Shown: piece after piece, positions 1-64,000 of the stretch | How the letters are laid out: each line of letters opens with the position of its first letter | How positions within the stretch are numbered: position 1 is the first letter of the stretch | NCBI GenBank assembly: GCA_002269645.1 | Contig: NIVC01002100.1 | Coordinates: 1-64,000, forward strand | Direction of reading: 5' to 3' | Origin: Macrostomum lignano | Lineage: Eukaryota | DNA: 64,000 nucleotides | Position numbers and translations under genes: made by a program | The notes under the pieces: model-generated | The model's database searches: none | Told to the model about the DNA's origin: nothing | Seen by the model: only the letters and a program-made list of their open reading frames with translations

Positions 1-2972
1 ATGGTTGAAGGTGTTGTCCTAAGCAACAACCTATATGGACTCAAGAGGGAAGTGCACAGCGATCAATGGCCACCACCTGAAGAAATACCACAAATAGGTG
101 ATTTCAATAATTTCTAATATTTTAAGAGTAATTTTAGGCTCTTATAGAATAATATTAAAGTTCAAGTTCAAATTGGCGTCATCTAAAGTACTTGGTATGA
201 ACTAGAGACTAAAAAAGGTTTCTAACTTGACTAACTAAAAACTTTGTGATTTAGAGCAATATAAACTTAATGGAAGATCTAGAAAATAGGACTTAAATGA
301 TTGATAATTTGATAATTTGATAATTCAATTATCAATTAATTGCAAACAATTGATTGCAAGTTTGATAATTCAACATATGCTCAAAATTTATTTGCGTATC
401 TTTAAATGTGCAGGATTTATCTCAAGGACAGGCTAAATTAGTTATTTGCAGTTAATTTACTTTTCATATCAAGTCTTATAAAGTGCATTAATTAATTTTA
501 TGTATGACGAGTACAATTCATTCAGTTCTGAATTGTTGTCTTTTTGTTGAAAAGTACTTTGCAGTAATGATTTATTGTCTACTTGCAATGTTGTTGGAAT
601 ATTTTAGGATGAATAAAATAAGGCATAAGATACTCATAGTTTCTGCTCAGTGAGTGAGAGAATTCAAGATAACCAAATGAGTTTAGATAATTGAAAAGTA
701 TTTGGCCAAATACATTTGTTGTCTTTTTTCATTCAGCCTTCGCCAAATTTGTCCATGTTGAATTTCTGTCGCCGAATTTGCATGCATCCATTAACTATTA
801 TGATTATTTCAATAAAATATATGCAAAAATAGTTCCAATGATTATAATTTAACAGGTTCAACATCCAAAATGTGCAGGTTTCAATAGCTTGTTATCTTAT
901 AATGATGGTATTGCTTTAAAAATTTGAAACTATATTAAATTGATACTTTCTTTCTTTTACTAAAGGCTACCCACTAGTTTTATAATCAAATACATTTGAT
1001 ACATTTTGATACATTTGATTAAAACATTTGATGTGATACCCTAAATTATGTCAGAAGTACAACCACAATGTACAATTTTTATTAGAAAAAGATAGTGGCT
1101 ATCCTAAAGTGAATTCTATAAATATAAAATTAAAAATAATATGTAGGCCTATGTTCATATAAAGTTTTGTCTATATCAAAAAATCTATAAAATCTACAAT
1201 ATAAAAGCTGTTGCCAGATCATCTGTTTCTAATTTGACTGCCACTGGATCATCTGTCACTAAATTGTCAAGTCACCAGATTGACTAGAAGCCAATCTTTA
1301 TTAGGCCTATATAATGACATTGTATATAATATATAATCACCTAATATAGTATCCAAGGCAAAAAAAGAAATGAATTGTAGACATAAGACATAGACATGGC
1401 AATGAGAAGTAGTAGGTAGGCCCTAGGTATGAGTTATGAAAAAATTTAATATTAATATAAATTTATAATTATATAGGCCTATTATTTTTTGGTAGTAGGC
1501 CTAGGAGTCTAGGACAAAATGATAAAGCTTTAATCAATTTTCTTTAAGTTCAAGACAACTATTATGAAATGGTTTAAATTATGCCTAAAAATACCAAGTA
1601 GGCCTATATTTAGTATAAGCTTAGTTAAGCCAACCAAAGTTTTATTGAAAAAATATATACATAACACATTGTACCCGTACAATTGATTGCTCAGTTCAAC
1701 TAGTTCAATTTTCAGTGCTTTTTAATTTTTCGTACCAATCTGGGTCTTAGACTCAGAATTAGTTAGTTCTGGTGTTGACTGGGTTTTCAACATCTGGACT
1801 GGACTGGTTTGACTGGATTTGACTGAATGGTGTCAGTGTGTCGTGTCGTGTCACGTGCGTCAAGAAATTGACATCCATTTTTATACTAATTCAAAATAAA
1901 GTAAGTTTCTCTGAATTTTGACGTTTAATTGCAGTTATTAAAACACTGGATTTACATGTAAAATTTAACAAACATCTCAAGACAGTATTAGCAAATACAG
2001 TTGATTAAGTGTCTTTTTACGATAAGCATCGATGCGTAAGCAGAGTATACTTTATTAATTAATATACTCAACTTCTAAGCGTAGCAAGGTCCAAAGAAAT
2101 CTTTTTAAATATTGCTTTGTATAGCTTTTCTAGACGGTTTTTCTCCACTCATTTTATCTACGGCGCTTGTACTTGTACGTCAAATTTATTGTAAAATTCT
2201 ATAATGCTTCAATATTTACAAAAACTAAGCAAAATCTGAACTATTATTGATCACTTTCACAAGGACTTCTAGACTAGACTAAGGGGTCGTACTATAAAGC
2301 TATAAAGCGTAAGTTGTATCGTACGTCGGAACTTTTACACTGCGGAGATAGGGGCTAAGAACGATCTTATCTTACGATGGCTTTATAGAATGGGGCCTAA
2401 GTCTGGAAGTCCTTGCACTTTCATTTGGCGAACACAACAGCTAGTATAATTTGCATTTTGCCGGGGACTTCAAGTGTAGATTAGTCACTCATTGTCAGCC
2501 AATCATGTATGTCAGCGTTACCTAGCTAACTTTAATTGGCCCTGTTTTGGAGTGGGGTGGTGGGGCAGAGGATTGGCAGTGGGTGCAGCAGGGTTGGTAT
2601 AGCTGTGGGTGGCTCTTTATACCCGAGTTTTTTGTTTGCAGGCTTGTACTTCGCTCTCTCGTTCATCTAATTTTTTTTGCCTTTGTCTCTATCTACACTG
2701 TACCGGAATAATTCTTTTTTAATCAGATCTAACGTTATTCCTAGATAAATTCATAATGCATGCAAGTTGATATCTTTATTATCTTTCCATACATGTATAT
2801 ATTCTTTAGAAATATTTCATTACAGCTGCTTATAAACGTTACAAAACGCTTCTTCTGTCTTCAAAATACTTTTTGCATCAATTGATGTATTGGGGGGGGA
2901 ATAGCTAATGTAAAATTTACACACAGCAGGGAATGATGCTGAGAGGGACTGTATTCAAAGATACATGTAACA

Positions 2973-3491
2973 ATGAGGGCTCTTTGCGTCTGCCTGTTGG
3001 TGTCTCTGGCCCTGTCCGTGAACTAAATTAACTCCGCCGTGACGCCTCGCAGTGCGGCAGACAACAGGCAAGAGGTTCGGATCTGATCTACAGCGTTGCA
3101 AATGGCGATTATTTGTTCGTCAGCAAGGACAAGAGGGGCAGCGCGCCGGACAATTTGGTCAAGAGAACATCGTTGAGAACATCGGCGAGTCGAGCAAATC
3201 GGTTCCTCCTGCAGCACGGCGGCAATAACCGCTACGGCATCTACAACCCGAGCTCCGATGGCTCACGTGGTCCTGCCTCACCCAAGAGAAGCCATCAAGC
3301 AGAGGAACGAGTTCGTATTTGAGAGCGTCGGGCACAATCGCTCTGTGATATTCAACCCCAGCTATGGTAAATATCTGTTTGCGTCAAAAAGCCTTCACAA
3401 CGTAGACAATAACCTTGTGCTCAGTCATAAATCTTGGTTCGATTGCCGCAACAGGTTCACTCTGATTCTGCACGACGAGCCTTGTTCCTAG
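2973..3491 (+). pseudogene. Disrupted secreted protein with three ~45-aa repeats (beta-trefoil/lectin-like fold inferred)
   Basis: ATG 2973 gives signal peptide MRALCVCLLVSLALSVN, then TAA at 3024-3026. Downstream frames encode IYSVANGDYLFVSK..DNLV..ANRF / IYNPSS..(gap)..HVVL..RNEF / IFNPSYGKYLFASK..NNLVL..RNRF, with a frameshift near 3255. Confidence 0.6.
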
Positions 3492-4750
3492 TCTGTATAA
3501 ATTGAGAGAACTTCATTAAGTGCACCTGAGCTCTCGCACCTGATCAGAGACCGAACGATGCATCTGATAACTTTCAGATTGGGTTAAATCCAGGACTAAT
3601 TAATGACTTAATTGTTTAACAATTTTTTGATACCTACATGTAAGCAAGTTAAGATGACTACTTTGATGCAGTGTAATGTAGATTGATCTGATACGTTGTC
3701 TACGGTATAGAGCTTCTCGATGAATTTAGGCTCAATTAGTTCGCTTTTATACCGAGTTGTTGCAAACAGAACGAAGATTTGCATGGATTACACGTCTGTA
3801 TTGGCTCCTGCTGCTTTTCCAGAATATACATGTAGGGAACAGCTTTTTGTCTATGGGGAGTCTGGAGAGCAGCAGAAATGCTTGAGTTCGATGTCTGATT
3901 CAAATAGAACCAAATGTTGGTCTTAACCTACCTGTTTCTGATTCAGGAAAAAAGAACACAGCTACTATATACGTTATAATTAGGCAGTTTCCGTTTTTTA
4001 TTCACAAAAATCAACAAAATCTTACCTTTAGAACTCTTGTGGATCGCAACTGGCTTTACTATGACCAGGTGGCAATGCTGACAAATGTTTAATTTGTTTC
4101 CTGAAACTTCGTTTGGCTTGTACAAGCTGGCCCTTGGCGGGTTTGGCCCATAGATTTTTGGGCACTGGAAGCAATATATAGATATGTCTATGCTTCCTAG
4201 GCCGAAACGCGGCACAAATACCTTATGGTAACATATGTAATTTGTCAATGCAACAACAGCATCAGCAACAACAATAACAACAACAACATCACAATATACT
4301 GTCAGGTCTTATAAAATACGCGTCTCTGGACTGGGTCGTCTAGATCTTTAGTCTTGTAGTCCTCCGTAAATACAGAAGACAACGACAGGCAACACGAGCC
4401 GTTTGGGCGGACAGATAAGAGGGCTCTGGGTGTGCAGGACGGGCGGTGTGCAGAAGAAGAATTGCATTCAATTAAAGATTAATTGAAATCTTGAACCTAG
4501 AATTTACATGCGCATCTACGAGATACATTAATTTCGTAGTTTTTGTTTACTACTACTTTCTAGTCATGCAGTAGGCGGGATCGCTTAAAACGGTAAAATG
4601 AATGCTGGTTAAATACCACAATACAATTAAACTGCTCAGTCAGCCAGCACGCGGAGGCGAAATAATATAGACACTACTTAGTCATCGTATGATTATTCAC
4701 GGTTATCAACCCATCCCATCCAAAAACCTGATTTGATCTGTCTATCTATC

Positions 4751-4920
4751 CTAGCTTCAGCAAAAAAATTATGCTATTTACGTTTCTTGCTTTGAGAACT
4801 ATTGTTCTTTTTAGTAAATATACCATCGAATCCTTCTAGCTTCAGCGATAAAAATATTTTATGCAATTTACGTTTCTTGCTGTGAGAACTATTGTTCTTT
4901 TTAGTAAATATACCATCGAA
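4751..4920. repeat. ~85-bp direct tandem duplication
   Basis: ctagcttcagc...ataccatcgaat starts at 4751 and again at 4836. Confidence 0.85.
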
Positions 4921-5271
4921 TTGTACAATTTTGCAGACTATTAGCAGAGCCTTTCAAACGGATGCTTGAAAAAAAATAGTCGACGATATAGAATCAGAAT
5001 CAACGATACACTATTTGTGGGATAATGTACAAATTAAATCCAGAATGAATTTCTTCGATAAAACTTGGTCTTTGCCTAAAACTAGCAAAAATAAAGTTGC
5101 AAGCCACTGAACGCGCAAAGGAGTTGCTAGAATTGTAGCAGTCGATTACGAAGCTATTAGTATTTATTTTGGTACCAAATTAATTGACAATTAAAACCAT
5201 AAAACTGAAATGGATGATGCATCGTTCAGCCTCTGATCAGGTGAGAGCCGCCCGGGTCAGTCAGCGAGCGC

Positions 5272-5481
5272 TCAGGTGCAGCGGTACATGCGGGGATTGT
5301 AGCAGTGCGTGCCGCACTTGCGATGACCGACCGGGCACAGGAAGTAGCCATTGATGCAAGTGTGCGTCCTCGGGCTGTAGCAGGTGCCGCCGCAGGACCG
5401 GTCGCCGCCACCGCAGGCGTCAGTAGAGTTCACAGACACGGCCAGCAGAACCAGCAGGCAGACGCAGAGAGCCTTCATCAT
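5272..5481 (-). CDS. 69-aa secreted Cys-rich peptide, CBM52 (Carb_bind)-like
   Basis: Hydrophobic signal MMKALCVCLLVLLAVSVNS; mature part has 8 Cys with two CGxxCYxPxxxxC half-repeats joined by GYFLCP; intronless; TATA box upstream and AATAAA downstream (plus-strand tttatt 5163-5168). Confidence 0.8.
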   Translation of the reverse strand: MMKALCVCLLVLLAVSVNSTDACGGGDRSCGGTCYSPRTHTCINGYFLCPVGHRKCGTHCYNPRMYRCT

Positions 5482-5621
5482 CTTGAGTAGAGGTGTTGAT
5501 GCGGTGAGTAGTGGAATGCTGCAGAACCGATGCGGACTTTTATTCTGTAGGGCCTCTGGTCGGTGCTTGCTGAGTTGCTAAGTGGCTGCTGGCTTGCACC
5601 GTCGCCTCAGTCCGCCGCTTG

Positions 5622-5629
5622 TATTTATA
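5622..5629 (-). promoter_or_regulatory. TATA box of the secreted peptide gene
   Basis: TATAAATA on the minus strand ~140 nt upstream of ATG 5481. Confidence 0.5.
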
Positions 5630-6055
5630 GACTGCGGCCAGAGGCTTGGGGTTGAAGGGTGGAGTGGGGTGGGGGCCATCAGAACACGAAAAACCCCCTC
5701 TGTGAAACCCGCCAGCCAATCAAATTTTGTTTTAAAGACAAGAGCAGACTGTGGTGAGGGGGCGGGGTGCTGGGTCAGCTAGTAATTGATCCAAGCCCCT
5801 GGTGTGTGTGCACATCTACAAATACTATAGTAAAAGCTTATCTTGGTTGGTTAGTACAGCCCTGGCTTAAGCGTTGACGATCGCGTTTTCATTCTCTGCT
5901 AAGTAAATATTGATAGTTTGCAAACGTAAACAAGCTCGTCATTCTTGCATTCAGCTCAATATAATTATAGCTGATACTCGTATTACGCAATAGTCACCCC
6001 AAGTTAGGCTTCGCAAATTCAGAATGCTCTATATGATAATAAATAAATGCAGCTA

Positions 6056-6322
6056 CACTCAGCAACATCGAAAAGTCGCCATCACAGAAGATTCCTTTTT
6101 GAGAGGGCGGCAGGTAAAGTCTCTCAATCTTTGCGAGTGACGCAACTCAGCTACGCCGCGGCAGACTTGAGTTGAGGAATGAAGTGGGGGGGGGAGCGGT
6201 GTGCGAGGGTTGGACGGATCAAAGCTACCCCGATCAGTTTTCTCGTCTATTTTATTTCATAATAGTCCAAGAGAAATTGCTCACTGGCGCATAGAGTGGC
6301 GACTTTTCAACGTTGCTGAGTA
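6056..6322. mobile_element. MITE, ~26-bp TIRs, TA flanks (Tc1/mariner-like); copy 1
   Basis: 5' cactcagcaacatcgaaaagtcgcca versus 3' tggcgacttttcaacgttgctgagta; TA on both sides; a second copy lies at 44602-44878 in inverted orientation. Confidence 0.85.
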
Positions 6323-6499
6323 TACATGTATATTTAAACCCAACGACAGGACAAGATTGTTGCCAATTTCAAAGATCAAAGTCCAGCGCAGATGGTATAT
6401 GCAGCTGATGCTCAGCTCGTTCTTCATCAAAACATTTCTCATCGGATTCACTGGATTCTTCGTTACTTATTTTATAAGATGAATATAGTGGAACGAAGG

Positions 6500-6785
6500 G
6501 ATCGGGGTGATGGGATGAAGGGGATCAGAGTCAGTGGATGAAGGAATCAGAGTCCGTGGATGAAGGAATCAGGGTCCGTGGATGAAGGGATCGGGGTGAT
6601 AGGATGAAGGGGATTAGAGTCAGTGGATGAAGGAATCAGGGTCCGTGGATGAAGGGATCAGGGTCCGTGGATGAAGGGATCAGGGTCCGTGGATGAAGGG
6701 ATCAGGGTCCGTGGATGAAGGGATCAGGGTCCGTGGATGAAGGGATCAGGGTCCGTGGATGAAGGGATCAAGGTCAGCGGGTGAG
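6500..6785. repeat. 22-bp minisatellite (gtggatgaagggatcagggtcc)n
   Basis: Tandem units directly visible. Confidence 0.9.
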
Positions 6786-7795
6786 GGGCACGTTAGCGCC
6801 TCTCTGAAGCACATTTAAGCGCCAACTGAAGGTCATCACAGCATAATTAGAAAGGGCCCGTCGTGCGCTTTCTAAGAAAGTTTGAAATCTGACATTACAA
6901 CCGTAATTTTTCTTTTTGAGTTTGGAATCAAAATTTTCACTTTCCAAGAAAGGCGCTGAGAAATCGATAAAACAATTTGGAGCGGACAGCGAGTGCGCGT
7001 CTGTCCGCGCCGGAAGGGTGCCTGCATCAACAGCGGCAGCACCGATGACGCAACAGGTCGCTTGGACGTACCAGCTGCCGGCGCGGCGCAGCGTCCAATT
7101 CTGGGTGTCGATGAGCCAGATGGCGTCTTCTTTTTTCAGAGCTGCAAACTTTCAGAAAATTGAAACGAGTCCACTGCGCCACTCCATTGCTAATCAACGA
7201 AATTGCTTTTTTTTACTTTTCGTAATTAAGAAAGCGAATTGAGGCCAACTACGCCGTGCTGTGCAGCGGAGAGGAGCTGAAGGGCGAATCAAATTAGCTC
7301 ATAATTAAAACATGCCCGAACTGCCATCGGCCAGCCGGTAGGCCCAATCGCTAATTGATGCAGTCCTAAAATGGCGGATTAAGCAAAAAAGGTCCTGAGA
7401 ATTCGGAGATCCATTTTGCATAATTGAAACTCGCTCGAGCTGTCACTCTGGCTGATCGCCCCGAGACTTGGTCGACCTTTCGCTGCCGACAGACTCCATT
7501 GCTCATCTGCTCAGCCTGCAGTGTGCTCAGGTGGCGCCGGCTGCAAGCAAAGCCGATGCGATGGCGACATGGGCTGTAAATGCAGCTGGGGAGCAGCTTA
7601 TCGTAATTCGCAGGTAGAGCTCTGAAAAATTGCATGTCACCGGCTCTGCTCGAAATCGGGGGCAGCTGAACGGCTCGCTTTGTGGCCGGCAATTCAAAAG
7701 GCGCTGATGGGCTTTGACGGGCGAGCTGAGAGTCCGCTGTGCTCAGTTCTGGAGCGATGCGGCGTTTGCTCAGGGGTAGCAGGTGGGATTCCAGA

Positions 7796-10700
7796 ATGAT
7801 GCTGTGTTGTTTGAGCTGTAGAGATGATGCTGTGAGCTGTAGAGATGATGCTGTGTTGTTTGAGCAGTAGAGATGATGCTGTGTTGTTTGAGCTGTAGAG
7901 ATGATGCTGTGAGCTGTAGAGATGATGCTGTGTTGTTTGAGCAGTAGAGATGATGCTGTGTTGTTTGAGCAGTAGAGATGATGCTGTGAGCTGTAGAGAT
8001 GATGCTGTGAGCTGTAGAGATGATGCTGTGAGCTGTAGAGATGATGCTGTGTTGTTTGAGCAGTAGAGATGATGCTGTTTGAGGTGTAGAGATGATGCTG
8101 TGTTGTTTGAGCTGTAGAGATGATGCTGTTTAAGCTGTAGAGATGATGTTGTGTGAGCTGTAGAGATGATGCTGTGAGCTGTAGAGATGATGCTGTGTTG
8201 TTTGAGCAGTAGAGATGATGCTGTTTGAGGTGTAGAGATGATGCTGTGTTGTTTGAGCTGTAGAGATGATGCTGTTTAAGCTGTAGAGATGATGTTGTGT
8301 GAGCTGTAGAGATGATGCTGTGAGCTGTAGAGATGATGCTGTGTTGTTTGAGCAGTAGAGATGATGCTGTGTTGTTTGAGCAGTAGAGATGATGCTGTTT
8401 GAGCTGTAGAGATGATGCTGTGAGCTGTAGAGATGATGCTGTGAGCTGTAGAGATGATGCTGTGTTGTTTGAGCAGTAGAGATGGTGCTGTGTTGTTTGA
8501 GCAGTAGAGATGATGCTGTTTGAGCTGTAGAGATGATGCTGTGTTGTTTGAGCTGTAGAGATGATGCTGTTTGAGCTGTAGAGATGATGTTGTGTGAGCT
8601 GTAGAGATGATGCTGTGTTGTTTGAGCAGTAGAGATGGTGCTGTGTTGTTTGAGCAGTAGAGATGATGCTGTTTGAGCTGTAGAGATGATGCTGTTTGAG
8701 CTGTAGAGATGATGCTGTGTTGTTTGAGCAGTAGAGATGATGCTGTGTTGTTTGAGCAGTAGAGATGATGCTGTTTGAGCTGTAGAGATGATGCTGTGAG
8801 CTGTAGAGATGATGCTGTGAGCTGTAAAGATGATGCTGTGTTGTTTGAGCTGTAGAGATGATGCTGTTTGAGCTGTAGAGATGATGCTGTGTTGTTTGAG
8901 CTGTAGAGATGATGCTGTGTTGTTTGAGCTGTAGAGATGATGCTGTTTGAGCTGTAGAGATGATGTTGTAAGCTGTAGAGATGATGCTGTGTTGTTTGAG
9001 CAGTAGAGATGATGCTGTGTGAGCTGTAGAGATGATGCTGTGAGCTGTAGAGATGATGCTGTGAGCTATAGAGATGATGCTGTGAGCTGTAGAGATGATG
9101 CTGTTTAAGCTGTAGAGATGACGCTGTGAGCTGTATAGATGATGCAGTGAGAGCAGTAGAGATGATGCTGTGTTGTTTGAGCTGTAGAGATGATGCTGTT
9201 TGAGCTGTAGAGATGATGTTGTGAGCTGTAGAGATGATGCTGTGTTGTTTGAGTAGTAGAGATGATGCTGTTTGAGCTGTAGAGATGATGCTGTGAGCTA
9301 TAGAGATTATGCTGTGTTGTTTGAGCTGTAGAGATGATGCTGTTTGAGCTGTAGAGATGATGTTGTGAGCTGTAGAGATGATGCTGTGTTGTTTGAGCAG
9401 TAGAGATGATGCTGTGTGAGCTGTAGAGATGACGCTGTGAGCTGTAGAGATGATGCTGTGAGCAGTAGAGATGATGCTGTGAGCTGTAGAGATGATGCTG
9501 TTTAAGCTGTAGAGATGACGCTGTGAGCTGTATAGATGATGCAGTGAGAGCAGTAGAGATGATGCTGTGTTGTTTGAGCTGTAGAGATGATGCTGTTTGA
9601 GCTGTAGAGATGATGTTGTGAGCTGTAGAGATGATGCTGTGTTGTTTGAGCAGTAGAGATGATGCTGTGTGAGCTGTAGAGATGATGCTGTGAGCTGTAG
9701 AGATGACGCTGTGAGCTGTAGAAATGATGCTGTGAGCTGTAGAGATGATGCTGTGAGCTGTAGAGATGATGCTGTTTAAGCTGTAGAGATGACGCTGTGA
9801 GCTGTAGAGATGACGCTGTGAGCTGTAGAGATGATGCTGTGAGCTGTAGAGATGACGCTGTGTTGTTTGAGCTGTAGAGATGATGCTGTTTGAGCTGTAG
9901 AGATAATGTTGTGAGCTGTAGAGATGATGCTGTGTTGTTTGAGCAGTAGAGATGATGCTGTGTGAGCTGTAGAGATGATGCTGTGAGCTGTAGAGATGAC
10001 GCTGTGAGCTGTAGAAATGATGCTGTGAGCTGTAGAGATGATGCTGTGAGCTGTAGAGATGATGCTGTTTAAGCTGTAGAGATGACGCTGTGAGCTGTAG
10101 AGATGACGCTGTGAGCTGTATAGATGATGCTGTGTTGTTTGAGCTGTAGAGATGATGCTGTGTTGTTTGAGCTGTAGAGATGATGCTGTTTGAGCTGTAG
10201 AGATGATGTTGTAAGCTGTAGAGATGATGCTGTGTTGTTTGAGCAGTAGAGATGATGCTGTGTGAGCTGTAGAGATGATGCTGTGAGCTGTAGAGATGAT
10301 GCTGTGAGCTATAGAGATGATGCTGTGAGCTGTAGAGATGATGCTGTTTAAGCTGTAGAGATGACGCTGTGAGCTGTATAGATGATGCAGTGAGAGCAGT
10401 AGAGATGATGCTGTGTTGTTTGAGCTGTAGAGATGATGCTGTTTGAGCTGTAGAGATGATGTTGTGAGCTGTAGAGATGATGCTGTGTTGTTTGAGTAGT
10501 AGAGATGATGCTGTTTGAGCTGTAGAGATGATGCTGTGAGCTATAGAGATGATGCTGTGTTGTTTGAGCTGTAGAGATGATGCTGTTTGAGCTGTAGAGA
10601 TGATGTTGTGAGCTGTAGAGATGATGCTGTGTTGTTTGAGCAGTAGAGATGATGCTGTGTGAGCTGTAGAGATGACGCTGTGAGCTGTAGAGATGATGCT

Positions 10701-12759
10701 GTGAGCTGTAGAGATGATGCTGTGAGCTGTAGAGATGATGCTGTTTAAGCTGTAGAGATGACGCTGTGAGCTGTATAGATGATGCAGTGAGAGCAGTAGA
10801 GATGATGCTGTGTTGTTTGAGCTGTAGAGATGATGCTGTTTGAGCTGTAGAGATGATGTTGTGAGCTGTAGAGATGATGCTGTGTTGTTTGAGCAGTAGA
10901 GATGATGCTGTGTGAGCTGTAGAGATGATGCTGTGAGCTGTAGAGATGACGCTGTGAGCTGTAGAAATGATGCTGTGAGCTGTAGAGATGATGCTGTGAG
11001 CTGTAGAGATGATGCTGTTTAAGCTGTAGAGATGACGCTGTGAGCTGTAGAGATGACGCTGTGAGCTGTAGAGATGATGCTGTGAGCTGTAGAGATGACG
11101 CTGTGTTGTTTGAGCTGTAGAGATGATGCTGTTTGAGCTGTAGAGATAATGTTGTGAGCTGTAGAGATGATGCTGTGTTGTTTGAGCAGTAGAGATGATG
11201 CTGTGTGAGCTGTAGAGATGATGCTGTGAGCTGTAGAGATGACGCTGTGAGCTGTAGAAATGATGCTGTGAGCTGTAGAGATGATGCTGTGAGCTGTAGA
11301 GATGATGCTGTTTAAGCTGTAGAGATGACGCTGTGAGCTGTAGAGATGACGCTGTGAGCTGTATAGATGATGCTGTGTTGTTTGAGCTGTAGAGATGCTG
11401 TTTGAGCTGTAGAGATGATATTGTGAGCTGTAGAGATGATGCTGTGTTGTTTGAGCAGTAGAGATGATGCTGTTTGAGCTGTAAAGATGATGCTGTGAGC
11501 TATAGAGATGATGCTGTGTTGTTTGAGCTGTAGAGATGATGCTCTTTGAGCTGTAGAGATGATGTTGTGAGCTGTAGAGATGATGCTGTGTTGTTTAAGC
11601 AGTAGAGATGATGCTGTGTGAGCTGTAGAGATGATGCTGTGAGCTGTAGAGATGATGCTGTGTTGTTTGAGCAGTAGAGATGATGCTGTGTTGTTTGAGC
11701 AGTAGAGATGATGCTGTTTGAGCTGTAGAGATGATGCTGTTTGAGCTGTAGAGACGATGCTGTGTTGTTTGAGCTGTAGAGATAATGCTGTTTGAGCTGT
11801 AGAAATGATGTTGTGTGAGCTGTAGAGATGATGCTGTGAGCTGTAGAGATGATGCTGCGTTGTTTGAGCTGTAGAGATGATGCTGTGTGAGCTGTAGAGA
11901 TGATGTTGTGAGCTGTAGAGATGATGCTGTGAGCTGTAGAGATGATGCTGTGAGCTGTAAAGATGATGCTGTGTTGTTTGAGCTGTAGAGATGATGCTGT
12001 TTGAGCTGTAGAGATGATGCTGTGTTGTTTGAGCTGTAGAGATGATGCTGTTTGAGCTGTAGAGATGATGTTGTGTGAGCTGTAGAGATGATGCTGTGAG
12101 CTGTAGAGATGATGCTGTGTTGTTTGAGCAGTAGAGATGATGCTGTTTGAGCTGTAGAGATGATGCTGTTTGAGCTGTAGAGATGATGCTGTGTTGTTTG
12201 AGCAGTAGAGATGATGCTGTGTTGTTTGAGCAGTAGAGATGATGCTGTGTGAGCTGTAGAGATGATGCTGTGAGCTGTAGAGATGATGCTGTGAGCTGTA
12301 AAGATGATGCTGTGTTGTTTGAGCAGTAGAGATGATGCTGTTTGAGCTGTAGAGATGATGTTGTGAGCTGTAGAGATGATGCTGTGCTGTTTGAGCAGTA
12401 GAGATGATGCTGTGTGAGCTGTAGAGATGATGCTGTGAGCTGTAGAGATGACGCTGTGAGCTGTATAGATGATGCAGTGAGAGCTGTAGAGATAATGATG
12501 TGAGCTGTAGAGATGATGCTGTGAGCTGTAGAGATGATGCTGTGAGCTGTAGAGATGATGCTGTGTTGTTTGAGCAGTAGAGATGAGGCTGTGAGAGCTG
12601 TAGAGATGATGCTGTGAGCTGTAGAGATGATGCTGTGAGAGCTGTAGAGATGATGCTGCGTGAGCTGTAGAGATGATGCTGTGTGAGCTGTAGATGATGC
12701 TGTGAGCTGTAGAGATGATGCTGTGAGCTGTAGAGATGATGCTGTTAGAGCTGTAGAGA
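7796..12759. repeat. ~5-kb satellite of 21/23/28-bp variants (gagctgtagagatgatgctgt[gttgttt])
   Basis: Period 21 at 7991/8012/8033 with +2 and +7 length variants; higher-order structure present. Confidence 0.97.
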
Positions 12760-13393
12760 CTTCTCCAATCGCACACATTTCGGAGATAGAGTGAGATGCA
12801 GATTGGAGTTGGTCTGAAGTAAATTTTGCACCTACAAATGCTGAGCAGCAGCTGACAAGGCTCGATGCCAGCCTCTGCATGGCAAACCCCATTCTGCATG
12901 GGTTTAAGCACCGCTTAAAGAATGCAAGAAGTCGTGGCGGCGCGAGTTGCTTGCTGACACAGAAGGAACAAGAACGAGCAGTTTTTTATTAACTGAAGCG
13001 ATAGACTCGGCCGCAGGGGACCGAGGAAGGAAAAGTGCGTCATCGGTCGAACACAGAGTGAAATAAATTAAGGTCTGCGAATGTGGGTAATTCTGCTTCA
13101 AAATAAGCACAGATCTGCAGTAGCAACAAGAAGAGATCGGACACAAAAAGCACAAAACAACGAATCTTCTGCTGCGTCACTCTGAAGATTGGAACAACAG
13201 TCGGACAAAAGCGAAGCTCAGAGGAATTCCAGCTTCAGCCGCTCCTGACTCAGCTGGTCTATCAGGTGGTAAGCGGCGATTTTGGGCGATTTTAAAGTTT
13301 GCAGTCTTTGGGTAACATCAAGTTTACGACAGCTGGTACTGATTTAGTTGAGTGACGAATGTCTGTTGCCATAGCAATTAGCCCAGAGGCCTG

Positions 13394-15163
13394 TCAGACC
13401 CCGGCATCCTGGACGACGCGGGCTCCGTCGCGATGCTCGCCGCCAAGCCGCTGGTCCCCGTCCTCCTCCGCGTCTCCGGCCTTCCCGCCAGCTCCGCGCC
13501 GCGCGCGACAAAAGCCGAACAGCCGGCGCTGCAGCCGGACGTGCAGGTTGGGGTTGGCCAGGATGTAGATGAAGAAGTTCATAGCCGAGTCCAGGATAGT
13601 CATGATGTTCGCCAGCTTCATCAGGCAGGCGCTGGCCGGAGCGCTGGGATCCAGGATGACGAAGGCGGCGTCCAGCTTGGACAGGAAGGTGGGGAACTCG
13701 AACAGGAAGAACACAATGGACAGCGCCACCACCGTGCGGTTGGCCGGCGAGATGGAGAAGCGGCGACGACGCTGGCGACGAAGGCCAGACGCGATGCTCT
13801 CGGAGTCGGCTGACACGGAGGCTGCGCCGGAGGCGGCGGCAGCGGCGGCGGCGGCGGCGGAGACCTGCAGCTGGCGCTGGCGCCTCCTGTCGGCGCGGAT
13901 GACGGCCCAGGAGATGACGGCGGAGGAGGCGGAGACGATGATGATGGGGCCGCCGGACTGCAGCAGGAACAGCAGCACGGTCAGGTAGGCCACCGAGTAG
14001 GCGGGGCTGAGCAGCAGCGGCGAGGGCAGCTGGTCCGCGAACTGGCCCGAGTCCAGGCAGAACACGTAGACGAACTCGAAGGCCCGCGGCAGCCCCAGGA
14101 AGAAGGCGAGGCCGGTGGCCAGGGGGAACACCGGGCAGTTGAGCCGGCGGCTCCAGGTGTGGTACAGGCGGTGCGGCGATGCCACGGCGGCCAGGCGCAG
14201 CAGGGCGATGAACACCACCGTCCAGTTGCGGAGGCACTGCGACCAGGCGACCAGCGGCACGCTGAGGCTCATCAGCACGGCCAGGAAGCGCGCCAAGCCG
14301 GATGAGGGCACCTGCGGCGGTGCGTGGCTTAGTGACATGTACTTTACGTTGCGCATGCTCTAGGCATTAGAAAGTGTTCACATCGAACTTTTGCTCTTTA
14401 ATCGCACCCGAAGCTACGCAACGATAAGCGGATTTTGCATGATAGGCTTCAACAGTACATGTACCGATATATGTTGCATAGTGCAGTTTTGCAGCTCTAG
14501 GTAGATAATTCTAAGTAAGGTGGCTTATTGAATGGACCAATGCTCTACATGCAGTCTAAGTCAGTACTCTCTGGTTCTCAGCCAATGTCCTGTATGAGGA
14601 AAATCCACCTCTCCTCCAAGGCTGAGCTGCAATTTCGCATTTTATTCATTTTCCCTAAGGCCCGGCCTCCCATATCATGGATGAAAACTGCTGATACGTG
14701 TCTGGAACCATGCGTTTGGAGTGACTTTTCAATTTCACAGAAGACAACCCCAAGCTAAGCATAATAATTTAGTAATTCTTCACACCTGAAGCCGCTGCGT
14801 GAGCAGCAGCAGGTAGAGGAAGAAGTGCAGGAACAGCGCCAGGTTGAAGGCGATCTCCACGGCGGCCAGGCGGAGCAGCAGCCGGAGGTTTCGGCGCAGT
14901 CCGCGTCCGCGGCCCCCGTTGCCGACGGCGCCCCCGCCGACCCTGGCGCGCAGCTGTCGATGGCACAGGGCGAGGCCCCAGGCGTTGACCAGCACGTTGA
15001 CGACGGCCAGGCCGGGGGTGGAGAAGTTGTACAGCCGCTCCAGGTTGTGCAGAGGCTGGCGCTGGCTCAGGTTGGAGCAGGAGACGCCGCGGGACCACAG
15101 GTCCTCTGCGTCCGAGGAGTTGTCGACCAGCAGCAGCCACTGGCCCAGCGATAGGTCTGACAT
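13394..15163 (-). CDS. Rhodopsin-family (class A) GPCR, peptide-receptor-like; 2 exons (14786-15163, 13394-14311), ~431 aa
   Basis: Seven hydrophobic segments; TM1 VVNVLVN, TM6 VFFLFEFP, TM7 LDSAMNFFIY; phase-0 intron 14312-14785 with CAG|GTGTGA donor and CCGCAG acceptor joins both ORFs in frame. Confidence 0.85.
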
Positions 15164-18100
15164 GGCTTTGGAGTGCTTGGCGGTAGAGAATCCACTTTGC
15201 CTGCCTGCGATCTCAGCAGCAGCTCAGACTCGCAGCTCCCGTTTTGTTCCGCTGCGGATGCCGCCCACCTGGCGCTGACAGCCGGGGATTGGCGGATCGG
15301 CCCGCGGCCAACGAGAAGCCGGACCTGCAGCTGCTTGCGCTCGGATTGTTTTTCCCACCGGCAGAGGCAACAGCAATTTTGCTCAGTTTCATTTGATGCC
15401 GTTGAAAGTAGCTCGTGAATCTGGGATGCAGATTCTGCGAAAGCAATTTCCCCCCAGCTTCTTTGAAACAAATTTGCTGTTTTGAGAAACAGACAGAGGC
15501 CCCACATTCGAAGTTTAGAATCTTTTTGGCAAATTCTGAGCAGGGCAGGCGCTGACATCATTCACAGAAGTCGCAGCAATTCAAAGAAACTAAAAATAGA
15601 GCGAAGTCTTCTCCAGGAAATTTGTCCTTGCAGAGACGGGGGTTTTGGTGCGATTCCAGATTGAAGACTCGCCAGCTAAATGCAAGAGACGTGCCAAGGT
15701 TGACAAGTGGTTCCGCCCAGACATCACACTTGTAAATGCCATCAATTTTGACATGAATCTTTGTCATTGGCTCTTACCGGTGCACAATATAAAATTATGG
15801 ATCAGGAAATTTAACATGCCACGGTGCCAGTAAAAAGGGAATCGTTCCCAGATTTCATAAACTTTGCGGCACATGCAAAGCTACCGTGTCAAAGTGAATC
15901 TTAGCCCTGTCACAAAGACTTGCATATGTACACCTCAATGGCTGACATTCCTTGAGCACTCTGCTCGTACCTTAACTTGCAATGGCAAAACCTCTCTCGC
16001 CTATACTGTCGCAGCCTGGAACGCTGAATCGAATGGGGCTTTTCGAATTTTGCCATTATTCGCGAGCCTGATATCTGTTATGTCTGGTGTTGCTAAGTCC
16101 TCCTTGGTTTCCGCTTCCTCATGCAACAAAGCCGATGAGCCTTCCAAATCCGGTTTAATTATTTGGGGACTCGGTCCGGTCTCGCCATGATGACGGAACT
16201 CCGTCATTCGAACTCATTTCCGAGCAAGAGTTCAGCAGCGACTCCCCCAGTAGGCCGACGCGAGCTGAGGTCACGTCCGCCCGTTTTGCCGCCTCCTCTG
16301 TAGGCAGAAGGCGATCCTCAATGTAGGGTCTGTGAAGACTTCCCATAGCTTGCAAGCAAGTGGACTAAAGCTGACGAATAGATGTCAGCTTCCGTCATCA
16401 TTATCGCAATCTATTGTAAATATTTTCATCACCAGTAGGGTAAATATTATTGGCGAATGCGAAATGGCAAGTGCTTGGAGACAATGTCAAGGGCAGAGTT
16501 CTTGCAAGGACAACTAAATTAAGCAACGTGTATACAGGACGCGACACTAATGTTTCTAGGAAAAAGTTTTGAAGGCCACTTTTCACCGAAAAATACACTA
16601 TGGAGAAAGGAAGTATTCATTTTTCAGTACAAAAATTGTTATTGCTTTCGATAGGAGGCAGAGCCAATGTTCATCTTTTGATATGCTGTGCCTTTCTTAT
16701 GGCTCTTGATATTCATAGAGCTTTTCGTTCAGAGAATTAGGATTCTATTTTATTTTCCATAGATTTCGAGTGTTGCATCCTTCTATACTTTAGTAGTCCT
16801 TGATTTCTTGGCAGAATAATTGAGGGAAGCGCATCCCCAGCAGAGAGAAACAGGGAACTACTAACACATTGGGACACCTGTTTGGGAACAGGTGTCCCAA
16901 AAATAGTGGGAAAAATTGATCCACAGACTGAATGCGAAATCAGAATTTAATATACGCTCGTAACATGCGTCACTGAATAGATAATATTCTCCAGTTTTAT
17001 TGCTTTTGGAATGTTGACAGAATGTTATTTCCTTCAAAAGATATGGCTAAAGATATAACAAGGGTTAGGGGGCAGAGTTGCACCAAGTCATAGAACTTTT
17101 GCAACAGAAAAAACAGAAGCAGCAGCAGCAGAATAGAGACATAAGCACCAGAAGGCAGAAGCAGAACCAGAGTTAACGACAAAAGAAACAGCACGTGACT
17201 GGTGTACATGTACAATAAGAATATTTAGAGCTAGCCGCGTCATTAACACGAAATGTGGCCTTATTCGATGCAAGTAGCTAGAAGGCGTTAGAAATTACCC
17301 GCTCGACGTAGTCAGTTCCCATTGTTCAAAATCCTTCGAATTCTGTCCGCTACGATGCGTCCAAATACTAATGGAAGCTGGTCAATGCGTTTAACTTGGA
17401 AAAAACTCTTTCCGATGCTTAATTTGGCCAGAAATTGGCCCTTAAACTCCAAACTGTTCGCGAGTGCCGCATCCTGTGCACGTGCAGCTTGCCAGTGGCT
17501 ATTGAGAGCGAGCACAAAAATCAGCTTTTTTCGCAGGTCTGTGAGAAAATAATTGCCGGCAAATCTGGGCAGTTCGGCTGCAAACTGTAATCTTTTGGAA
17601 TCGCCCATTGCCCAAGCCTTTGTGTCCAAATAAGGAAGCTAGCAGCTTAGGACGCCTGTGCGGAAAGGAAAACCCAGCAGAGCAGTGATAGGGGCGGACA
17701 CGCGACGCGAGGGGCAGAGCGGCCAGCTGCGCTGCGGCCTCTGAAAAACGGAGGACAGGAGATAAACATAAACGATTGAGACGCTGTGCAGCCTGCAGTG
17801 AACAGGCGATACGCTTACAGGTGAAACCCCAGATCCAGACACACGCATGTCAATCACGGCATGGGCGGCGGCAGAGAACTGATGCCAGGCAAAGTTAGAC
17901 TCAAAGCCAGTGCTTGCATAATTGAATCATTCCTTACCTAGCGGAAAACCCTTTCAAAGTACGTGGCGGGCACTGCAAGATGCAGGTGAGCAGAGCAGCC
18001 CGATGAAAACGATACCCAGGCCAAAAAGTGCCGCAGAGCCATTTGTGTCTCTGGAGCCGTTTCAGAGCCATGGCAGGTAACAAAGTGAAATATAAAAGTG

Positions 18101-19538
18101 CCTCTAGACGACTCTAAAGCGACGAGATGTCACGGTACGAGTCGCCAAAAAGCCGTCAGAGTCACCTAAGAGTCTGAAGTTGCTGCAGAATCACCGAGTT
18201 GCGTCTAAAGCGAATCTGCATCAGTCTATGAATTTGAATCGCATTTCGCATTTATGACAACCTTTTTTAGTCTACTTGAGTTAGTATAAATATAAGCACT
18301 GACACGACGCTTTAACGACCTTTTCGCGACCCTTTCGTTTCTGCTCATGACTCAACTATCGCACTCATACATGCGCAACGTCCAAAATTCGGTCGGCCGT
18401 GCGACTTAGTTTTAACAAAAATGCGACGTAGTTTTTTGCCAAAAATGCGACTTACATGTAAAAAAACCCTAAAGCAAAATAAACGCAACTTTGGGTAAAC
18501 AGCGGGAGTAACTATAACTGTCTTTTTAGGCAAAAATGCCTCGTCAGCTACTTAGTACTACTACTTGGGTATTTTTTGGGTGGGCATTTTTGCGACTTCC
18601 TTGGTTGGCTGCCAAATCAGTCGGCCGGATTGGCCGCCTCGGCCGACTGTTGCGCATGTATGATCGCACTGCAGCAGTTGTTTGGGTCGTTAAAAAGTTA
18701 CAAGGGTTGCCTTAGAGTCGCCAGAGTCACTAGTCAGCTGTTTGCAATTAGCGATTCTGCAGTATCTGCAGGCAAACAGTCAGGCGGCGGACAACCTGGC
18801 AGAGTATTCTGAGACCTTGAGCCGAACACAAGTTGTTGTTTTTTAAATGGCACTCAAATGAGATCAAAGACCAGATGCACGGACAACAGCCGATGGAATT
18901 TCGACAAGCTGGCCTGAGACACGGGCGAATAGAGTTGCATAGGCGGCCGAGTTCAAAGGAACAGCAAACTGATCAACAAGTCGGCATCGTTTGAGCAGCG
19001 CACCAGCGGCTACACAAAGCAAGACAATGCAAGATCGGAGGAGCAGAGCTAGTTCTACGCTTCACTTGAATTGAAGAGGAGCTGAAAAAAGCAAAAAATA
19101 TGTACAATAAGGAAACGAGATCAGAAGGCGGCTGAGCAGCCCCAGCGAGTTCTATTTGCCATTCCGGGGAGAAAGCAACAGTCCCGGGGCCTACCGAGAT
19201 GTTGAGCTACATCAGTATAATGTATTTCTGCAGACGCTAATAACTTTTTAACGCTATTAATTAATTTGATTAGAAGTTTATATTTAATGTTATATTGATC
19301 AGTTAGTTCAGATTGCTAAGGTGAGCTGGTGATGGGCAGGTGAGCAGTACAGGTATTTATAATTCAACACAAGAGAGAGAGAGCTGACAAACAGATTGAT
19401 TCGCACGGGAAATCAGACGGGACTTTGCCAAGACTACTACTGTCAGTAGGGATCGCAGCTAAGCTAGAGCCAGTTCCAAAATGTTGTTGTGATTTTATAA
19501 ATTTCCAATAAAATTCTCGGTCAGTTCCGGGGCGCCGC

Positions 19539-19775
19539 TCACTTCAGCCGGCCAGCAAAGGCGTCGTCGTCCACCCGCTCCTGCCAGCGCTCGTGCCACT
19601 CATTCGGGCAGATCTTCTTGTACACCCACTGGAACCAGGCGCACGGCTTGTGCTCCTCGCCGAACTTGTTCACGCAACGGTGGTAGTCCACGAAGTTTTG
19701 CCAGCACATCCGCGTCTTGTTCATGTTGGGAAAGCGCGGGTCGTAGGGCGGGGCGGTCAGCTTGCCGGTGATTGG
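19539..19775 (-). CDS. COX6B: Cytochrome c oxidase subunit 6B, main exon
   Basis: TAPPYDPRFPNMNKTRMCWQNFVDYHRC..C..F..VY..ICP..W..RW is the COX6B twin CX9C/CX10C pattern; acceptor CGCAG just before 19775. Confidence 0.93.
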   Translation of the reverse strand, partial: PITGKLTAPPYDPRFPNMNKTRMCWQNFVDYHRCVNKFGEEHKPCAWFQWVYKKICPNEWHERWQERVDDDAFAGRLK

Positions 19776-20647
19776 CTGCGAATTTGGGGGAGGGTGCAGT
19801 CTGCTGAGTTTTGATTGGCTAAGAATTTGGGGCAAGTGCCATTGCTTAGCGATAAATATTGGCATAAATAGTTTTACTGATTAGATCGAATCAAATATAT
19901 ACCAAGGAGCACTAGAAGAAGGACGGGACACTTCGTTTCTTGGAAAATTTATTAAAGGCTGATTTTCACGGAAAAATGCACTAGCAAGATAAGAACTTTT
20001 CACTTTTTTTCACTTTAAAATGGTGATAGCTTTGTATTGGAAGCAGATACTTTTAGTTACTAGCTATATCATGCAGCAATTATAGTTTAAAGCTAACTAG
20101 TTGACTAACTTGAATTTTACAATATCTTTTTAATTGAATGCATCTATTTATTAGCAATATATCATTAAAAAACAGTTGGCTATAACTATATGCCCAATTC
20201 ACTGCTTCTTCATTTTAGTTTTATACTTTTCATATAAAATAAGTATTTAATTATGTAGCTATACCTTAGCTATACTAGCTATGCATATAATTATTGAATC
20301 ATGTTCTTTCAATTTTGTGCCATTGTAAAATGTAACAACTTTTTTGCCAAGCTCAGAGTTGCTTGTTAGCCAATTTTTCAAAAGAATATATATTATTAGA
20401 ATTAGTAAAGTTTTACTAAACTTTAAAATGGCTGTTCTTTGCAAAAAACGGATATTCTTTGTTTTAATTCTGTCTTTCTTGTAAATTACACTAATATTTT
20501 TTATTTTAGCTTATAATTATTCTTAAGAGAGCTTTTGTTTTTTATATTGAACTATATGAATGTTATCCCTAAACTTGGATTTTTTTATATGCCAACTGTG
20601 TATACTTCATGTTGAACCTAAAAATTCTATATGCCAAGTGTATACCA

Positions 20648-20805
20648 AGATTGTCAGTGAGAGCAAAAATATGCTAGAATTTTCAGGCATAAAGGCCACT
20701 TTCTGGACAATAAGCTACATCAGATTGTCAGTGAGAGCAAAAATATGCTAGAATTTTCAGGCATAAAGGCCACTTTCTGGACAATAAGCTACATCAGATT
20801 GTCAA
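20648..20805. repeat. 74-bp direct tandem duplication
   Basis: agattgtcagtgagagc... at 20648 and 20722, partial third copy at 20796. Confidence 0.9.
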
Positions 20806-21125
20806 CAATCTAAAAGTTTGATTAGCATAGAAAATTTAAATTTTTGCAGCTGTGGCAGCACTGATAAACATGATAATTCCCTAAATATTTTATTTATATT
20901 AATTAAGACTATTTAAAAAGAAAATTACTTTTACCAAATTTTTAAATCCTGCTATCAAAATTAACTTTTTTAAAATGATTTTTGTTGCTAAAAATAATGG
21001 CAATCTTTCAATTTCGTGCTAAATTATTTTAACATGATATAATATTAAAAATGAGTTTGAATGGTACAACAGATGTGATTATAACAAAAACATGAAAGAT
21101 TAATACAGGAAGCTATTTAGTTAGG

Positions 21126-22470
21126 CCTAGGGCAATGGCTAGAGCTCTAGCACCAGAACCCATTTTCTAATGGCTATGGATATGGCTGATTCTGGCAGTG
21201 GTATTCCGGTAGTGCAATTTATAGGTATAATATAGCAAAAACATTTTACTTTTTTACCGGGTTGTTGATATTGGGATTTAGTTCAAGATAAGATCAAAAC
21301 AAAACAATGAAATTCAAAACAAGATACTTCTAATGTTCAAAGACTTTATTAGTAGATAATTGCCTGCAAAAGACCCATGGTCAGGAAGGTGCGCTGTGTG
21401 CGCCGCAACAAATCCTTTGTAATTTTTAACTATGCGTCATGCGCCAAAAAATTTATGTGTTTAGGTATATAATTTTACACGTATTTTAATTTTTTGCTTT
21501 TAGTTTAAAAAAACAATGATTGTTATAATATTTTTTAGGTATACATATACTGTTACCATAATTTAAAAAACCTTTTTGTGCCATTTTAAATTTTAAAAAG
21601 CAATTTTGTCATTGTATTTTATGTTTTACATGTGAACTAAGAAGTTAATACAGTATAGACCATAGTCCGGATCATGTCGTTTACGCCGGAGATCTCCGGC
21701 ATAAATCTGGTTTGGGATCGGAGGCTAGTGTAAGTGCTTGGCATAAGTATAGGCCAAAATGTGCCTTGGTGTAAGTGCTTAGTATAAGTACATGGCATAA
21801 ATCAAGTGGCATAAATGTTGGCACAAATGAGATCATTCACGATCAAATGTATCACTATAGAACATTACACATGTGTGTTAATTATGATGTTAAAGAGCAA
21901 AATTAAAACAAAGTTCATTAAAATATTGCAGTTCGTATGAATGAGATAGCAGAATATCTATTGTAGGATAGCAAAAGTTTTTTTAGCTTCAAGATGCTTA
22001 CTTTGATTCTTGATTCAGAATTTGCAACTTGTGAGATTTTTAAACAGTTGCAACTTCTGAATTTAATGAATCACCGATTAATTGTAAATCTTCTATTCTA
22101 TTCTATTCTATTCACAAGAATTGTGAGGGACCTTTTTTGGGTGGCGTAAGTCAGGACCTTTTTTTGGTTGGCGTAAGTCTGGCATAAGTGCCAAAAAATG
22201 TTGGATTTTTCCTCCGGCGTAAGTCCAGCATGATCCAGACTATGGAGTATAGACTGCGCTAGGTAAAACGCTTTGTGCGTTCTATGGCACACACGGCATA
22301 TATCAAATTTTCTTCTACACCATTTGCACTGTGTGCACCAAAAAATCCTCTGTGTGCACTGCAATTTTGCCTGAAATCTACCATCTTCCTGACTGTGGCA
22401 GAAGACTGCCAGATCCATGGCCATTAGAAAACAGGTTCCGGTGCCGGAACTAGCCATTACCTATGCCTAG
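21126..22470. mobile_element. Nested inverted-repeat element(s), MITE/foldback-like, in the predicted COX6B intron
   Basis: Outer degenerate inverted repeat ~21126-21200 / ~22400-22470; inner inverted repeat 21651-21710 / 22210-22256; no clear TSD. Confidence 0.55.
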
Positions 22471-22499
22471 TCAGTTAGTTGCACTATAGTAGATAGCAG

Positions 22500-22780
22500 T
22501 GGCTAATCAAAATCAAAATCAAAATCATTTGCTTTAGAATTGGGATCATTCACTTCAGGATAGGGAAAATTCACTCCATGGTCAGGAACATTCACTTAGG
22601 ATTGGGTTTATTCACTTCCATTCACTTCAAAACAAAAAACCAATCAAATCGATCAAAAAAATCAAAAATCAAAAATCAAAAAATCAAAAATCAAAAATCA
22701 ATCAAAACCATTCACTTCAGAATTGTAATCATTTGCTTCAGAATCGGGATGGATCATTTTAGAATCATTTTAGAATTGCC
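22500..22780. repeat. (aaaatc)n and attcacttcag short repeats
   Basis: Directly visible low-complexity tandem motifs. Confidence 0.75.
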
Positions 22781-24631
22781 ATTAAACTAATATAATATCA
22801 CATTAAAATAATTTAAGGCAGGAAACCGAAAGATCGCCAAAATAGCTTAAAATGACCTATGAAAAATATGATAGTTATAAATTATGTATTTAGGCCTAGG
22901 AGACACTGCACTTAAGCTAAATTAAACTAGCCTAGCTAATAGTTATTTCAAACCAATTTAGTAGATTACTATAAACAAAAATCTAATTTTTTGAATTTGT
23001 TAGTGAGCTTTGTTAGCTAGACTTTATAAGTATGTTGAGGGTAAAATTAACTTACATCAGCTGTGGAACCCAGCTTAGTACTGGCTGTATCAACAGGGGC
23101 CTCGAAATCATGTTGCATAAAGAAGCGATGTCCGTAGAGTGGCATTTTACCTGGAGTTTATTTTATTCTAGTTTTACTTTAGTAGTGCAAACTTGATTCG
23201 TTCCTTGAAGCTTTTAACGATATAATAGCCTAATAAGTACCAATCAAGTTAACTGACTTGACCAACAGATTTTAAAGAAAAATCGTTTAAAGAAAATCGT
23301 GAAAAAATGTATTTAAATTTTTATAGAAACTTTGCGTCGTAAACAAAAAATTCTTTTGATTGTTTTTATTTATTTTATAGCTAAAAATTACGATACCATT
23401 TTTATAAGACTCTCAAGAATTAGTCGAAAACTGAACATAGTTTTGTTTTACCTTAAAATGTTCAAAATTTCGTAAATTCGTAAATGGGTCCCGTGCTACG
23501 TGTGACGAATTTAATCTGGCAGTCCTTGGCAGAACAAGACCGAACAAGACCGAAGAAAAATGCAAGTATAGCGCAGTCCAATATTCAATTGAATTGATAT
23601 ATTCTGCTTGCTTAGTTGGCCAAGTTTTTTTTTATTTTTTTGAGTAGCGACGAAAAACGAATAGTAATATAAAACGATAGATGATACAGCGAATTGTAAT
23701 TGGCTGAGAGTTACGATGGGCGCTGGGCAAACTATTGATTTGTTAAAAATTCATCACTTGCCGACATATAAAAGCCGATTCAATGAATGTACTCGTACAC
23801 AGAATTCATACAAAATATGATACAACTTACGTAGTAGTCTACTGATAGTAAAAATGATAGTAAAACTGAAGTTTTCCACAAGTCCCCCGTCACATACGAA
23901 ACTACGAGCGTAGTAGAAAGTCTGAAGAGTCAAGCGCAAAAATTCCTAAATTTTAACACTAAATGTGGCTATGTATGCCATCAAGGTATAGTCAAGTTCA
24001 GGTACATTAGTCTTGAAGGAGTCTAAGGATCCGCTTATAAAAGTCAGGATCGTGTACGTGTTATGTACATGTACATTGCGTTCGTTCATGGTGAGCATGC
24101 AACTACGCGCGACCTATAAGTTGATTATAAGCATTATGCTCGTAGGAGTGGATTTCGCACATAAATAAATATTCTCAGGAGGAAAACCGCATGCACTTCA
24201 TGAATAACGTCCCACAATGCAGTATAGTGCTGATGCAATTCCGCAAGCTCCATTCGGCTAGCTGGCTCCCGACAAGTGCGCATGGATACATGATATATGC
24301 ATGGACGCAATCACACATGGTTTACGTATACCATTTGACTTTCTAATCTACATGCATGTACACTCAAACGACACCTCCTGTCCTATTTCGTACAAAAGCC
24401 CCAAATGAATGTGGTCGCATACGAACAAGGGGCTACATGTAACATGTAAGGCGCGTTTACTGCTGAGCTGCTCCTGGGGGTCCGTAGATTATACTGTTAG
24501 GAATGGGCGTTTCTATACAGCTGGGACTGCAGAACTCCATTCCTCAACTCCTAAGTTTAAGGGTCGATTGAAACTTACTTACATTAGTTAATTTTTTTAA
24601 ATCTTAACCCATTTCAATACTGGTTACTCAC

Positions 24632-24667
24632 CTGATATGCCTGGATGCCGCAGCATTTCTTTGCCAT
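24632..24667 (-). CDS. COX6B: Predicted COX6B first coding exon (MAKKCCGIQAYQ)
   Basis: ATG 24667, 12 codons, consensus donor CAG|GTGAGT, phase 0 matches acceptor at 19775; gives a 90-aa product, typical for COX6B. Confidence 0.5.
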
Positions 24668-25405
24668 TGCTTTAGTTGGTACAGCATGCAGCTTAAAAAG
24701 CTAAAGTGCAAAACTGCCCAGGCTTAGTTAAAGTCAAATAACCAAGTCAGCAGAACAGATGGCCGCAATCAATGTAATCGTAAGTGATAATGTAAAAGAG
24801 CCAATCAACAAAGCTACTGTATTGTAGGCAAGTTAATAAAATGTAAAGCTTGTGTGTTAGAGTTTTGCATGAAAGCGCATCGCTAACGGGCGGGCTTACG
24901 CAAAGTTTTTAATCAGACAATTTTTTCAAAAAAAAATATATTAAAATGTTTGAAAGCAGATCAGATCAAAAGACGTATAAATGTGCATGCAATCAACTTA
25001 GCAAACCAGCGGCATCCCGGGCCGACTCTGCACGAACTGAAGTAAGTCTGAAGTCTGGCGTCCTGCCTATAGGATTTGCTAGCACTATTCCCAGCATTTG
25101 CTATGAGAACTGTAAGAACGGGCTATCAGCTGCCCCGACAAGTGCGCGTGGATACACAGTCCAGCTGTCACGAACTGTTGGGGGCGCCAACTGATGAGCA
25201 ATGCTCATCAGCGGTATATTTTTGGGGAATTTTTTCCTACCATTTTTAGTTTCGGCAGAGGCGGGCTTGGGGAATGAAAACGATGGCGCTATGAAATATT
25301 AGTTCAACAGTCCGCCTTCACCACGGGGATCCGGGTGCGCCAGAATCAGTACAAAAAATCCACAGTCTTCGGTAGAACAGAAATCCAGTTCAATTAGCGA
25401 GCAGC

Positions 25406-26974
25406 TCAGGCCCAGACCTCCAGGCACAGCGCCTGCCACACCAGGCCGGCCTGCCTGCACAGCAGATCCGGGCGGTTGGCGAAGGCCTCGCCCAGCACGC
25501 CGATGGCCTCCTTCAGCGGCTGGGGCGGCGGCGGCTCCAGATAGTCGGCGACCTCAGCAAGCGGCAGGTCAAGCAGCTGGGACTCGGAGTCGCCAGCGGA
25601 CAGCCACAGCGCCACCAGCTGGTGCAGCGCCCGTATCAGCGGCTGCCGACGCTGCTTGAACGCCTCGCCGAGCTTCAGTGCCGGCGCGGCGGCCGAGTCT
25701 TCGGCGACAGCGGCAGCCGGGGCGCCCGGGAACTCGTCGAACGGGCGCAGGCCCTCATCAGCCAAGCCGACCCAGCGGCGCAGGTCCGCTGCCAGCCAAA
25801 GGCGCGCCAGCCCAGCCGGGGAGGCGGCAGCGGCGGCAAGCAGCGACTCGTCGGCGGGCAGGGCGGCCTCCAGCTGGCGGCGCAACGGCTCGCGGCCTCC
25901 AGCAGCGGCCAGGCGGGCCGCGGCCGGCAGCTGCTGCTCGGCCAGGCGGGTCAGCGACGGCAGGTCTGCCGGCAGTTGGCCGCTGTCGGGTTCGGCCCAG
26001 CGGGCAAGCAGACGGCGCTGCTCGTCGGTGGCCGCATCCTCCTCCGGGGTGGCCAGCAGCCGGAGCATCAGGGCGCCGACGGAGCCGCCGCTGCCCGGAC
26101 CGGTCGCGGAGGTGGAGAGGCGGCCCAGGCCGGGGCGCAGGCGGGGCAGCGAGCGCAGGCGACTGTCGGCCAGCAGCCGCTCCAGCGCTGAGACGTCCAG
26201 CTTTGCATCGATGACGCTGCCGCCGGCGCCGCCACTGAGGGCGTAGGAGCGGCAGCGCAGGATGAGCGGCGGCAGGTCGCGCTCGAGCTGCAGGTCGGCC
26301 ACGTCTCCCGGCCCGGCATCGACGGCGAAGACCGCGGCGTCAGCGGCGGAATCCGGCAGGAGGTCTTGGCAGGCCTCGAGCAGGCGGTTCTGCGCGTCGC
26401 ACAGGATGCGCAGGAGGCCCTGCAGGAGGCCACCGGGCCGCGGCAGGGCCGCCCAGGCCGGCAGCTGCCTGTCGGGGGTCTCCGCCAGTCGCGGGTCAAG
26501 GCCGTCTAGCTCAGACAGCAGCAGCGGGCGGAGGTCGTGCCAGGCGGCCTGCAGGTGGCTGATTTGCTCGGCCATCTCCGGCCGCTGCTTGGCCAGCCGC
26601 GTCAGGAACAGCGGCTGGTGCGGCTGGAGCCGGCCGCCAGCAGACTGCCGCTTCCGCTGGTCCATCTTGACGGCATCGGCGACCACGTCAGGGTCGGCGG
26701 CCAGCTGCTCAGAGAGTCGCACGAGGCCGGGCAGGCGGGGCAGGTGGAGCAGCGCGCGGTCCGCCTCCTGTGCCGCCCGTACCAGCCCGCCTTCGGGGCA
26801 CTGGGCGGCCGCCCGCGCCACGGTCAGCGGCTCCCGCCAGCTCCACAACCCGCAGTCCTCGGTAGCGGCCCCGCAAGCAACGGACAGCAGGCTGTTGACC
26901 ACCCCGACGCTGTCGGCGGCCAGGAGGCGGGTGGCCTCAGCCAGCGGCGCCTCAGCCTCGGTCTCGAGTTGGCC
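25406..26974 (-). CDS. RNF213: RNF213 last exon (C-terminal domain)
   Basis: Acceptor TTCTCCAG, phase 0, 523 codons to the stop. Confidence 0.85.
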   Translation of the reverse strand, partial: GQLETEAEAPLAEATRLLAADSVGVVNSLLSVACGAATEDCGLWSWREPLTVARAAAQCPEGGLVRAAQEADRALLHLPRLPGLVRLSEQLAADPDVVADAVKMDQRKRQSAGGRLQPHQPLFLTRLAKQRPEMAEQISHLQAAWHDLRPLLLSELDGLDPRLAETPDRQLPAWAALPRPGGLLQGLLRILCDAQNRLLEACQDLLPDSAADAAVFAVDAGPGDVADLQLERDLPPLILRCRSYALSGGAGGSVIDAKLDVSALERLLADSRLRSLPRLRPGLGRLSTSATGPGSGGSVGALMLRLLATPEEDAATDEQRRLLARWAEPDSGQLPADLPSLTRLAEQQLPAAARLAAAGGREPLRRQLEAALPADESLLAAAAASPAGLARLWLAADLRRWVGLADEGLRPFDEFPGAPAAAVAEDSAAAPALKLGEAFKQRRQPLIRALHQLVALWLSAGDSESQLLDLPLAEVADYLEPPPPQPLKEAIGVLGEAFANRPDLLCRQAGLVWQALCLEVWA

Positions 26975-29900
26975 CTGGAGAATAAGTGAGCGTTGAGAGT
27001 GTACAGATACGGTGGCTGCATCACATTGGAGCACCCCCTCTGAAGACCAGGTGTCACCTGCATCATCACACCAGCTGCTCACCTGCATCATCACACCAGC
27101 TGCTCATCTGCATCATCACACCAGCTGCTCACCTGCATCATCAAACCAGCTGCTCACCTGCATCATCACACCAGCTGCTCATCTGCATCATCACACCAGC
27201 TGCTCACCTGCATCATCACACCAGCTGCTCATCTGCATCATCACACCAGCTGCTCATCTGCATCATCACACCAGCTGCTCACCTGCATCATCACACCAGC
27301 TGCTCATCTGCATCATCAAACCAGCTGCTCGCCTGCATCATCACACCAGCTGCTCATCTGCATCATCACACCAGCTGCTCATCTGCATCATCAAACCAGC
27401 TGCTCGCCTGCATCATCACACCAGCTGCTCACCTGCATCATTACATCGGAGCTCATCTGCATCATCACACCAGCTGCTCATCTGCATCATCACACCAGCT
27501 GCTCACCTGCATCATTACATCGGAGCTCATCTGCATCATCACACCAGCTGCTCATCTGCATCATCACACCAGCTGCTCGCCTGCATCATCACACCAGCTG
27601 CTCACCTGCATCATTACATCGGAGCTCATCTGCATCATCACACCAGCTGCTCATCTGCATCATCAAACTAGCTGCTTACCTGCATCATCACATGGGAGCT
27701 CATCAGCCGCTGCTCCAACCGCTGCCTGCCCGCCTGTTCGCCAAGATCCCGCCAGTCGTCGCCGCCGTCAGTGTGGGTGGCCAGGCGGGCCAGCAGGATG
27801 TGCACCAGCTGGCTGGCCGCCTCCGTGCTGCGGCCAAGCTGCCTGGCCAGGCGCACCAGGTCCCTGCCGAGCTGCTCCGGATTGGACGAGCCGCGATAGG
27901 CAGTCGAAGAAATCAGGAACAGACCCTGCGGCGAGTGGCGAGTGGTCAGGGTTGGGTTGGGTCAGTGTTGAGTTGGGTCAGAGTTGAATTGGGTCAGGGT
28001 TGATTTGGGTCAGAGTTGAATTGGGTCAGGGTTGATTTGGGTCAGAGTTGAATTGGGTCAAGGTTGAGTTGGGTCAGAGTTGAGTTGGGTCAGGGTTGAG
28101 TTTGGTCAGGGTTGAATTGGGTCAGGTTGAATTGGGTCAGAGTTAAATTGGGTCAGGGTTGAGTTTGGTCAGGGTTGAATTGGGTCAGAGTTGAGTTGGG
28201 TCAGAGTTGAGTTGGGTCAGAGTTGAGTTGGTTCAGAGTTGAGTTGGGTCAGGGTTGAATTGGGTCAGGGTTGATTGGGTCAGGGTTGAGTTGGGTCAGG
28301 GTTGAATTGGGTCAGGAGGTCAAATTCGGTCAGCAGTGAAACCAGTCAGATTGATGCTCCAGCGGCTCACCTGCAGGAGCCTCAAAGCCGCCACACAGCC
28401 GGCAGGCAAGCTGCGCCACCCGCCTCTGTCGCTGGGATCTTCAAGGAAGCCGCGCTGGCTCTGGTCGGGCCTGTCCAGCTGCACCTGGTTGCCCGGGTCT
28501 GCATCGTGCCCGGCGCCGCCGATTTGCTGCTGGCACACGTTGCAGCGGCCCCGAGTCCAAGGGCGACCGCACTGGGGTGTGCGGAGAGGGTGAGCAATTG
28601 GAGCAAGACACATGAGCCTTATGAGCAAGACAAAGACACACTGCGCCTTGAGGACTGGCCCTCATGAGCAAGACAAAGCTTGAGGACTGGCCCTCATGAG
28701 CAAGACAAAGACACACTGCGCCTTGAGGACTGGCCCTCATGAGCAAGACAAAGACACACTGCGCCTTGAGGACTGGCCCTCATCAGTCATGAGCAAATAC
28801 AAAGACACACTGCGCCTTGAGAGCGAGCCCTCATGAGCAAAGATTGCACAAGTCCCAGTCGACTTCAGTTCACATCACCAGGCGCGTCGCCATGGATTTT
28901 ATGGTGGGGGGGGACAAAAGCCAAGAATTCTACATGTACATGTAAACGACGAAATTCATACATGTACATTATTTTCAGAATCGGTGTTTTCAGCACCCAT
29001 TTTAGCGCTGCATGCACTCATTTTAGCGCCGCAGGCACTCATTTTAGCGCCGCAGGCACTCATTTTAGCGCCACAGGCACTCATTTTAGCGCCACAGGCA
29101 CTCATTTTAGCGCTGCATGCACTCATTTTAGCGCCGCAGGCACTCATTTTAGCGCCGCAGGCACTCATTTTAGCGCTGCATGTACTCATTTAAGCGCCGC
29201 AGGCACTCATTTTAGCGCCGCAGGCACTCATTTTAGCGCCGCAGGCACTCATTTTAGCGCCACAGGCACTCATTTTAGCGCCGCAGGCGCTAATTTGTCG
29301 CCATGCAGCGAAAATTATTGATTTTCACAACGGGCCACAAGGTGGGGGTGGGGGGGACAAAGCATTGGCATGTCCCCCCCCCAGATCTTTTACTGGAGGG
29401 GACATGTCCCCCCTGTCCCCCCCGTTGGCGACGCCACTGCACATCACCAAACCGGGTGAGTCACCGCTGCCCTCTCCCCCACCGAGAGCTCACCTCAGTG
29501 ATGATATACGGATGTCCTCTTGGGCACACTGCAAATCAAGGAATGAGAGGCGGGTTTCGTTAGTTCTCTAAATTACAGAGCTTTGATTGCACAGGAGCTG
29601 TACCGCGCCTGAACTCACGGTAAAGCGTGGGGTTCTCGCCCTCAGCCGGACGCGCCCGAATGGCCTGCACAGCCTCGAACATCAAGTCGTGCGGCATGCC
29701 GGGCAGGAACCAGCTGCTCGCCTTAGCCGGAAGCTGCCGAAAGAAGTCCAGGAGGCTGGACCGGCCGGGCTGGGCGACGGCTGCCAGGTACGCGGCGTGC
29801 AGCAGCAGCGAGCGCAGCTGGTGCTGAACTTCCGGACGCTGGCCGGGCACCTGAAGCTCCAGCAGCTCCAGCAGCTGCCGGCCGAGCTGCATCATTGATG

Positions 29901-32900
29901 GAGGGTTTGACAATGCAGGATTCTTGGAGAATTCTAATTCAGCAAGTCAAAGATTGCTTAAAGGCTTTGCTCAACTCACCTGAGAGCTCAGGGCATCGGG
30001 CAGCAGCTGCGACACGAAAATCTGCGGCTCCACGTCTCCCAGACTGGCGGGCCGCGGCTCCATGGCCTGCAGCTGGTGGACAACCGATGCAGCTGCCAGA
30101 CTCTGCATGCGCTGATTGCAGCTGAACTGCTGAAATGCGTGTGGCAAGTTTTAAAATTATTGTCTTACCTGCTGGCTTCCAGTGCACAGCACCAGCTCAC
30201 CTGCTGGCTTCCAGTGCCCAGCACCAGCTCACTGCTGGCTTCCAGTGCCCAGCACCAGCTCCCCTGCTGGCTTCCAGTGCCCAGCACCAGCTCCCCTGCT
30301 GGTTTCCAGTGCCCAGCACCAGCTCACCTGCTGGCTTCCAGTGCCCAGCACCAGCTCACTGCTGGCTTCCAGTGCCCAGCACCAGCTCACTGCTGGCTTC
30401 CAGTGCCCAGCACCAGCTCCCCTGCTGGCTTCCAGTGCCCAGCACCAGCTCCCCTGCTGGTTTCCAGTGCCCAGCATCAGCTCACTGCTGGCTTCCAGTG
30501 CCCAGCACCAGCTCACTGCTGGCTTCCAGTGCCCAGCACCAGCTCACCTGCTAGCTTCCAGTGCCCAGCACCAGCTCACCTGCTAGCTTCCAGTGCCCAG
30601 CACCAGCTCACTGCTGGCTTCCAGTGCCCAGCACCAGCTCACTGCTGGCTTCCAGTGCCCAGCACCAGCTCACCTGGTTCCCCATGCCCCCAGCACCAGC
30701 TCACCTGGTTCCCCATGCCCAGCACCAGCTGCCAGACGGCCTCCCTGGCTATCCGAAACTCCTCCGAGTGGCACAGCAGCAGCTCCGGCTGGCTGGCCCC
30801 GCCGTGGTTGTCCTGGCCAGCAGCGCCTCCTTCGAGTTCATCGCCGAAAACCTCGGCAAGCCAGCGGTGCTGCCGCAGCAGCCGGACGGCTCCGCCGCCG
30901 CCCAGCCGACTCGCCAGGCTCCGCAGCAGGAAAACCCGGGCCGGCCGGCAGGATTTCAGGTGGCTCCTGGCAACGGTTGTCGGGCGGTCCGGGTTCTCGC
31001 TGGCCAGCCGCTGCTCATCCTCGGCCAGGGCGTCGGCCAGAGCAGTCAGGGCGGCCCGGCCGGTGGCCAGCGAGCTCAGGCCGTCAAGGTAGTCGGGCTG
31101 CGGCTGGTCCGCCAAGCCGGTCTGCAGGTGGGACAGCGCCAGTTTGAGCCGCAGATCAGGGCGCATCTGCTTGGCCAGCTTGGCCATGTGGAGGTCCTCC
31201 AGGCAGTGGCAGACGATGCGCGCGAGATCCACGGCGGCCGCCTGGCCGAGGATGTTGCGGGCGCTGGCAAGGTGCTCGGTGAGCTGCTGCTGCACCGAGT
31301 CTCTGCTGTAGCGCAGCAGCTGCTGCAGGATGAAGGACCTGCAGGAAGGACGGCAGTAGGGATTGTGGGGCATTTGGGGATTGTGGGGCATTTCGGGGAT
31401 TGTGGGGCATTTCGGGGATTGTGGGGCATTTGGGGATTGTGGGGCATTTCGGGGATTGTGGGGCATTTCGGGGATTGTGGGGCGTTTTGGGGATTGTGGG
31501 GCATTTTGGGGATTGTGGGGCATTTTGGGGGTTTTGGGGCGTTTTGGGGGTTTTGGGGCATTTCGGGGATTGTGTGGCATTTTGGGGATTGTGGGGCACT
31601 TTGGGGATTGTGGGGCATTTTGGGGATTGTGGGGCATTTTGGGGATTATTTATAATTGTAGAGAATTGTGAGGATTATGGGGAATCTTAGGGTTATGGGG
31701 CATTTTGGGGGTTATGGGTCTTTTTTGGGGTTATGGGGTTTTCCAGGGATTGTGGGGCATTCTGGGCATTGTGCGGAGGGCATTTTGGAGGATTTCGGGA
31801 ATTCTTTTTTGGTATGATGGGGAGACACGCAATGTCTGATCAAACAAAAACGCGTCACGTTCAAGATGAAGATGAGAGCTCCACTCAGCGCCCGGGCCTA
31901 CCTGAACACGGGCGACGGGTCCCTGTTCTGCGTGAAGAAGGCGAACTCCTTGGTCTCGCTGGGGCCGCCGGCGTCGCAGGCGGTCACGTAGGCCACCAGG
32001 TGGCGGCACAGCTCCGGGCTGGGCGGCTCCGGGCCGCCGCCGAAGGTCAGCCGGCCGACCGTCTCCATCATGAAGGTGTTGCAGCGGGCCCGGAACTCCG
32101 CCCGAACCCCGAAGCTGGCGCCGGCTGGCGCGGCCGCCGCCACCCCGGACTCCTGGCACACCGGGCAGCGGAGGCGGGCAGATGCACCGGCCGGGCTGCC
32201 GTCCGGCTCCTCAGCATCCTCAGCCTCATCGCTGTTCCTGCCATCCTGCTCCGCCGCCTGCTCATCATCAGCGTCATCATTGGCTAATTCGACGTCTTCA
32301 TCCGACTCGGACTCATCAGGCAGGCCGCTGCAGTCGCGGCAGAGTCGGTGGCCGCAGGCCAGCAGCAGGTGCGCCGGGCTGCCTTCATCGCCTTCGTCTG
32401 ATTCGTCGCATACGCAGCAGGTCAGTGAGCTGCGGGATTGATGGGGATGAGGATCGGAGGCTGGGGACCTGAGTGCACAGGATGCAGTGAGCTGAGTGCA
32501 CAGGATGCAGTGAGCTGAGTGCACACACAGGATGCAGTGAGCTGAGTGCACAGGATGCAGTGAGCTGAGTGCACAGGATGCAGTGAGCTGAGTGCACAGG
32601 ATGCAGTGACCTGAGTGCACAGGATGCAGTGAGCTGAGTGCACAGGATGCAGTGAGCTGAGTGCACACACAGGATGCAGTGAGCTGAGTGCACAGGATGC
32701 AGTGAGCTGAGTGCACAGGATGCAGTGAGCTGAGTGCACAGGATGCAGTGAGCTGAGTGCACACACAGGATGCAGTGAGCTGAGTGCACACACAGGATGC
32801 AGTGAGCTGAGTGCACAGGATGCAGTGAGCTGAGTGCACAGGATGCAGTGAGCTGAGTGCACAGGATGCAGTGAGCTGAGTGCACAGGATGCAGTGAGCT

Positions 32901-35900
32901 GAGTGCACAGGATGCAGTGAGCTGAGTGCACAGGATGCAGTGAGCTGAGTGCACAGGATGCAGTGAGCTGAGTGCACAGGATGCAGTAAGCTGAGTGCAC
33001 AGGATGCAGTGAGCTGAGTGCACAGGATGCAGTGAGCTGAGTGCACAGGATGCAGAGACTTACCTGGCAATGTCTGCATCTGTCTGAGTGAGAAAGGCCT
33101 CAATAAGGCGAATGGCAGTCACGGTCTTGAAGCTGGCGTGCGGGTTGGCAAGGAAGCTCTGGAATTCATCGGTTGGCAGGCGGATGCTGAAGGTGAAATT
33201 GAGATGCAGCAAGCAAGGAAGCAGCTCATGCTACTCACATTCCACAGGCGCACTGGCTGGATGAGGCCCTCCGGGACGCTAGACTCGGCATCGAACGGCA
33301 GCGACACGGTGTCCAGAAACAGCTGCACGCACTGGACCCGCTGCCAGGCCGCACGGGCCTCCGCCGCCGCCTCCTGCGCCAACTGGACGACTTTTGCCAG
33401 AAGGTTCTCGACGGCGGGGCCGCAGTCGCGAACTTGGCGACACCAAGCGGAGCGGTGGCCGGGATTGGTGAGGGCGGCCACCATGCCGGCCCGGCTGAAG
33501 CCCAGCTGGAAGTGCTCGAGCGCGGCCTGCGGGGGGGGGTGGAGTGTGCAATCCTGGCTGCTCAGCTTTGAGCCCGAACTCTCACAGAGGTGCACAGCGG
33601 CTCTGACTCTCTCATCGTTAGTCGTGTGACTTTGGATTTGGGCTGCTCCTGAGATGGCCGCGCAGGCGGAGCTTCAACTCCGAGGGGTCAGGGGGGGGGG
33701 GCAAGGCGAGGTCGCCAACTCACCAGCGGCAGATCGGCGCATCGCCGAACTCCGTCGGCAGCTTCGGTCAGGGAGGCCGCCAGGCCGTCGGCCCGAGCCA
33801 TCAGCGCTGCGGACAGGCGCAGGCAGTCGCGCCACTCAACACTGGCGGCCCAGACGGCCGCGGCGAGCCGGGCGGGCTGCTCAGACTCCGATGAGGCGTC
33901 GGCGGTGGCATCGGTCCGCGCCTGCCGCTCCAGCAGGTCTGCAACGAGGCGGTGGACGTCGGCGCCGGCGTCACCGTTTAGAATCGACGCCCGGGACAGC
34001 AGCAGCAGGTCGCCAGCCAGGGCGGCCGCAACGTCGCCGGAGCCGCCGCAGTCGTCCAGAGCGGCACCTATGGGGGTGCCCGGGAACTCAGACATCAGCT
34101 GGCTGGGCCAGCCTCCGCTGTAGCCCAGGTTTGCGTCGGCCAGTGCCTGCCGCAGTTTGCGCAGCGAGCTGACCACCTCAGCGGCGAAGGGCAGCTGGCA
34201 AGCCGGCTCGTCAGCGGCTGCGGCGACGGAGCCGGCGTTGGGCTGGGCGAAGCGGGTCAGCGCCTCGCAGGCGGCAGTGGATGCGGAGAAGCCTTCGGCG
34301 GGGGTCAGCAAGAGGCGCGCCAGGCGGAGCCACAGGTTTCGCCGCCAGCCGGGGCCGGAGCTGAGGGCGTCCAGGCCGTGGTGCCGGTCGGCGAGGCTGA
34401 GGAATGCGGCCAGCACGGGCGTGGCCTTGCGGCAGAGGACGCGCCAGGCGCTCTCGCTGGAGGGTCGAGCCGGGGAGGGAAATGAGATTGTAGGTTCGAT
34501 CTTCGGACCTTCGGAAAGCAGCCAGAGGCCAGGGGAAATGAGAGAACAGTGGAAGTGGAGGGTGGAGGTGGAAGAGAGGAGGGTGGAAGAGAGGAAGGTG
34601 GGAGAGAGGAGGGTGGGAGAGAGGAGGGTGGGAGAGGAGGGTAGAGAGAGGAGGGTGGGAGAGAGGAGGGTAGAGAGAGGAGGGTGGGAGAGGAGGGTGG
34701 GAGAGGAGGGTGGGAGAGTAGAGAGTGGGAGAGAGGAGGGTGGGGAGAGAGGAGGGTGGGAGAGGAGGGTGGGAGAGTAGAGAGTGGGAGAGGAGGGTGG
34801 GAGAGAGGAGGGTGGGAGAGAGGAGGGTGGGAGAGAGGAGGGTGGGAGAGAGGAGGGTGGGAGAGGAGGGTAGAGAGAGGAGGGTGGGAGAGAGGAGGGT
34901 AGAGAGAGGAGGGTGGGAGAGGAGGGTGGGAGAGGAGGGTGGGAGAGTAGAGAGTGGGAGAGAGGAGGGTGGGGAGAGAGGAGGGTGGGAGAGGAGGGTG
35001 GGAGAGTAGAGAGTGGGAGAGAGGAGGGTGGGAGAGAGGAGGGTGGGAGAGAGGAGGGTGGGAGAGGGGATGGTGGGAGAGTGGAGGGGGGATAGGGAGT
35101 GAGAGAGGAGGATGTGAGAGATGGCAGGGAGGAGCTAGAGGTAGAGGAAGGGGGGAATCGAGACAGAAGGCCAACCAGAATCCGGCAGCTCACGCAAAGG
35201 TCCCGGACTCGAGCACGGACTCCAGACGGGCGGCCTCGTGCCGCAGCCAGAGGCTGCAGTCGTCATAGGCAAGGTAGCTGCAGCTCTCCTCCACGAAGGC
35301 CAGGCCGCGCCACAGGAACTCCAGCACCAGGGCTCGGAAGTCGGGGTCTGCGGGTGGCAGGTTGGAGTGTCGGGGGGTTACTGAGTGGCACTGGGGGATC
35401 AGTGACGACAGCAGTGGCTCAGAGACCAGCTCTCACCTTCGTGGAAGGCGCCAACGAAGATGCTGAACCGCTGGCTGCAGCGGTCAACCGCGGCGGAGCT
35501 GCCGGCCCCGCCAAGTTGGGCCAGGGCAGCGAAAACGCTCGCGTGCACCAGGTGGCCGAGGTCAAAGGTCACGGGCAGATCAGCGGTTGCTTGGCCTTGA
35601 ATATCAGTTGAGAGAAGACTTTGGGAATCTTGCGAAGGTTCTCAAAATGGCCTTCTTGTGTCTGCTCTCTATGGTCCTGCATAGAGACTACCGACTCCGC
35701 GTGTCTATCCCGTCTCCTTTCCATCTTTCCCGTCTAGACCACCATCCCAGCTCCCTTCTTTAAACCTCCATCTCTAAACCTGTCTCTACATTTTATCTCT
35801 ACCATCCATCTCTACCCTCCATCTCTACCCTCCATCTCTACCCTCCATCTCTACCCTCCATCTCTACCCTCCATCTCTACCCTCCATCTCTACCCTCCAT

Positions 35901-38900
35901 CTCTACCCTCCATCTCTACTCTCCATCTCTACCCTCCATCTCTACCCTCCATCTCTACCCTCCATCTCTACCCTCCATCTCTACTCTCCGTCTAAACCCT
36001 CAATCTTTAAACCTCTGTCTTAAACGATCAATCTTTAAACCTCTGTCTTAAACCCTCCATCTTTAAACCTCAGCTGTCTTAAACCCTCCATCTTTAAACC
36101 TCAGCTGTCTTAAACCCTCAATCTTTAAACCTCTGTCTTAAACCCTCCATCTTTAAACCTCAGCTGTCTTAAACCCTCAATCTTTAAACCTCTGTCTTAA
36201 ACCCTCCATCTTTAAACCTCAGCTGTCTTAAACCCTCCATCTTTAAACCTCAGCTGTCTTAAACCCTCAATCTTTAAACCTCTGTCTTAAACCCTCCATC
36301 TTTAAACCTCAGCTGTCTTAAACCCTCAATCTTTAAACCTCTGTCTTAAACCCTCCGTCTTTAAACCTCTGTCTTAAACCCTCCGTCTTTAAACCTCTGT
36401 CTTAAACCCTCAATCTTTAAACCTCTGTCTTAAACCCTCAATCTTTAAACCTCTGTCTTAAACCCTCCGTCTTTAAACCTCTGTCTTAAACCCTCCGTCT
36501 TTAAACCTCTGTCTTAAACCCTCAATCTTTAAACCTCTGTCTTAAACCCTCCGTCTTTAAACCTCTGTCTTAAACCCTCCGTCTTTAAACCTCTGTCTTA
36601 AACCCTCCGTCTTTAAACCTCTGTCTTAAACCCTCCATCTTTAAACCTCTGTCTTAAACCCTCCGTCTCTACTCTGCGTTTCTAAATATCTGTCTCTAAA
36701 CTCCTGTCTCTATCGTCCGCTTCAACTCTCCCCATCAATCAGTCAGCAGCCACAAACCGCTCGCCAGCTGCTTAGCGATGGCGGACACGGGCGCCGGCGC
36801 CAGGCCCTGCACATGCAGCGCCGCCGTGGCCGCCGACGAGTCGACGTGCATCGACAGCCAGGCGCCGGACTCGAAGCCGCGGAACGGGTTGGCGCGCGAC
36901 CGGTGCAGCCGCAGGCAGAGCAGCACGCGCCGGTCCCCGGAATGCAGCGGCTCTGCAGCTCCGGCAACGCCGCTGGCGGGCAGCGCAACGCCCTCGATGC
37001 AGTGCTTCGCCGAGGCCACCAGCCCGGCGGAGGCGGCGGCGTGGGCGGCGTCCAGCTGCAGCAGCAGCGTCCGCTCAGCCCGGGCCCCACCAACGAAGGC
37101 CCTGAGGAAGTCGGAGAACTGGCCCTCGGTCTCGAAGCTGCTGAGGTTGACGCTGATGAGGCCGCCCAGTTCCGGGCAGTCGGCGGCCAGCTGCTGCGAC
37201 TCGGCCTCCGACATCAGCTGATCGAATGACGTCACCTGCAGCAGGCGGTGGCGCGGCCAGGCCCGGAGCGCGGAGCGAAGGCGCTGAGCCAGGCGCTGAC
37301 CGGGACGGAAGGCGGCGCTCTCAGGGTCGATGGCGGTTTCCTAGAATTAAGAGAGAAGCGAAATTTCTCAAGCCGTGAATTGCGGAATCAAGGAGAAAGC
37401 CACCGTGCAAATTGATGATGAGGCGGGTGAAGATGAGATGGAGTGAAGAGGAGGTGGGGTGAAGAGGAGGTGGGGTGAAGAGGAGGTGGGGTGAAGATGA
37501 TGTGGGGTGAAGATGATGTGGAGTGAAGATGATGTGGAGTGAAGGGTGACGATGAGGTGTGGTGAAGATGATGTGGGGTGAAGGGTGACGATGAGGTTTG
37601 GTGAAGATGAGGAGGGGTGAAGATGAGGTGGAGTGAAGGGTGACGATGAGGTGTGGTGAAGATGAGGAGGGGTGAAGATGATGTGGGGTGAAGGGTGACG
37701 ATGAGGTGTGGTGAAGATGAGGTAGGGTGAAGATGAGATGTGGTGTAGGATAAGATGAGGTGGGGTGAAGATGAGTTGGCGTGAAGATGAGGTGTGGTGA
37801 AGATGAGGTAGGGTGAAGATGAGGTGTGGTGAAGGGTAAAATGAGGTGGGGTGAAGATGAGGTGCGGTGAAGATGATGTGGGGTGAAGATGAGGTGCGGT
37901 GAAGATGATGTGAGGTGAAGATGAGGTGAGGTGAAGATGAGGTGGTTTGAGAACCCGAGCAGTTGCAGCTCAGCTCACCAGCAGAGGCGAGTCCTGGGCC
38001 AGCCTGAAGTAGCAGTCGGGGCTGGCGGTCAGCATCAGCCGCTGAACGACTCGCAGCCGCAGTTTCGCCTCGTCAATGACGGTCTCACAGATGCCGCTTG
38101 CGTCAGCTGACTGCTGAGGCCACAGCTCAAGCAGCAGGGCGGCCACGCTGTCGTCATGGTAACCGATGAGAACATCAGACAGGGTTGCTTGGCCCTGAAG
38201 CAGCTCAGCCTTCAGATAGCTGACAATGGCCTCGCAGAGTTGTTTCTGCTTTGAATTGAGCAGGGAGTCCAGGCACAGGCGGTGCTTCTCCATGCGGTTG
38301 ATGAGCGGGATGGGGAACCGGTCCATTACGGTGTCGCGGTCCGCCACCACCACGATGCGGAAGTTCTCGTGGATTTTGCACTTCAGCCTGGCGGGGCACA
38401 ATGAGGAACAGTTATATTTGCACGATTTACCCTTCGAGCATCGATTCAGGTGGGGTCCCAGCTCAGCAGTTGAAGCTACAGACTCAGAAACGCCGCAAGT
38501 GCAAACATTTTGATAGCTGAGCTCACCTGTGAGTCCCCAGTCCCAGGTCGACGTAGCGCTGCCCGCCGCAGGTCTCATAGTACTGGTTGAGCACATCGTA
38601 CAGAGACTCGTACAGCGAATCCATATTCATGAGCACAACGGTCTCGCCTCGCTCCATGGCCAGCTTGATCTTGTTGATGTCGCGGCACACCTTGGTGTAC
38701 AGCTGGTCGTGCGGGAAGCTGCTGCCGAAGATGACGGTGGACTGGCGGCCGCCGGGCCGGCGCAGCAGCGCCTTGAAGCCGGCCAGGTTCTGCGTGACCA
38801 GCAACAGGTAGCGCTCCTCGGGGTCGCGCGTCTCCAGCGCCGCGTCCAGCACGAGCTTCGCCAGGCCTCTGTGCGCGTCGTCAGGCTGGCCGCCATTCAG

Positions 38901-41900
38901 ACGGAGGAACTCCTTCACCGGGTCCACCTCCTCCAGGCCCCCGAAGTTCTTGGTAGCGCAGCGCAGGGTGACGGCGGCCCCGTCGGCGGCGTCTGGGGCA
39001 GTCGCAGAGCGGCGCGAGTCCTTCACCAGGCTAAAGAAGTCGCGCAGGCCGAAGAACTCGCGGCCAACTCGATCAATAGCGGTCTTGTGGATCTGGGGAA
39101 CAACAGGGGTGGGCGAGATTGACTGGACTGACTGACTGACTGATTGACTGGACTGGAGCAAACATTAGGATGGCATCATCTGTCAGGGGAGCACACATCA
39201 GGATGGGATCAAAGCTCGCCAAGCCGCTCTCTTCACCCTGATGAGCAACCAGCCTGCTCACCCCGAGGTAGAACTCGGCCAGGCGATCCCAGTCCTCCGA
39301 CTTTCCGTCTCTGCAGATGCCCCTGGCTGTGGCCACCAGCTCGTTGCGATCCGGCACGTCCCGCTGCACGTAGAGGCCGCGGTTCATCTTGGCCGGGTCC
39401 AGCGCCCAGTTGGAAATGCCGACGAACGCCACCTTGCGGCACTCGGGCGGCAGCGACTCCTCGCTGTCCTCGTCGGCTGGCCCCGCCTCCTCGATGCAGC
39501 CGTCCTCCAGCAGCGGGTGTAGACTCTTCAACGGCATGTCCGGGCTGTCCTCAGCGAGGCCGACCTCCTCCAGCACCACGACGGCGACAAACTCGTCCTG
39601 CGGTTTGCCTCTCTGCAGCATGGCGCACTGCTGGAAGGTCTGGATGATGCCGTCCGAGGTGGACCAGGGCGAGCACTGGAAGGCCAGCATGTGGGTGTTC
39701 GGCAGCTCCTTGTAGGCGTCGGAGGCGGAGTTGCGGCCCAGCATGCGGCTGCGCACGATGGTCTTGGCAAGGGACTTGGAGCTGCCCGGCTTGCCCACCA
39801 GGAACAGCGGCAGGCGCAGGCTGATGCACACCACCATCATGAACACGTTCTCGCGCAGGGCGCCGTTCTTGGAGATGCCTGGCGGCAGGGGCACCTCGTT
39901 GCTGATAAACACCTCTTGGCACCGTTTCAGCAGCTCTTCAATTTGCAACGGGCTAAGGTTGTCAAAGCAGGTGTGGCGCCGCAGTAGCTTTGCCAGTAGC
40001 TTTATATAATCCTCCTTGAAGGCAGCGCTGAGGCGGCTCAGGTAGCAGACGGACATGGCAACAATGAGCGCGCAGGTAATCTTATTGACGGTAGGCTCTC
40101 TGTGAGCTGCATGGAGTCTGCGGTAGCCGAACGCCCAGTTCATCACCCGCAGCGCCTTGTCGACTTCCCGCAGCGACACGAAGCGGCTCTCGTCGCTGAA
40201 GCCGCGCATGAATCGCTGCGACTCGCAGACGGCGTCGGCCACGGCGTCAGCGTGCGGCCGCGCCTCAGCGGGCAGGCCGGACTTGAGCATCCGCAGGGCG
40301 TACTGGCTCTCGGCCTCGCTGGACAGGCTGCCAAAGTCCCACAGCAGGCTGACCAGGCTGAGCGGCATTGGCCGCACCCGGTAAACCAGGTGGCGCATCG
40401 GCAGGTCGCCGAAGCGGTCGGCAGTTTCCTCCTTGCGCACCCGGTAGCCAAGCCCGCTGCTCTCCAGCCGGTCGATCATCTCGTCCGTGTGCCGCCTGTA
40501 GGGGTTGCAGGCCGCCACGAAGCGCAGGCAGCCGTCGGGGTCCACCGGGTGGCCGTGCAGGCGGCGGTCGCACATGACCTCCTTGATCAGGCCGACAGCA
40601 TTGGTGCTGTTTACCTCGTCGAAGAACAGAATCGTGAACAGGCCCGGCACCAAGCGGCTGTTCTTGCGGGCGAGCCTCTCCGCCCGACGGACGGCGTCTT
40701 CGATGGCCCGCTCTGTGGTGCCTCCGTGCACCTTCAGCACCAGCATGTTGTCCACGCCTTCAGCGCTCTGCGGCAGCATCAGCCGGGCCAGGAAGCGGAC
40801 CAGGCGAGTCTTGCCGCAGCCGGTCTCGCCCATGACAACCACCGGCAGGTTGCAGCGGAAGCGCATGTACACCGCCAGCATCTTGCGCGCGTTGTCCGCT
40901 GTCAGCTCGTAGGATGGGTCGGGATCGGCCGTGTTTTCGGAGCCGAGGATGCGGCGCAGACAGTCGAGCTTGTCCGTCCGGCTGCGGTTCTCGAAGTTGT
41001 CGCTGAGAGGCGCGCGGTTTCGCACAAGGGCCTGCACCAGGGCCTGGGTCATGACACCGCGGCGCAGCACCTGCCCGGTGGCCACGCCGATCAGGTTGCC
41101 GGCCGCGTCCACGGAGAAGCCAACAAAGGAGAAGGTGCAGTCGTGGTTAAAGAACAGGTAGGGGTGGTCCTCGTCCTCCCAGTGGCGGCGCAGGGCGAAC
41201 TGCTCGATCCGCTCCGGCCCGGCGTCCTCCTCCTGTGCAGCCCGGCCGGTGCCCGCGCTGGCGCTCTCGTCGGCAATGCGCAGCGACCGGGTGGCGAAGT
41301 CCTTCGCCATGAGCAGCATCGAGTCCACCACGAACTGGCGAAAGCCCGGCAGGTCCTCCTGGGCCGCGGCGCTGCAGAAGTCTGACTCCTCGAAGTCGCG
41401 CAGCTGGCGATCGAGGAAGCGGCAGAAGGTGGCCAGCTCCAGCCAGCTGGGGTCGCGGAGGCCGCAGTTGCCAGTCAGCGTTTCTAGGGCCGCCACAGCT
41501 GTGACGGGAGCAGCGTTCACCTGTCGCAGAAGGTGGCGCGCCGGCCGCTGAATCCAGTCATCGGCGAGGCTCAGCTCGTCCCAGAAGCAGCCATCGGATC
41601 CGGACGCGGCTCCGGCGCGCATGCGGCCGAGGGTTTCCGCCGGCGTGACGCAGCGGACGGTGGGCAGGAAGCGGATGGTCTGCAGCGCGCCGAGCCGCAG
41701 CGGCGAGTGCTCCAGCAGAAAGACGTCGCGGGGTGACCGCCGCCAGACGAAGCCCTTGGAGCTCCGCAGGGCACCGAGAAGCAGCAATTGAGCCAGCGCC
41801 TCGTCCAGGTCTTCGCGAACCTCCCTGGCGATGTCCAGGTGAAACACCCTGCGCGTCACTGCCGCTTCGCTGTCGGTCGCGTCCGCTGAGCACAGAAATT

Positions 41901-44900
41901 CGTACAGCCGGTTCGGCTCAAACGTGGCGGCATGCCAGGAAAAAATCCGCGGCTTGGCCGGCCCGGCCAGGCGCTGGCAGCGCAGCGACTTGCCCATGCC
42001 GGGCCTCGCCGACGTCACCAGCGTAACCTGCGCCGCCGACTCAGCGCCTCCGAGCTGGCCGCACGCCCACGCCACGACCTCCCGCTCCGAAGGCACGCGG
42101 ACAGCGTCCTGTACGAAATGGCCGAGGGCGGCGCACAGAGGCCCGCCGGAGCGGCGTCCGGCTTCCGTGAGCACAGCCAGCAGTCGGCTGGAAGAGGAGG
42201 CGCCCGAACTGAACTGGTTGAGCAGCTGCGTGAGATGCGACTCAGCGCAGCAGCTGAGCTCATAGGGCAGCCGTTCCGCCCATAGCAACACGAACAGACG
42301 GTCGGGGCGGCCAGCAGCCGAAGGGCTCAGCGCCCGGTCGAGAAAGAGACGCAGCTCCTCTCGCTCAGTTCTACGGCTGCAGCAGAGAACCTCAGCGGGC
42401 AGCGGCAGTCGGTTGAAGGCCAGGCGAAATGCGTCCAAGCAGGTGAGCAGCTGCTGGCCCTCCGGCATCGACACGGCAGTCAGCCCGGGCAGAGGCAGCA
42501 TCGACAGCGGCGTCGGAGCCAGCGAAGGCGACATTCGAGGGGCCTCCAAGTTGTCCAGGAACTGCGCCAGCTGACTGAAACTCAGCGACCGGAAGCTCGC
42601 AAGCTGCCCGCCGGTGCCGTCCAGGAAGCGCCGCCACACAGGCGTCAGAACCTCGGCCACGCCGGCTGCATAAGACGGAGCCGATTCGCATGGAGACGCA
42701 CAGGGAGACTCGATCGCAGAGTCAGTGGAAGCTCCCAGCACTGCCTGCAGGGTCGTGACTGCCTCTTCGGCTGTAGCATTGGGGACGGCGAACCGCAGTA
42801 GGTGAAGCAGGCTGGGACACGGCCGGTCCTGCTCGAGCAGCTCCTCGGCCAGGTGAGTCTGCAGGAACCGCAGCTGCCTGGCGCCGAACAGGTTGAGCAC
42901 GGGATGCTGCCGCCGCTCCGCTGCCACCCGCTGCTGCCACTCCTCCCGGCAGGTTAGCAGGAACTCCACGGCCTGCCGGATGCCGTTAATCGGGTCGGCC
43001 ACGGTGAAGCGGTCGGAGCGAGGCCGCAGGCGCTGACTCAGCTTCAGAGTCAGATTGTCTACCGAGCCTGGCTTGAGCAGGGCCTCGACTGTCAGGTTCT
43101 CAAACAGAGGACAGCAGTCGCTGCCCAGGCCATCGCACAGACTGACCAGCCTGGCGAACAGATTGGTGAGCTCGATGAAGCTGTTGAACATGGCCTGGTC
43201 AGCGTCCGACTGGCCGATGATCAGCATGAGCTTCGACTGCAAGTCCTGCACGTCCTCCAAAGCCAGGGTCCGGCCGTCGATCTCCAGCTCGAACTCGGTG
43301 GGGTCCCGGGCCCGCACTCGCAGCTTGCCGGCTGTGGCAACAGCCTTCACCCTGCTGACGGTGCTCCGCTCCACGGTGCCCTTGCTGGAGTTGACCTCCT
43401 GAAGCCAGTCAACGCGATCGCTTGAGTCCAAGAGATGCTGCACCAGCAGGCAATTCTGGCAGTCCTTGGCGCCGGGCTGGCAGGCCTTCGCGCAGGCCTG
43501 GCACGGCTTCAGCACCCGCTGAGAGTTCTGTTGGATTTGCTGCAGAGTCACCTGGCCATCGCAGCTCAGCAGGTCGTAGATCAAAGGCTCGAAGCCGACA
43601 ACAGCCTGGTAGAAGCACTCGATCTTGGCCTGCTCCATCGCGCCTGCGTCACCGGTGTAAATCATGGCCAGGTCGAAGAAAGTTTTCAGATCGTCCTTCT
43701 TCAGGTGTTGCCGAGTCCACTTCACCAGCTCGTGAGCTTTCCCGAAGGCTTCCAGGACTTCCAGCAGCATGGGCTCGCGCAGCATGTCCTTTAGCAGTTC
43801 ATTCGCCTCCAACTTGCTGACCCGGATGTCCTTGAACTTCAGCGTATCCGCGGTCGCCTCCACCTCTGTGAGGTCCTTGAGCTTGTCGTCCATGTCAATG
43901 CTGTAGTTCTGGTAGATAGTGCACAGAGCAGCGCACAGCCGATCATTCTTAGTCTTGCTGCGGATGAAGTTGATTTTGCGTCTGAGACTGTCGACCTCTC
44001 TCTTTATCAGTCCCGCAGTCGCCAGTTCTGCTTCAAGCTTTTTAGCGTCCTGGAAAATCTCCTCGCCAAGGAAACGCTTGGCAGCATCGACCGTCATGTC
44101 CTCATCTTTTAGCCGCTTCACTTGGCGCTTCCATTCAGCCACGGCTACTTGGATCGTGTCCAGCACCGCGTTAGCGTCCAGGCACTGCTCCTCCGCAGCC
44201 GTCTCCTCAGCAGCCTGCTCGGTCTCTTCAAGCACAATTTCCTCAATCGCGACCTCCTCAGCTTCAAGACGGTCATCCAGGCCGCAGTAGCGGCTGCGAA
44301 CGCGAGAGCGAAGGAGTTCGGCAAAGCTGGCGCTGCGGCTGAAGAATCCCGACTTTCGAATGTTGGCCAGCAGGCTCCGATGCTTCTCGTCGATTCCGAA
44401 GGCTACAAGCTGCAGCGCCCAACGCTCGCCCGCCTGTTGCACCGTCAGATCGCCGATTCGCATGCGCTGCAGAGCCGCCAAAGGCTTGCGCACTGCCGCA
44501 ATGTCGTCTAAAAAAGAAAATTTTCAGAGGGAGTACTGCGGGTGTTGGATAAGATTTATACAGCGCTTCTGGCTGCCGTCGAATCCAAACTTTTTGATAT
44601 ATACTTAGCAACACTGAAAAGTCGCCACTCTATGCGCCAGTGAGCAATTTCTCTTGGACTATTCTGAAATATAAAAGATAAAAGAAAACTCATCGGGGCA
44701 GCTTAAATCCGTCCAACCCTCGCACACCGCTCGCCCCACATCATTCCTCAACTCAAGTCTGCCGCGGCGTAGCTGAGTTGCGTCACTCGCAAAGATTGAG
44801 AGACTTAACCTGCCATCTCAAAAGTGGCGACCACAGACGGAATCTTCTGTGATGGCGACTTTTCGTTGTTGCTAAGTATACTCTCAGCTCGCAAGCAATG

Positions 44901-47900
44901 CCAACACAGTTTTGAGTTAATCCCAGAGGCCTATTTAAATCCTATAGGTAATGAAAAGGTGAAAATCAACATAAGTTGGTTCATTATTCCTTCCAACGCG
45001 TTTCGGTGCGTCAAGGACCATCATCAGGGTCCATTGCCATTTTGCACACGCGCCAGAATACATGAGAAAAAAGGTCTGTACAGTCCAAAGGGCAGATCAG
45101 GGGGCAAATTGAGTACCACTGTGAATGAGCTGGACATCTAGACTTGATTGTTGGTACTTGTTGGTACCCTGGTATATTGATGCAAGTTGTGAAATCTAAA
45201 TTCAATGATTCTGGAATGTATAATTTTTTTACTGCTACAAGCCTACAACAACTATTGTAGCAGAGATGTCTTGGATAGCTGACCTTTTTTAACCAAACTT
45301 CTCTTACTCTAGTGTGCATGTGAGGCTACAATCCCAGTCGGAAAAATGGGTACCACCATTAGCTTGGGGGGGGGGGTAATTGATCAGGGTGTGTCGCAAC
45401 CCCCAAGTCAATGGACTGAACAGCCGGAATCAGCCTTCAGATGCGCCGCACAATAGCTGCTCATTGGGGCAGGTGTCATTTTTTATTTTCAAATGTAGAA
45501 AATGCTCTGAACCACAGAACAAGAAAGCTGGTACAAAACTTGTGTTCCGGTGCGTTTGCAAAATACACAATCGACCCTGACGATGGTCCATGACGCACCG
45601 AAACGCGTTGGAAAGAATATTGAACCAACTACCAAGGAACCATTGTTACATATTCAAGCGTGCTACTTGACCTCAACCTTCTAGTTTATGAATGCCATTC
45701 AAAGAGTTGCAACAGAGCCAGCTTACAGTACTTCGGCTCCAGCTTGTCAGCACAGAGTTCAGAAAAGTGACGCAGCTCCTCCACTCCAGAGTCGATGACG
45801 CAGATCTGCTGCTTGAAAGTTTCCAGAGCTGCGCGAAGCTGCGAATCCTTAGCCTTGACGCCTTTCAGCCGCTTCTGCTTGTCCAGTTCCCGGTGATAAT
45901 CCAGAAGCTCGGCCTGCTTGCCAATCAGCAGCTTGGCGGTGTCCATCGGCGTTGCCTGCGGGCCCTGGCAGAGCTCCTTGAGAGTCTGGCGCACTGCCGA
46001 CAGGCACCGCTTCAGCAGGCTGGCAAACTCTGGCTCCATCTTGCTCTTCAGCTTCTTGTAGTCTAAAACAGTTCAAACAATGAAAAGTCAGTAACACTAT
46101 AAGCAAACCACCAAATGCAATCCGACAAACACAATTGATTACTAACCTTCATGACAAGTAATCTGCGCGCACAACTTCCAAGTCAATGAGAACTTCAGCA
46201 CTGCATTTGGACCGGGCTCTTCTAGGTTAAACTGAGCCAACAATATCCGGCCGATCTTTCTGAGCGGCTCGTTTGAGGACGAAAACAGGCGGCTGAACAG
46301 GCGGCTGAGAAGGTTGCCCTGCAAGCAAATTGGCATATTTTCCCCTAGATCTCAAGGTAAATTTTACACACAAAACCGGCATCGATCGGTGTACAAACCT
46401 TCGAGCTGGACTCGTGAGTGATTTTGTCCACAGCCACACTGGACACGCTCTCCTTCAGTCTCTCGTTCTGAAGTTTCTTGCCTTCCATCAGTGCAATAAC
46501 GCCATCCTAAAGTGACAAATTTGTTAACTAGATAAGAAATGCAGGCCCCGGAGTAGTTCTCAGCAAGCACTTCGCTCACCAAGTCCGTCTTGAACAGCAG
46601 ACAGCTCACGAAACTGTCTAGTGCACTGTAACAGGGCTTCGCTAGGCTCGGCTTGCAGTCTTGCAGTGTGGCGAACACCTGGGACAGCAGCTGTAGTTGC
46701 CAGGAGTGACAGAGCAAAATTATCAGGTATGCTGGACAAACTTACAGAGCAAGCACTTCCGCATTAAGTATTGCAATAGTTCTATATTGAGATGCTGACA
46801 CGCTAAGGCACACCAAGACACGCTAAGGCACACCAAGACACGCTAAGGCACACCAAGACACGCTAAGGCACACCAAGACACGCTAAGGCACACTAAGACA
46901 CTCTAAGGCACACCAAGACACGCTAAGGCACACCAAGACACTCTAAGGCACACCAAGACACGCTAAGGCACACTAAGACACGCTAAGGCACTATAAGACA
47001 CGCTAAGGCACACCAAGACACGCTAAGGCACACTAAGACACGCTAAGGCACTATAAGACACGCTAAGGCACACCAAGACACGCTAAGGCACACCAAGACA
47101 CGCTAAGGCACACCAAGACACGCTAAGGCACACCAAGACACGCTAAGGCACACTAAGACACTCTAAGGCACACCAAGACACGCTAAGGCACACCAAGACA
47201 CTCTAAGGCACACCAAGACACGCTAAGGCACACTAAGACACTCTAAGGCACTATAAGACACGCTAAGGCACACCAAGACACGCTAAGGCACACTAAGACA
47301 CGCTAAGGCACACCAAGACGCGCTAAGGCACACCAAGACACGCTAAGGCACACCAAGACACGCTAAGGCACACCAAGACACGCTAAGGCACACTAAGACA
47401 CGCTAAGGCACACCAAGACACGCTAAGGCACACCAAGACACGCTAAGGCACTATAAGACACGCTAAGGCACACCAAGACACGCTAAGGCACACCAAGACA
47501 CGCTAAGGCACACCAAGACACGCTAAGGCACACTAAGACACGCTAAGGCACACCAAGACGCGCTAAGGCACACCAAGACGCGCTAAGGCACACCAAGACA
47601 CGCTAAGGCACACTAAGACACGCTAAGGCACACCAAGAAACGCTAAGGCACACTAAGACACTCTAAGGCACACTAAGACACGCTAAGGCACACTAAGACA
47701 CTCTAAGGCACACCAAGACACGCTAAGGCACACCAAGACACGCTAAGGCACACTAAGACACGCTAAGGCACACCAAGACACGCTAAGGCACACCAAGACA
47801 CGCTAAGGCACACCAAGACACGCTAAGGCACACTAAGACACGCTAAGGCACACCAAGACACGCTAAGGCACACCAAGACACGCTAAGGCACACTAAGACA

Positions 47901-50900
47901 CGCTAAGGCACAACAAGACACGCTAAGGCACACCAAGACACGCTAAGGCACACTAAGACACTCTAAGGCACACTAAGACACGCTAAGGCACACTAAGACA
48001 CGCTAAGGCACACCAAGACACGCTAAGGCACACCAAGACACGCTAAGGCACACTAAGACACTCTAAGGCACACTAAGACACGCTAAGGCACACTAAGACA
48101 CGCTAAGGCACACCAAGACACGCTAAGGCACACCAAGACACGCTAAGGCACACTAAGACACGCTAAGGCACACCAAGACACGCTAAGGCACACCAAGACA
48201 CGCTAAGGCACACCAAGACACGCTAAGGCACACTAAGACACGCTAAGGCACACCAAGACACGCTAAGGCACACCAAGACACGCTAAGGCACACTAAGACA
48301 CGCTAAGGCACAACAAGACACGCTAAGGCACACCAAGACACGCTAAGGCACACCAAGACGCGCTAAGGCACACCAAGACACGCTAAGGCACACTAAGACA
48401 CGCTAAGGCACACCAAGACACGCTAAGGCACACCAAGACACGCTAAGGCACACCAAGACACGCTAAGGCACACTAAGACACGCTAAGGCACACCAAGACG
48501 CGCTAAGGCACACCAAGACACGCTAAGGCACACTAAGACACGCTAAGGCACACCAAGAAACGCTAAGGCACACTAAGACACTCTAAGGCACACTAAGACA
48601 CGCTAAGGCACACTAAGACACTCTAAGGCACACCAAGACACGCTAAGGCACACCAAGACACGCTAAGGCACACTAAGACACGCTAAGGCACACCAAGACA
48701 CGCTAAGGCACACCAAGACACGCTAAGGCACACCAAGACACGCTAAGGCACACTAAGACACGCTAAGGCACACCAAGACACGCTAAGGCACACCAAGACA
48801 CGCTAAGGCACACCAAGACACGCTAAGGCACACCAAGACACGCTAAGGCACACTAAGACACGCTAAGGCACACCAAGACGCGCTAAGGCACACCAAGACA
48901 CGCTAAGGCACACTAAGACACGCTAAGGCACACCAAGAAACGCTAAGGCACACTAAGACACTCTAAGGCACACTAAGACACGCTAAGGCACACTAAGACA
49001 CTCTAAGGCACACCAAGACACGCTAAGGCACACCAAGACACGCTAAGGCACACTAAGACACGCTAAGGCACACCAAGACACGCTAAGGCACACCAAGACA
49101 CGCTAAGGCACACCAAGACACGCTAAGGCACACTAAGACATGCTAAGGCACACCAAGACACGCTAAGGCACACCAAGACACGCTAAGGCACACCAAGACA
49201 CGCTAAGGCACACCAAGACACGCTAAGGCACACCAAGACACGCTAAGGCACACTAAGACACTCTAAGGCACACTAAGACACGCTAAGGCACACTAAGACA
49301 CGCTAAGGCACACCAAGACACGCTAAGGCACACCAAGACACGCTAAGGCACACTAAGACACTCTAAGGCACACTAAGACACGCTAAGGCACACTAAGACA
49401 CGCTAAGGCACACTAAGACACGCTAAGGCACACTAAGACACGCTAAGGCACACCAAGACACGCTAAGGCACACCAAGACACGCTAAGGCACACCAAGACG
49501 CGCTAAGGCACACCAAGACACGCTAAGGCACACTAAGACACGCTAAGGCACACCAAGACACGCTAAGGCACACCAAGACACGCTAAGGCACACCAAGACA
49601 CGCTAAGGCACACTAAGACACGCTAAGGCACACCAAGACGCGCTAAGGCACACCAAGACACGCTAAGGCACACTAAGACACGCTAAGGCACACCAAGAAA
49701 CGCTAAGGCACACTAAGACACTCTAAGGCACACTAAGACACGCTAAGGCACACTAAGACACTCTAAGGCACACCAAGACACGCTAAGGCACACCAAGACA
49801 CGCTAAGGCACACTAAGACACGCTAAGGCACACCAAGACACGCTAAGGCACACCAAGACACGCTAAGGCACACCAAGACACGCTAAGGCACACCAAGACA
49901 CGCTAAGGCACACCAAGACACGCTAAGGCACACCAAGACACGCTAAGGCACACTAAGACACGCTAAGGCACACCAAGACACGCTAAGGCACACCAAGACA
50001 CGCTAAGGCACACTAAGACACTCTAAGGCACACTAAGACACGCTAAGGCACACTAAGACACGCTAAGGCACACCAAGACACGCTAAGGCACACCAAGACA
50101 CGCTAAGGCACACTAAGACACTCTAAGGCACACTAAGACACGCTAAGGCACACTAAGACACGCTAAGGCACACCAAGACACGCTAAGGCACACCAAGACA
50201 CGCTAAGGCACACCAAGACACGCTAAGGCACACTAAGACACTCTAAGGCACACTAAGACACTCGCACACGCGAGCGAGAGGGAATTCCCACCCGTCTGGT
50301 TACAGCTTGAGCTTCAGAGAATGCAGACTCAGGCTTTAAATATAAGAGCTCATACCTCAATTGTTCTCGGATCCCCTTTGTCCTCGCTACGGAAAACCTG
50401 CTTCTCTAGCAAGCTCAGCTGCTCAACCACCGGCACCCCGGAGGCGCCACCAGCAGCTTCGACGCCATCAGAGGTCGCGCTGCACAGAACGATGGTGAGA
50501 TTCACGGCGGCCAGCAAGCAGCTAATTGTGTCAGCTGGACGCTTCGAATGCTTAGACAGCGGATTTCTACCTTTATCCGAGACGCAGCTGCAGAAGATTT
50601 TGAAGGTCTGGCAGTGCAGTTCCAGGCAGAGCTCCAGTTCGGGTTGCGGAAAAGCTCCGGACTGCAGCTGGGCTGTCAGAGTGTTGTAGAAATTCTGCAA
50701 TGCGTTCCAAACAAGGGCCACTTGAAATCTTTTTGCAGGCCAGGGGTTGCAAAATTTCACAATAGCAATCCGGACTACTCAAGGTTTATGTCTCTTCTCT
50801 TCTCTCTCCCCTCTCTTCTCTCTCTCCCCACTCTTCTCTCTCTCTCATCACTTTTCTCTCTCCCCTCTCTTATCTCTTTTCTCTTCCCCCCTCTCTTCTC

Positions 50901-53900
50901 TCTCCCCTCTCTCCCCCTCTCTCTCTTCGCTTATCTTCTATTCCCTTTCCTTTCCGCTCACATCTGGCTCGGAGACATGAGCTGGATTATTTATCTGGCC
51001 CTGGAGGCAAAGACAGTTTACCGACCCGTGTTGTAGACGGTCCATTAGAAAACGATGTGTACTCAATTATGAATGGAATTTAATTTAAAATATATTTTCT
51101 AGAAAATAGTAAAGCAAAGGGCGGGAGGCCAATGACATTATCTGGCTGAAATGCAGAAAACAGAAAGAGCAATAAAGACTTAATTCGATACTCTTTGGCT
51201 GCGCATTGGGAACTCACACAGAAAGCCGAATGCTTATCGGGCAGCGACGCCTCGAAGCCAAATTTAATAGTGCCTGGCGGTGGCTGGGCCAGGTTGTAGC
51301 CAATCAGGGCGAGCTTGTTGCTGGCGGGAAGCCAATCAGAGGGCTCCAGATCGGTGTCGAACAAGCGCAGGTCCATGAAGGCGGCGTAGCAGCGCGGGAT
51401 GAGTGGATCGACCCGCCGGTACCGCATCAGGCGCTGTTTGACAAGCTCTACAGAATTATTCATTCTGGGGCTGGAAAATTTAGTGGAAATGCTATAACAA
51501 ATTACATTTAATAACGATGCAATAGGGTTATGACATTAAAAATGACAGCACTTACCCACAATTTTTCATTAATCTATCAAACTCTTTAGTCAGGCCGCAC
51601 CAATCGAATAAACTGGCGCTCCCGCGAGATTTCAGCAAGTCCAGGAATGCCTGTCGCAATGGGATTCTGTCGCTGCTGTGGAGCTCTTCGCCATATTGCA
51701 GGATGTGGTAGGCAGGAAGGAGCAGCAGGTACTCTGGCTTGAACTCGCTGTCGCTGCTAATCATGCCGGAATACCAGGCTTTCGCAGACTCTGGAAGACT
51801 TTGGTATCAAGAAAGGGGAAGTTCTTGTTACTGCACGTTTACTAAAATTTATTTGCAATTTTATTAACTTGAAAGAGCCACTTCTTTTCACAAGTAAAAT
51901 CCTGATATTGCAATCTATCTCAAGCAAAGCATTGTTCAAAAGTGCCTGCTCTGCTCAATAAAGCAGTGAAACTTACTCCTTAGGCAATTGAGCCAGACCA
52001 GAGAGCATCGAGTCGCAAGGCGTCTCTGGCGGCAGGATCCGGTCTAACAATGCAGAAATCTCTTCCAACTTGAAGGAATGTGGACCATGAAAGAATGGGG
52101 CGGCCTTCGCTACAGTTGCAAAGTGAAGCAGCTCCAGATTTTTTGTCCACTGCTGCCATTGCTGCTCGGGAGACAGGTCCCGGTTGATCGGATGGTACTG
52201 CTGTAGCAGATAGCGCACTGCTTTGATTAGAATCTGAAAAAGTGCCGTAAATTAAAATTAATGACAGATAAAATATACTCGATGGGGATATACCTGCTTA
52301 GCTTAGGGCTTACCAAATATTTTGGGTCAGGTTGACTCGAAAAGTATAGGTTGGCAGACTTTACCAGACAATTAAACGCATCAAGCCGCTGCTGGGTGGA
52401 TGACAACTGACTAAAGTAAAATTTAAAGCACATAGGCACCGATGATGTCATCACATTTTCATAAAACGTCAGATAGTGAAAATCTGATGGTCGAAAAAAC
52501 CACACATGACCATCTATTTGAACAATCGAATCTGTTTGCAGACTAAAGATACGCCGCCATCCAGAATTGTACAAGCTTGCCGGCAGCTGCTCTGGAGTGT
52601 CACTGCCGTTTTGCCGTGTAGCCACTCTAGATCCCATTAGCCAGTATCTATAGGTTACGCGCCCATTCAGCACAAGCTCTCTGGGCAATAAAATCTCTGT
52701 GTGCAGCAGAGCTTTTGAGTTGTCAATTGGCTCCAGTGTAAAATTCGTCACAATACCAGAATGATAAGATTCTGGTAGGAAGTACTCCAGCGCAAGTTGC
52801 CCAAGCCCAACCTGAAGGTCATTATACCACACAATAAATACAAATCTGATAGGAATCAGATCTGCACTGTTTGAAGTCAATTTATTCACATGTTCCTCAT
52901 ACGAAAGCTGTTGCGGCTGCCTCTGGCCGGTGCCTCTAGCGACATCTGCGAAGCTTCGCTGGTCTTGACTTAAATCAGTCCCTTGGCCTCTACTCCTTTC
53001 ATTATCCGGTATAGTGGGCGCTGCTGAGCACCTAGTCGCTGAACGCGATCGTTTAGGTGAAGCCGGACTGCTTCCGTTATCTGATTTGCTGGCGAGCTGC
53101 GAATCATCAGCGCCTGATCTGCTGCTTCGCTTCCTTGAATCAGATTTCCCACTGTCCGAATGATTGTCATTGGTGAGCGTTTTCTTTGGCACTGTTGACT
53201 GTTCATTCCCTCCGTCATTCTTCTCTGCATCGCTTGGAGCAGCCTGATTCTTCTCTGCATCGCTTGGAGGATCCTGATTCTTCTCTGCATCGCTTGGAGC
53301 AGCCTGATTCTTCTCTGCATCGCTTGGAGGATCCTGATTCTTTTCTGCATCGCTTGGAGGATCCTGATTCTTTTCTGCATCGCTTGGAGGATCCTGATTC
53401 TTCTCTGCATCGCTTGGAGGATCCTGATTCTTTTCTGCATCGCTTGGAGGATCCTGATTCTTTTCTGCATCGCTTGGAGGATCCTGATTCTTCTCTGCAT
53501 CGCTTGGAGGATCCTGATTCTTTTCTGCATCGCTTGGAGGATCCTGATTCTTTTCTGCATCGCTTGGAGGATCCTGATTCTTCTCTGCATCGCTTGGAGG
53601 ATCCTGATTCTTTTCTGCATCGCTTGGAGGATCCTGATTCTTTTCTGCATCGCTTGGAGGATCCTGGTTCTTCTCTGCATCGCTTGGAGGATCCTGGTTC
53701 TTCTCTGCATCGCTTGGAGGATCCTGGTTCTTCTCTGCATCGCTTGGAGGATCCTGGTTCTTCTCTGCATCGCTTGGAGGATCCTGATTCTTTTCTGCAT
53801 CGCTTGGAGGATCCTGATTCTTCTCTGCATCGCTTGGAGGATCCTGGTTCTTCTCTGCATCGCTTGGAGCAGACTGGTTCATCTCTGCGTCACTGCGAGC

Positions 53901-54479
53901 AGAGTGGTTCTCAAAAAATTCTTCTAGGGATTCACTCAGTTGACTGTTCCCCACATCAATGGAAACATCTGCCGACTGCTCCAATGACCTTGGAATCGTT
54001 GGGTCAATCCCACCGTGCGCTCTGTTGACGACTTCTTCGGCCCGAAGCTTCTTGATAGTCGACACCTCAAATTTATCGGGCGATTGAGACGAATTCGTCG
54101 AATCCAGAGAGCGCTTGCTGGCGATGGAGTGCGCATGGCTGCTGAACCCATCGCCGGAAGCAGACGCTGGCAGAGAGGTACAAACAGCGCCAGTCGAGAC
54201 GGGCAAATCAACGCAGAAATTGCATCTGGCTCCGCACACGCAGCAGTATTTGTCGTCAATTTTTATTTGCTCATTGCAATCAGCAGCACTGCAAACCTTC
54301 CTCCACGACTCAAACGGACTGTGCTGACAGGCTTTGATCTTGGCTCCGCCGCCACAGACCTGGCATTCAATAGGAAATTCATCTGTGCACCGGCACTTGC
54401 CACAGAATTTTGCCCAAGCTGCTATGCATGAATTTTGGCATCTTAAGCAGGTTTTGGTGACCTGCTGCTGGCTGCTCAT
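25406..54479 (-). CDS. RNF213: RNF213/mysterin-like giant AAA+ E3 ubiquitin ligase, 26 exons, ~5260 aa
   Basis: Exons traced with matching GT-AG phases: 52314-54479, 51977-52233, 51556-51798, 51218-51470, 50962-51000, 50356-50694, 46580-46690, 46147-46318, 45727-46062, 39262-44507, 38527-39092, 37979-38387, 36758-37340, 35437-35595, 35194-35347, 33724-34456, 33239-33526, 33064-33158, 31902-32429, 30705-31338, 29980-30129, 29619-29886, 29494-29528, 28371-28571, 27680-27925, 25406-26974 (sum 15780 nt). Boundaries at 46.3-46.7 kb and 50.7-51.2 kb are least certain. Hallmarks: DPDPSYELTADN..MGETGCGKT, ILFFDEVN, VGKPGSSKS, EVGLAEDSP, WALDPAKMNR, RING, RZ finger. Confidence 0.93.
27050..27679. repeat. 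25-bp intronic minisatellite (catcatcacaccagctgctcacctg)n
   Basis: Period 25 at 27061/27086/27111; the minus-strand unit contains CAG|GTGAGC. Confidence 0.95.
27950..28312. repeat. ~15-bp intronic minisatellite (ttgggtcagggttga)n
   Basis: Tandem units directly visible. Confidence 0.9.
28371..28571 (-). CDS. RNF213: RNF213 exon: second half of RZ finger (CGRPWTRGRCNVCQQQIGGAGH)
   Basis: Matches RZ pattern CGRP..C..C...IGG..H; phase 0 at both ends. Confidence 0.9.
28610..28820. repeat. ~43-bp intronic tandem repeat (gaggactggccctcatgagcaagacaaagacacactgcgcctt)
   Basis: About 4 imperfect copies. Confidence 0.85.
28879..29439. mobile_element. hAT-like MITE with 8-bp TSD and internal 21-bp tandem array
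   Basis: TSD cacatcac at 28871-28878 and 29440-29447; TIRs caggcgcgtcgcca / tggcgacgccactg; internal (cactcattttagcgccgcagg)n ~28990-29290. Confidence 0.88.
29494..29528 (-). CDS. RNF213: RNF213 35-nt micro-exon: first half of RZ finger (CPRGHPYIITE)
   Basis: Acceptor TTTGCAG, donor GAG|GTGAGC; phases fit both neighbouring exons. Confidence 0.88.
30165..30704. repeat. 31-32-bp intronic minisatellite (agtgcccagcaccagctcacctgctggcttcc)n
   Basis: Period 31-32; the unit resembles the end of exon 30705-31338 plus its donor. Confidence 0.95.
31360..31770. repeat. ~19-bp intronic minisatellite (ggggattgtggggcattt[c/t])n
   Basis: Tandem units directly visible. Confidence 0.9.
31902..32429 (-). CDS. 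RNF213: RNF213 exon with C3HC4 RING
   Basis: CCVC..ACGHRLCRDC..CPVC followed by FRARCNTFMMETV..TKEF..DPSPVFR. Confidence 0.88.
32470..33055. repeat. 23-bp intronic minisatellite (gagtgcacaggatgcagtgagct)n
   Basis: Period 23 at 32821/32844. Confidence 0.95.
34560..35160. repeat. Purine-rich ~15-bp intronic minisatellite (gagaggagggtggga)n
   Basis: Tandem units directly visible. Confidence 0.9.
35790..36670. repeat. Compound intronic array: 13-bp (ccatctctaccct)n then 28-31-bp (cttaaaccctccatctttaaacctc[agc]tgt)n
   Basis: Two adjacent tandem arrays directly visible. Confidence 0.92.
37430..37945. repeat. ~16-bp intronic minisatellite (gatgaggtggggtgaa)n
   Basis: Tandem units directly visible. 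Confidence 0.9.
39262..44507 (-). CDS. RNF213: RNF213 5.2-kb exon encoding stalk and AAA core
   Basis: 1806-aa ORF; P-loops ARPGMGKS, GETGCGKT, GKPGSSKS; acceptor TTTTTTAG phase 1, donor GGG|GTGAGC phase 0. Confidence 0.95.
44602..44878. mobile_element. MITE copy 2 (inverted relative to 6056-6322), intronic
   Basis: Reverse-complement similarity to copy 1 over the full length; TIRs tacttagcaac...gttgctaagta; TA flanks. Confidence 0.85.
45330..45470 (+). mobile_element. Partial SINE body (headless), related to 62410-62679
   Basis: aaaatgggtacc..cattagct..ggggtaattga..gggtgt..acccc..agtca.tgg.ctg.acagccg..tcattggggc matches the minus-strand element. Confidence 0.6.
46797..50262. repeat. 3.5-kb satellite, strict 20-bp unit (gacacgctaaggcacaccaa)n, intronic
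   Basis: Register preserved across every 60-nt line; about 173 units. Confidence 0.98.
50790..50950. repeat. CT-rich low-complexity tract, intronic
   Basis: Directly visible. Confidence 0.8.
52314..54479 (-). CDS. RNF213: RNF213 first coding exon: Cys clusters, decapeptide repeat, CBM20-like domain
   Basis: ATG 54479 preceded by acceptor TTTCAG at 54492-54497; LLHTEILLPR..VTYRYWL resembles the RNF213 CBM20 region; donor TTG|GTAAGC phase 0. Confidence 0.8.
53221..53880 (-). repeat. Coding 30-bp tandem repeat, ~22 x SDAEKNQDPP
   Basis: Two units per 60-nt line over 11 lines, in frame within the 750-aa ORF. Confidence 0.95.
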
Positions 54480-54997
54480 CCCGCAATGAGCCTGAAATAA
54501 GAGGAAGCTTTAATGTGAGTAGCTGTTTAACCCATTATTGGATCTATAAGTTTTAATATTTGCAGTTTTGGTGTGTGCTAAAAACAAAATAATGCAGCCA
54601 ATCAATGAATAATTGGTGTACCAACTGACAAATTTCTATCTCTGTTAACTGTAGATTAAAAGCCAGTACATCTACTAACTCACAGATTCGATACAATGTT
54701 AACCTATTGGTTTTAACTGGAATTTCATGCCAAGCTGCCAAACTTCTGTCTGCATTTAGACTGCTACTACAATAAATAACAATTTCGACAACTATTTAGC
54801 TAATATAATTCTGTAAGTAAGTTGCACACATGTGCCTAGCTTAATGGTTTTTTATTTTAAAAATGTGTCACTAGCAATGCACAACAATTAAACAGCCAAT
54901 AGTAATCTTGCCAGACTGCTGTGGGCTCTATGTGCGCATTGGGTGATTCAGGTATTCAGATTCAAATTCAGATTCTTTTGAAGAAATGAAAGAAAAA

Positions 54998-55407
<410 letters not shown>

Positions 55408-56559
55408 TAATTTGTTCGCTATGGACTCTCAAACTGCTCAACCAAAATGGCACCAAATTTTGCACCCACTCTAAAATCTCTACGAAGAATATACTAGGCT
55501 ATCTTAAACTTTCCTAAATCTAAGTATTCCTACCTAACAAAGCAAAACTGCTCAAAATGTGCGATTTTTTCAATAAATCCTCGATAGCGCCACTCCACTT
55601 TTACCGATCCTGTCACAAACAATCTTCAACTATTTTGACACAGTCGTTAAAAGTTCAAATCTCAAAGTTTATCCTGAACTGTGCTGCGCACTTTTAAAGT
55701 TAAGCTGCTCTTTGTCAGCAAGACAGCCACCATAACCTCCGCTCTTTCTTTCCCTTATCTGGCAAGATGTGGTAAAGGGGTTTTTAAAATTGACTAACTT
55801 TCGGCTGCCATAACTTCATAAGTTTGCTCCATGTGAAGTGATTGACTTCAAACTAGACACAATTCTTCATTGACTTATTATTCTCTGTCTAAAATATAAA
55901 GTCTCAACTCTGTAACTCTGTAGCTTTTTTGTTGTTTGTGATGCTCACCTGCTCATTCCTCCAGACCAAGGGTACAGGCGATAGGGCTGAGTGTACATAG
56001 CAAATGTACAATGTATTTGAAATAACTTTTTATAGCCCTCTCGGCACCCCTGTGGAGAGGCTAAGTCTAGCCATGGCAGTTTAGTGAGAAATTCTAACCA
56101 CTGTCCTCTGTATACATGTACATTTAGACAACTCTGCAGCAGTTAAATAGTGGATGGCAAATGAAAACAATGCAGCATGGTTTGTAAAAGCGAAAGATTT
56201 ATAAAAAACAATGCAATACAATATACTCATACAATCCTACTAAATTAGTCAGTCACACCATGGAAATTCTAACATTTTAAACTTTATTAAAAGGTACTTT
56301 GAAATTTAAATGCCTATACGTATTTTTTTGGTTGCTAGACTTCTGCAAACTGCGGTGGAGCTAGAGATACACAAATTCCCCACAGGGCTGCAATTTGGCC
56401 AGAAATATGACGTGATCAAAGCAGTCAGCAAATGGCCGACTGAATGAAACAAGCATGAAAGTACTGCCCTACAGACTGACTTTTGGTCGGCAGACTTTTA
56501 CCTCAAGGGCTAGGCTAGATAAAGAATCCAGCTCATGACTGCAGGCTAGATAAGACTGA

Positions 56560-57440
56560 TAGTGGAAAAGAGAGAGAATAGACGATTAGAAAAGGGAGGA
56601 GAGGCAAGACAAGAAAAAGGATAGAAGATAAAAGGAGAAGAGGGTAGTAACGAGAGAGGGGGAAAAGAGGGAAGAGAGAGAAGCAAGAGGAGAGAGAGGA
56701 GGGGCGAAAAAAGTGAGAAGAGGGAAAAGAGAGAAGAGAAGGGAGAGAGGAGAGAAAAGAGAGGAGAGATGAGAGACAAAAGGAGAGAGAAGTGGAGTGA
56801 GGAGAGAGGAGAGAAAAGGAGAGAGAAAAAAGGGGAAGAAAAATAAGAGAGAGAGTAAAGAAAAGAAGAGAGACGAGAGAGCAGATAGATAGGAGATATG
56901 AGAATAAAGAAGAGAAAGTAGAGAGGAGAGAATAGAGAGGAGATGAGAGAGTTGATAAGAGAGAAGAGGGGAGAGATGATAAATAGGAGAGTACAGATTA
57001 GAGATGAGAGAGATGAGATGAGACAGGAAAGAATAGATCTTAGAGAGGATCAAGACAAGAGAAGAGAGTAGAGAGATGATAGGAGTGAGAAATGAGAGCA
57101 GAGAGTAGAGAGAAAAGAGGAAATAGGAGAAGAATGAAGAGATAAGTATTGAGAGATGGGAGAGTGAGGAGTGAGAAAAGGGAAGAGCGAAGAGAGAGTA
57201 AAGAGCAGAGAGAAATGAGAGATAAGAGAACATAGATAAAAGAGGAGAAAGAAGAAATGAGAAAGCAGAGATGAGAAAAAAGAAAGGAGAGAGGAAAGGA
57301 GAAAAAAATAGAAACAAAATATAAAAGGAGAGAAGAAAGGAGAGAGGAGATAAAAGGAAAGAGAAAAAAGAGAAGAAACAGAAGAAAAAATAGAAGTTTC
57401 AAAGGATCTAAGGGAGATAGAAAGAGACAAAGGCAAAGGC
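56560..57440. repeat. Degenerate GA-rich low-complexity tract
   Basis: Almost purely purine on the plus strand. Confidence 0.9.
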
Positions 57441-58795
57441 CACAGTTTGCCAATATATGCTTTAGACAGACATTGCTATGTAGCATCCCAGCCAATAAGA
57501 TTAATGCTTGCTTCAAATCTTACTTTTACATGAATTCATTCCATTTAATGTTTACTACTATCTTAACTATTAACAAGTTTTTATTTGAGTATGGCTTTAA
57601 ATTTTAGAATAAATGCAAAAATAGTTCTAGGGATTGATATTCCATGGGTTTGAAATTTGCAAGTTTTAATAGCCAGTATATTATATTTAGATTTAGACTT
57701 AGACTACTTAGACTAAGTCAAGATATATTTGCTAATACATATATTCTAATCTAAAATAAATTAATCAATAATTTTTTAGAAAACTATATTATACTACTTA
57801 GTCTTATCAATATTATATATGTATAATTGCTAGCTAATCTAAATAGTCTAATTAGTAGAAGTGACAAAAAAAATTATAATTCCTTTTAATTAAATTACAA
57901 AACTAAATCTTACGACCAGTGTAATTTCAGAGGTTGCACATGTATAAAATAATAATATTAATGAAATAGTGCAGTTGTATCACCATTTAAGAACAAGGAA
58001 CAAAAATTATTAGAAAATGGCTAGTAATAATATATAATAGAATTATCTTTTTAAAAGTAAACTAGATAGATAATTAATTTTTAATTACTTCTGATACTAT
58101 TTTCTTTGGATTTTTTTAAGTTAGACTACTTAGATAAGATATTAAAATAAGTTTTTAAACATACATGCATTCACAAAGGGGCAGAAGAAAGACTTATAAT
58201 CCAGGCCTATTATATAAGCAAAGATAATATACGAAATTATATATAATAGGCAAAGTAAAACTTTGAAAGCAATTTTAACTTACCAGTACATAGACAGTAG
58301 CCTATAATACTATAGTCTATTGCTATGAAACACGCGAGCAAAATTAGTCTAGACTTCAATGATTCAGATTCTGGCGACACTAATAGAAAAGATCAAGATG
58401 GTCCAATCGTCACTGAACTTGGCTTAAATAAGAAAGAACAACAATTGTTTTAGATTAAGATAATTCAACAAAGCTAACCAGAATGCTTCATTGCTTCTTT
58501 TTCGTAAACTATTAACATAAATCTAGCGTCATGCACACCGGTACTTAATCGCCTGTTTATAAAGGGGCGATATACTTACTCTAGCAAATTCAAAATATCG
58601 AAAGCGAAAAGCGAAAAGTATCACTCCAATATGAACATGATTTTATTAGGTTATGTTATTTTTACTGTGTTTTTTAGTTGCAATTAGTAAAGCAACAGTA
58701 CTTTTGAAATAAAAACGTAAGCTTGATTAGTTTTACTGCGTTACGTGCAATAATTAAAGTTCCGTAGCATTCTTACTGGCCTATATATATATATA

Positions 58796-59279
58796 CAAGG
58801 GTCATCCCAAAAGTTCTCTGTATCACTGAATTACTCCTACGAACTGGCATCAATTTTGAAGAAACTGCACACAAACTTGCACCAATATCTGCACACAACA
58901 TTGATGAATTTTCATAAAAAAATCTCCATGCAATTAGAAATAACAAGCTGAGTTGTCCAACACCTTCAGAGCAAATGGACAGCTCTCACATTGACTTCTT
59001 TAACTGGCACAGTGCAGCTCGTGCAGCATCACCGACTGAATAGGCAAGTGTCACAAGCAGAAAAGTGAATGAACTTGACAAGAATTCCATCATTTATTCT
59101 TGAATGACTGGCTGACTCACATGACATGCTTGTTATTTCTAATTGCATGGAGATTTTTTCATGAAAATTCATCAATGTTGTGTGCAGATATTGGTGCAAG
59201 TTTGTGTGCAGTTTCTTCAAATTGGTGCCAGTTCGTAGGAGTAATTCAGTGATACAGAAAACTTTTGGGATGACCCTCG
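58796..59279. mobile_element. MITE with ~150-bp TIRs in a (TA)n site (Tc1/mariner-like)
   Basis: 58796-58948 is the near-perfect reverse complement of 59128-59279; ends caagggtcatccc / gggatgaccctcg; TA flanks. Confidence 0.92.
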
Positions 59280-59289
59280 TATATATACT

Positions 59290-61330
59290 ATGTTCTTATA
59301 TATAAATAAGAACGCTAAGATTGTGGTAGGCGTCTTGCGCGCACGCACTCACAGAAGAGGCGAGAAGGACAGTTTGTTACAGATTGTGGGGTCAGGTTAA
59401 TGGCTTGTAGGTCAGACTCTAGCGTGACGGTCAGCGTGGCGGTCCGCCGGCCTTGGCCCCGTCGGAGACGCTCAGTTGGCTGTTGCAGCAGGGTGAGCGC
59501 CAGCGGGTTTTGCTCCCCTCTGCCGTAGCTGTAGAGGCAGTGGCCGACGAGCATTAGCCGGCGCCGCTGGAGGATGGCATTAAGCTGAGACACGTGAACC
59601 GCAGCAGCGATCGGTAGGCAGCGTCCAGGGCTCGAGACCTCGAGAGTCGGTCATTGGCACTGCCTCCAGTCCGTACAGGAAGATTGGCCCTACGGCAGGG
59701 CGGAACAGGCGCATCTTCAGGTCGTCGTTGGCAGCTAAGCTGAAGCTGACCTCCCTGAGGAGATGAGCCGCGCGCCAGGCCTGTGACCTCCGGTCAGCGA
59801 TTATAGAATCAGGGCTCATCACGAGGGAGCCCAGGTACCGGAAGTCTCTGCAGACTGAAATGACTTGCCCATCTGGAAGGGTCAGGATTGGTGCTGCATC
59901 GGTGCCCACGTGCTCGAGCAGCCACGCGATCGCGCGCCAGCACACTGAGTCAAAAGCTTTGCGGAAGTCCACAAAGACAATTGACACAGCTCTTTGGTGA
60001 GTTTTACAGGCCTCGACGACTGCTCAAAGGGCTGCTCTGTTGTCGAGTGGCCGGGCCTGAAGCCCATTTGGAGGCTCAGGATCATTTGGTTGAGGCCAGG
60101 CAGCAGCCGATTACGCAATATAGCATTGAGCAGCTTAGCCAGAGTGCATTCCAGAGCGATGCCGCGTTGGTTGTCCAGACTGGTGGATGCCCTTCTCGGG
60201 GATGGAGACGATCTTAGAGGTGCGCCAGTTGTCAGCAGCAGTAGCATCTGGGTTGCCTCCAAGCGGAAAGTGCTTGTTGAGCACAGTCGTGATGTCCTGT
60301 GTCAGCTCCGGCAGCTTGAGCACCCTGGGTGGAATGCCATCTACTCCACCCGCAGCGTCGAGGCGCATGGTCTTGAGCACTCGGGGTTCACCTCGTAGGC
60401 AGTCAGCGGGCCGGAGTTGAAAGTCGAGGGCTCAGCCAGGGTAAAATTTTCGATCGGCAGCAAATCAGCAGAGGGTGAAGGAGCGTTGAGCACACTGAGG
60501 TAGTGAGTGGCCAGCAGGGCTTTGCGATGGAGTATGGACTCAGCACCTACGGCGGCATTGGCCCTCTGCTTTCTGCCAGTAAGGCGATTGATGGCGCGCC
60601 AGGCCGCTGTGTGCCAGCAGTTGTCTGTCGCTAGTTGAATTTCAGCAACAGCCTCCTGGACAAAGGCTTCGGTCCTCCGGGCATGCGTGTCGCGTAGTTG
60701 GGCCCGGGCTGTTTCAGCCTGCTCACTGTCTTGGCCAAAGACTGCGGTTTTCTAGCGATGGAGATCTCCTCGTCGGAGTCCCAGAGCGCTTTTGGCTTGT
60801 GCGGTTTTCGTTCGAGTAGGATCGAGGCAGCTTTCTCAACAGCTCTGGTGAAGGCGTCCGCCGATTCATTCAGGGCCGGAGTAGCATTTTGCAGCTTTTC
60901 AATGAACGCACTGCGCGTGTCTGGGTTTCTCAGATCTGCCCAGAGGGGGTGCGGTGGGCCAGCCTTGAACTTTTTCCATCGGCAGTCGATGTCGCAGGCC
61001 AGCAGAGAATGGTCGGACCTCACGCAGCTGGGGCGGATATTGACCACTTTGCGCAGTCGAGATCTGATGGCCGATGGGCACAAAATCCAGTCCAGCCTGG
61101 TGGTCCGTCCATTTGGGCCGAGAAGGTGGGCAGCTTGTTTTACCGCTGTCGCATGAACCATTGGCTGCAATCAGGTCTTGAGAGTGAATGAAAGTTGACA
61201 GGAAGTCCGAGTTGGTGTTGGTGGAGCAGCAGTTGTTCTTCACCATCAGGCCATCAGGGGACAGTGGCGCGTTGGGACCGAGTCGATGAGTGATCCCAGG
61301 TGGTCATACATTGACGCAATCTCGGCCTAT
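59290..61330 (-). mobile_element. Decayed non-LTR retrotransposon (APE + RT; RTE/CR1-like)
   Basis: Fragments LDWIL..SDH (APE), GVDGIPP..W..SKIV.IP, RGIAL..KLL..IL..RL, GFRPG.ST, FVDFRKAFDSV, FRYLGS, FLYGLE; several frameshifts. Confidence 0.9.
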
Positions 61331-62409
61331 AGCCTTACTTACGAGCGTACAATCCAGATCTGTTTAGACTTGGAAATGAGACTAGCCAATTCATACCTAC
61401 TAATATGGGCTACAAATGCAGCGTTTGTGCTGCAAATCCGGCTTACATGCCGCACAAAACCGGAGAGCAAACGTCTTTGCGTTGCCAAAAAATGAAGAAC
61501 GTTGACAAGTATGGTCAGGTGTATTCCGAATGCTAATCTGAAAGGCTTTGCTTCCCAGCGAGCAAAGCACCAAAGCATCAATGCTCAAAGCATCTCAAAG
61601 ACTGATTTTGAGACAGAGTCGGCAGATCAGAAGTCTTCGCAAGCAGAGTCATTTTCGCGACAAGGGCCTGAGAAAAAAATGCTGAAAGCCGATGCCATTC
61701 CACCCAAATTCAGCGAGCTGCCAAGACCAGCGCTTTAATTATGAAGTCCGAAAGGGCAGGCACTTTCTTTATCTCGCCTTTAATTGTTGAGAAATTGCGC
61801 CCTTGGATCGATGAGCTTTTAAGTTAGAAGGTGCATTTATTCCACCAGTATTTTAAAAACTGCAAATTGTTGTTAATTTCTTTCGATCTTATCGATTAGT
61901 CACAAGAATTAAACATCTCCAAGTTGCTACGATCATGCGGTTACGTCACTGAGAATTTGAGCTTCAAAGGTTTATTCGCGGGAGACATAGTGCCTGACTA
62001 ATTTAATCAGGCACCTGTTTCCGAATCCAGATGATCAGACGCATATCCGCGTCCCCTATAAACGCTGAAAAAATGTTAAACAAAAAGCCATCTGCCATGG
62101 CAACTGCGAGATCTGATGTTGCCTCGTCCTTTTTTTGTCGATGCCAGTCTTGTAAAGTGGTTCTTGCAGAGAAATTTTCTATAAGTCACACCAAAACGGC
62201 TTCTCATCGTTGCCTTCAGTCTACCTTCAACTTGAAATTGATTTCGATGATTTCCCTCTGAACTATCAGTTTCTCAAGCGCAAAAAAAATCGAGGAAACT
62301 TACTTGTGCTACCCTTCAGACTCATCCGTTCTTTTATACATGTACATGACGGCCTTCAAATTGCTTGGAAGGGGTAAGTTTAAATTTTAAAATGATAGGA
62401 ATATTATAA

Positions 62410-62679
62410 TTGATTACAGTTTGCCCCAATTGAGCAAAATGTGCAACCGACAGCTTAGCCAGAGCTATACGGCTGTCCAGCCCAATGACTAAAGGGGGGT
62501 CGCCAAACACCCTCAATTACCCCAGCTAATGCTGATATCCATTTTACAGCTGGGTGAACTGAAGCAATGCAGAGCTAAGTGTCTTCCTTAAGAACACAAT
62601 TATTCCAAGTGGGTCGAGAATCGAACCACCGACCTTTCAGTCCGTGATTCCGACGCTCTAACCAATGAGCTACAACCCT
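62410..62679 (-). mobile_element. tRNA-derived SINE
   Basis: Head 62610-62679 with A box TAGCTCATTGG and B box GGTTCGATTCT but broken T-stem; followed by ttgtgttcttaaggaagacactt..cacccagctgtaaaatgg body; second partial copy at 45330. Confidence 0.7.
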
Positions 62680-63382
62680 ACTTCTCGAATTATTTGAAAA
62701 GTAATATTCTGTGGCGGTGCACAGCCGGGATCGAGAACTTAGGGCGTTCGGACGTAGGCTCCAGCCAAGGACCACTGTAGTAGAAGGACTCGGCACTCAC
62801 AAACCACGGGAAAATTTTTGAAAGCTGATTTTCAAAGTTTGATGCTGCCTCTTCAAATACAGATATTAAGATGATTTTTGAACCACATGAGCAGTTGAAT
62901 GTTTTAAGAACATTGGCTGACCTTTCCACACATTTTAGTGATGTTTGTTACTTACAATGAAGAGTTTTGTACTGCACTCTGATAGCTCTCAAACCCTCAA
63001 AGTTTGAATATGGCTATATATTATTGGCTTAGTTAAGAAGTCGAGTAGAAGAGAACTAAAAAATGTGATTGCACACAGATGCAATGGCGTGCAAGTATGT
63101 AGTCAGACACAAAGCGTAACCATAAACCATCTAAACCATAAACATATAAATTTGAATCTATAATCTGTAACTTACTAAAATAAAATTGAATTTCTAAACC
63201 ATAACGAGGCTCGTAGTTTATGAACAGCTACAGTCATAATTCAGAACTCTATAAACTGATTTTGAAGTCCAGGTGAATTCACGCGCAGCAATCAACCGCG
63301 TCAGTTATTCAGCAGGAAATATATATTATAATAAGCAAACAGTAACGTTAGATAACTCTCTGAAGGCTCGAAGAATCAAAAC

Positions 63383-64000
63383 CTATGAAGCTTCGGGCGA
63401 AATCTCGACCTTCCTGCGCCACCCCACCCTCCAGCAGCGCAAGCGGCAGGCAAACCAGACAGCTCGCAGTGCGGCACCCAAGAAGGGCGCAGGTGGCGCA
63501 CCGAGCTGCTCTTCCACATCGAACTGGTCGGCTGCAACCGAATTTTCATGGGTCTCAGCCTCACCGGCCACATCAGGCGAGCTGCTATCCAGTGACGGCA
63601 GCAGGAGAAGCGTCAGCGAGCCGTCCGCGCAGCCGCACAGCGCGCCGCTGGAGTCGGCCAGGCAGGCGAGCGCCATCAGCTCAGCGGGCAGTCGGAACTC
63701 GGCCAGCAGGGCGCGGTCGGCGAGCCGCACAAGCCGCAGGCTGCCGCGCGCCGCCCGATAGTGCAGCGCGTGTCCACCGTCCGGAGTCAACGCCGAGATG
63801 CCGACGCTGCCGACGCCGTCAGCGGGTGAGCGGCGCAGCAGCCAAGCGGGCGGGTCTCCCGCTGGCTGGCGAAGTTCCAGCAGGCGAAGGCCGCCGGCCG
63901 CAGGTGCCGCCAGTCCGCGATGGCCGTCCAAAGTGGCGATGCCGTCCCAGTCGGGGAAGGAGCGCAGAGCTCGGCCGGTGCGGAAGTCCAGAACCAGCGT
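63383..64000 (-). CDS. C-terminal exon of an NWD1/NWD2-like (NACHT-WD40) beta-propeller protein, partial
   Basis: Frame open from the window edge: LDFRTGRALRSFPDWDG..GLAAPAAGGLRLLEL..ADGV..LHYRAARGSLRLVRLAD..LAEFRLPAEL..CADGSL; GC-rich codons; stop at 63383. Confidence 0.6.
   Translation of the reverse strand, partial: TLVLDFRTGRALRSFPDWDGIATLDGHRGLAAPAAGGLRLLELRQPAGDPPAWLLRRSPADGVGSVGISALTPDGGHALHYRAARGSLRLVRLADRALLAEFRLPAELMALACLADSSGALCGCADGSLTLLLLPSLDSSSPDVAGEAETHENSVAADQFDVEEQLGAPPAPFLGAALRAVWFACRLRCWRVGWRRKVEISPEAS

Follow-up and report, generated by a model that had tools for sequence, protein, structure and literature searches.

The window analysed here, a 64,000-nt stretch of the flatworm Macrostomum lignano (contig NIVC01002100.1 of assembly GCA_002269645.1, positions 1 to 64,000 of the forward strand), carries two convergent loci whose stops (3489-3491 on the plus strand and 5272-5274 on the minus strand) lie 1.78 kb apart, which bears out the tail-to-tail orientation and the spacing of about 1.8 kb given in the initial annotation. 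Three contigs of GCA_002269645.1 show the identical two-gene arrangement, and the same structure is also found in a differently polished assembly. A larger inverted duplication was not detected, as no similarity extends past the gene ends of either locus. The features of both loci are collected in Table 1. As side observations, a Ribosomal_L10-family gene in one of the contigs (L002) has one intron of approximately 870 nt, and the intron junctions of a large AAA gene are ambiguous.

Table 1. Positions of the features of the plus-strand locus and of the CBM52-like gene within the window.
Feature	Position	Strand	Description
16-nt unit AGGGAATGATGCTGAG	2928..2943	+	30 nt upstream of the plus-strand ATG; 1, 2 or 5 repeats depending on the genomic copy
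Leader copy	2973..3024	+	MRALCVCLLVSLALSVN; 43/52 nt identical to the minus-strand leader
Candidate 35-nt GT...AG microintron	3018..3052	+	GTGAAC...CGCAG; only credible intron enumerated; excision would remove the TAA and link the leader with frame 3
TAA stop, codon 18	3024..3026	+	In the leader frame, at the leader/insert junction; present in the window, L001, L002 and L003
Trefoil linker remnant	3027..3079	+	AVTPRSAA in the leader's frame (3036-3059) versus AVTPGSAA in L004
Beta-trefoil piece A	3053..3262	+	Frame 3; holds repeat 1 together with the first strand of repeat 2; aligns with P0003 residues 35-92
Break point	3255..3268	+	About 14 codons gone (GLWLFVSNDREEPH equivalent, core beta-strand of repeat 2); frame 3 to frame 1
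Beta-trefoil piece B	3264..3491	+	Frame 1; rest of repeat 2, repeat 3 and own TAG stop (3489-3491)
29 nt without match to either gene	3492..3520	+	Trails the insert's stop; right end of the replaced segment
Copy of the CBM52-like 3' end	3521..3564	+	TGC ACC TGA (Cys-Thr-stop) and 3'UTR; weak similarity to about 3634
AATAAA poly(A) signal of the CBM52-like gene	5163..5168	-	Read from the sequence; shared similarity ends just before it (about 5171)
Matching CBM52-like 3' end	5216..5280	-	Last two codons, stop and 3'UTR; includes a 21-nt stretch missing from the plus-strand copy
Intact single-exon gene for a 69-aa secreted CBM52-like protein	5272..5481	-	Uninterrupted ORF; signal peptide and 50-aa domain with 10 Cys; putative parent scaffold
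Leader of the CBM52-like gene	5427..5478	-	MKALCVCLLVLLAVSVN(S), from the second ATG
TATAAATA box	5622..5629	-	About 145 nt upstream of the CBM52-like ATG; read from the sequence

The minus-strand gene is called on two contigs of GCA_002269645.1, is invariant across the three genomic copies (L001, L002 and L003) save for one 1-nt deletion in L003, and remains intact and transcribed. Its earlier assignment as CBM52-like was correct: the protein matches Pfam PF10645 (CBM52) with 36.3 bits (cutoff 25; E = 6.6e-9), and the match covers residues 29-69 and profile positions 1-45 of 49, running to the last residue of the domain. CBM52 is a fungal beta-1,3-glucan-binding module that is usually appended to glucanases. 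While the flatworm protein resembles this module above the curated threshold over 45 of its 49 positions, it differs from the fungal proteins in being a stand-alone product of 69 aa that is predicted to be secreted. All literature found for PF10645 is fungal, with no animal among it, and the protein has no detectable relative outside the M. lignano genome in 5.8 billion proteins and in metagenomes, the scan of which for CBM52-like relatives found none. A PDB sequence search gave no match either, nor did a fold search against the PDB with the single-sequence model, which is weak at a pLDDT of 68.6. The TATAAATA box upstream of the gene may represent its promoter. As a fungal-type CBM52 module that would form an orphan secreted protein in a flatworm, the gene could be of specialist interest.

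The initial annotation had drawn attention to a leader that this gene, read from its second ATG, shares with the plus-strand locus, and the match is real. The leaders at 2973-3024 (+) and 5478-5427 (-) are identical at 43 of 52 nt and 14 of 17 aa; the similarity begins exactly at the ATG, with none in the 80 nt upstream. When either 52-mer was slid along both strands of the window (approximately 128,000 positions; mean 13.0, sd 3.4), the partner locus reached 43 matches and the best position elsewhere 30. An 18-nt core of the leader occurs twice in the window, in both cases at these loci, versus 0.17 occurrences expected, and the gapped alignment of the leaders scores 83 against 18.7 +/- 2.7 for shuffles. 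The minus-strand leader has the anatomy of a signal peptide, with K at position 2-3, a 14-residue uncharged core and AVS/VNS or VNS/TDA sites. Both leaders retain this anatomy in full, their differences being synonymous or conservative, and the two substitutions among the three genomic copies of the plus-strand leader (2997 and 3020) are both synonymous in the leader frame. Judging from these comparisons, common descent and not chance explains why one leader stands ahead of two unrelated cargoes.

Similarity between the loci had been described as ending right after the leader. This is correct for the 5' end, but not for the 3' ends, where it reappears: positions 3521-3537 match 5280-5264 at 16 of 17 nt, 3537-3564 match 5243-5216 at 26 of 28 nt, and weaker similarity goes on to approximately 3634 in the plus-strand locus and 5171 in the minus-strand gene. 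These blocks are collinear and in the same orientation (score 61 versus 20.5 +/- 3.2 for shuffles, maximum 37), and the 3' block is present in two copies, namely at these two loci, with 0 expected. The shared part comprises the last two codons of the minus-strand gene, its stop and at least about 45 nt of 3'UTR. In the plus-strand locus it is located 30 nt past the stop of the insert and is therefore a non-coding relic, and no AATAAA follows it. Both ends are homologous between the loci and only the middle differs. Since the 3' end is common to both loci as well, the thing that was re-used is the whole frame of a duplicated gene, with its core replaced. Dispersed repeats or transposon ends were rejected as a source of the blocks, which are confined to the two loci, one block being clearly coding.

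The middle of the plus-strand locus (approximately 3025-3520) is a fragment of a beta-trefoil, ricin-B-lectin-like gene. Piece B aligns with residues 107-178 of the family member P0003 (55% identity, E = 4e-20) and has 23 relatives; the family is characterized by a threefold repeat, YNPSYxxYLFVSND...GDNVVEAH...RNxFxL. An indexed protein search with piece B gave no candidates, and neither piece had significant matches to Pfam or PDB sequences. Trefoil relatives exceed the threshold of RicinB_lectin_2 (PF14200; 32.6 bits for P0016 versus 25.6), and one was modelled as a beta-trefoil (pLDDT 89.7), the top PDB matches of which are all beta-trefoils with TM-scores up to 0.90. Some members of the family have aerolysin-like domains. 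The insert is thus homologous to the ricin-B-like beta-trefoil lectins (PF14200), which include the binding module of aerolysin/ETX-MTX2-type pore formers; unlike such members, the window copy has neither a pore-forming domain nor the core strand, is frameshifted and has no Pfam match of its own. The family is known from Hydra pore-former-like proteins and from actinomycetes, and a relic of it is left in M. lignano. A profile search of 5.8 billion proteins retrieved 31 family members, none of them from M. lignano, so that no donor gene of this species was found. The mature regions, a 50-aa PF10645 domain with 10 Cys on one strand and a member of the beta-trefoil family on the other, are unrelated, as had been stated initially.

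The closest intact relative, L004, has its own, different signal peptide followed by a linker, and its DNA is 64% identical to positions 3035-3471 of the window (DNA-level alignment over 489 nt). The linker remnant in the plus-strand locus scores 29 against the linker of L004 (reached by 4 of 2000 shuffles) and 25 against the CBM52-like gene (18 of 2000). Within it, 3039-3062 resembles the L004 linker and codons 19-26 of the CBM52-like gene, i.e., both parents, about equally, and a patch TGACGCC..GC.G.GCGGC is common to the plus-strand locus, the CBM52-like gene and L004. This resemblance may reflect microhomology at the junction. An extension of the CBM52 homology for approximately 40 nt past the leader (anchored score 14, reached by 5 of 1000 shuffles) is ambiguous, as the stretch fits the linker of the lectin relative at least as well, contiguously and in frame. 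As far as the alignments tell, the left junction coincides with the signal-peptide end and is in frame with the linker of the new cargo.

The initial annotation treated the plus-strand locus as a gene, but it is not an open one: its frame terminates at codon 18 (TAA, 3024-3026), and two segments in other frames share the coding potential downstream. Within the linker, between approximately 3060 and 3079, a frameshift leads into frame 3, and at the break point between the two trefoil pieces a whole strand, the equivalent of P0003 residues 93-106, is missing from the locus, with 7 of 20 conserved family positions lost. Three complete trefoil repeats in one frame were not found; repeat 2 is without its core strand, and the frame shifts there. 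The stop, the two frameshifts and the core-strand deletion are identical in all three genomic copies. L001 and L003 have an extra 1-nt insertion near 3455 that constitutes a further frameshift, and 12 nt after 3292, retained in L001, L003 and the relative, are missing from the window and from L002. The two trefoil pieces are free of in-frame stops over approximately 440 nt, which, together with the synonymous changes in the leader, could indicate either very recent decay or a product that is still made. The predicted plus-strand product is probably not a live effector, and as the swapped copy is a broken pseudogene, the locus is probably a one-off evolutionary relic and not a reusable cassette.

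A live plus-strand gene would depend on splicing. Every GT/GC...AG pair of 19-200 nt was enumerated over the plus-strand ORF; introns that fix the frame near 3260 are all 19-34 nt long with poor signals and were rejected. Excision of the candidate microintron at 3018-3052 could yield a secreted protein of about 104 aa, possibly with a new function, in which a short tail follows the leader and trefoil repeat 1. The candidate is a GT...AG pair of 35 nt near the 5' end, like typical flatworm microintrons, a class of introns shorter than 75 nt, and microintrons that cluster near 5' ends exist in M. lignano (PMC6530080). Its single excision avoids both the stop and the first frameshift, the GTG to GTA change in L003 still leaves a donor, and the trefoil pieces have no stop in frame. 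However, the ORF still ends at 3320-3322 after the excision, so that the product is without two thirds of the trefoil and unlikely to fold. The same effect on the frame is obtained with one or more other GT-AG pairs, so that the probability of chance is not small, and the would-be intron is homologous, in the leader's frame, to the coding linker of the relative. Furthermore, the annotation of GCA_002269645.1, which is RNA-seq-derived (PMC5730564), has no gene call for the plus-strand locus, although it does call the 69-aa neighbor. This absence does not prove that the locus is silent, because non-coding transcripts were left out of the GenBank annotation (PMC5730564). The varying number of the 16-nt unit AGGGAATGATGCTGAG among the genomic copies makes the 5' flank look unconstrained, and the promoter of the parent as well as an AATAAA after the 3' block are absent. 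The microintron is probably coincidental, and we regard a functional plus-strand gene as unlikely.

Taken as a whole, the plus-strand locus is probably a decayed chimeric paralogue of its CBM52-like neighbor, in which the cargo was replaced by a fragment of a lectin gene: one parent is found on both flanks, collinear and in the same orientation, and a different gene family in the middle. According to this reconstruction, the CBM52-like gene would have been duplicated in inverted orientation approximately 1.7 kb away, in a segment that began with the start codon and stopped shortly before the poly(A) signal, as the homology of both ends shows. The promoter and 5'UTR would not have been carried along, since the plus-strand copy has no counterpart of the TATAAATA box. 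Codons 18 to 66 of the copy, about 146 nt that encode the mature domain, would then have been replaced by approximately 0.5 kb of an unrelated beta-trefoil, ricin-B-lectin-like gene; from the homology to the intact relative, this fragment would extend from the linker behind the donor gene's own signal peptide through the stop and a further 29 nt. With the left junction immediately behind the signal peptide and the lectin linker in the leader's frame, the outcome was, on paper, a new secreted protein with a borrowed signal peptide; the frame can be read directly, while a past function is conjectural. The likely route would be break repair or template switching during replication, and the patch at the junction hints at microhomology. 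A retrocopy was rejected: the plus-strand locus has neither a poly(A) tract nor a trace of a spliced leader, and the copied segment does not include the poly(A) signal. The chimera would since have died through the stop at the junction, the frameshift in the linker and a deletion in repeat 2 that took out about 14 codons and shifted the frame, to which two of the three copies added a further frameshift. All three copies of the locus carry the arrangement, which would therefore be older than the recent M. lignano genome duplication. That the locus is the footprint of a signal-peptide capture that for a time provided a new secreted lectin, running on a borrowed leader and 3'UTR, is a more speculative and rather improbable extension of this history.

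The direction of the replacement could also have been the reverse, with an ancestor composed of leader, trefoil and 3'UTR, and a derived minus-strand gene in which the CBM52-like module took the place of the trefoil. The shared ends alone give no direction, and the CBM52-like module, without a relative in any animal or outside this genome, could be the newcomer. Yet the 3' block with the last conserved Cys, Thr and the stop is functional in the minus-strand gene and stranded 30 nt past another stop in the plus-strand locus, the trefoil segment resembles an insert in bringing its own stop and a 29-nt foreign trailer, and the closest trefoil relative uses its own signal peptide, which differs from the leader. 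We consider this polarity unlikely.

The initial annotation itself favored a reusable secretion cassette, repeatedly put before new cargoes and giving birth to secreted effectors in the manner of toxin or defence-peptide families. The part of this proposal that stands is that the same signal-peptide-coding sequence precedes two unrelated cargoes, with a junction in frame at the end of the signal peptide and with the full signal-peptide anatomy kept in both leaders, which differ synonymously or conservatively. Against it, the leader was found only at these two loci in the 64-kb window and the three paralogous contigs. Among 5.8 billion proteins, including the M. lignano GenBank proteome, two candidates have at least three 5-mers in common with the leader-bearing protein, both of them representing the same gene; the DNA pattern of the leader had no match in the JGI metagenomes. 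Moreover, the leader is not an exon of its own in the intact minus-strand gene, which is one uninterrupted ORF, the shared 3' end points to one duplicated gene and not to a mobile leader, and the second cargo is a pseudogene. A recurrent cassette is accordingly very improbable, and the best reading is that re-use of the signal peptide happened once here, with no support for a cassette system. Chance convergence of two signal peptides, which are compositionally alike (Leu/Val-rich, CTG-biased), or an assembly artefact can be practically dismissed in view of 43 of 52 matches against a maximum of 30 elsewhere, the independent collinear matches at the 3' ends, and the presence of the structure on three contigs and in the differently polished assembly.

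Chimeric genes and pseudogenes arise by duplication combined with ectopic insertion or replacement, be it by exon-shuffling-like fusion, templated insertion during break repair, or FoSTeS/MMBIR template switching. The plus-strand locus resembles them in its flanks from one parent, its unrelated middle, the inverted duplication, the in-frame fusion at a domain boundary and the possible microhomology at the junction. It departs from the usual chimeras in that no donor for the insert was found among the M. lignano proteins searched and in that its product has decayed. Classical intron-mediated exon shuffling does not apply, because the intact parent has no intron. In the toxin superfamilies of cone snails and the preprodermaseptins of frog skin with their 'secretory cassette', a conserved leader likewise precedes a variable mature peptide; each such family numbers tens to hundreds of paralogues, the mature parts of which share an ancestor from which they diverged. 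The M. lignano loci share with them the well conserved signal peptide before very different mature sequences and the sharp drop of similarity at the end of the leader, but there are two of them, replacement has brought unrelated folds together, the similarity includes the 3'UTR, and one of the two is dead. A shared leader should not be equated with a cassette until it has been checked whether the opposite gene ends match as well and whether the reading frame is intact.

The locus shows how a secretion signal can pass to an unrelated protein without introns, by duplication of a gene and replacement of its core with a junction in frame at the signal-peptide boundary. As a single event with a decayed product it reveals no new system, but is of some interest for the origin of secreted proteins. 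Should the highly duplicated M. lignano genome contain further duplicates with a swapped cargo, some of them still intact, this would constitute a recurrent, intron-free route to new secreted proteins.

The 52-nt leader that the initial annotation had described as common to the two genes is genuine. Its plus- and minus-strand copies are identical at 43 of 52 nucleotides and 14 of 17 residues (MRALCVCLLVSLALSVN and MKALCVCLLVLLAVSVN, respectively), and the similarity begins precisely at the ATG; over the 80 nt that precede it, identity is at background level. Seven codons differ, four of them synonymously; among the three amino-acid changes R/K and L/V are conservative and the third is S/L. When each 52-mer was slid over both strands of the window, no site other than its partner scored above 30 (mean 13.0, SD 3.4), and an 18-nt core of the leader occurs at two sites only, against 0.17 expected. 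Chance or artefact as the source of the similarity is excluded. Both leaders have a normal signal-peptide anatomy, and the genes are indeed convergent, with 1.78 kb between their stops. The middle regions differ as reported, but the similarity does not end with the leader. A comparison of the two loci by short words for collinear blocks revealed two 3' matches (see table), from which fainter similarity runs on to ~3634 (plus) and ~5171 (minus), stopping shortly before the AATAAA of the minus gene. The gapped score of the 3' region is 61, compared to 20.5 +/- 3.2 (maximum 37) for shuffles, and the 28-mer of block 2 is found at these two places alone (0 expected). Since both ends match, the loci share a frame from the start codon to the 3'UTR and differ in the middle alone, which is the signature of core replacement in a duplicated gene and not of a leader moving alone.

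Features of the two loci and of the remaining window
Feature	Position (strand)	Remark
16-nt unit AGGGAATGATGCTGAG	2928-2943 (+)	30 nt upstream of plus-strand ATG; copies: 1 (window, L002), 2 (L001), 5 (L003)
Leader, plus locus	2973-3024 (+)	
Candidate microintron	3018-3052 (+)	35 nt, GTGAAC...CGCAG
Leader-frame stop	3024-3026 (+)	TAA, codon 18
Piece A	~3053-3262 (+)	frame 3
Piece B	~3258-3491 (+)	frame 1
3' block 1	3521-3537 (+) / 5280-5264 (-)	16/17 identical
3' block 2	3537-3564 (+) / 5243-5216 (-)	26/28 identical
Tandem duplication, intergenic spacer	4751-4921	90 nt; 70-nt core 93% identical
AATAAA, minus gene	5163-5168 (-)	
Leader, minus gene	5478-5427 (-)	
Tandem array, ~5 kb	7800-12900	self-aligns in dozens of registers; length varies among locus copies; long spurious ORFs, e.g. 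11312-12892
Rhodopsin-type 7TM receptor-like ORF	13394-14356 (-)	weak, under Pfam threshold
Exons of a very large gene	36700-44500 (-)	1806-aa uninterrupted ORF with AAA_5 (dynein-related) ATPase domain; overlapping ends of neighbouring ORFs suggest short introns
750-aa ORF	52227-54479 (-)	~20 tandem PPSDAEKNQD repeats; no Pfam match
NWD2-type beta-propeller ORF	63383-63931 (-)	72.9 bits

The minus-strand gene was correctly described as CBM52-like: its 69-aa product (5272-5481, minus strand) lies above the Pfam threshold for PF10645 (CBM52) and contains a 50-aa domain with 10 cysteines; a weak model of the protein has three short hairpins and no structural match. A TATA-like box and an AATAAA signal accompany the gene, which is present in the GenBank annotation, itself derived from RNA-seq-guided transcripts (PMC5730564). 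Two contigs of M. lignano GCA_002269645.1 encode exactly this protein; one of them, NIVC01004792.1 (L002), differs from the window by 14 indels and 0 substitutions over 14.8 kb (window 1-14850) and represents the same locus, the assemblies having been polished differently. Single-base indels in this genome's assemblies therefore require read-level confirmation. Two contigs, L001 and L003, carry additional, diverged copies of the locus, consistent with the redundancy on record for the genome of this strain (PMC5730564). Two of three copies of the CBM52-like gene are intact; the L003 copy, which has a 1-nt deletion (window-equivalent 5327), appears in the annotation as a frameshifted protein of 84 aa (L003 10001-10255; BOX15_Mlig018268g3, P0002). 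The literature found on CBM52 (PF10645) concerns fungal contexts only; here, the domain makes up a stand-alone secreted flatworm protein for which neither 5.8 billion proteins nor the JGI metagenomes yielded a relative. It may have arrived by horizontal transfer, or its cysteine pattern may be convergent.

The plus-strand locus is not the open gene it was taken for, because its leader frame ends at codon 18. Downstream, coding-looking sequence runs in frame 3 and then in frame 1, and motifs recur across both (GDYLFVSKD...NLV / GKYLFASKS...NLV; NRYGIYNPS / NRSVIFNPS; NRFLL, NEFVF, and NRFTL), which indicates that this was formerly one ORF with internal repeats. The broken layout is common to all four locus versions (window, L001, L002, and L003), and a further frameshift near 3455 is found in L001 and L003. 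As the host is a free-living flatworm, prokaryote-style ORF lists serve as a guide only. Gene models for the locus were tested by enumerating every GT/GC...AG pair and translating the candidate excisions. Excision of the sole credible microintron would bypass the stop and link the leader to frame 3, and M. lignano has documented microintrons concentrated at 5' ends (PMC6530080). However, the full enumeration yielded no credible intron restoring the second frame change, and the spliced product would still terminate at 3320-3322; we thus regard a live truncated gene using this microintron as unlikely. None of the copies has a gene call at the plus locus, in an annotation that filtered out non-coding transcripts (PMC5730564).

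Pfam and PDB sequence searches with pieces A and B gave no match, and an indexed search was empty. Exhaustive HMMER with piece B, run on 1.84 billion representatives, retrieved 23 relatives, the best being the protein P0003 (55% identity, E = 4e-20). The family is characterized by three repeats of YNPSYxxYLFVSND...GDN(I/V)VE(A/S)H...RNxFxL, and its members match RicinB_lectin_2 above threshold. The model of P0003, based on a 17-sequence alignment, reached a pLDDT of 89.7, and its top PDB matches are all beta-trefoils (TM-scores up to 0.90). This supports the original view that the mature regions are unrelated folds. The two pieces correspond to residues 35-92 (piece A) and 107-178 (piece B) of P0003. 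What is missing between them, a stretch of 14 residues (GLWLFVSNDREEPH) that forms an entire core strand in the P0003 model, drops out precisely at the frame shift, and the plus locus no longer has 7 of the 20 positions conserved in the family. Intact family members are present in other organisms. In Hydra and environmental proteins the module occurs in fusions with aerolysin/ETX-MTX2 pore-forming domains; other members combine it with RING fingers or EEP phosphatase-like domains, and actinomycetes carry stand-alone copies (fusion and family examples: P0007, P0011, P0014, P0026 [Hydra vulgaris LOC136080052], and P0031). Because aerolysin-type pore formers use relatives of the plus-strand module as binding modules, searches and modelling of the broken ORF were confined to its separate pieces or to an intact relative.

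In the minus gene, 3' block 1 contains TGC ACC TGA, encoding the last conserved Cys of the Pfam-matched domain, Thr, and the stop, followed by the 3'UTR; in the plus locus this block sits 30 nt past another stop codon. Such a stranded relic points to the CBM52-like gene as the scaffold and to the plus-strand middle as the newcomer, and the reverse polarity appears improbable. A counterpart of the parental 5'UTR or promoter was not found at the plus locus. The left junction can be compared with the JGI contig encoding P0003 (L004; sample 3300036433, 1018 nt), which is 64% identical in DNA to window 3035-3471 and, given this identity, may come from a related animal. Its gene (78-767, ATG at nt 78; the stored call begins 150 nt too late) is a full ORF that encodes a different signal peptide of its own (MLLSQVACTIALSAALLAFSG), followed by a ~60-aa linker and the trefoil; a minisatellite of GACTGTCTT type lies downstream. 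The leader frame at window 3036-3059 reads AVTPRSAA, the L004 counterpart AVTPGSAA, and past this point a net +5 nt moves reading into frame 3 ahead of the trefoil. The linker match in the leader frame indicates that the lectin fragment starts in the linker, lacks its own signal peptide, and was fused in frame to the borrowed leader; at present, a stop lies at the join and a frameshift within the linker. Positions 3039-3062 resemble codons 19-26 of the CBM52-like gene as well as the L004 linker and may be microhomology used in joining.

A genome-wide, reusable secretion cassette, as the initial annotation proposed from the shared leader, is very unlikely, with the leader and both cargoes occurring once each per locus copy, the leader pattern not found in JGI metagenomes, and only two word-sharing candidates for the 69-aa protein including its leader, both self copies, among 5.8 billion proteins that include the M. 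lignano GenBank proteome. Instead, the CBM52-like gene was probably duplicated in part and in inverted orientation, the cargo of the duplicate would have been swapped in frame for a beta-trefoil lectin-gene fragment, and the chimera would since have decayed to a pseudogene. It may or may not once have been functional: a junction that keeps the frame and falls where the signal peptide ends, two trefoil pieces without internal stops, and two leader substitutions, both synonymous, speak for past function, whereas the stop right at the junction and the uncopied promoter speak against it. A trefoil profile search of the 5.8 billion proteins found 31 members, 0 of them from M. lignano, so the broken copies are the sole trace of this family in the annotated genome. 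The shared gene ends are ~7-17% different and the locus copies ~1-5%, so the duplication and swap are older than the recent genome duplication.

What the first reader, a model, noticed from the sequence alone, without database searches (positions are those of the whole stretch)
5272..5481. Stand-alone secreted CBM52-like mini-protein in an animal
The mature sequence CGGTCYSPRTHTCINGYFLCPVGHRKCGTHCYNPRMYRC follows the spacing I recall for CBM52/Carb_bind (CG...Y.P....C..G.FLCP....C...CY.P..Y.C). That is the beta-1,3-glucan-binding module known from fission-yeast Eng1 endoglucanase and other fungal proteins. Here it has no catalytic domain, no intron, and has a signal peptide, TATA and polyA signal. 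It could be a glucan-sensing or antifungal defence peptide, possibly horizontally acquired (inference).
Basis: partly seen in the sequence, partly recalled or inferred. Interest (0 to 1): 0.75.

Follow-up and report, generated by a model that had tools for sequence, protein, structure and literature searches.

The report
Secreted CBM52-type mini-protein, flatworm gene
A flatworm (Macrostomum lignano) carries a small intact gene for a secreted 50-residue, eight-cysteine peptide that is one carbohydrate-binding module of the fungal CBM52 type; the call is correct, but the module also occurs in tardigrades and rotifers, nothing points to recent gene transfer, and its function is untested.

Summary
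Window 5481→5272 (− strand) is an uninterrupted 69-codon ORF with a signal peptide and an eight-cysteine mature peptide. It matches Pfam PF10645 Carb_bind (CBM52) at 36.3 bits against a cut-off of 25, with E = 6.6e-9. A TATA box, an inverted CCAAT box and an AATAAA signal are in place.

The DNA is Macrostomum lignano. The gene sits on three contigs of assembly GCA_002269645.1. One of those copies has a 1-nt frameshift. GC3 is 0.83, like neighbouring host genes.

The module is two C-x6-C-x3-C-x7-C half-repeats. AlphaFold2 models it confidently (pLDDT 94.6) as β-hairpins, with no counterpart in the PDB.

Relatives are many, and small secreted forms are common. They occur in chytrids, Piromyces, tardigrades, bdelloid rotifers and many unlabelled metagenome proteins. 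Some are fused to GH16 or GH64 β-1,3-glucanases.

Recent horizontal transfer is not supported. The signal peptide and 3′ end are shared with a disrupted neighbouring paralogue.

The best reading is a secreted lectin-like peptide that probably binds β-1,3-glucan. Defence and food handling are both possible roles, and neither was tested here. It is a new member of a known kind and of modest interest.

The parts
5716..5720 (-). Inverted CCAAT box (reads ATTGG on the gene strand), about 90 nt upstream of the TATA box
   Evidence: Read directly from the sequence. A consensus match only.
5622..5629 (-). TATA box TATAAATA, 148 nt upstream of the ATG
   Evidence: Read directly.
5482..5598 (-). Presumed 5' UTR. 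The start is inferred at about 30 nt below the TATA box. It has no upstream ATG. It contains an AATAAA hexamer at 5544-5539 and a TTCTGCAG acceptor-like site about 40 nt before the ATG, which could serve SL trans-splicing.
   Evidence: Read directly. The transcription start and trans-splicing are inferences.
5272..5481 (-). Complete intronless CDS, 69 codons plus TGA
   Evidence: GC3 is 0.83 against GC1 0.49 and GC2 0.57.
5425..5481 (-). Signal peptide, residues 1-19 (MMKALCVCLLVLLAVSVNS). Cleavage after S19 or A22.
   Evidence: Hydrophobic core and small residues at -3/-1. No predictor was run.
5275..5424 (-). Mature peptide, residues 20-69: 50 aa, 8 Cys, 5 aromatic residues, pI about 8.7-8.9, net charge about +4 to +5
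5275..5397 (-). Match to Pfam PF10645 Carb_bind (CBM52), residues 29-69
   Evidence: 36.3 bits, cut-off 25, profile positions 1-45 of 49.
5356..5415 (-). Half-repeat 1, C23-C42: C-x6-C-x3-C-x7-C with core CGGTCYSPRTHTC
5278..5337 (-). Half-repeat 2, C49-C68: same spacing, core CGTHCYNPRMYRC
5163..5168 (-). Polyadenylation signal AATAAA, 104 nt after the stop codon
   Evidence: Read directly.
2973..3564 (+). Convergent paralogous locus B. It has the same signal-peptide coding (2973-3024, 87% nt identity) and the same last codons plus start of the 3' UTR (3521-3564, 91-94%). Its core is replaced by about 465 nt of unrelated sequence and its reading frame is broken.

Best explanation
This is a resident, intact M. 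lignano gene. It encodes a 69-aa pre-protein: a signal peptide plus a 47-50-aa cationic peptide. That peptide is one complete CBM52-type (PF10645) module, built from two 4-cysteine half-repeats with a CG..CY.P....C core. SHOWN: the ORF and its signals, family membership by Pfam's threshold, host-like codon usage, several near-identical genomic copies, and a confident all-beta model. INFERRED: the peptide is secreted, forms four disulfides, and uses its conserved Tyr/Phe residues to bind a beta-1,3-glucan, as the two tested family members do. It has no catalytic domain, so any effect must come from binding alone. It would coat, agglutinate or flag beta-glucan-bearing material outside the cell, or change that material's accessibility to enzymes. 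Candidate materials are fungal or oomycete walls, or the beta-1,3-glucan storage polymer of the worm's diatom food. My estimates: real gene encoding a CBM52-family module, about 0.85; beta-1,3-glucan as the ligand, about 0.4-0.5; a specifically antifungal or immune role, about 0.2.
For: ORF, TATA, CCAAT and AATAAA. Pfam Carb_bind at 36.3 bits against 25. The peptide matches every majority-consensus position of an 81-sequence module alignment: C, CG, CY.P, C, G, LCP.G, CG, CY.P, Y.C. AlphaFold2 gives pLDDT 94.6 with six short strands. GC3 is 0.83, equal to host genes. Four near-identical copies show no substitution in the CDS. The gene is embedded in animal-type DNA, with an Mrt4/Ribosomal_L10 gene with introns and a GPCR-like ORF nearby. 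Homologous modules are fused to beta-1,3-glucanase families GH16 (Piromyces cluster) and GH64. The Eng1 CBM is needed for activity on insoluble glucan and for septum targeting (PMC3627985). [quoted passage not shown]
Against: No transcript or protein evidence could be obtained. The database holds this exact protein only on genome contigs, and no paper mentions it. Binding was not tested. Homologous modules are also fused to astacin and papain proteases, fasciclin and CBM96, so the ligand need not always be beta-1,3-glucan. The family grades into galaxin-like and IGFL repeats. One genomic copy is frameshifted. The neighbouring paralogue is disrupted, so the small local family may be decaying.
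Confidence: 0.55

Rival explanations
1. It is a minimal member of the broad animal galaxin-like/IGFL-like cysteine-repeat superfamily. On this reading it acts as a cationic antimicrobial or matrix peptide, and its activity does not depend on beta-1,3-glucan.
For: The mature peptide is small, disulfide-rich and cationic, at +4 to +5. Six of the 149 hits also match Galaxin_repeat, with best E = 7.7e-20, and five match IGFL. The tardigrade relative P0003 weakly matches both Carb_bind and Galaxin_repeat. Some hits mix CC...CY.P and CG..CY.P units in one protein. Peptides from cationic squid galaxin repeats inhibit bacteria (PMC12773714). Animal relatives are fused to an astacin protease or sit among trypsin and serpin genes.
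Against: The protein itself gives no Galaxin_repeat hit at E <= 10, and IGFL scores only 11.1 bits against 25, whereas Carb_bind passes. It has no di-cysteine. Its per-module scores are slightly higher against fungal-type FLCP modules than against the tardigrade and rotifer repeats.
Confidence: 0.25
2. It is a silent or decaying ORF that makes no functional product, left over from a local duplication.
For: There is no expression evidence. One of the four copies carries a 1-nt deletion at window position 5328, which produces the annotated 84-aa frameshift product P0002. The adjacent paralogue B has an in-frame stop and frame breaks in all copies.
Against: Three copies keep the full ORF, with all eight Cys and every consensus residue. 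The codon-position GC pattern is strong and host-like. Promoter and poly(A) elements are intact and there is no upstream ATG. The single deletion could be a long-read assembly error.
Confidence: 0.12
3. It is a recent horizontal acquisition from a fungus or other microbe, or contaminating DNA in the assembly.
For: Characterised CBM52 members are fungal. The distribution among animals looks patchy: flatworm, tardigrade, bdelloid rotifers. The gene is intronless. Its modules resemble the fungal FLCP type slightly more than the other animal repeats.
Against: GC3 equals that of host genes. The gene lies on a 310-kb contig beside intron-containing eukaryotic genes. Its signal peptide and 3' UTR are shared with a local paralogue. 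No hit outside M. lignano exceeds about 56% identity. The difference between the best labelled non-animal and animal modules is 4-6 bits. From my own knowledge, about 30 bits is the margin usually required for an HGT call. No close relative was found in JGI metagenomes.
Confidence: 0.05

Closest known systems
Schizosaccharomyces pombe Eng1 C-terminal module (founder of CAZy CBM52 / Pfam PF10645)
   Same: Same Pfam family by the gathering threshold. The unit is a cysteine-rich module of about 50 aa.
   Different: [quoted passage not shown] The flatworm protein is a single module with no enzyme, in an animal. Direct alignment to Eng1 was not done because its sequence was not in hand.
Magnaporthe oryzae GBP (MGG_05232)
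   Same: Signal peptide plus CBM52 and no catalytic domain. [quoted passage not shown] This is the nearest functional analogue.
   Different: It is a fungal protein that acts on the fungus's own wall and is larger. The flatworm has no glucan wall, so any target must be foreign material or food.
Multi-repeat proteins of the tardigrade Hypsibius exemplaris (OWA54156.1; an astacin fusion; a WAP-named protein) and of the bdelloid rotifers Adineta ricciae and Didymodactylos carnosus
   Same: Animal proteins built from the same C-x6-C-x3-C-x7-C / CG..CY.P unit. They are the best whole-protein hits. The tardigrade genes lie in intron-containing loci among trypsin and serpin genes.
   Different: They have 6-24 half-repeats in 330-970-aa proteins, some fused to a protease. 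Several fall below the Pfam cut-off. The flatworm protein has only two half-repeats and no intron.
Galaxin / galaxin-like repeats (PF24748) and the IGFL family (PF14653)
   Same: A shared ...C(Y/F).P....C core in cysteine-rich secreted repeats. Some relatives match both models. Squid galaxin repeats are cationic and antibacterial.
   Different: Galaxins are defined by di-cysteines, which are absent here. Neither model matches this protein at its threshold.
Invertebrate beta-1,3-glucan recognition proteins (GNBP/betaGRP, N-terminal CBM39). This comparison rests on my own knowledge.
   Same: Secreted animal proteins whose role is to bind beta-1,3-glucan without hydrolysing it. That is the role proposed here.
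   Different: Their fold is an unrelated beta-sandwich of about 100 aa, and they are linked to protease cascades. No sequence relation exists and no such cascade is known for this peptide.

Membership tests
Pfam PF10645 Carb_bind / CAZy CBM52 | Score at or above the curated gathering threshold of the family model | tested here: met
   36.3 bits against 25, E = 6.6e-9. PF10645.15 is also precomputed for this exact protein.
Pfam PF10645 Carb_bind / CAZy CBM52 | Near full-length coverage of the model and the conserved cysteine/aromatic framework (CG..CY.P....C..G..LCP.G...CG..CY.P..Y.C) | tested here: met
   Profile positions 1-45 of 49 are covered. All majority-consensus positions of an 81-sequence alignment are present. 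The spacing C-x6-C-x3-C-x7-C occurs twice.
Pfam PF10645 Carb_bind / CAZy CBM52 | Binding to beta-1,3-glucan | not testable with these tools
   Shown only for Eng1 and M. oryzae GBP. Here there is only indirect support from GH16 and GH64 fusions among homologues.
Pfam PF10645 Carb_bind / CAZy CBM52 | Module appended to a carbohydrate-active enzyme (the strict CAZy sense of a CBM) | tested here: not met
   The ORF ends one residue after the module and there is no catalytic domain. Stand-alone members are nonetheless known and common.
Pfam PF10645 Carb_bind / CAZy CBM52 | Match to the dbCAN CBM52 model, or direct similarity to Eng1 repeats | not tested
Galaxin-like repeats (PF24748) | Model match and di-cysteine (CC) repeat signature | tested here: not met
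   No hit at E <= 10. There is no CC in the sequence.
IGFL family (PF14653) | Score at or above the gathering threshold | tested here: not met
   11.1 bits against 25, E = 0.43.
Horizontally acquired gene (recent) | Foreign composition, a much better non-metazoan than metazoan match, and no host-type paralogues | tested here: not met
   GC3 is 0.83 against host genes at 0.82-0.91. Labelled fungal modules score 34.6-39.2 bits and the tardigrade module 33.2 bits. A paralogue shares the signal peptide and 3' UTR. Most hits carry no taxon label, so the test is weak.

The most novel reading that the evidence does not exclude
A flatworm secretes a minimal 50-residue beta-1,3-glucan-binding peptide as an innate-immune or food-handling lectin. 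That would be a class of animal beta-glucan recognition molecule unrelated to GNBP/betaGRP, Dectin-1 or Factor G. It would also suggest that the CBM52-galaxin-IGFL continuum seen here reflects glycan-binding modules more generally, which would give galaxins and IGFL proteins a testable biochemical function.
Probability: 0.15. Interest if true: 0.7.

Novelty: new member of a known kind. Interest (0 to 1): 0.35.

Why it matters
In the full-text search, all CBM52 literature concerned fungi or microbial enzymes. No structure is solved. A 50-residue single-module form that can be synthesised and is confidently modelled would be a convenient object for the first CBM52 structure and for binding studies. 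If it binds beta-1,3-glucan, it would point to an unstudied route of fungal or algal glycan recognition in flatworms, and perhaps in tardigrades and rotifers. It would also link a fungal CBM family to the poorly understood galaxin-like repeats of animals. If it does not, it is one more lineage-specific secreted cysteine-rich peptide.

Tried and rejected
1. The word-indexed homologue searches gave almost nothing. The single-sequence search found only the two M. lignano entries. The 81-module profile found the same two. The 149-protein alignment timed out. A 20-protein alignment added only two tardigrade proteins. The taxonomic picture therefore rests on 30 cluster look-ups, and most hits remain unlabelled metagenome proteins.
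Bacterial occurrence rests on one proteobacterial MAG cluster with a weak module match.
3. A metagenome scan for close relatives found none.
4. The PDB sequence search gave only chance hits, to a gap-junction protein at E = 1.7. The Foldseek search of the PDB gave nothing at E < 3.7. No structural homologue could be named.
5. Literature searches for Carb_bind and Mlig018268 returned nothing. 'Macrostomum lignano' plus 'glucan' returned nothing relevant.
6. It is kept as a superfamily-level rival.
7. The core of neighbouring locus B gave no Pfam or PDB match. My impression that it looks like a beta-trefoil is unverified.
8. Comparing the copies for signs of selection was uninformative. The four copies are identical in the CDS apart from one indel.

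Full report
**Observation.** The ORF exists exactly as described: window 5272..5481 on the minus strand, 69 codons from ATG to TGA. The product is MMKALCVCLLVLLAVSVNSTDACGGGDRSCGGTCYSPRTHTCINGYFLCPVGHRKCGTHCYNPRMYRCT. A Pfam scan gives PF10645 Carb_bind, the Pfam counterpart of CAZy CBM52. The score is 36.3 bits against a curated cut-off of 25, with E = 6.6e-9. Residues 29-69 cover profile positions 1-45 of 49. The other weak matches are far below their cut-offs: IGFL 11.1 bits, Nodulin_late and ATE_N. The Galaxin_repeat model does not appear at all at E <= 10. After correcting for the 979 stop-to-stop segments of at least 30 aa in the window, the E-value is still about 6e-6. The double eight-cysteine pattern occurs once in all six frames.

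**Gene anatomy.** These features are read directly on the minus strand.
- An inverted CCAAT box lies at 5720-5716.
- TATAAATA lies at 5629-5622, 148 nt upstream of the ATG.
- There is no upstream ATG between the TATA box and the start codon.
- The ORF runs uninterrupted from 5481 to 5272.
- AATAAA lies at 5168-5163, 104 nt after the stop.

Two caveats apply. An AATAAA hexamer also sits in the presumed 5' UTR at 5544-5539. A TTCTGCAG acceptor-like site about 40 nt before the ATG could be used for spliced-leader trans-splicing, which I know to be common in this species; this is inference.

The N-terminus has a basic start, a hydrophobic core (mean Kyte-Doolittle 3.0) and small residues at VNS and TDA, as expected for a signal peptide. 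No predictor was available. The mature peptide is 47-50 aa with 8 Cys and 5 aromatic residues. Its pI is 8.7-8.9 and its net charge is about +4 to +5. The cysteines are spaced C-x6-C-x3-C-x7-C, then x6, then the same spacing again. The 'module' is therefore an internal duplication of a 4-Cys unit of about 20-26 residues with core CG..CY.P....C.

**Organism and copies.** The exact protein is encoded on two contigs of the Macrostomum lignano assembly GCA_002269645.1. These are NIVC01001342.1 (310 kb) and NIVC01004792.1 (35 kb). A third contig, NIVC01005137.1, encodes an 84-aa frameshift version annotated as BOX15_Mlig018268g3. In an alignment of the window with the three loci, the CDS has no substitutions. 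The only difference is a 1-nt deletion at window position 5328 in the third contig. This could be a real pseudogenised copy or a long-read error.

The surroundings look like an animal genome. An intron-containing Mrt4/Ribosomal_L10 gene lies about 7 kb downstream of the gene. A weak rhodopsin-type GPCR-like ORF and a large AAA-ATPase ORF lie in the window. GC3 of the gene is 0.83, with GC1 0.49 and GC2 0.57. The Mrt4 exons have GC3 of 0.83-0.88, the GPCR-like ORF 0.91 and the AAA ORF 0.82. The codon-position signal supports a real coding sequence, and its composition is that of the host.

**Structure.** AlphaFold2 on an 81-sequence module alignment gives mean pLDDT 94.6, with six short beta-strands arranged as hairpins. 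Neither a profile search of PDB sequences (best E = 1.7, chance hits) nor Foldseek against the PDB (best E = 3.7) finds a solved counterpart. CBM52 seems to have no experimental structure.

**Relatives.** An exhaustive HMMER scan of 1.84 billion cluster representatives gave 187 proteins at E <= 1e-3. Of the 149 examined, 112 match Carb_bind at E <= 1e-3.

The few hits with labels fall into these groups:
- The tardigrade Hypsibius exemplaris: a 664-aa protein made almost entirely of repeats, an astacin protease followed by 13 modules, and a 328-aa protein.
- The bdelloid rotifers Adineta ricciae and Didymodactylos carnosus.
- The chytrids Chytriomyces and Cladochytrium, and the anaerobic fungus Piromyces finnis.
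- One EukProt protist.
- One proteobacterial MAG cluster with only a weak module match.

The tardigrade genes span 8.3 kb and 1.9 kb, so they contain introns, and they sit among trypsin, serpin and PAN-domain genes. They are genuine animal genes.

The homologous modules are fused to several kinds of domain: GH16 (Piromyces cluster), a GH64 beta-1,3-glucanase, CBM96, a papain-family protease, astacin and fasciclin. Six hits also match Galaxin_repeat (best E = 7.7e-20) and five match IGFL. Some proteins mix CC...CY.P and CG..CY.P units. At superfamily level CBM52 therefore appears to grade into the galaxin-like and IGFL repeats of animals.

Small secreted forms are common. Thirty-one of the 149 representatives are 130 aa or shorter, and most of those have a signal-like N-terminus and two or three half-repeats. 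The flatworm protein is among the shortest.

**Horizontal transfer.** I find no support for a recent transfer. Composition is host-like. No hit outside M. lignano exceeds about 56% identity over about 48 residues. By best single-module score, the labelled fungal modules give 34.6-39.2 bits and the tardigrade module 33.2 bits. That gap is far smaller than the roughly 30-bit margin that, to my knowledge, is usually required. No close relative turned up in JGI metagenomes. The gene also has a local paralogue, described next. The best-scoring modules belong to unlabelled metagenome proteins, so an ancient transfer into meiofaunal animals, or ancient common descent with losses, cannot be told apart here.

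**Neighbouring paralogue (locus B).** A sequence on the plus strand at 2973-3564 is convergent with the gene, and about 1.6 kb separates it from the gene's AATAAA signal. It starts with ATG and encodes MRALCVCLLVSLALSVN, at 87% nucleotide identity to the gene's signal-peptide coding over 53 nt. It ends with ...TGCACCTGA plus 32 nt that are 91% identical to the gene's last codons and proximal 3' UTR. By eye, B also keeps remnants of the first mature codons (TGACGCC...GCGGC...GAC).

Between these ends, about 465 nt are unrelated to the gene. They encode beta-trefoil-looking motifs in two different frames. An in-frame TAA follows the signal peptide directly. Indels differ between genomic copies. 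This core gave no Pfam or PDB match.

The shared ends include the first and last cysteines of the module. In the gene these are integral to the domain, and in B they are orphaned. My inference is that B descends from a gene-like ancestor whose core was replaced, and that B is probably decaying. This argues that the gene has been resident in this genome long enough to duplicate and diverge.

**Mechanism.** What is shown: a complete, compositionally native gene for a signal-peptide-bearing single CBM52-type module. What is inferred: the peptide is secreted, forms four disulfides in a beta-hairpin stack, and binds long-chain or insoluble beta-1,3-glucan through its conserved aromatic residues (Y35, Y46/F47, Y61, Y66). 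This is by analogy with two tested members. The first is the Eng1 module, which is required for activity on insoluble substrate and for septum targeting (PMC3627985). [quoted passage not shown] The GH16 and GH64 fusions among homologues point the same way.

An animal has no glucan wall, so the target must be foreign. Two candidates are fungal or oomycete walls (defence, opsonin or agglutinin) and the beta-1,3-glucan storage polymer of the diatoms on which, to my knowledge, M. lignano is cultured (food handling). I cannot choose between them.

The main rival is a galaxin-like cationic antimicrobial or matrix peptide with no glucan specificity. The protease and fasciclin fusions, the positive charge and the antibacterial activity of squid galaxin repeat peptides make this plausible (PMC12773714). 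A silent ORF and a recent transfer are less likely.

**Novelty and score.** Pfam already recognises the module automatically on this exact protein. The family is known, stand-alone secreted members are known in fungi, and other animals carry the repeat. The flatworm occurrence and the minimal single-module form appear not to have been described in the searched literature. I rate it a new member of a known kind with interest 0.35. It is a useful lead for structure and binding work and for flatworm innate immunity, but not a surprise to a specialist once the tardigrade and rotifer relatives are seen.

Noticed in passing
window 2973-3564 (+): Locus B is a convergent paralogue of the CBM52 gene. 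It has the same signal-peptide coding and the same last codons plus proximal 3' UTR, but its core is replaced by about 465 nt that encode beta-trefoil-looking motifs in two frames. An in-frame TAA lies at 3024-3026, unless a 35-nt GT..AG segment (3018-3052) is spliced out. Indels differ between genomic copies. It is a chimeric gene or a pseudogene.
   Followed up: partly
window 2930-2946 (+); L001, L003: A 17-nt unit GGAATGATGCTGAGAGG lies just upstream of locus B. It is present once in the window and in L002, twice in L001 and five times in L003, so its copy number varies between genomic copies.
   Followed up: no
L003 (NIVC01005137.1), equivalent to window 5328: The third genomic copy of the gene lacks one G. 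This produces the annotated 84-aa frameshift protein BOX15_Mlig018268g3. It may be a real pseudogene or a long-read assembly error.
   Followed up: partly
window 7808-12759: A minisatellite of about 5 kb with a 21-24-nt unit (TGTTTGAGCTGTAGAGATGATGC) in about 210 copies, with a 72-nt higher-order period. Its strong GC skew of about 0.6 shows. It lies upstream of the gene and differs in length and sequence from L001 (84-89% identity).
   Followed up: no
window 6495-6775 and 4751-4921: A 22-nt tandem array (12.7 copies, with an 89-nt higher-order unit) and a 90-nt tandem duplication flank the gene.
   Followed up: no
window 13394-14356 (-): A 320-aa ORF with a weak rhodopsin-family 7tm_1 match (21.9 bits, below the cut-off of 30.5) and GC3 of 0.91. 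It is possibly a divergent intronless GPCR gene.
   Followed up: no
window 39073-44493 (-): An uninterrupted 1806-aa ORF with a dynein-related AAA_5 ATPase domain at residues 1217-1339 and GC3 of 0.82. The rest has no Pfam match. It is a large uncharacterised gene or a mobile-element protein.
   Followed up: no
hits P0003-P0150 (not in the window): The CBM52 module family overlaps with Pfam Galaxin_repeat and IGFL. Six hits match Galaxin_repeat and five match IGFL, and some single proteins mix di-cysteine galaxin-type and CG..CY.P units. This suggests one superfamily that Pfam treats as separate families. Fusions to astacin, papain, fasciclin, CBM96, GH16 and GH64 were seen.
   Followed up: partly
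L005 2859-3731 (-) (Hypsibius exemplaris MTYJ01000209.1): A GH19 chitinase gene lies 4-5 kb from a tardigrade protein that carries the repeat, alongside serpin and trypsin genes. This may be a cluster of secreted defence or digestive genes.
   Followed up: no
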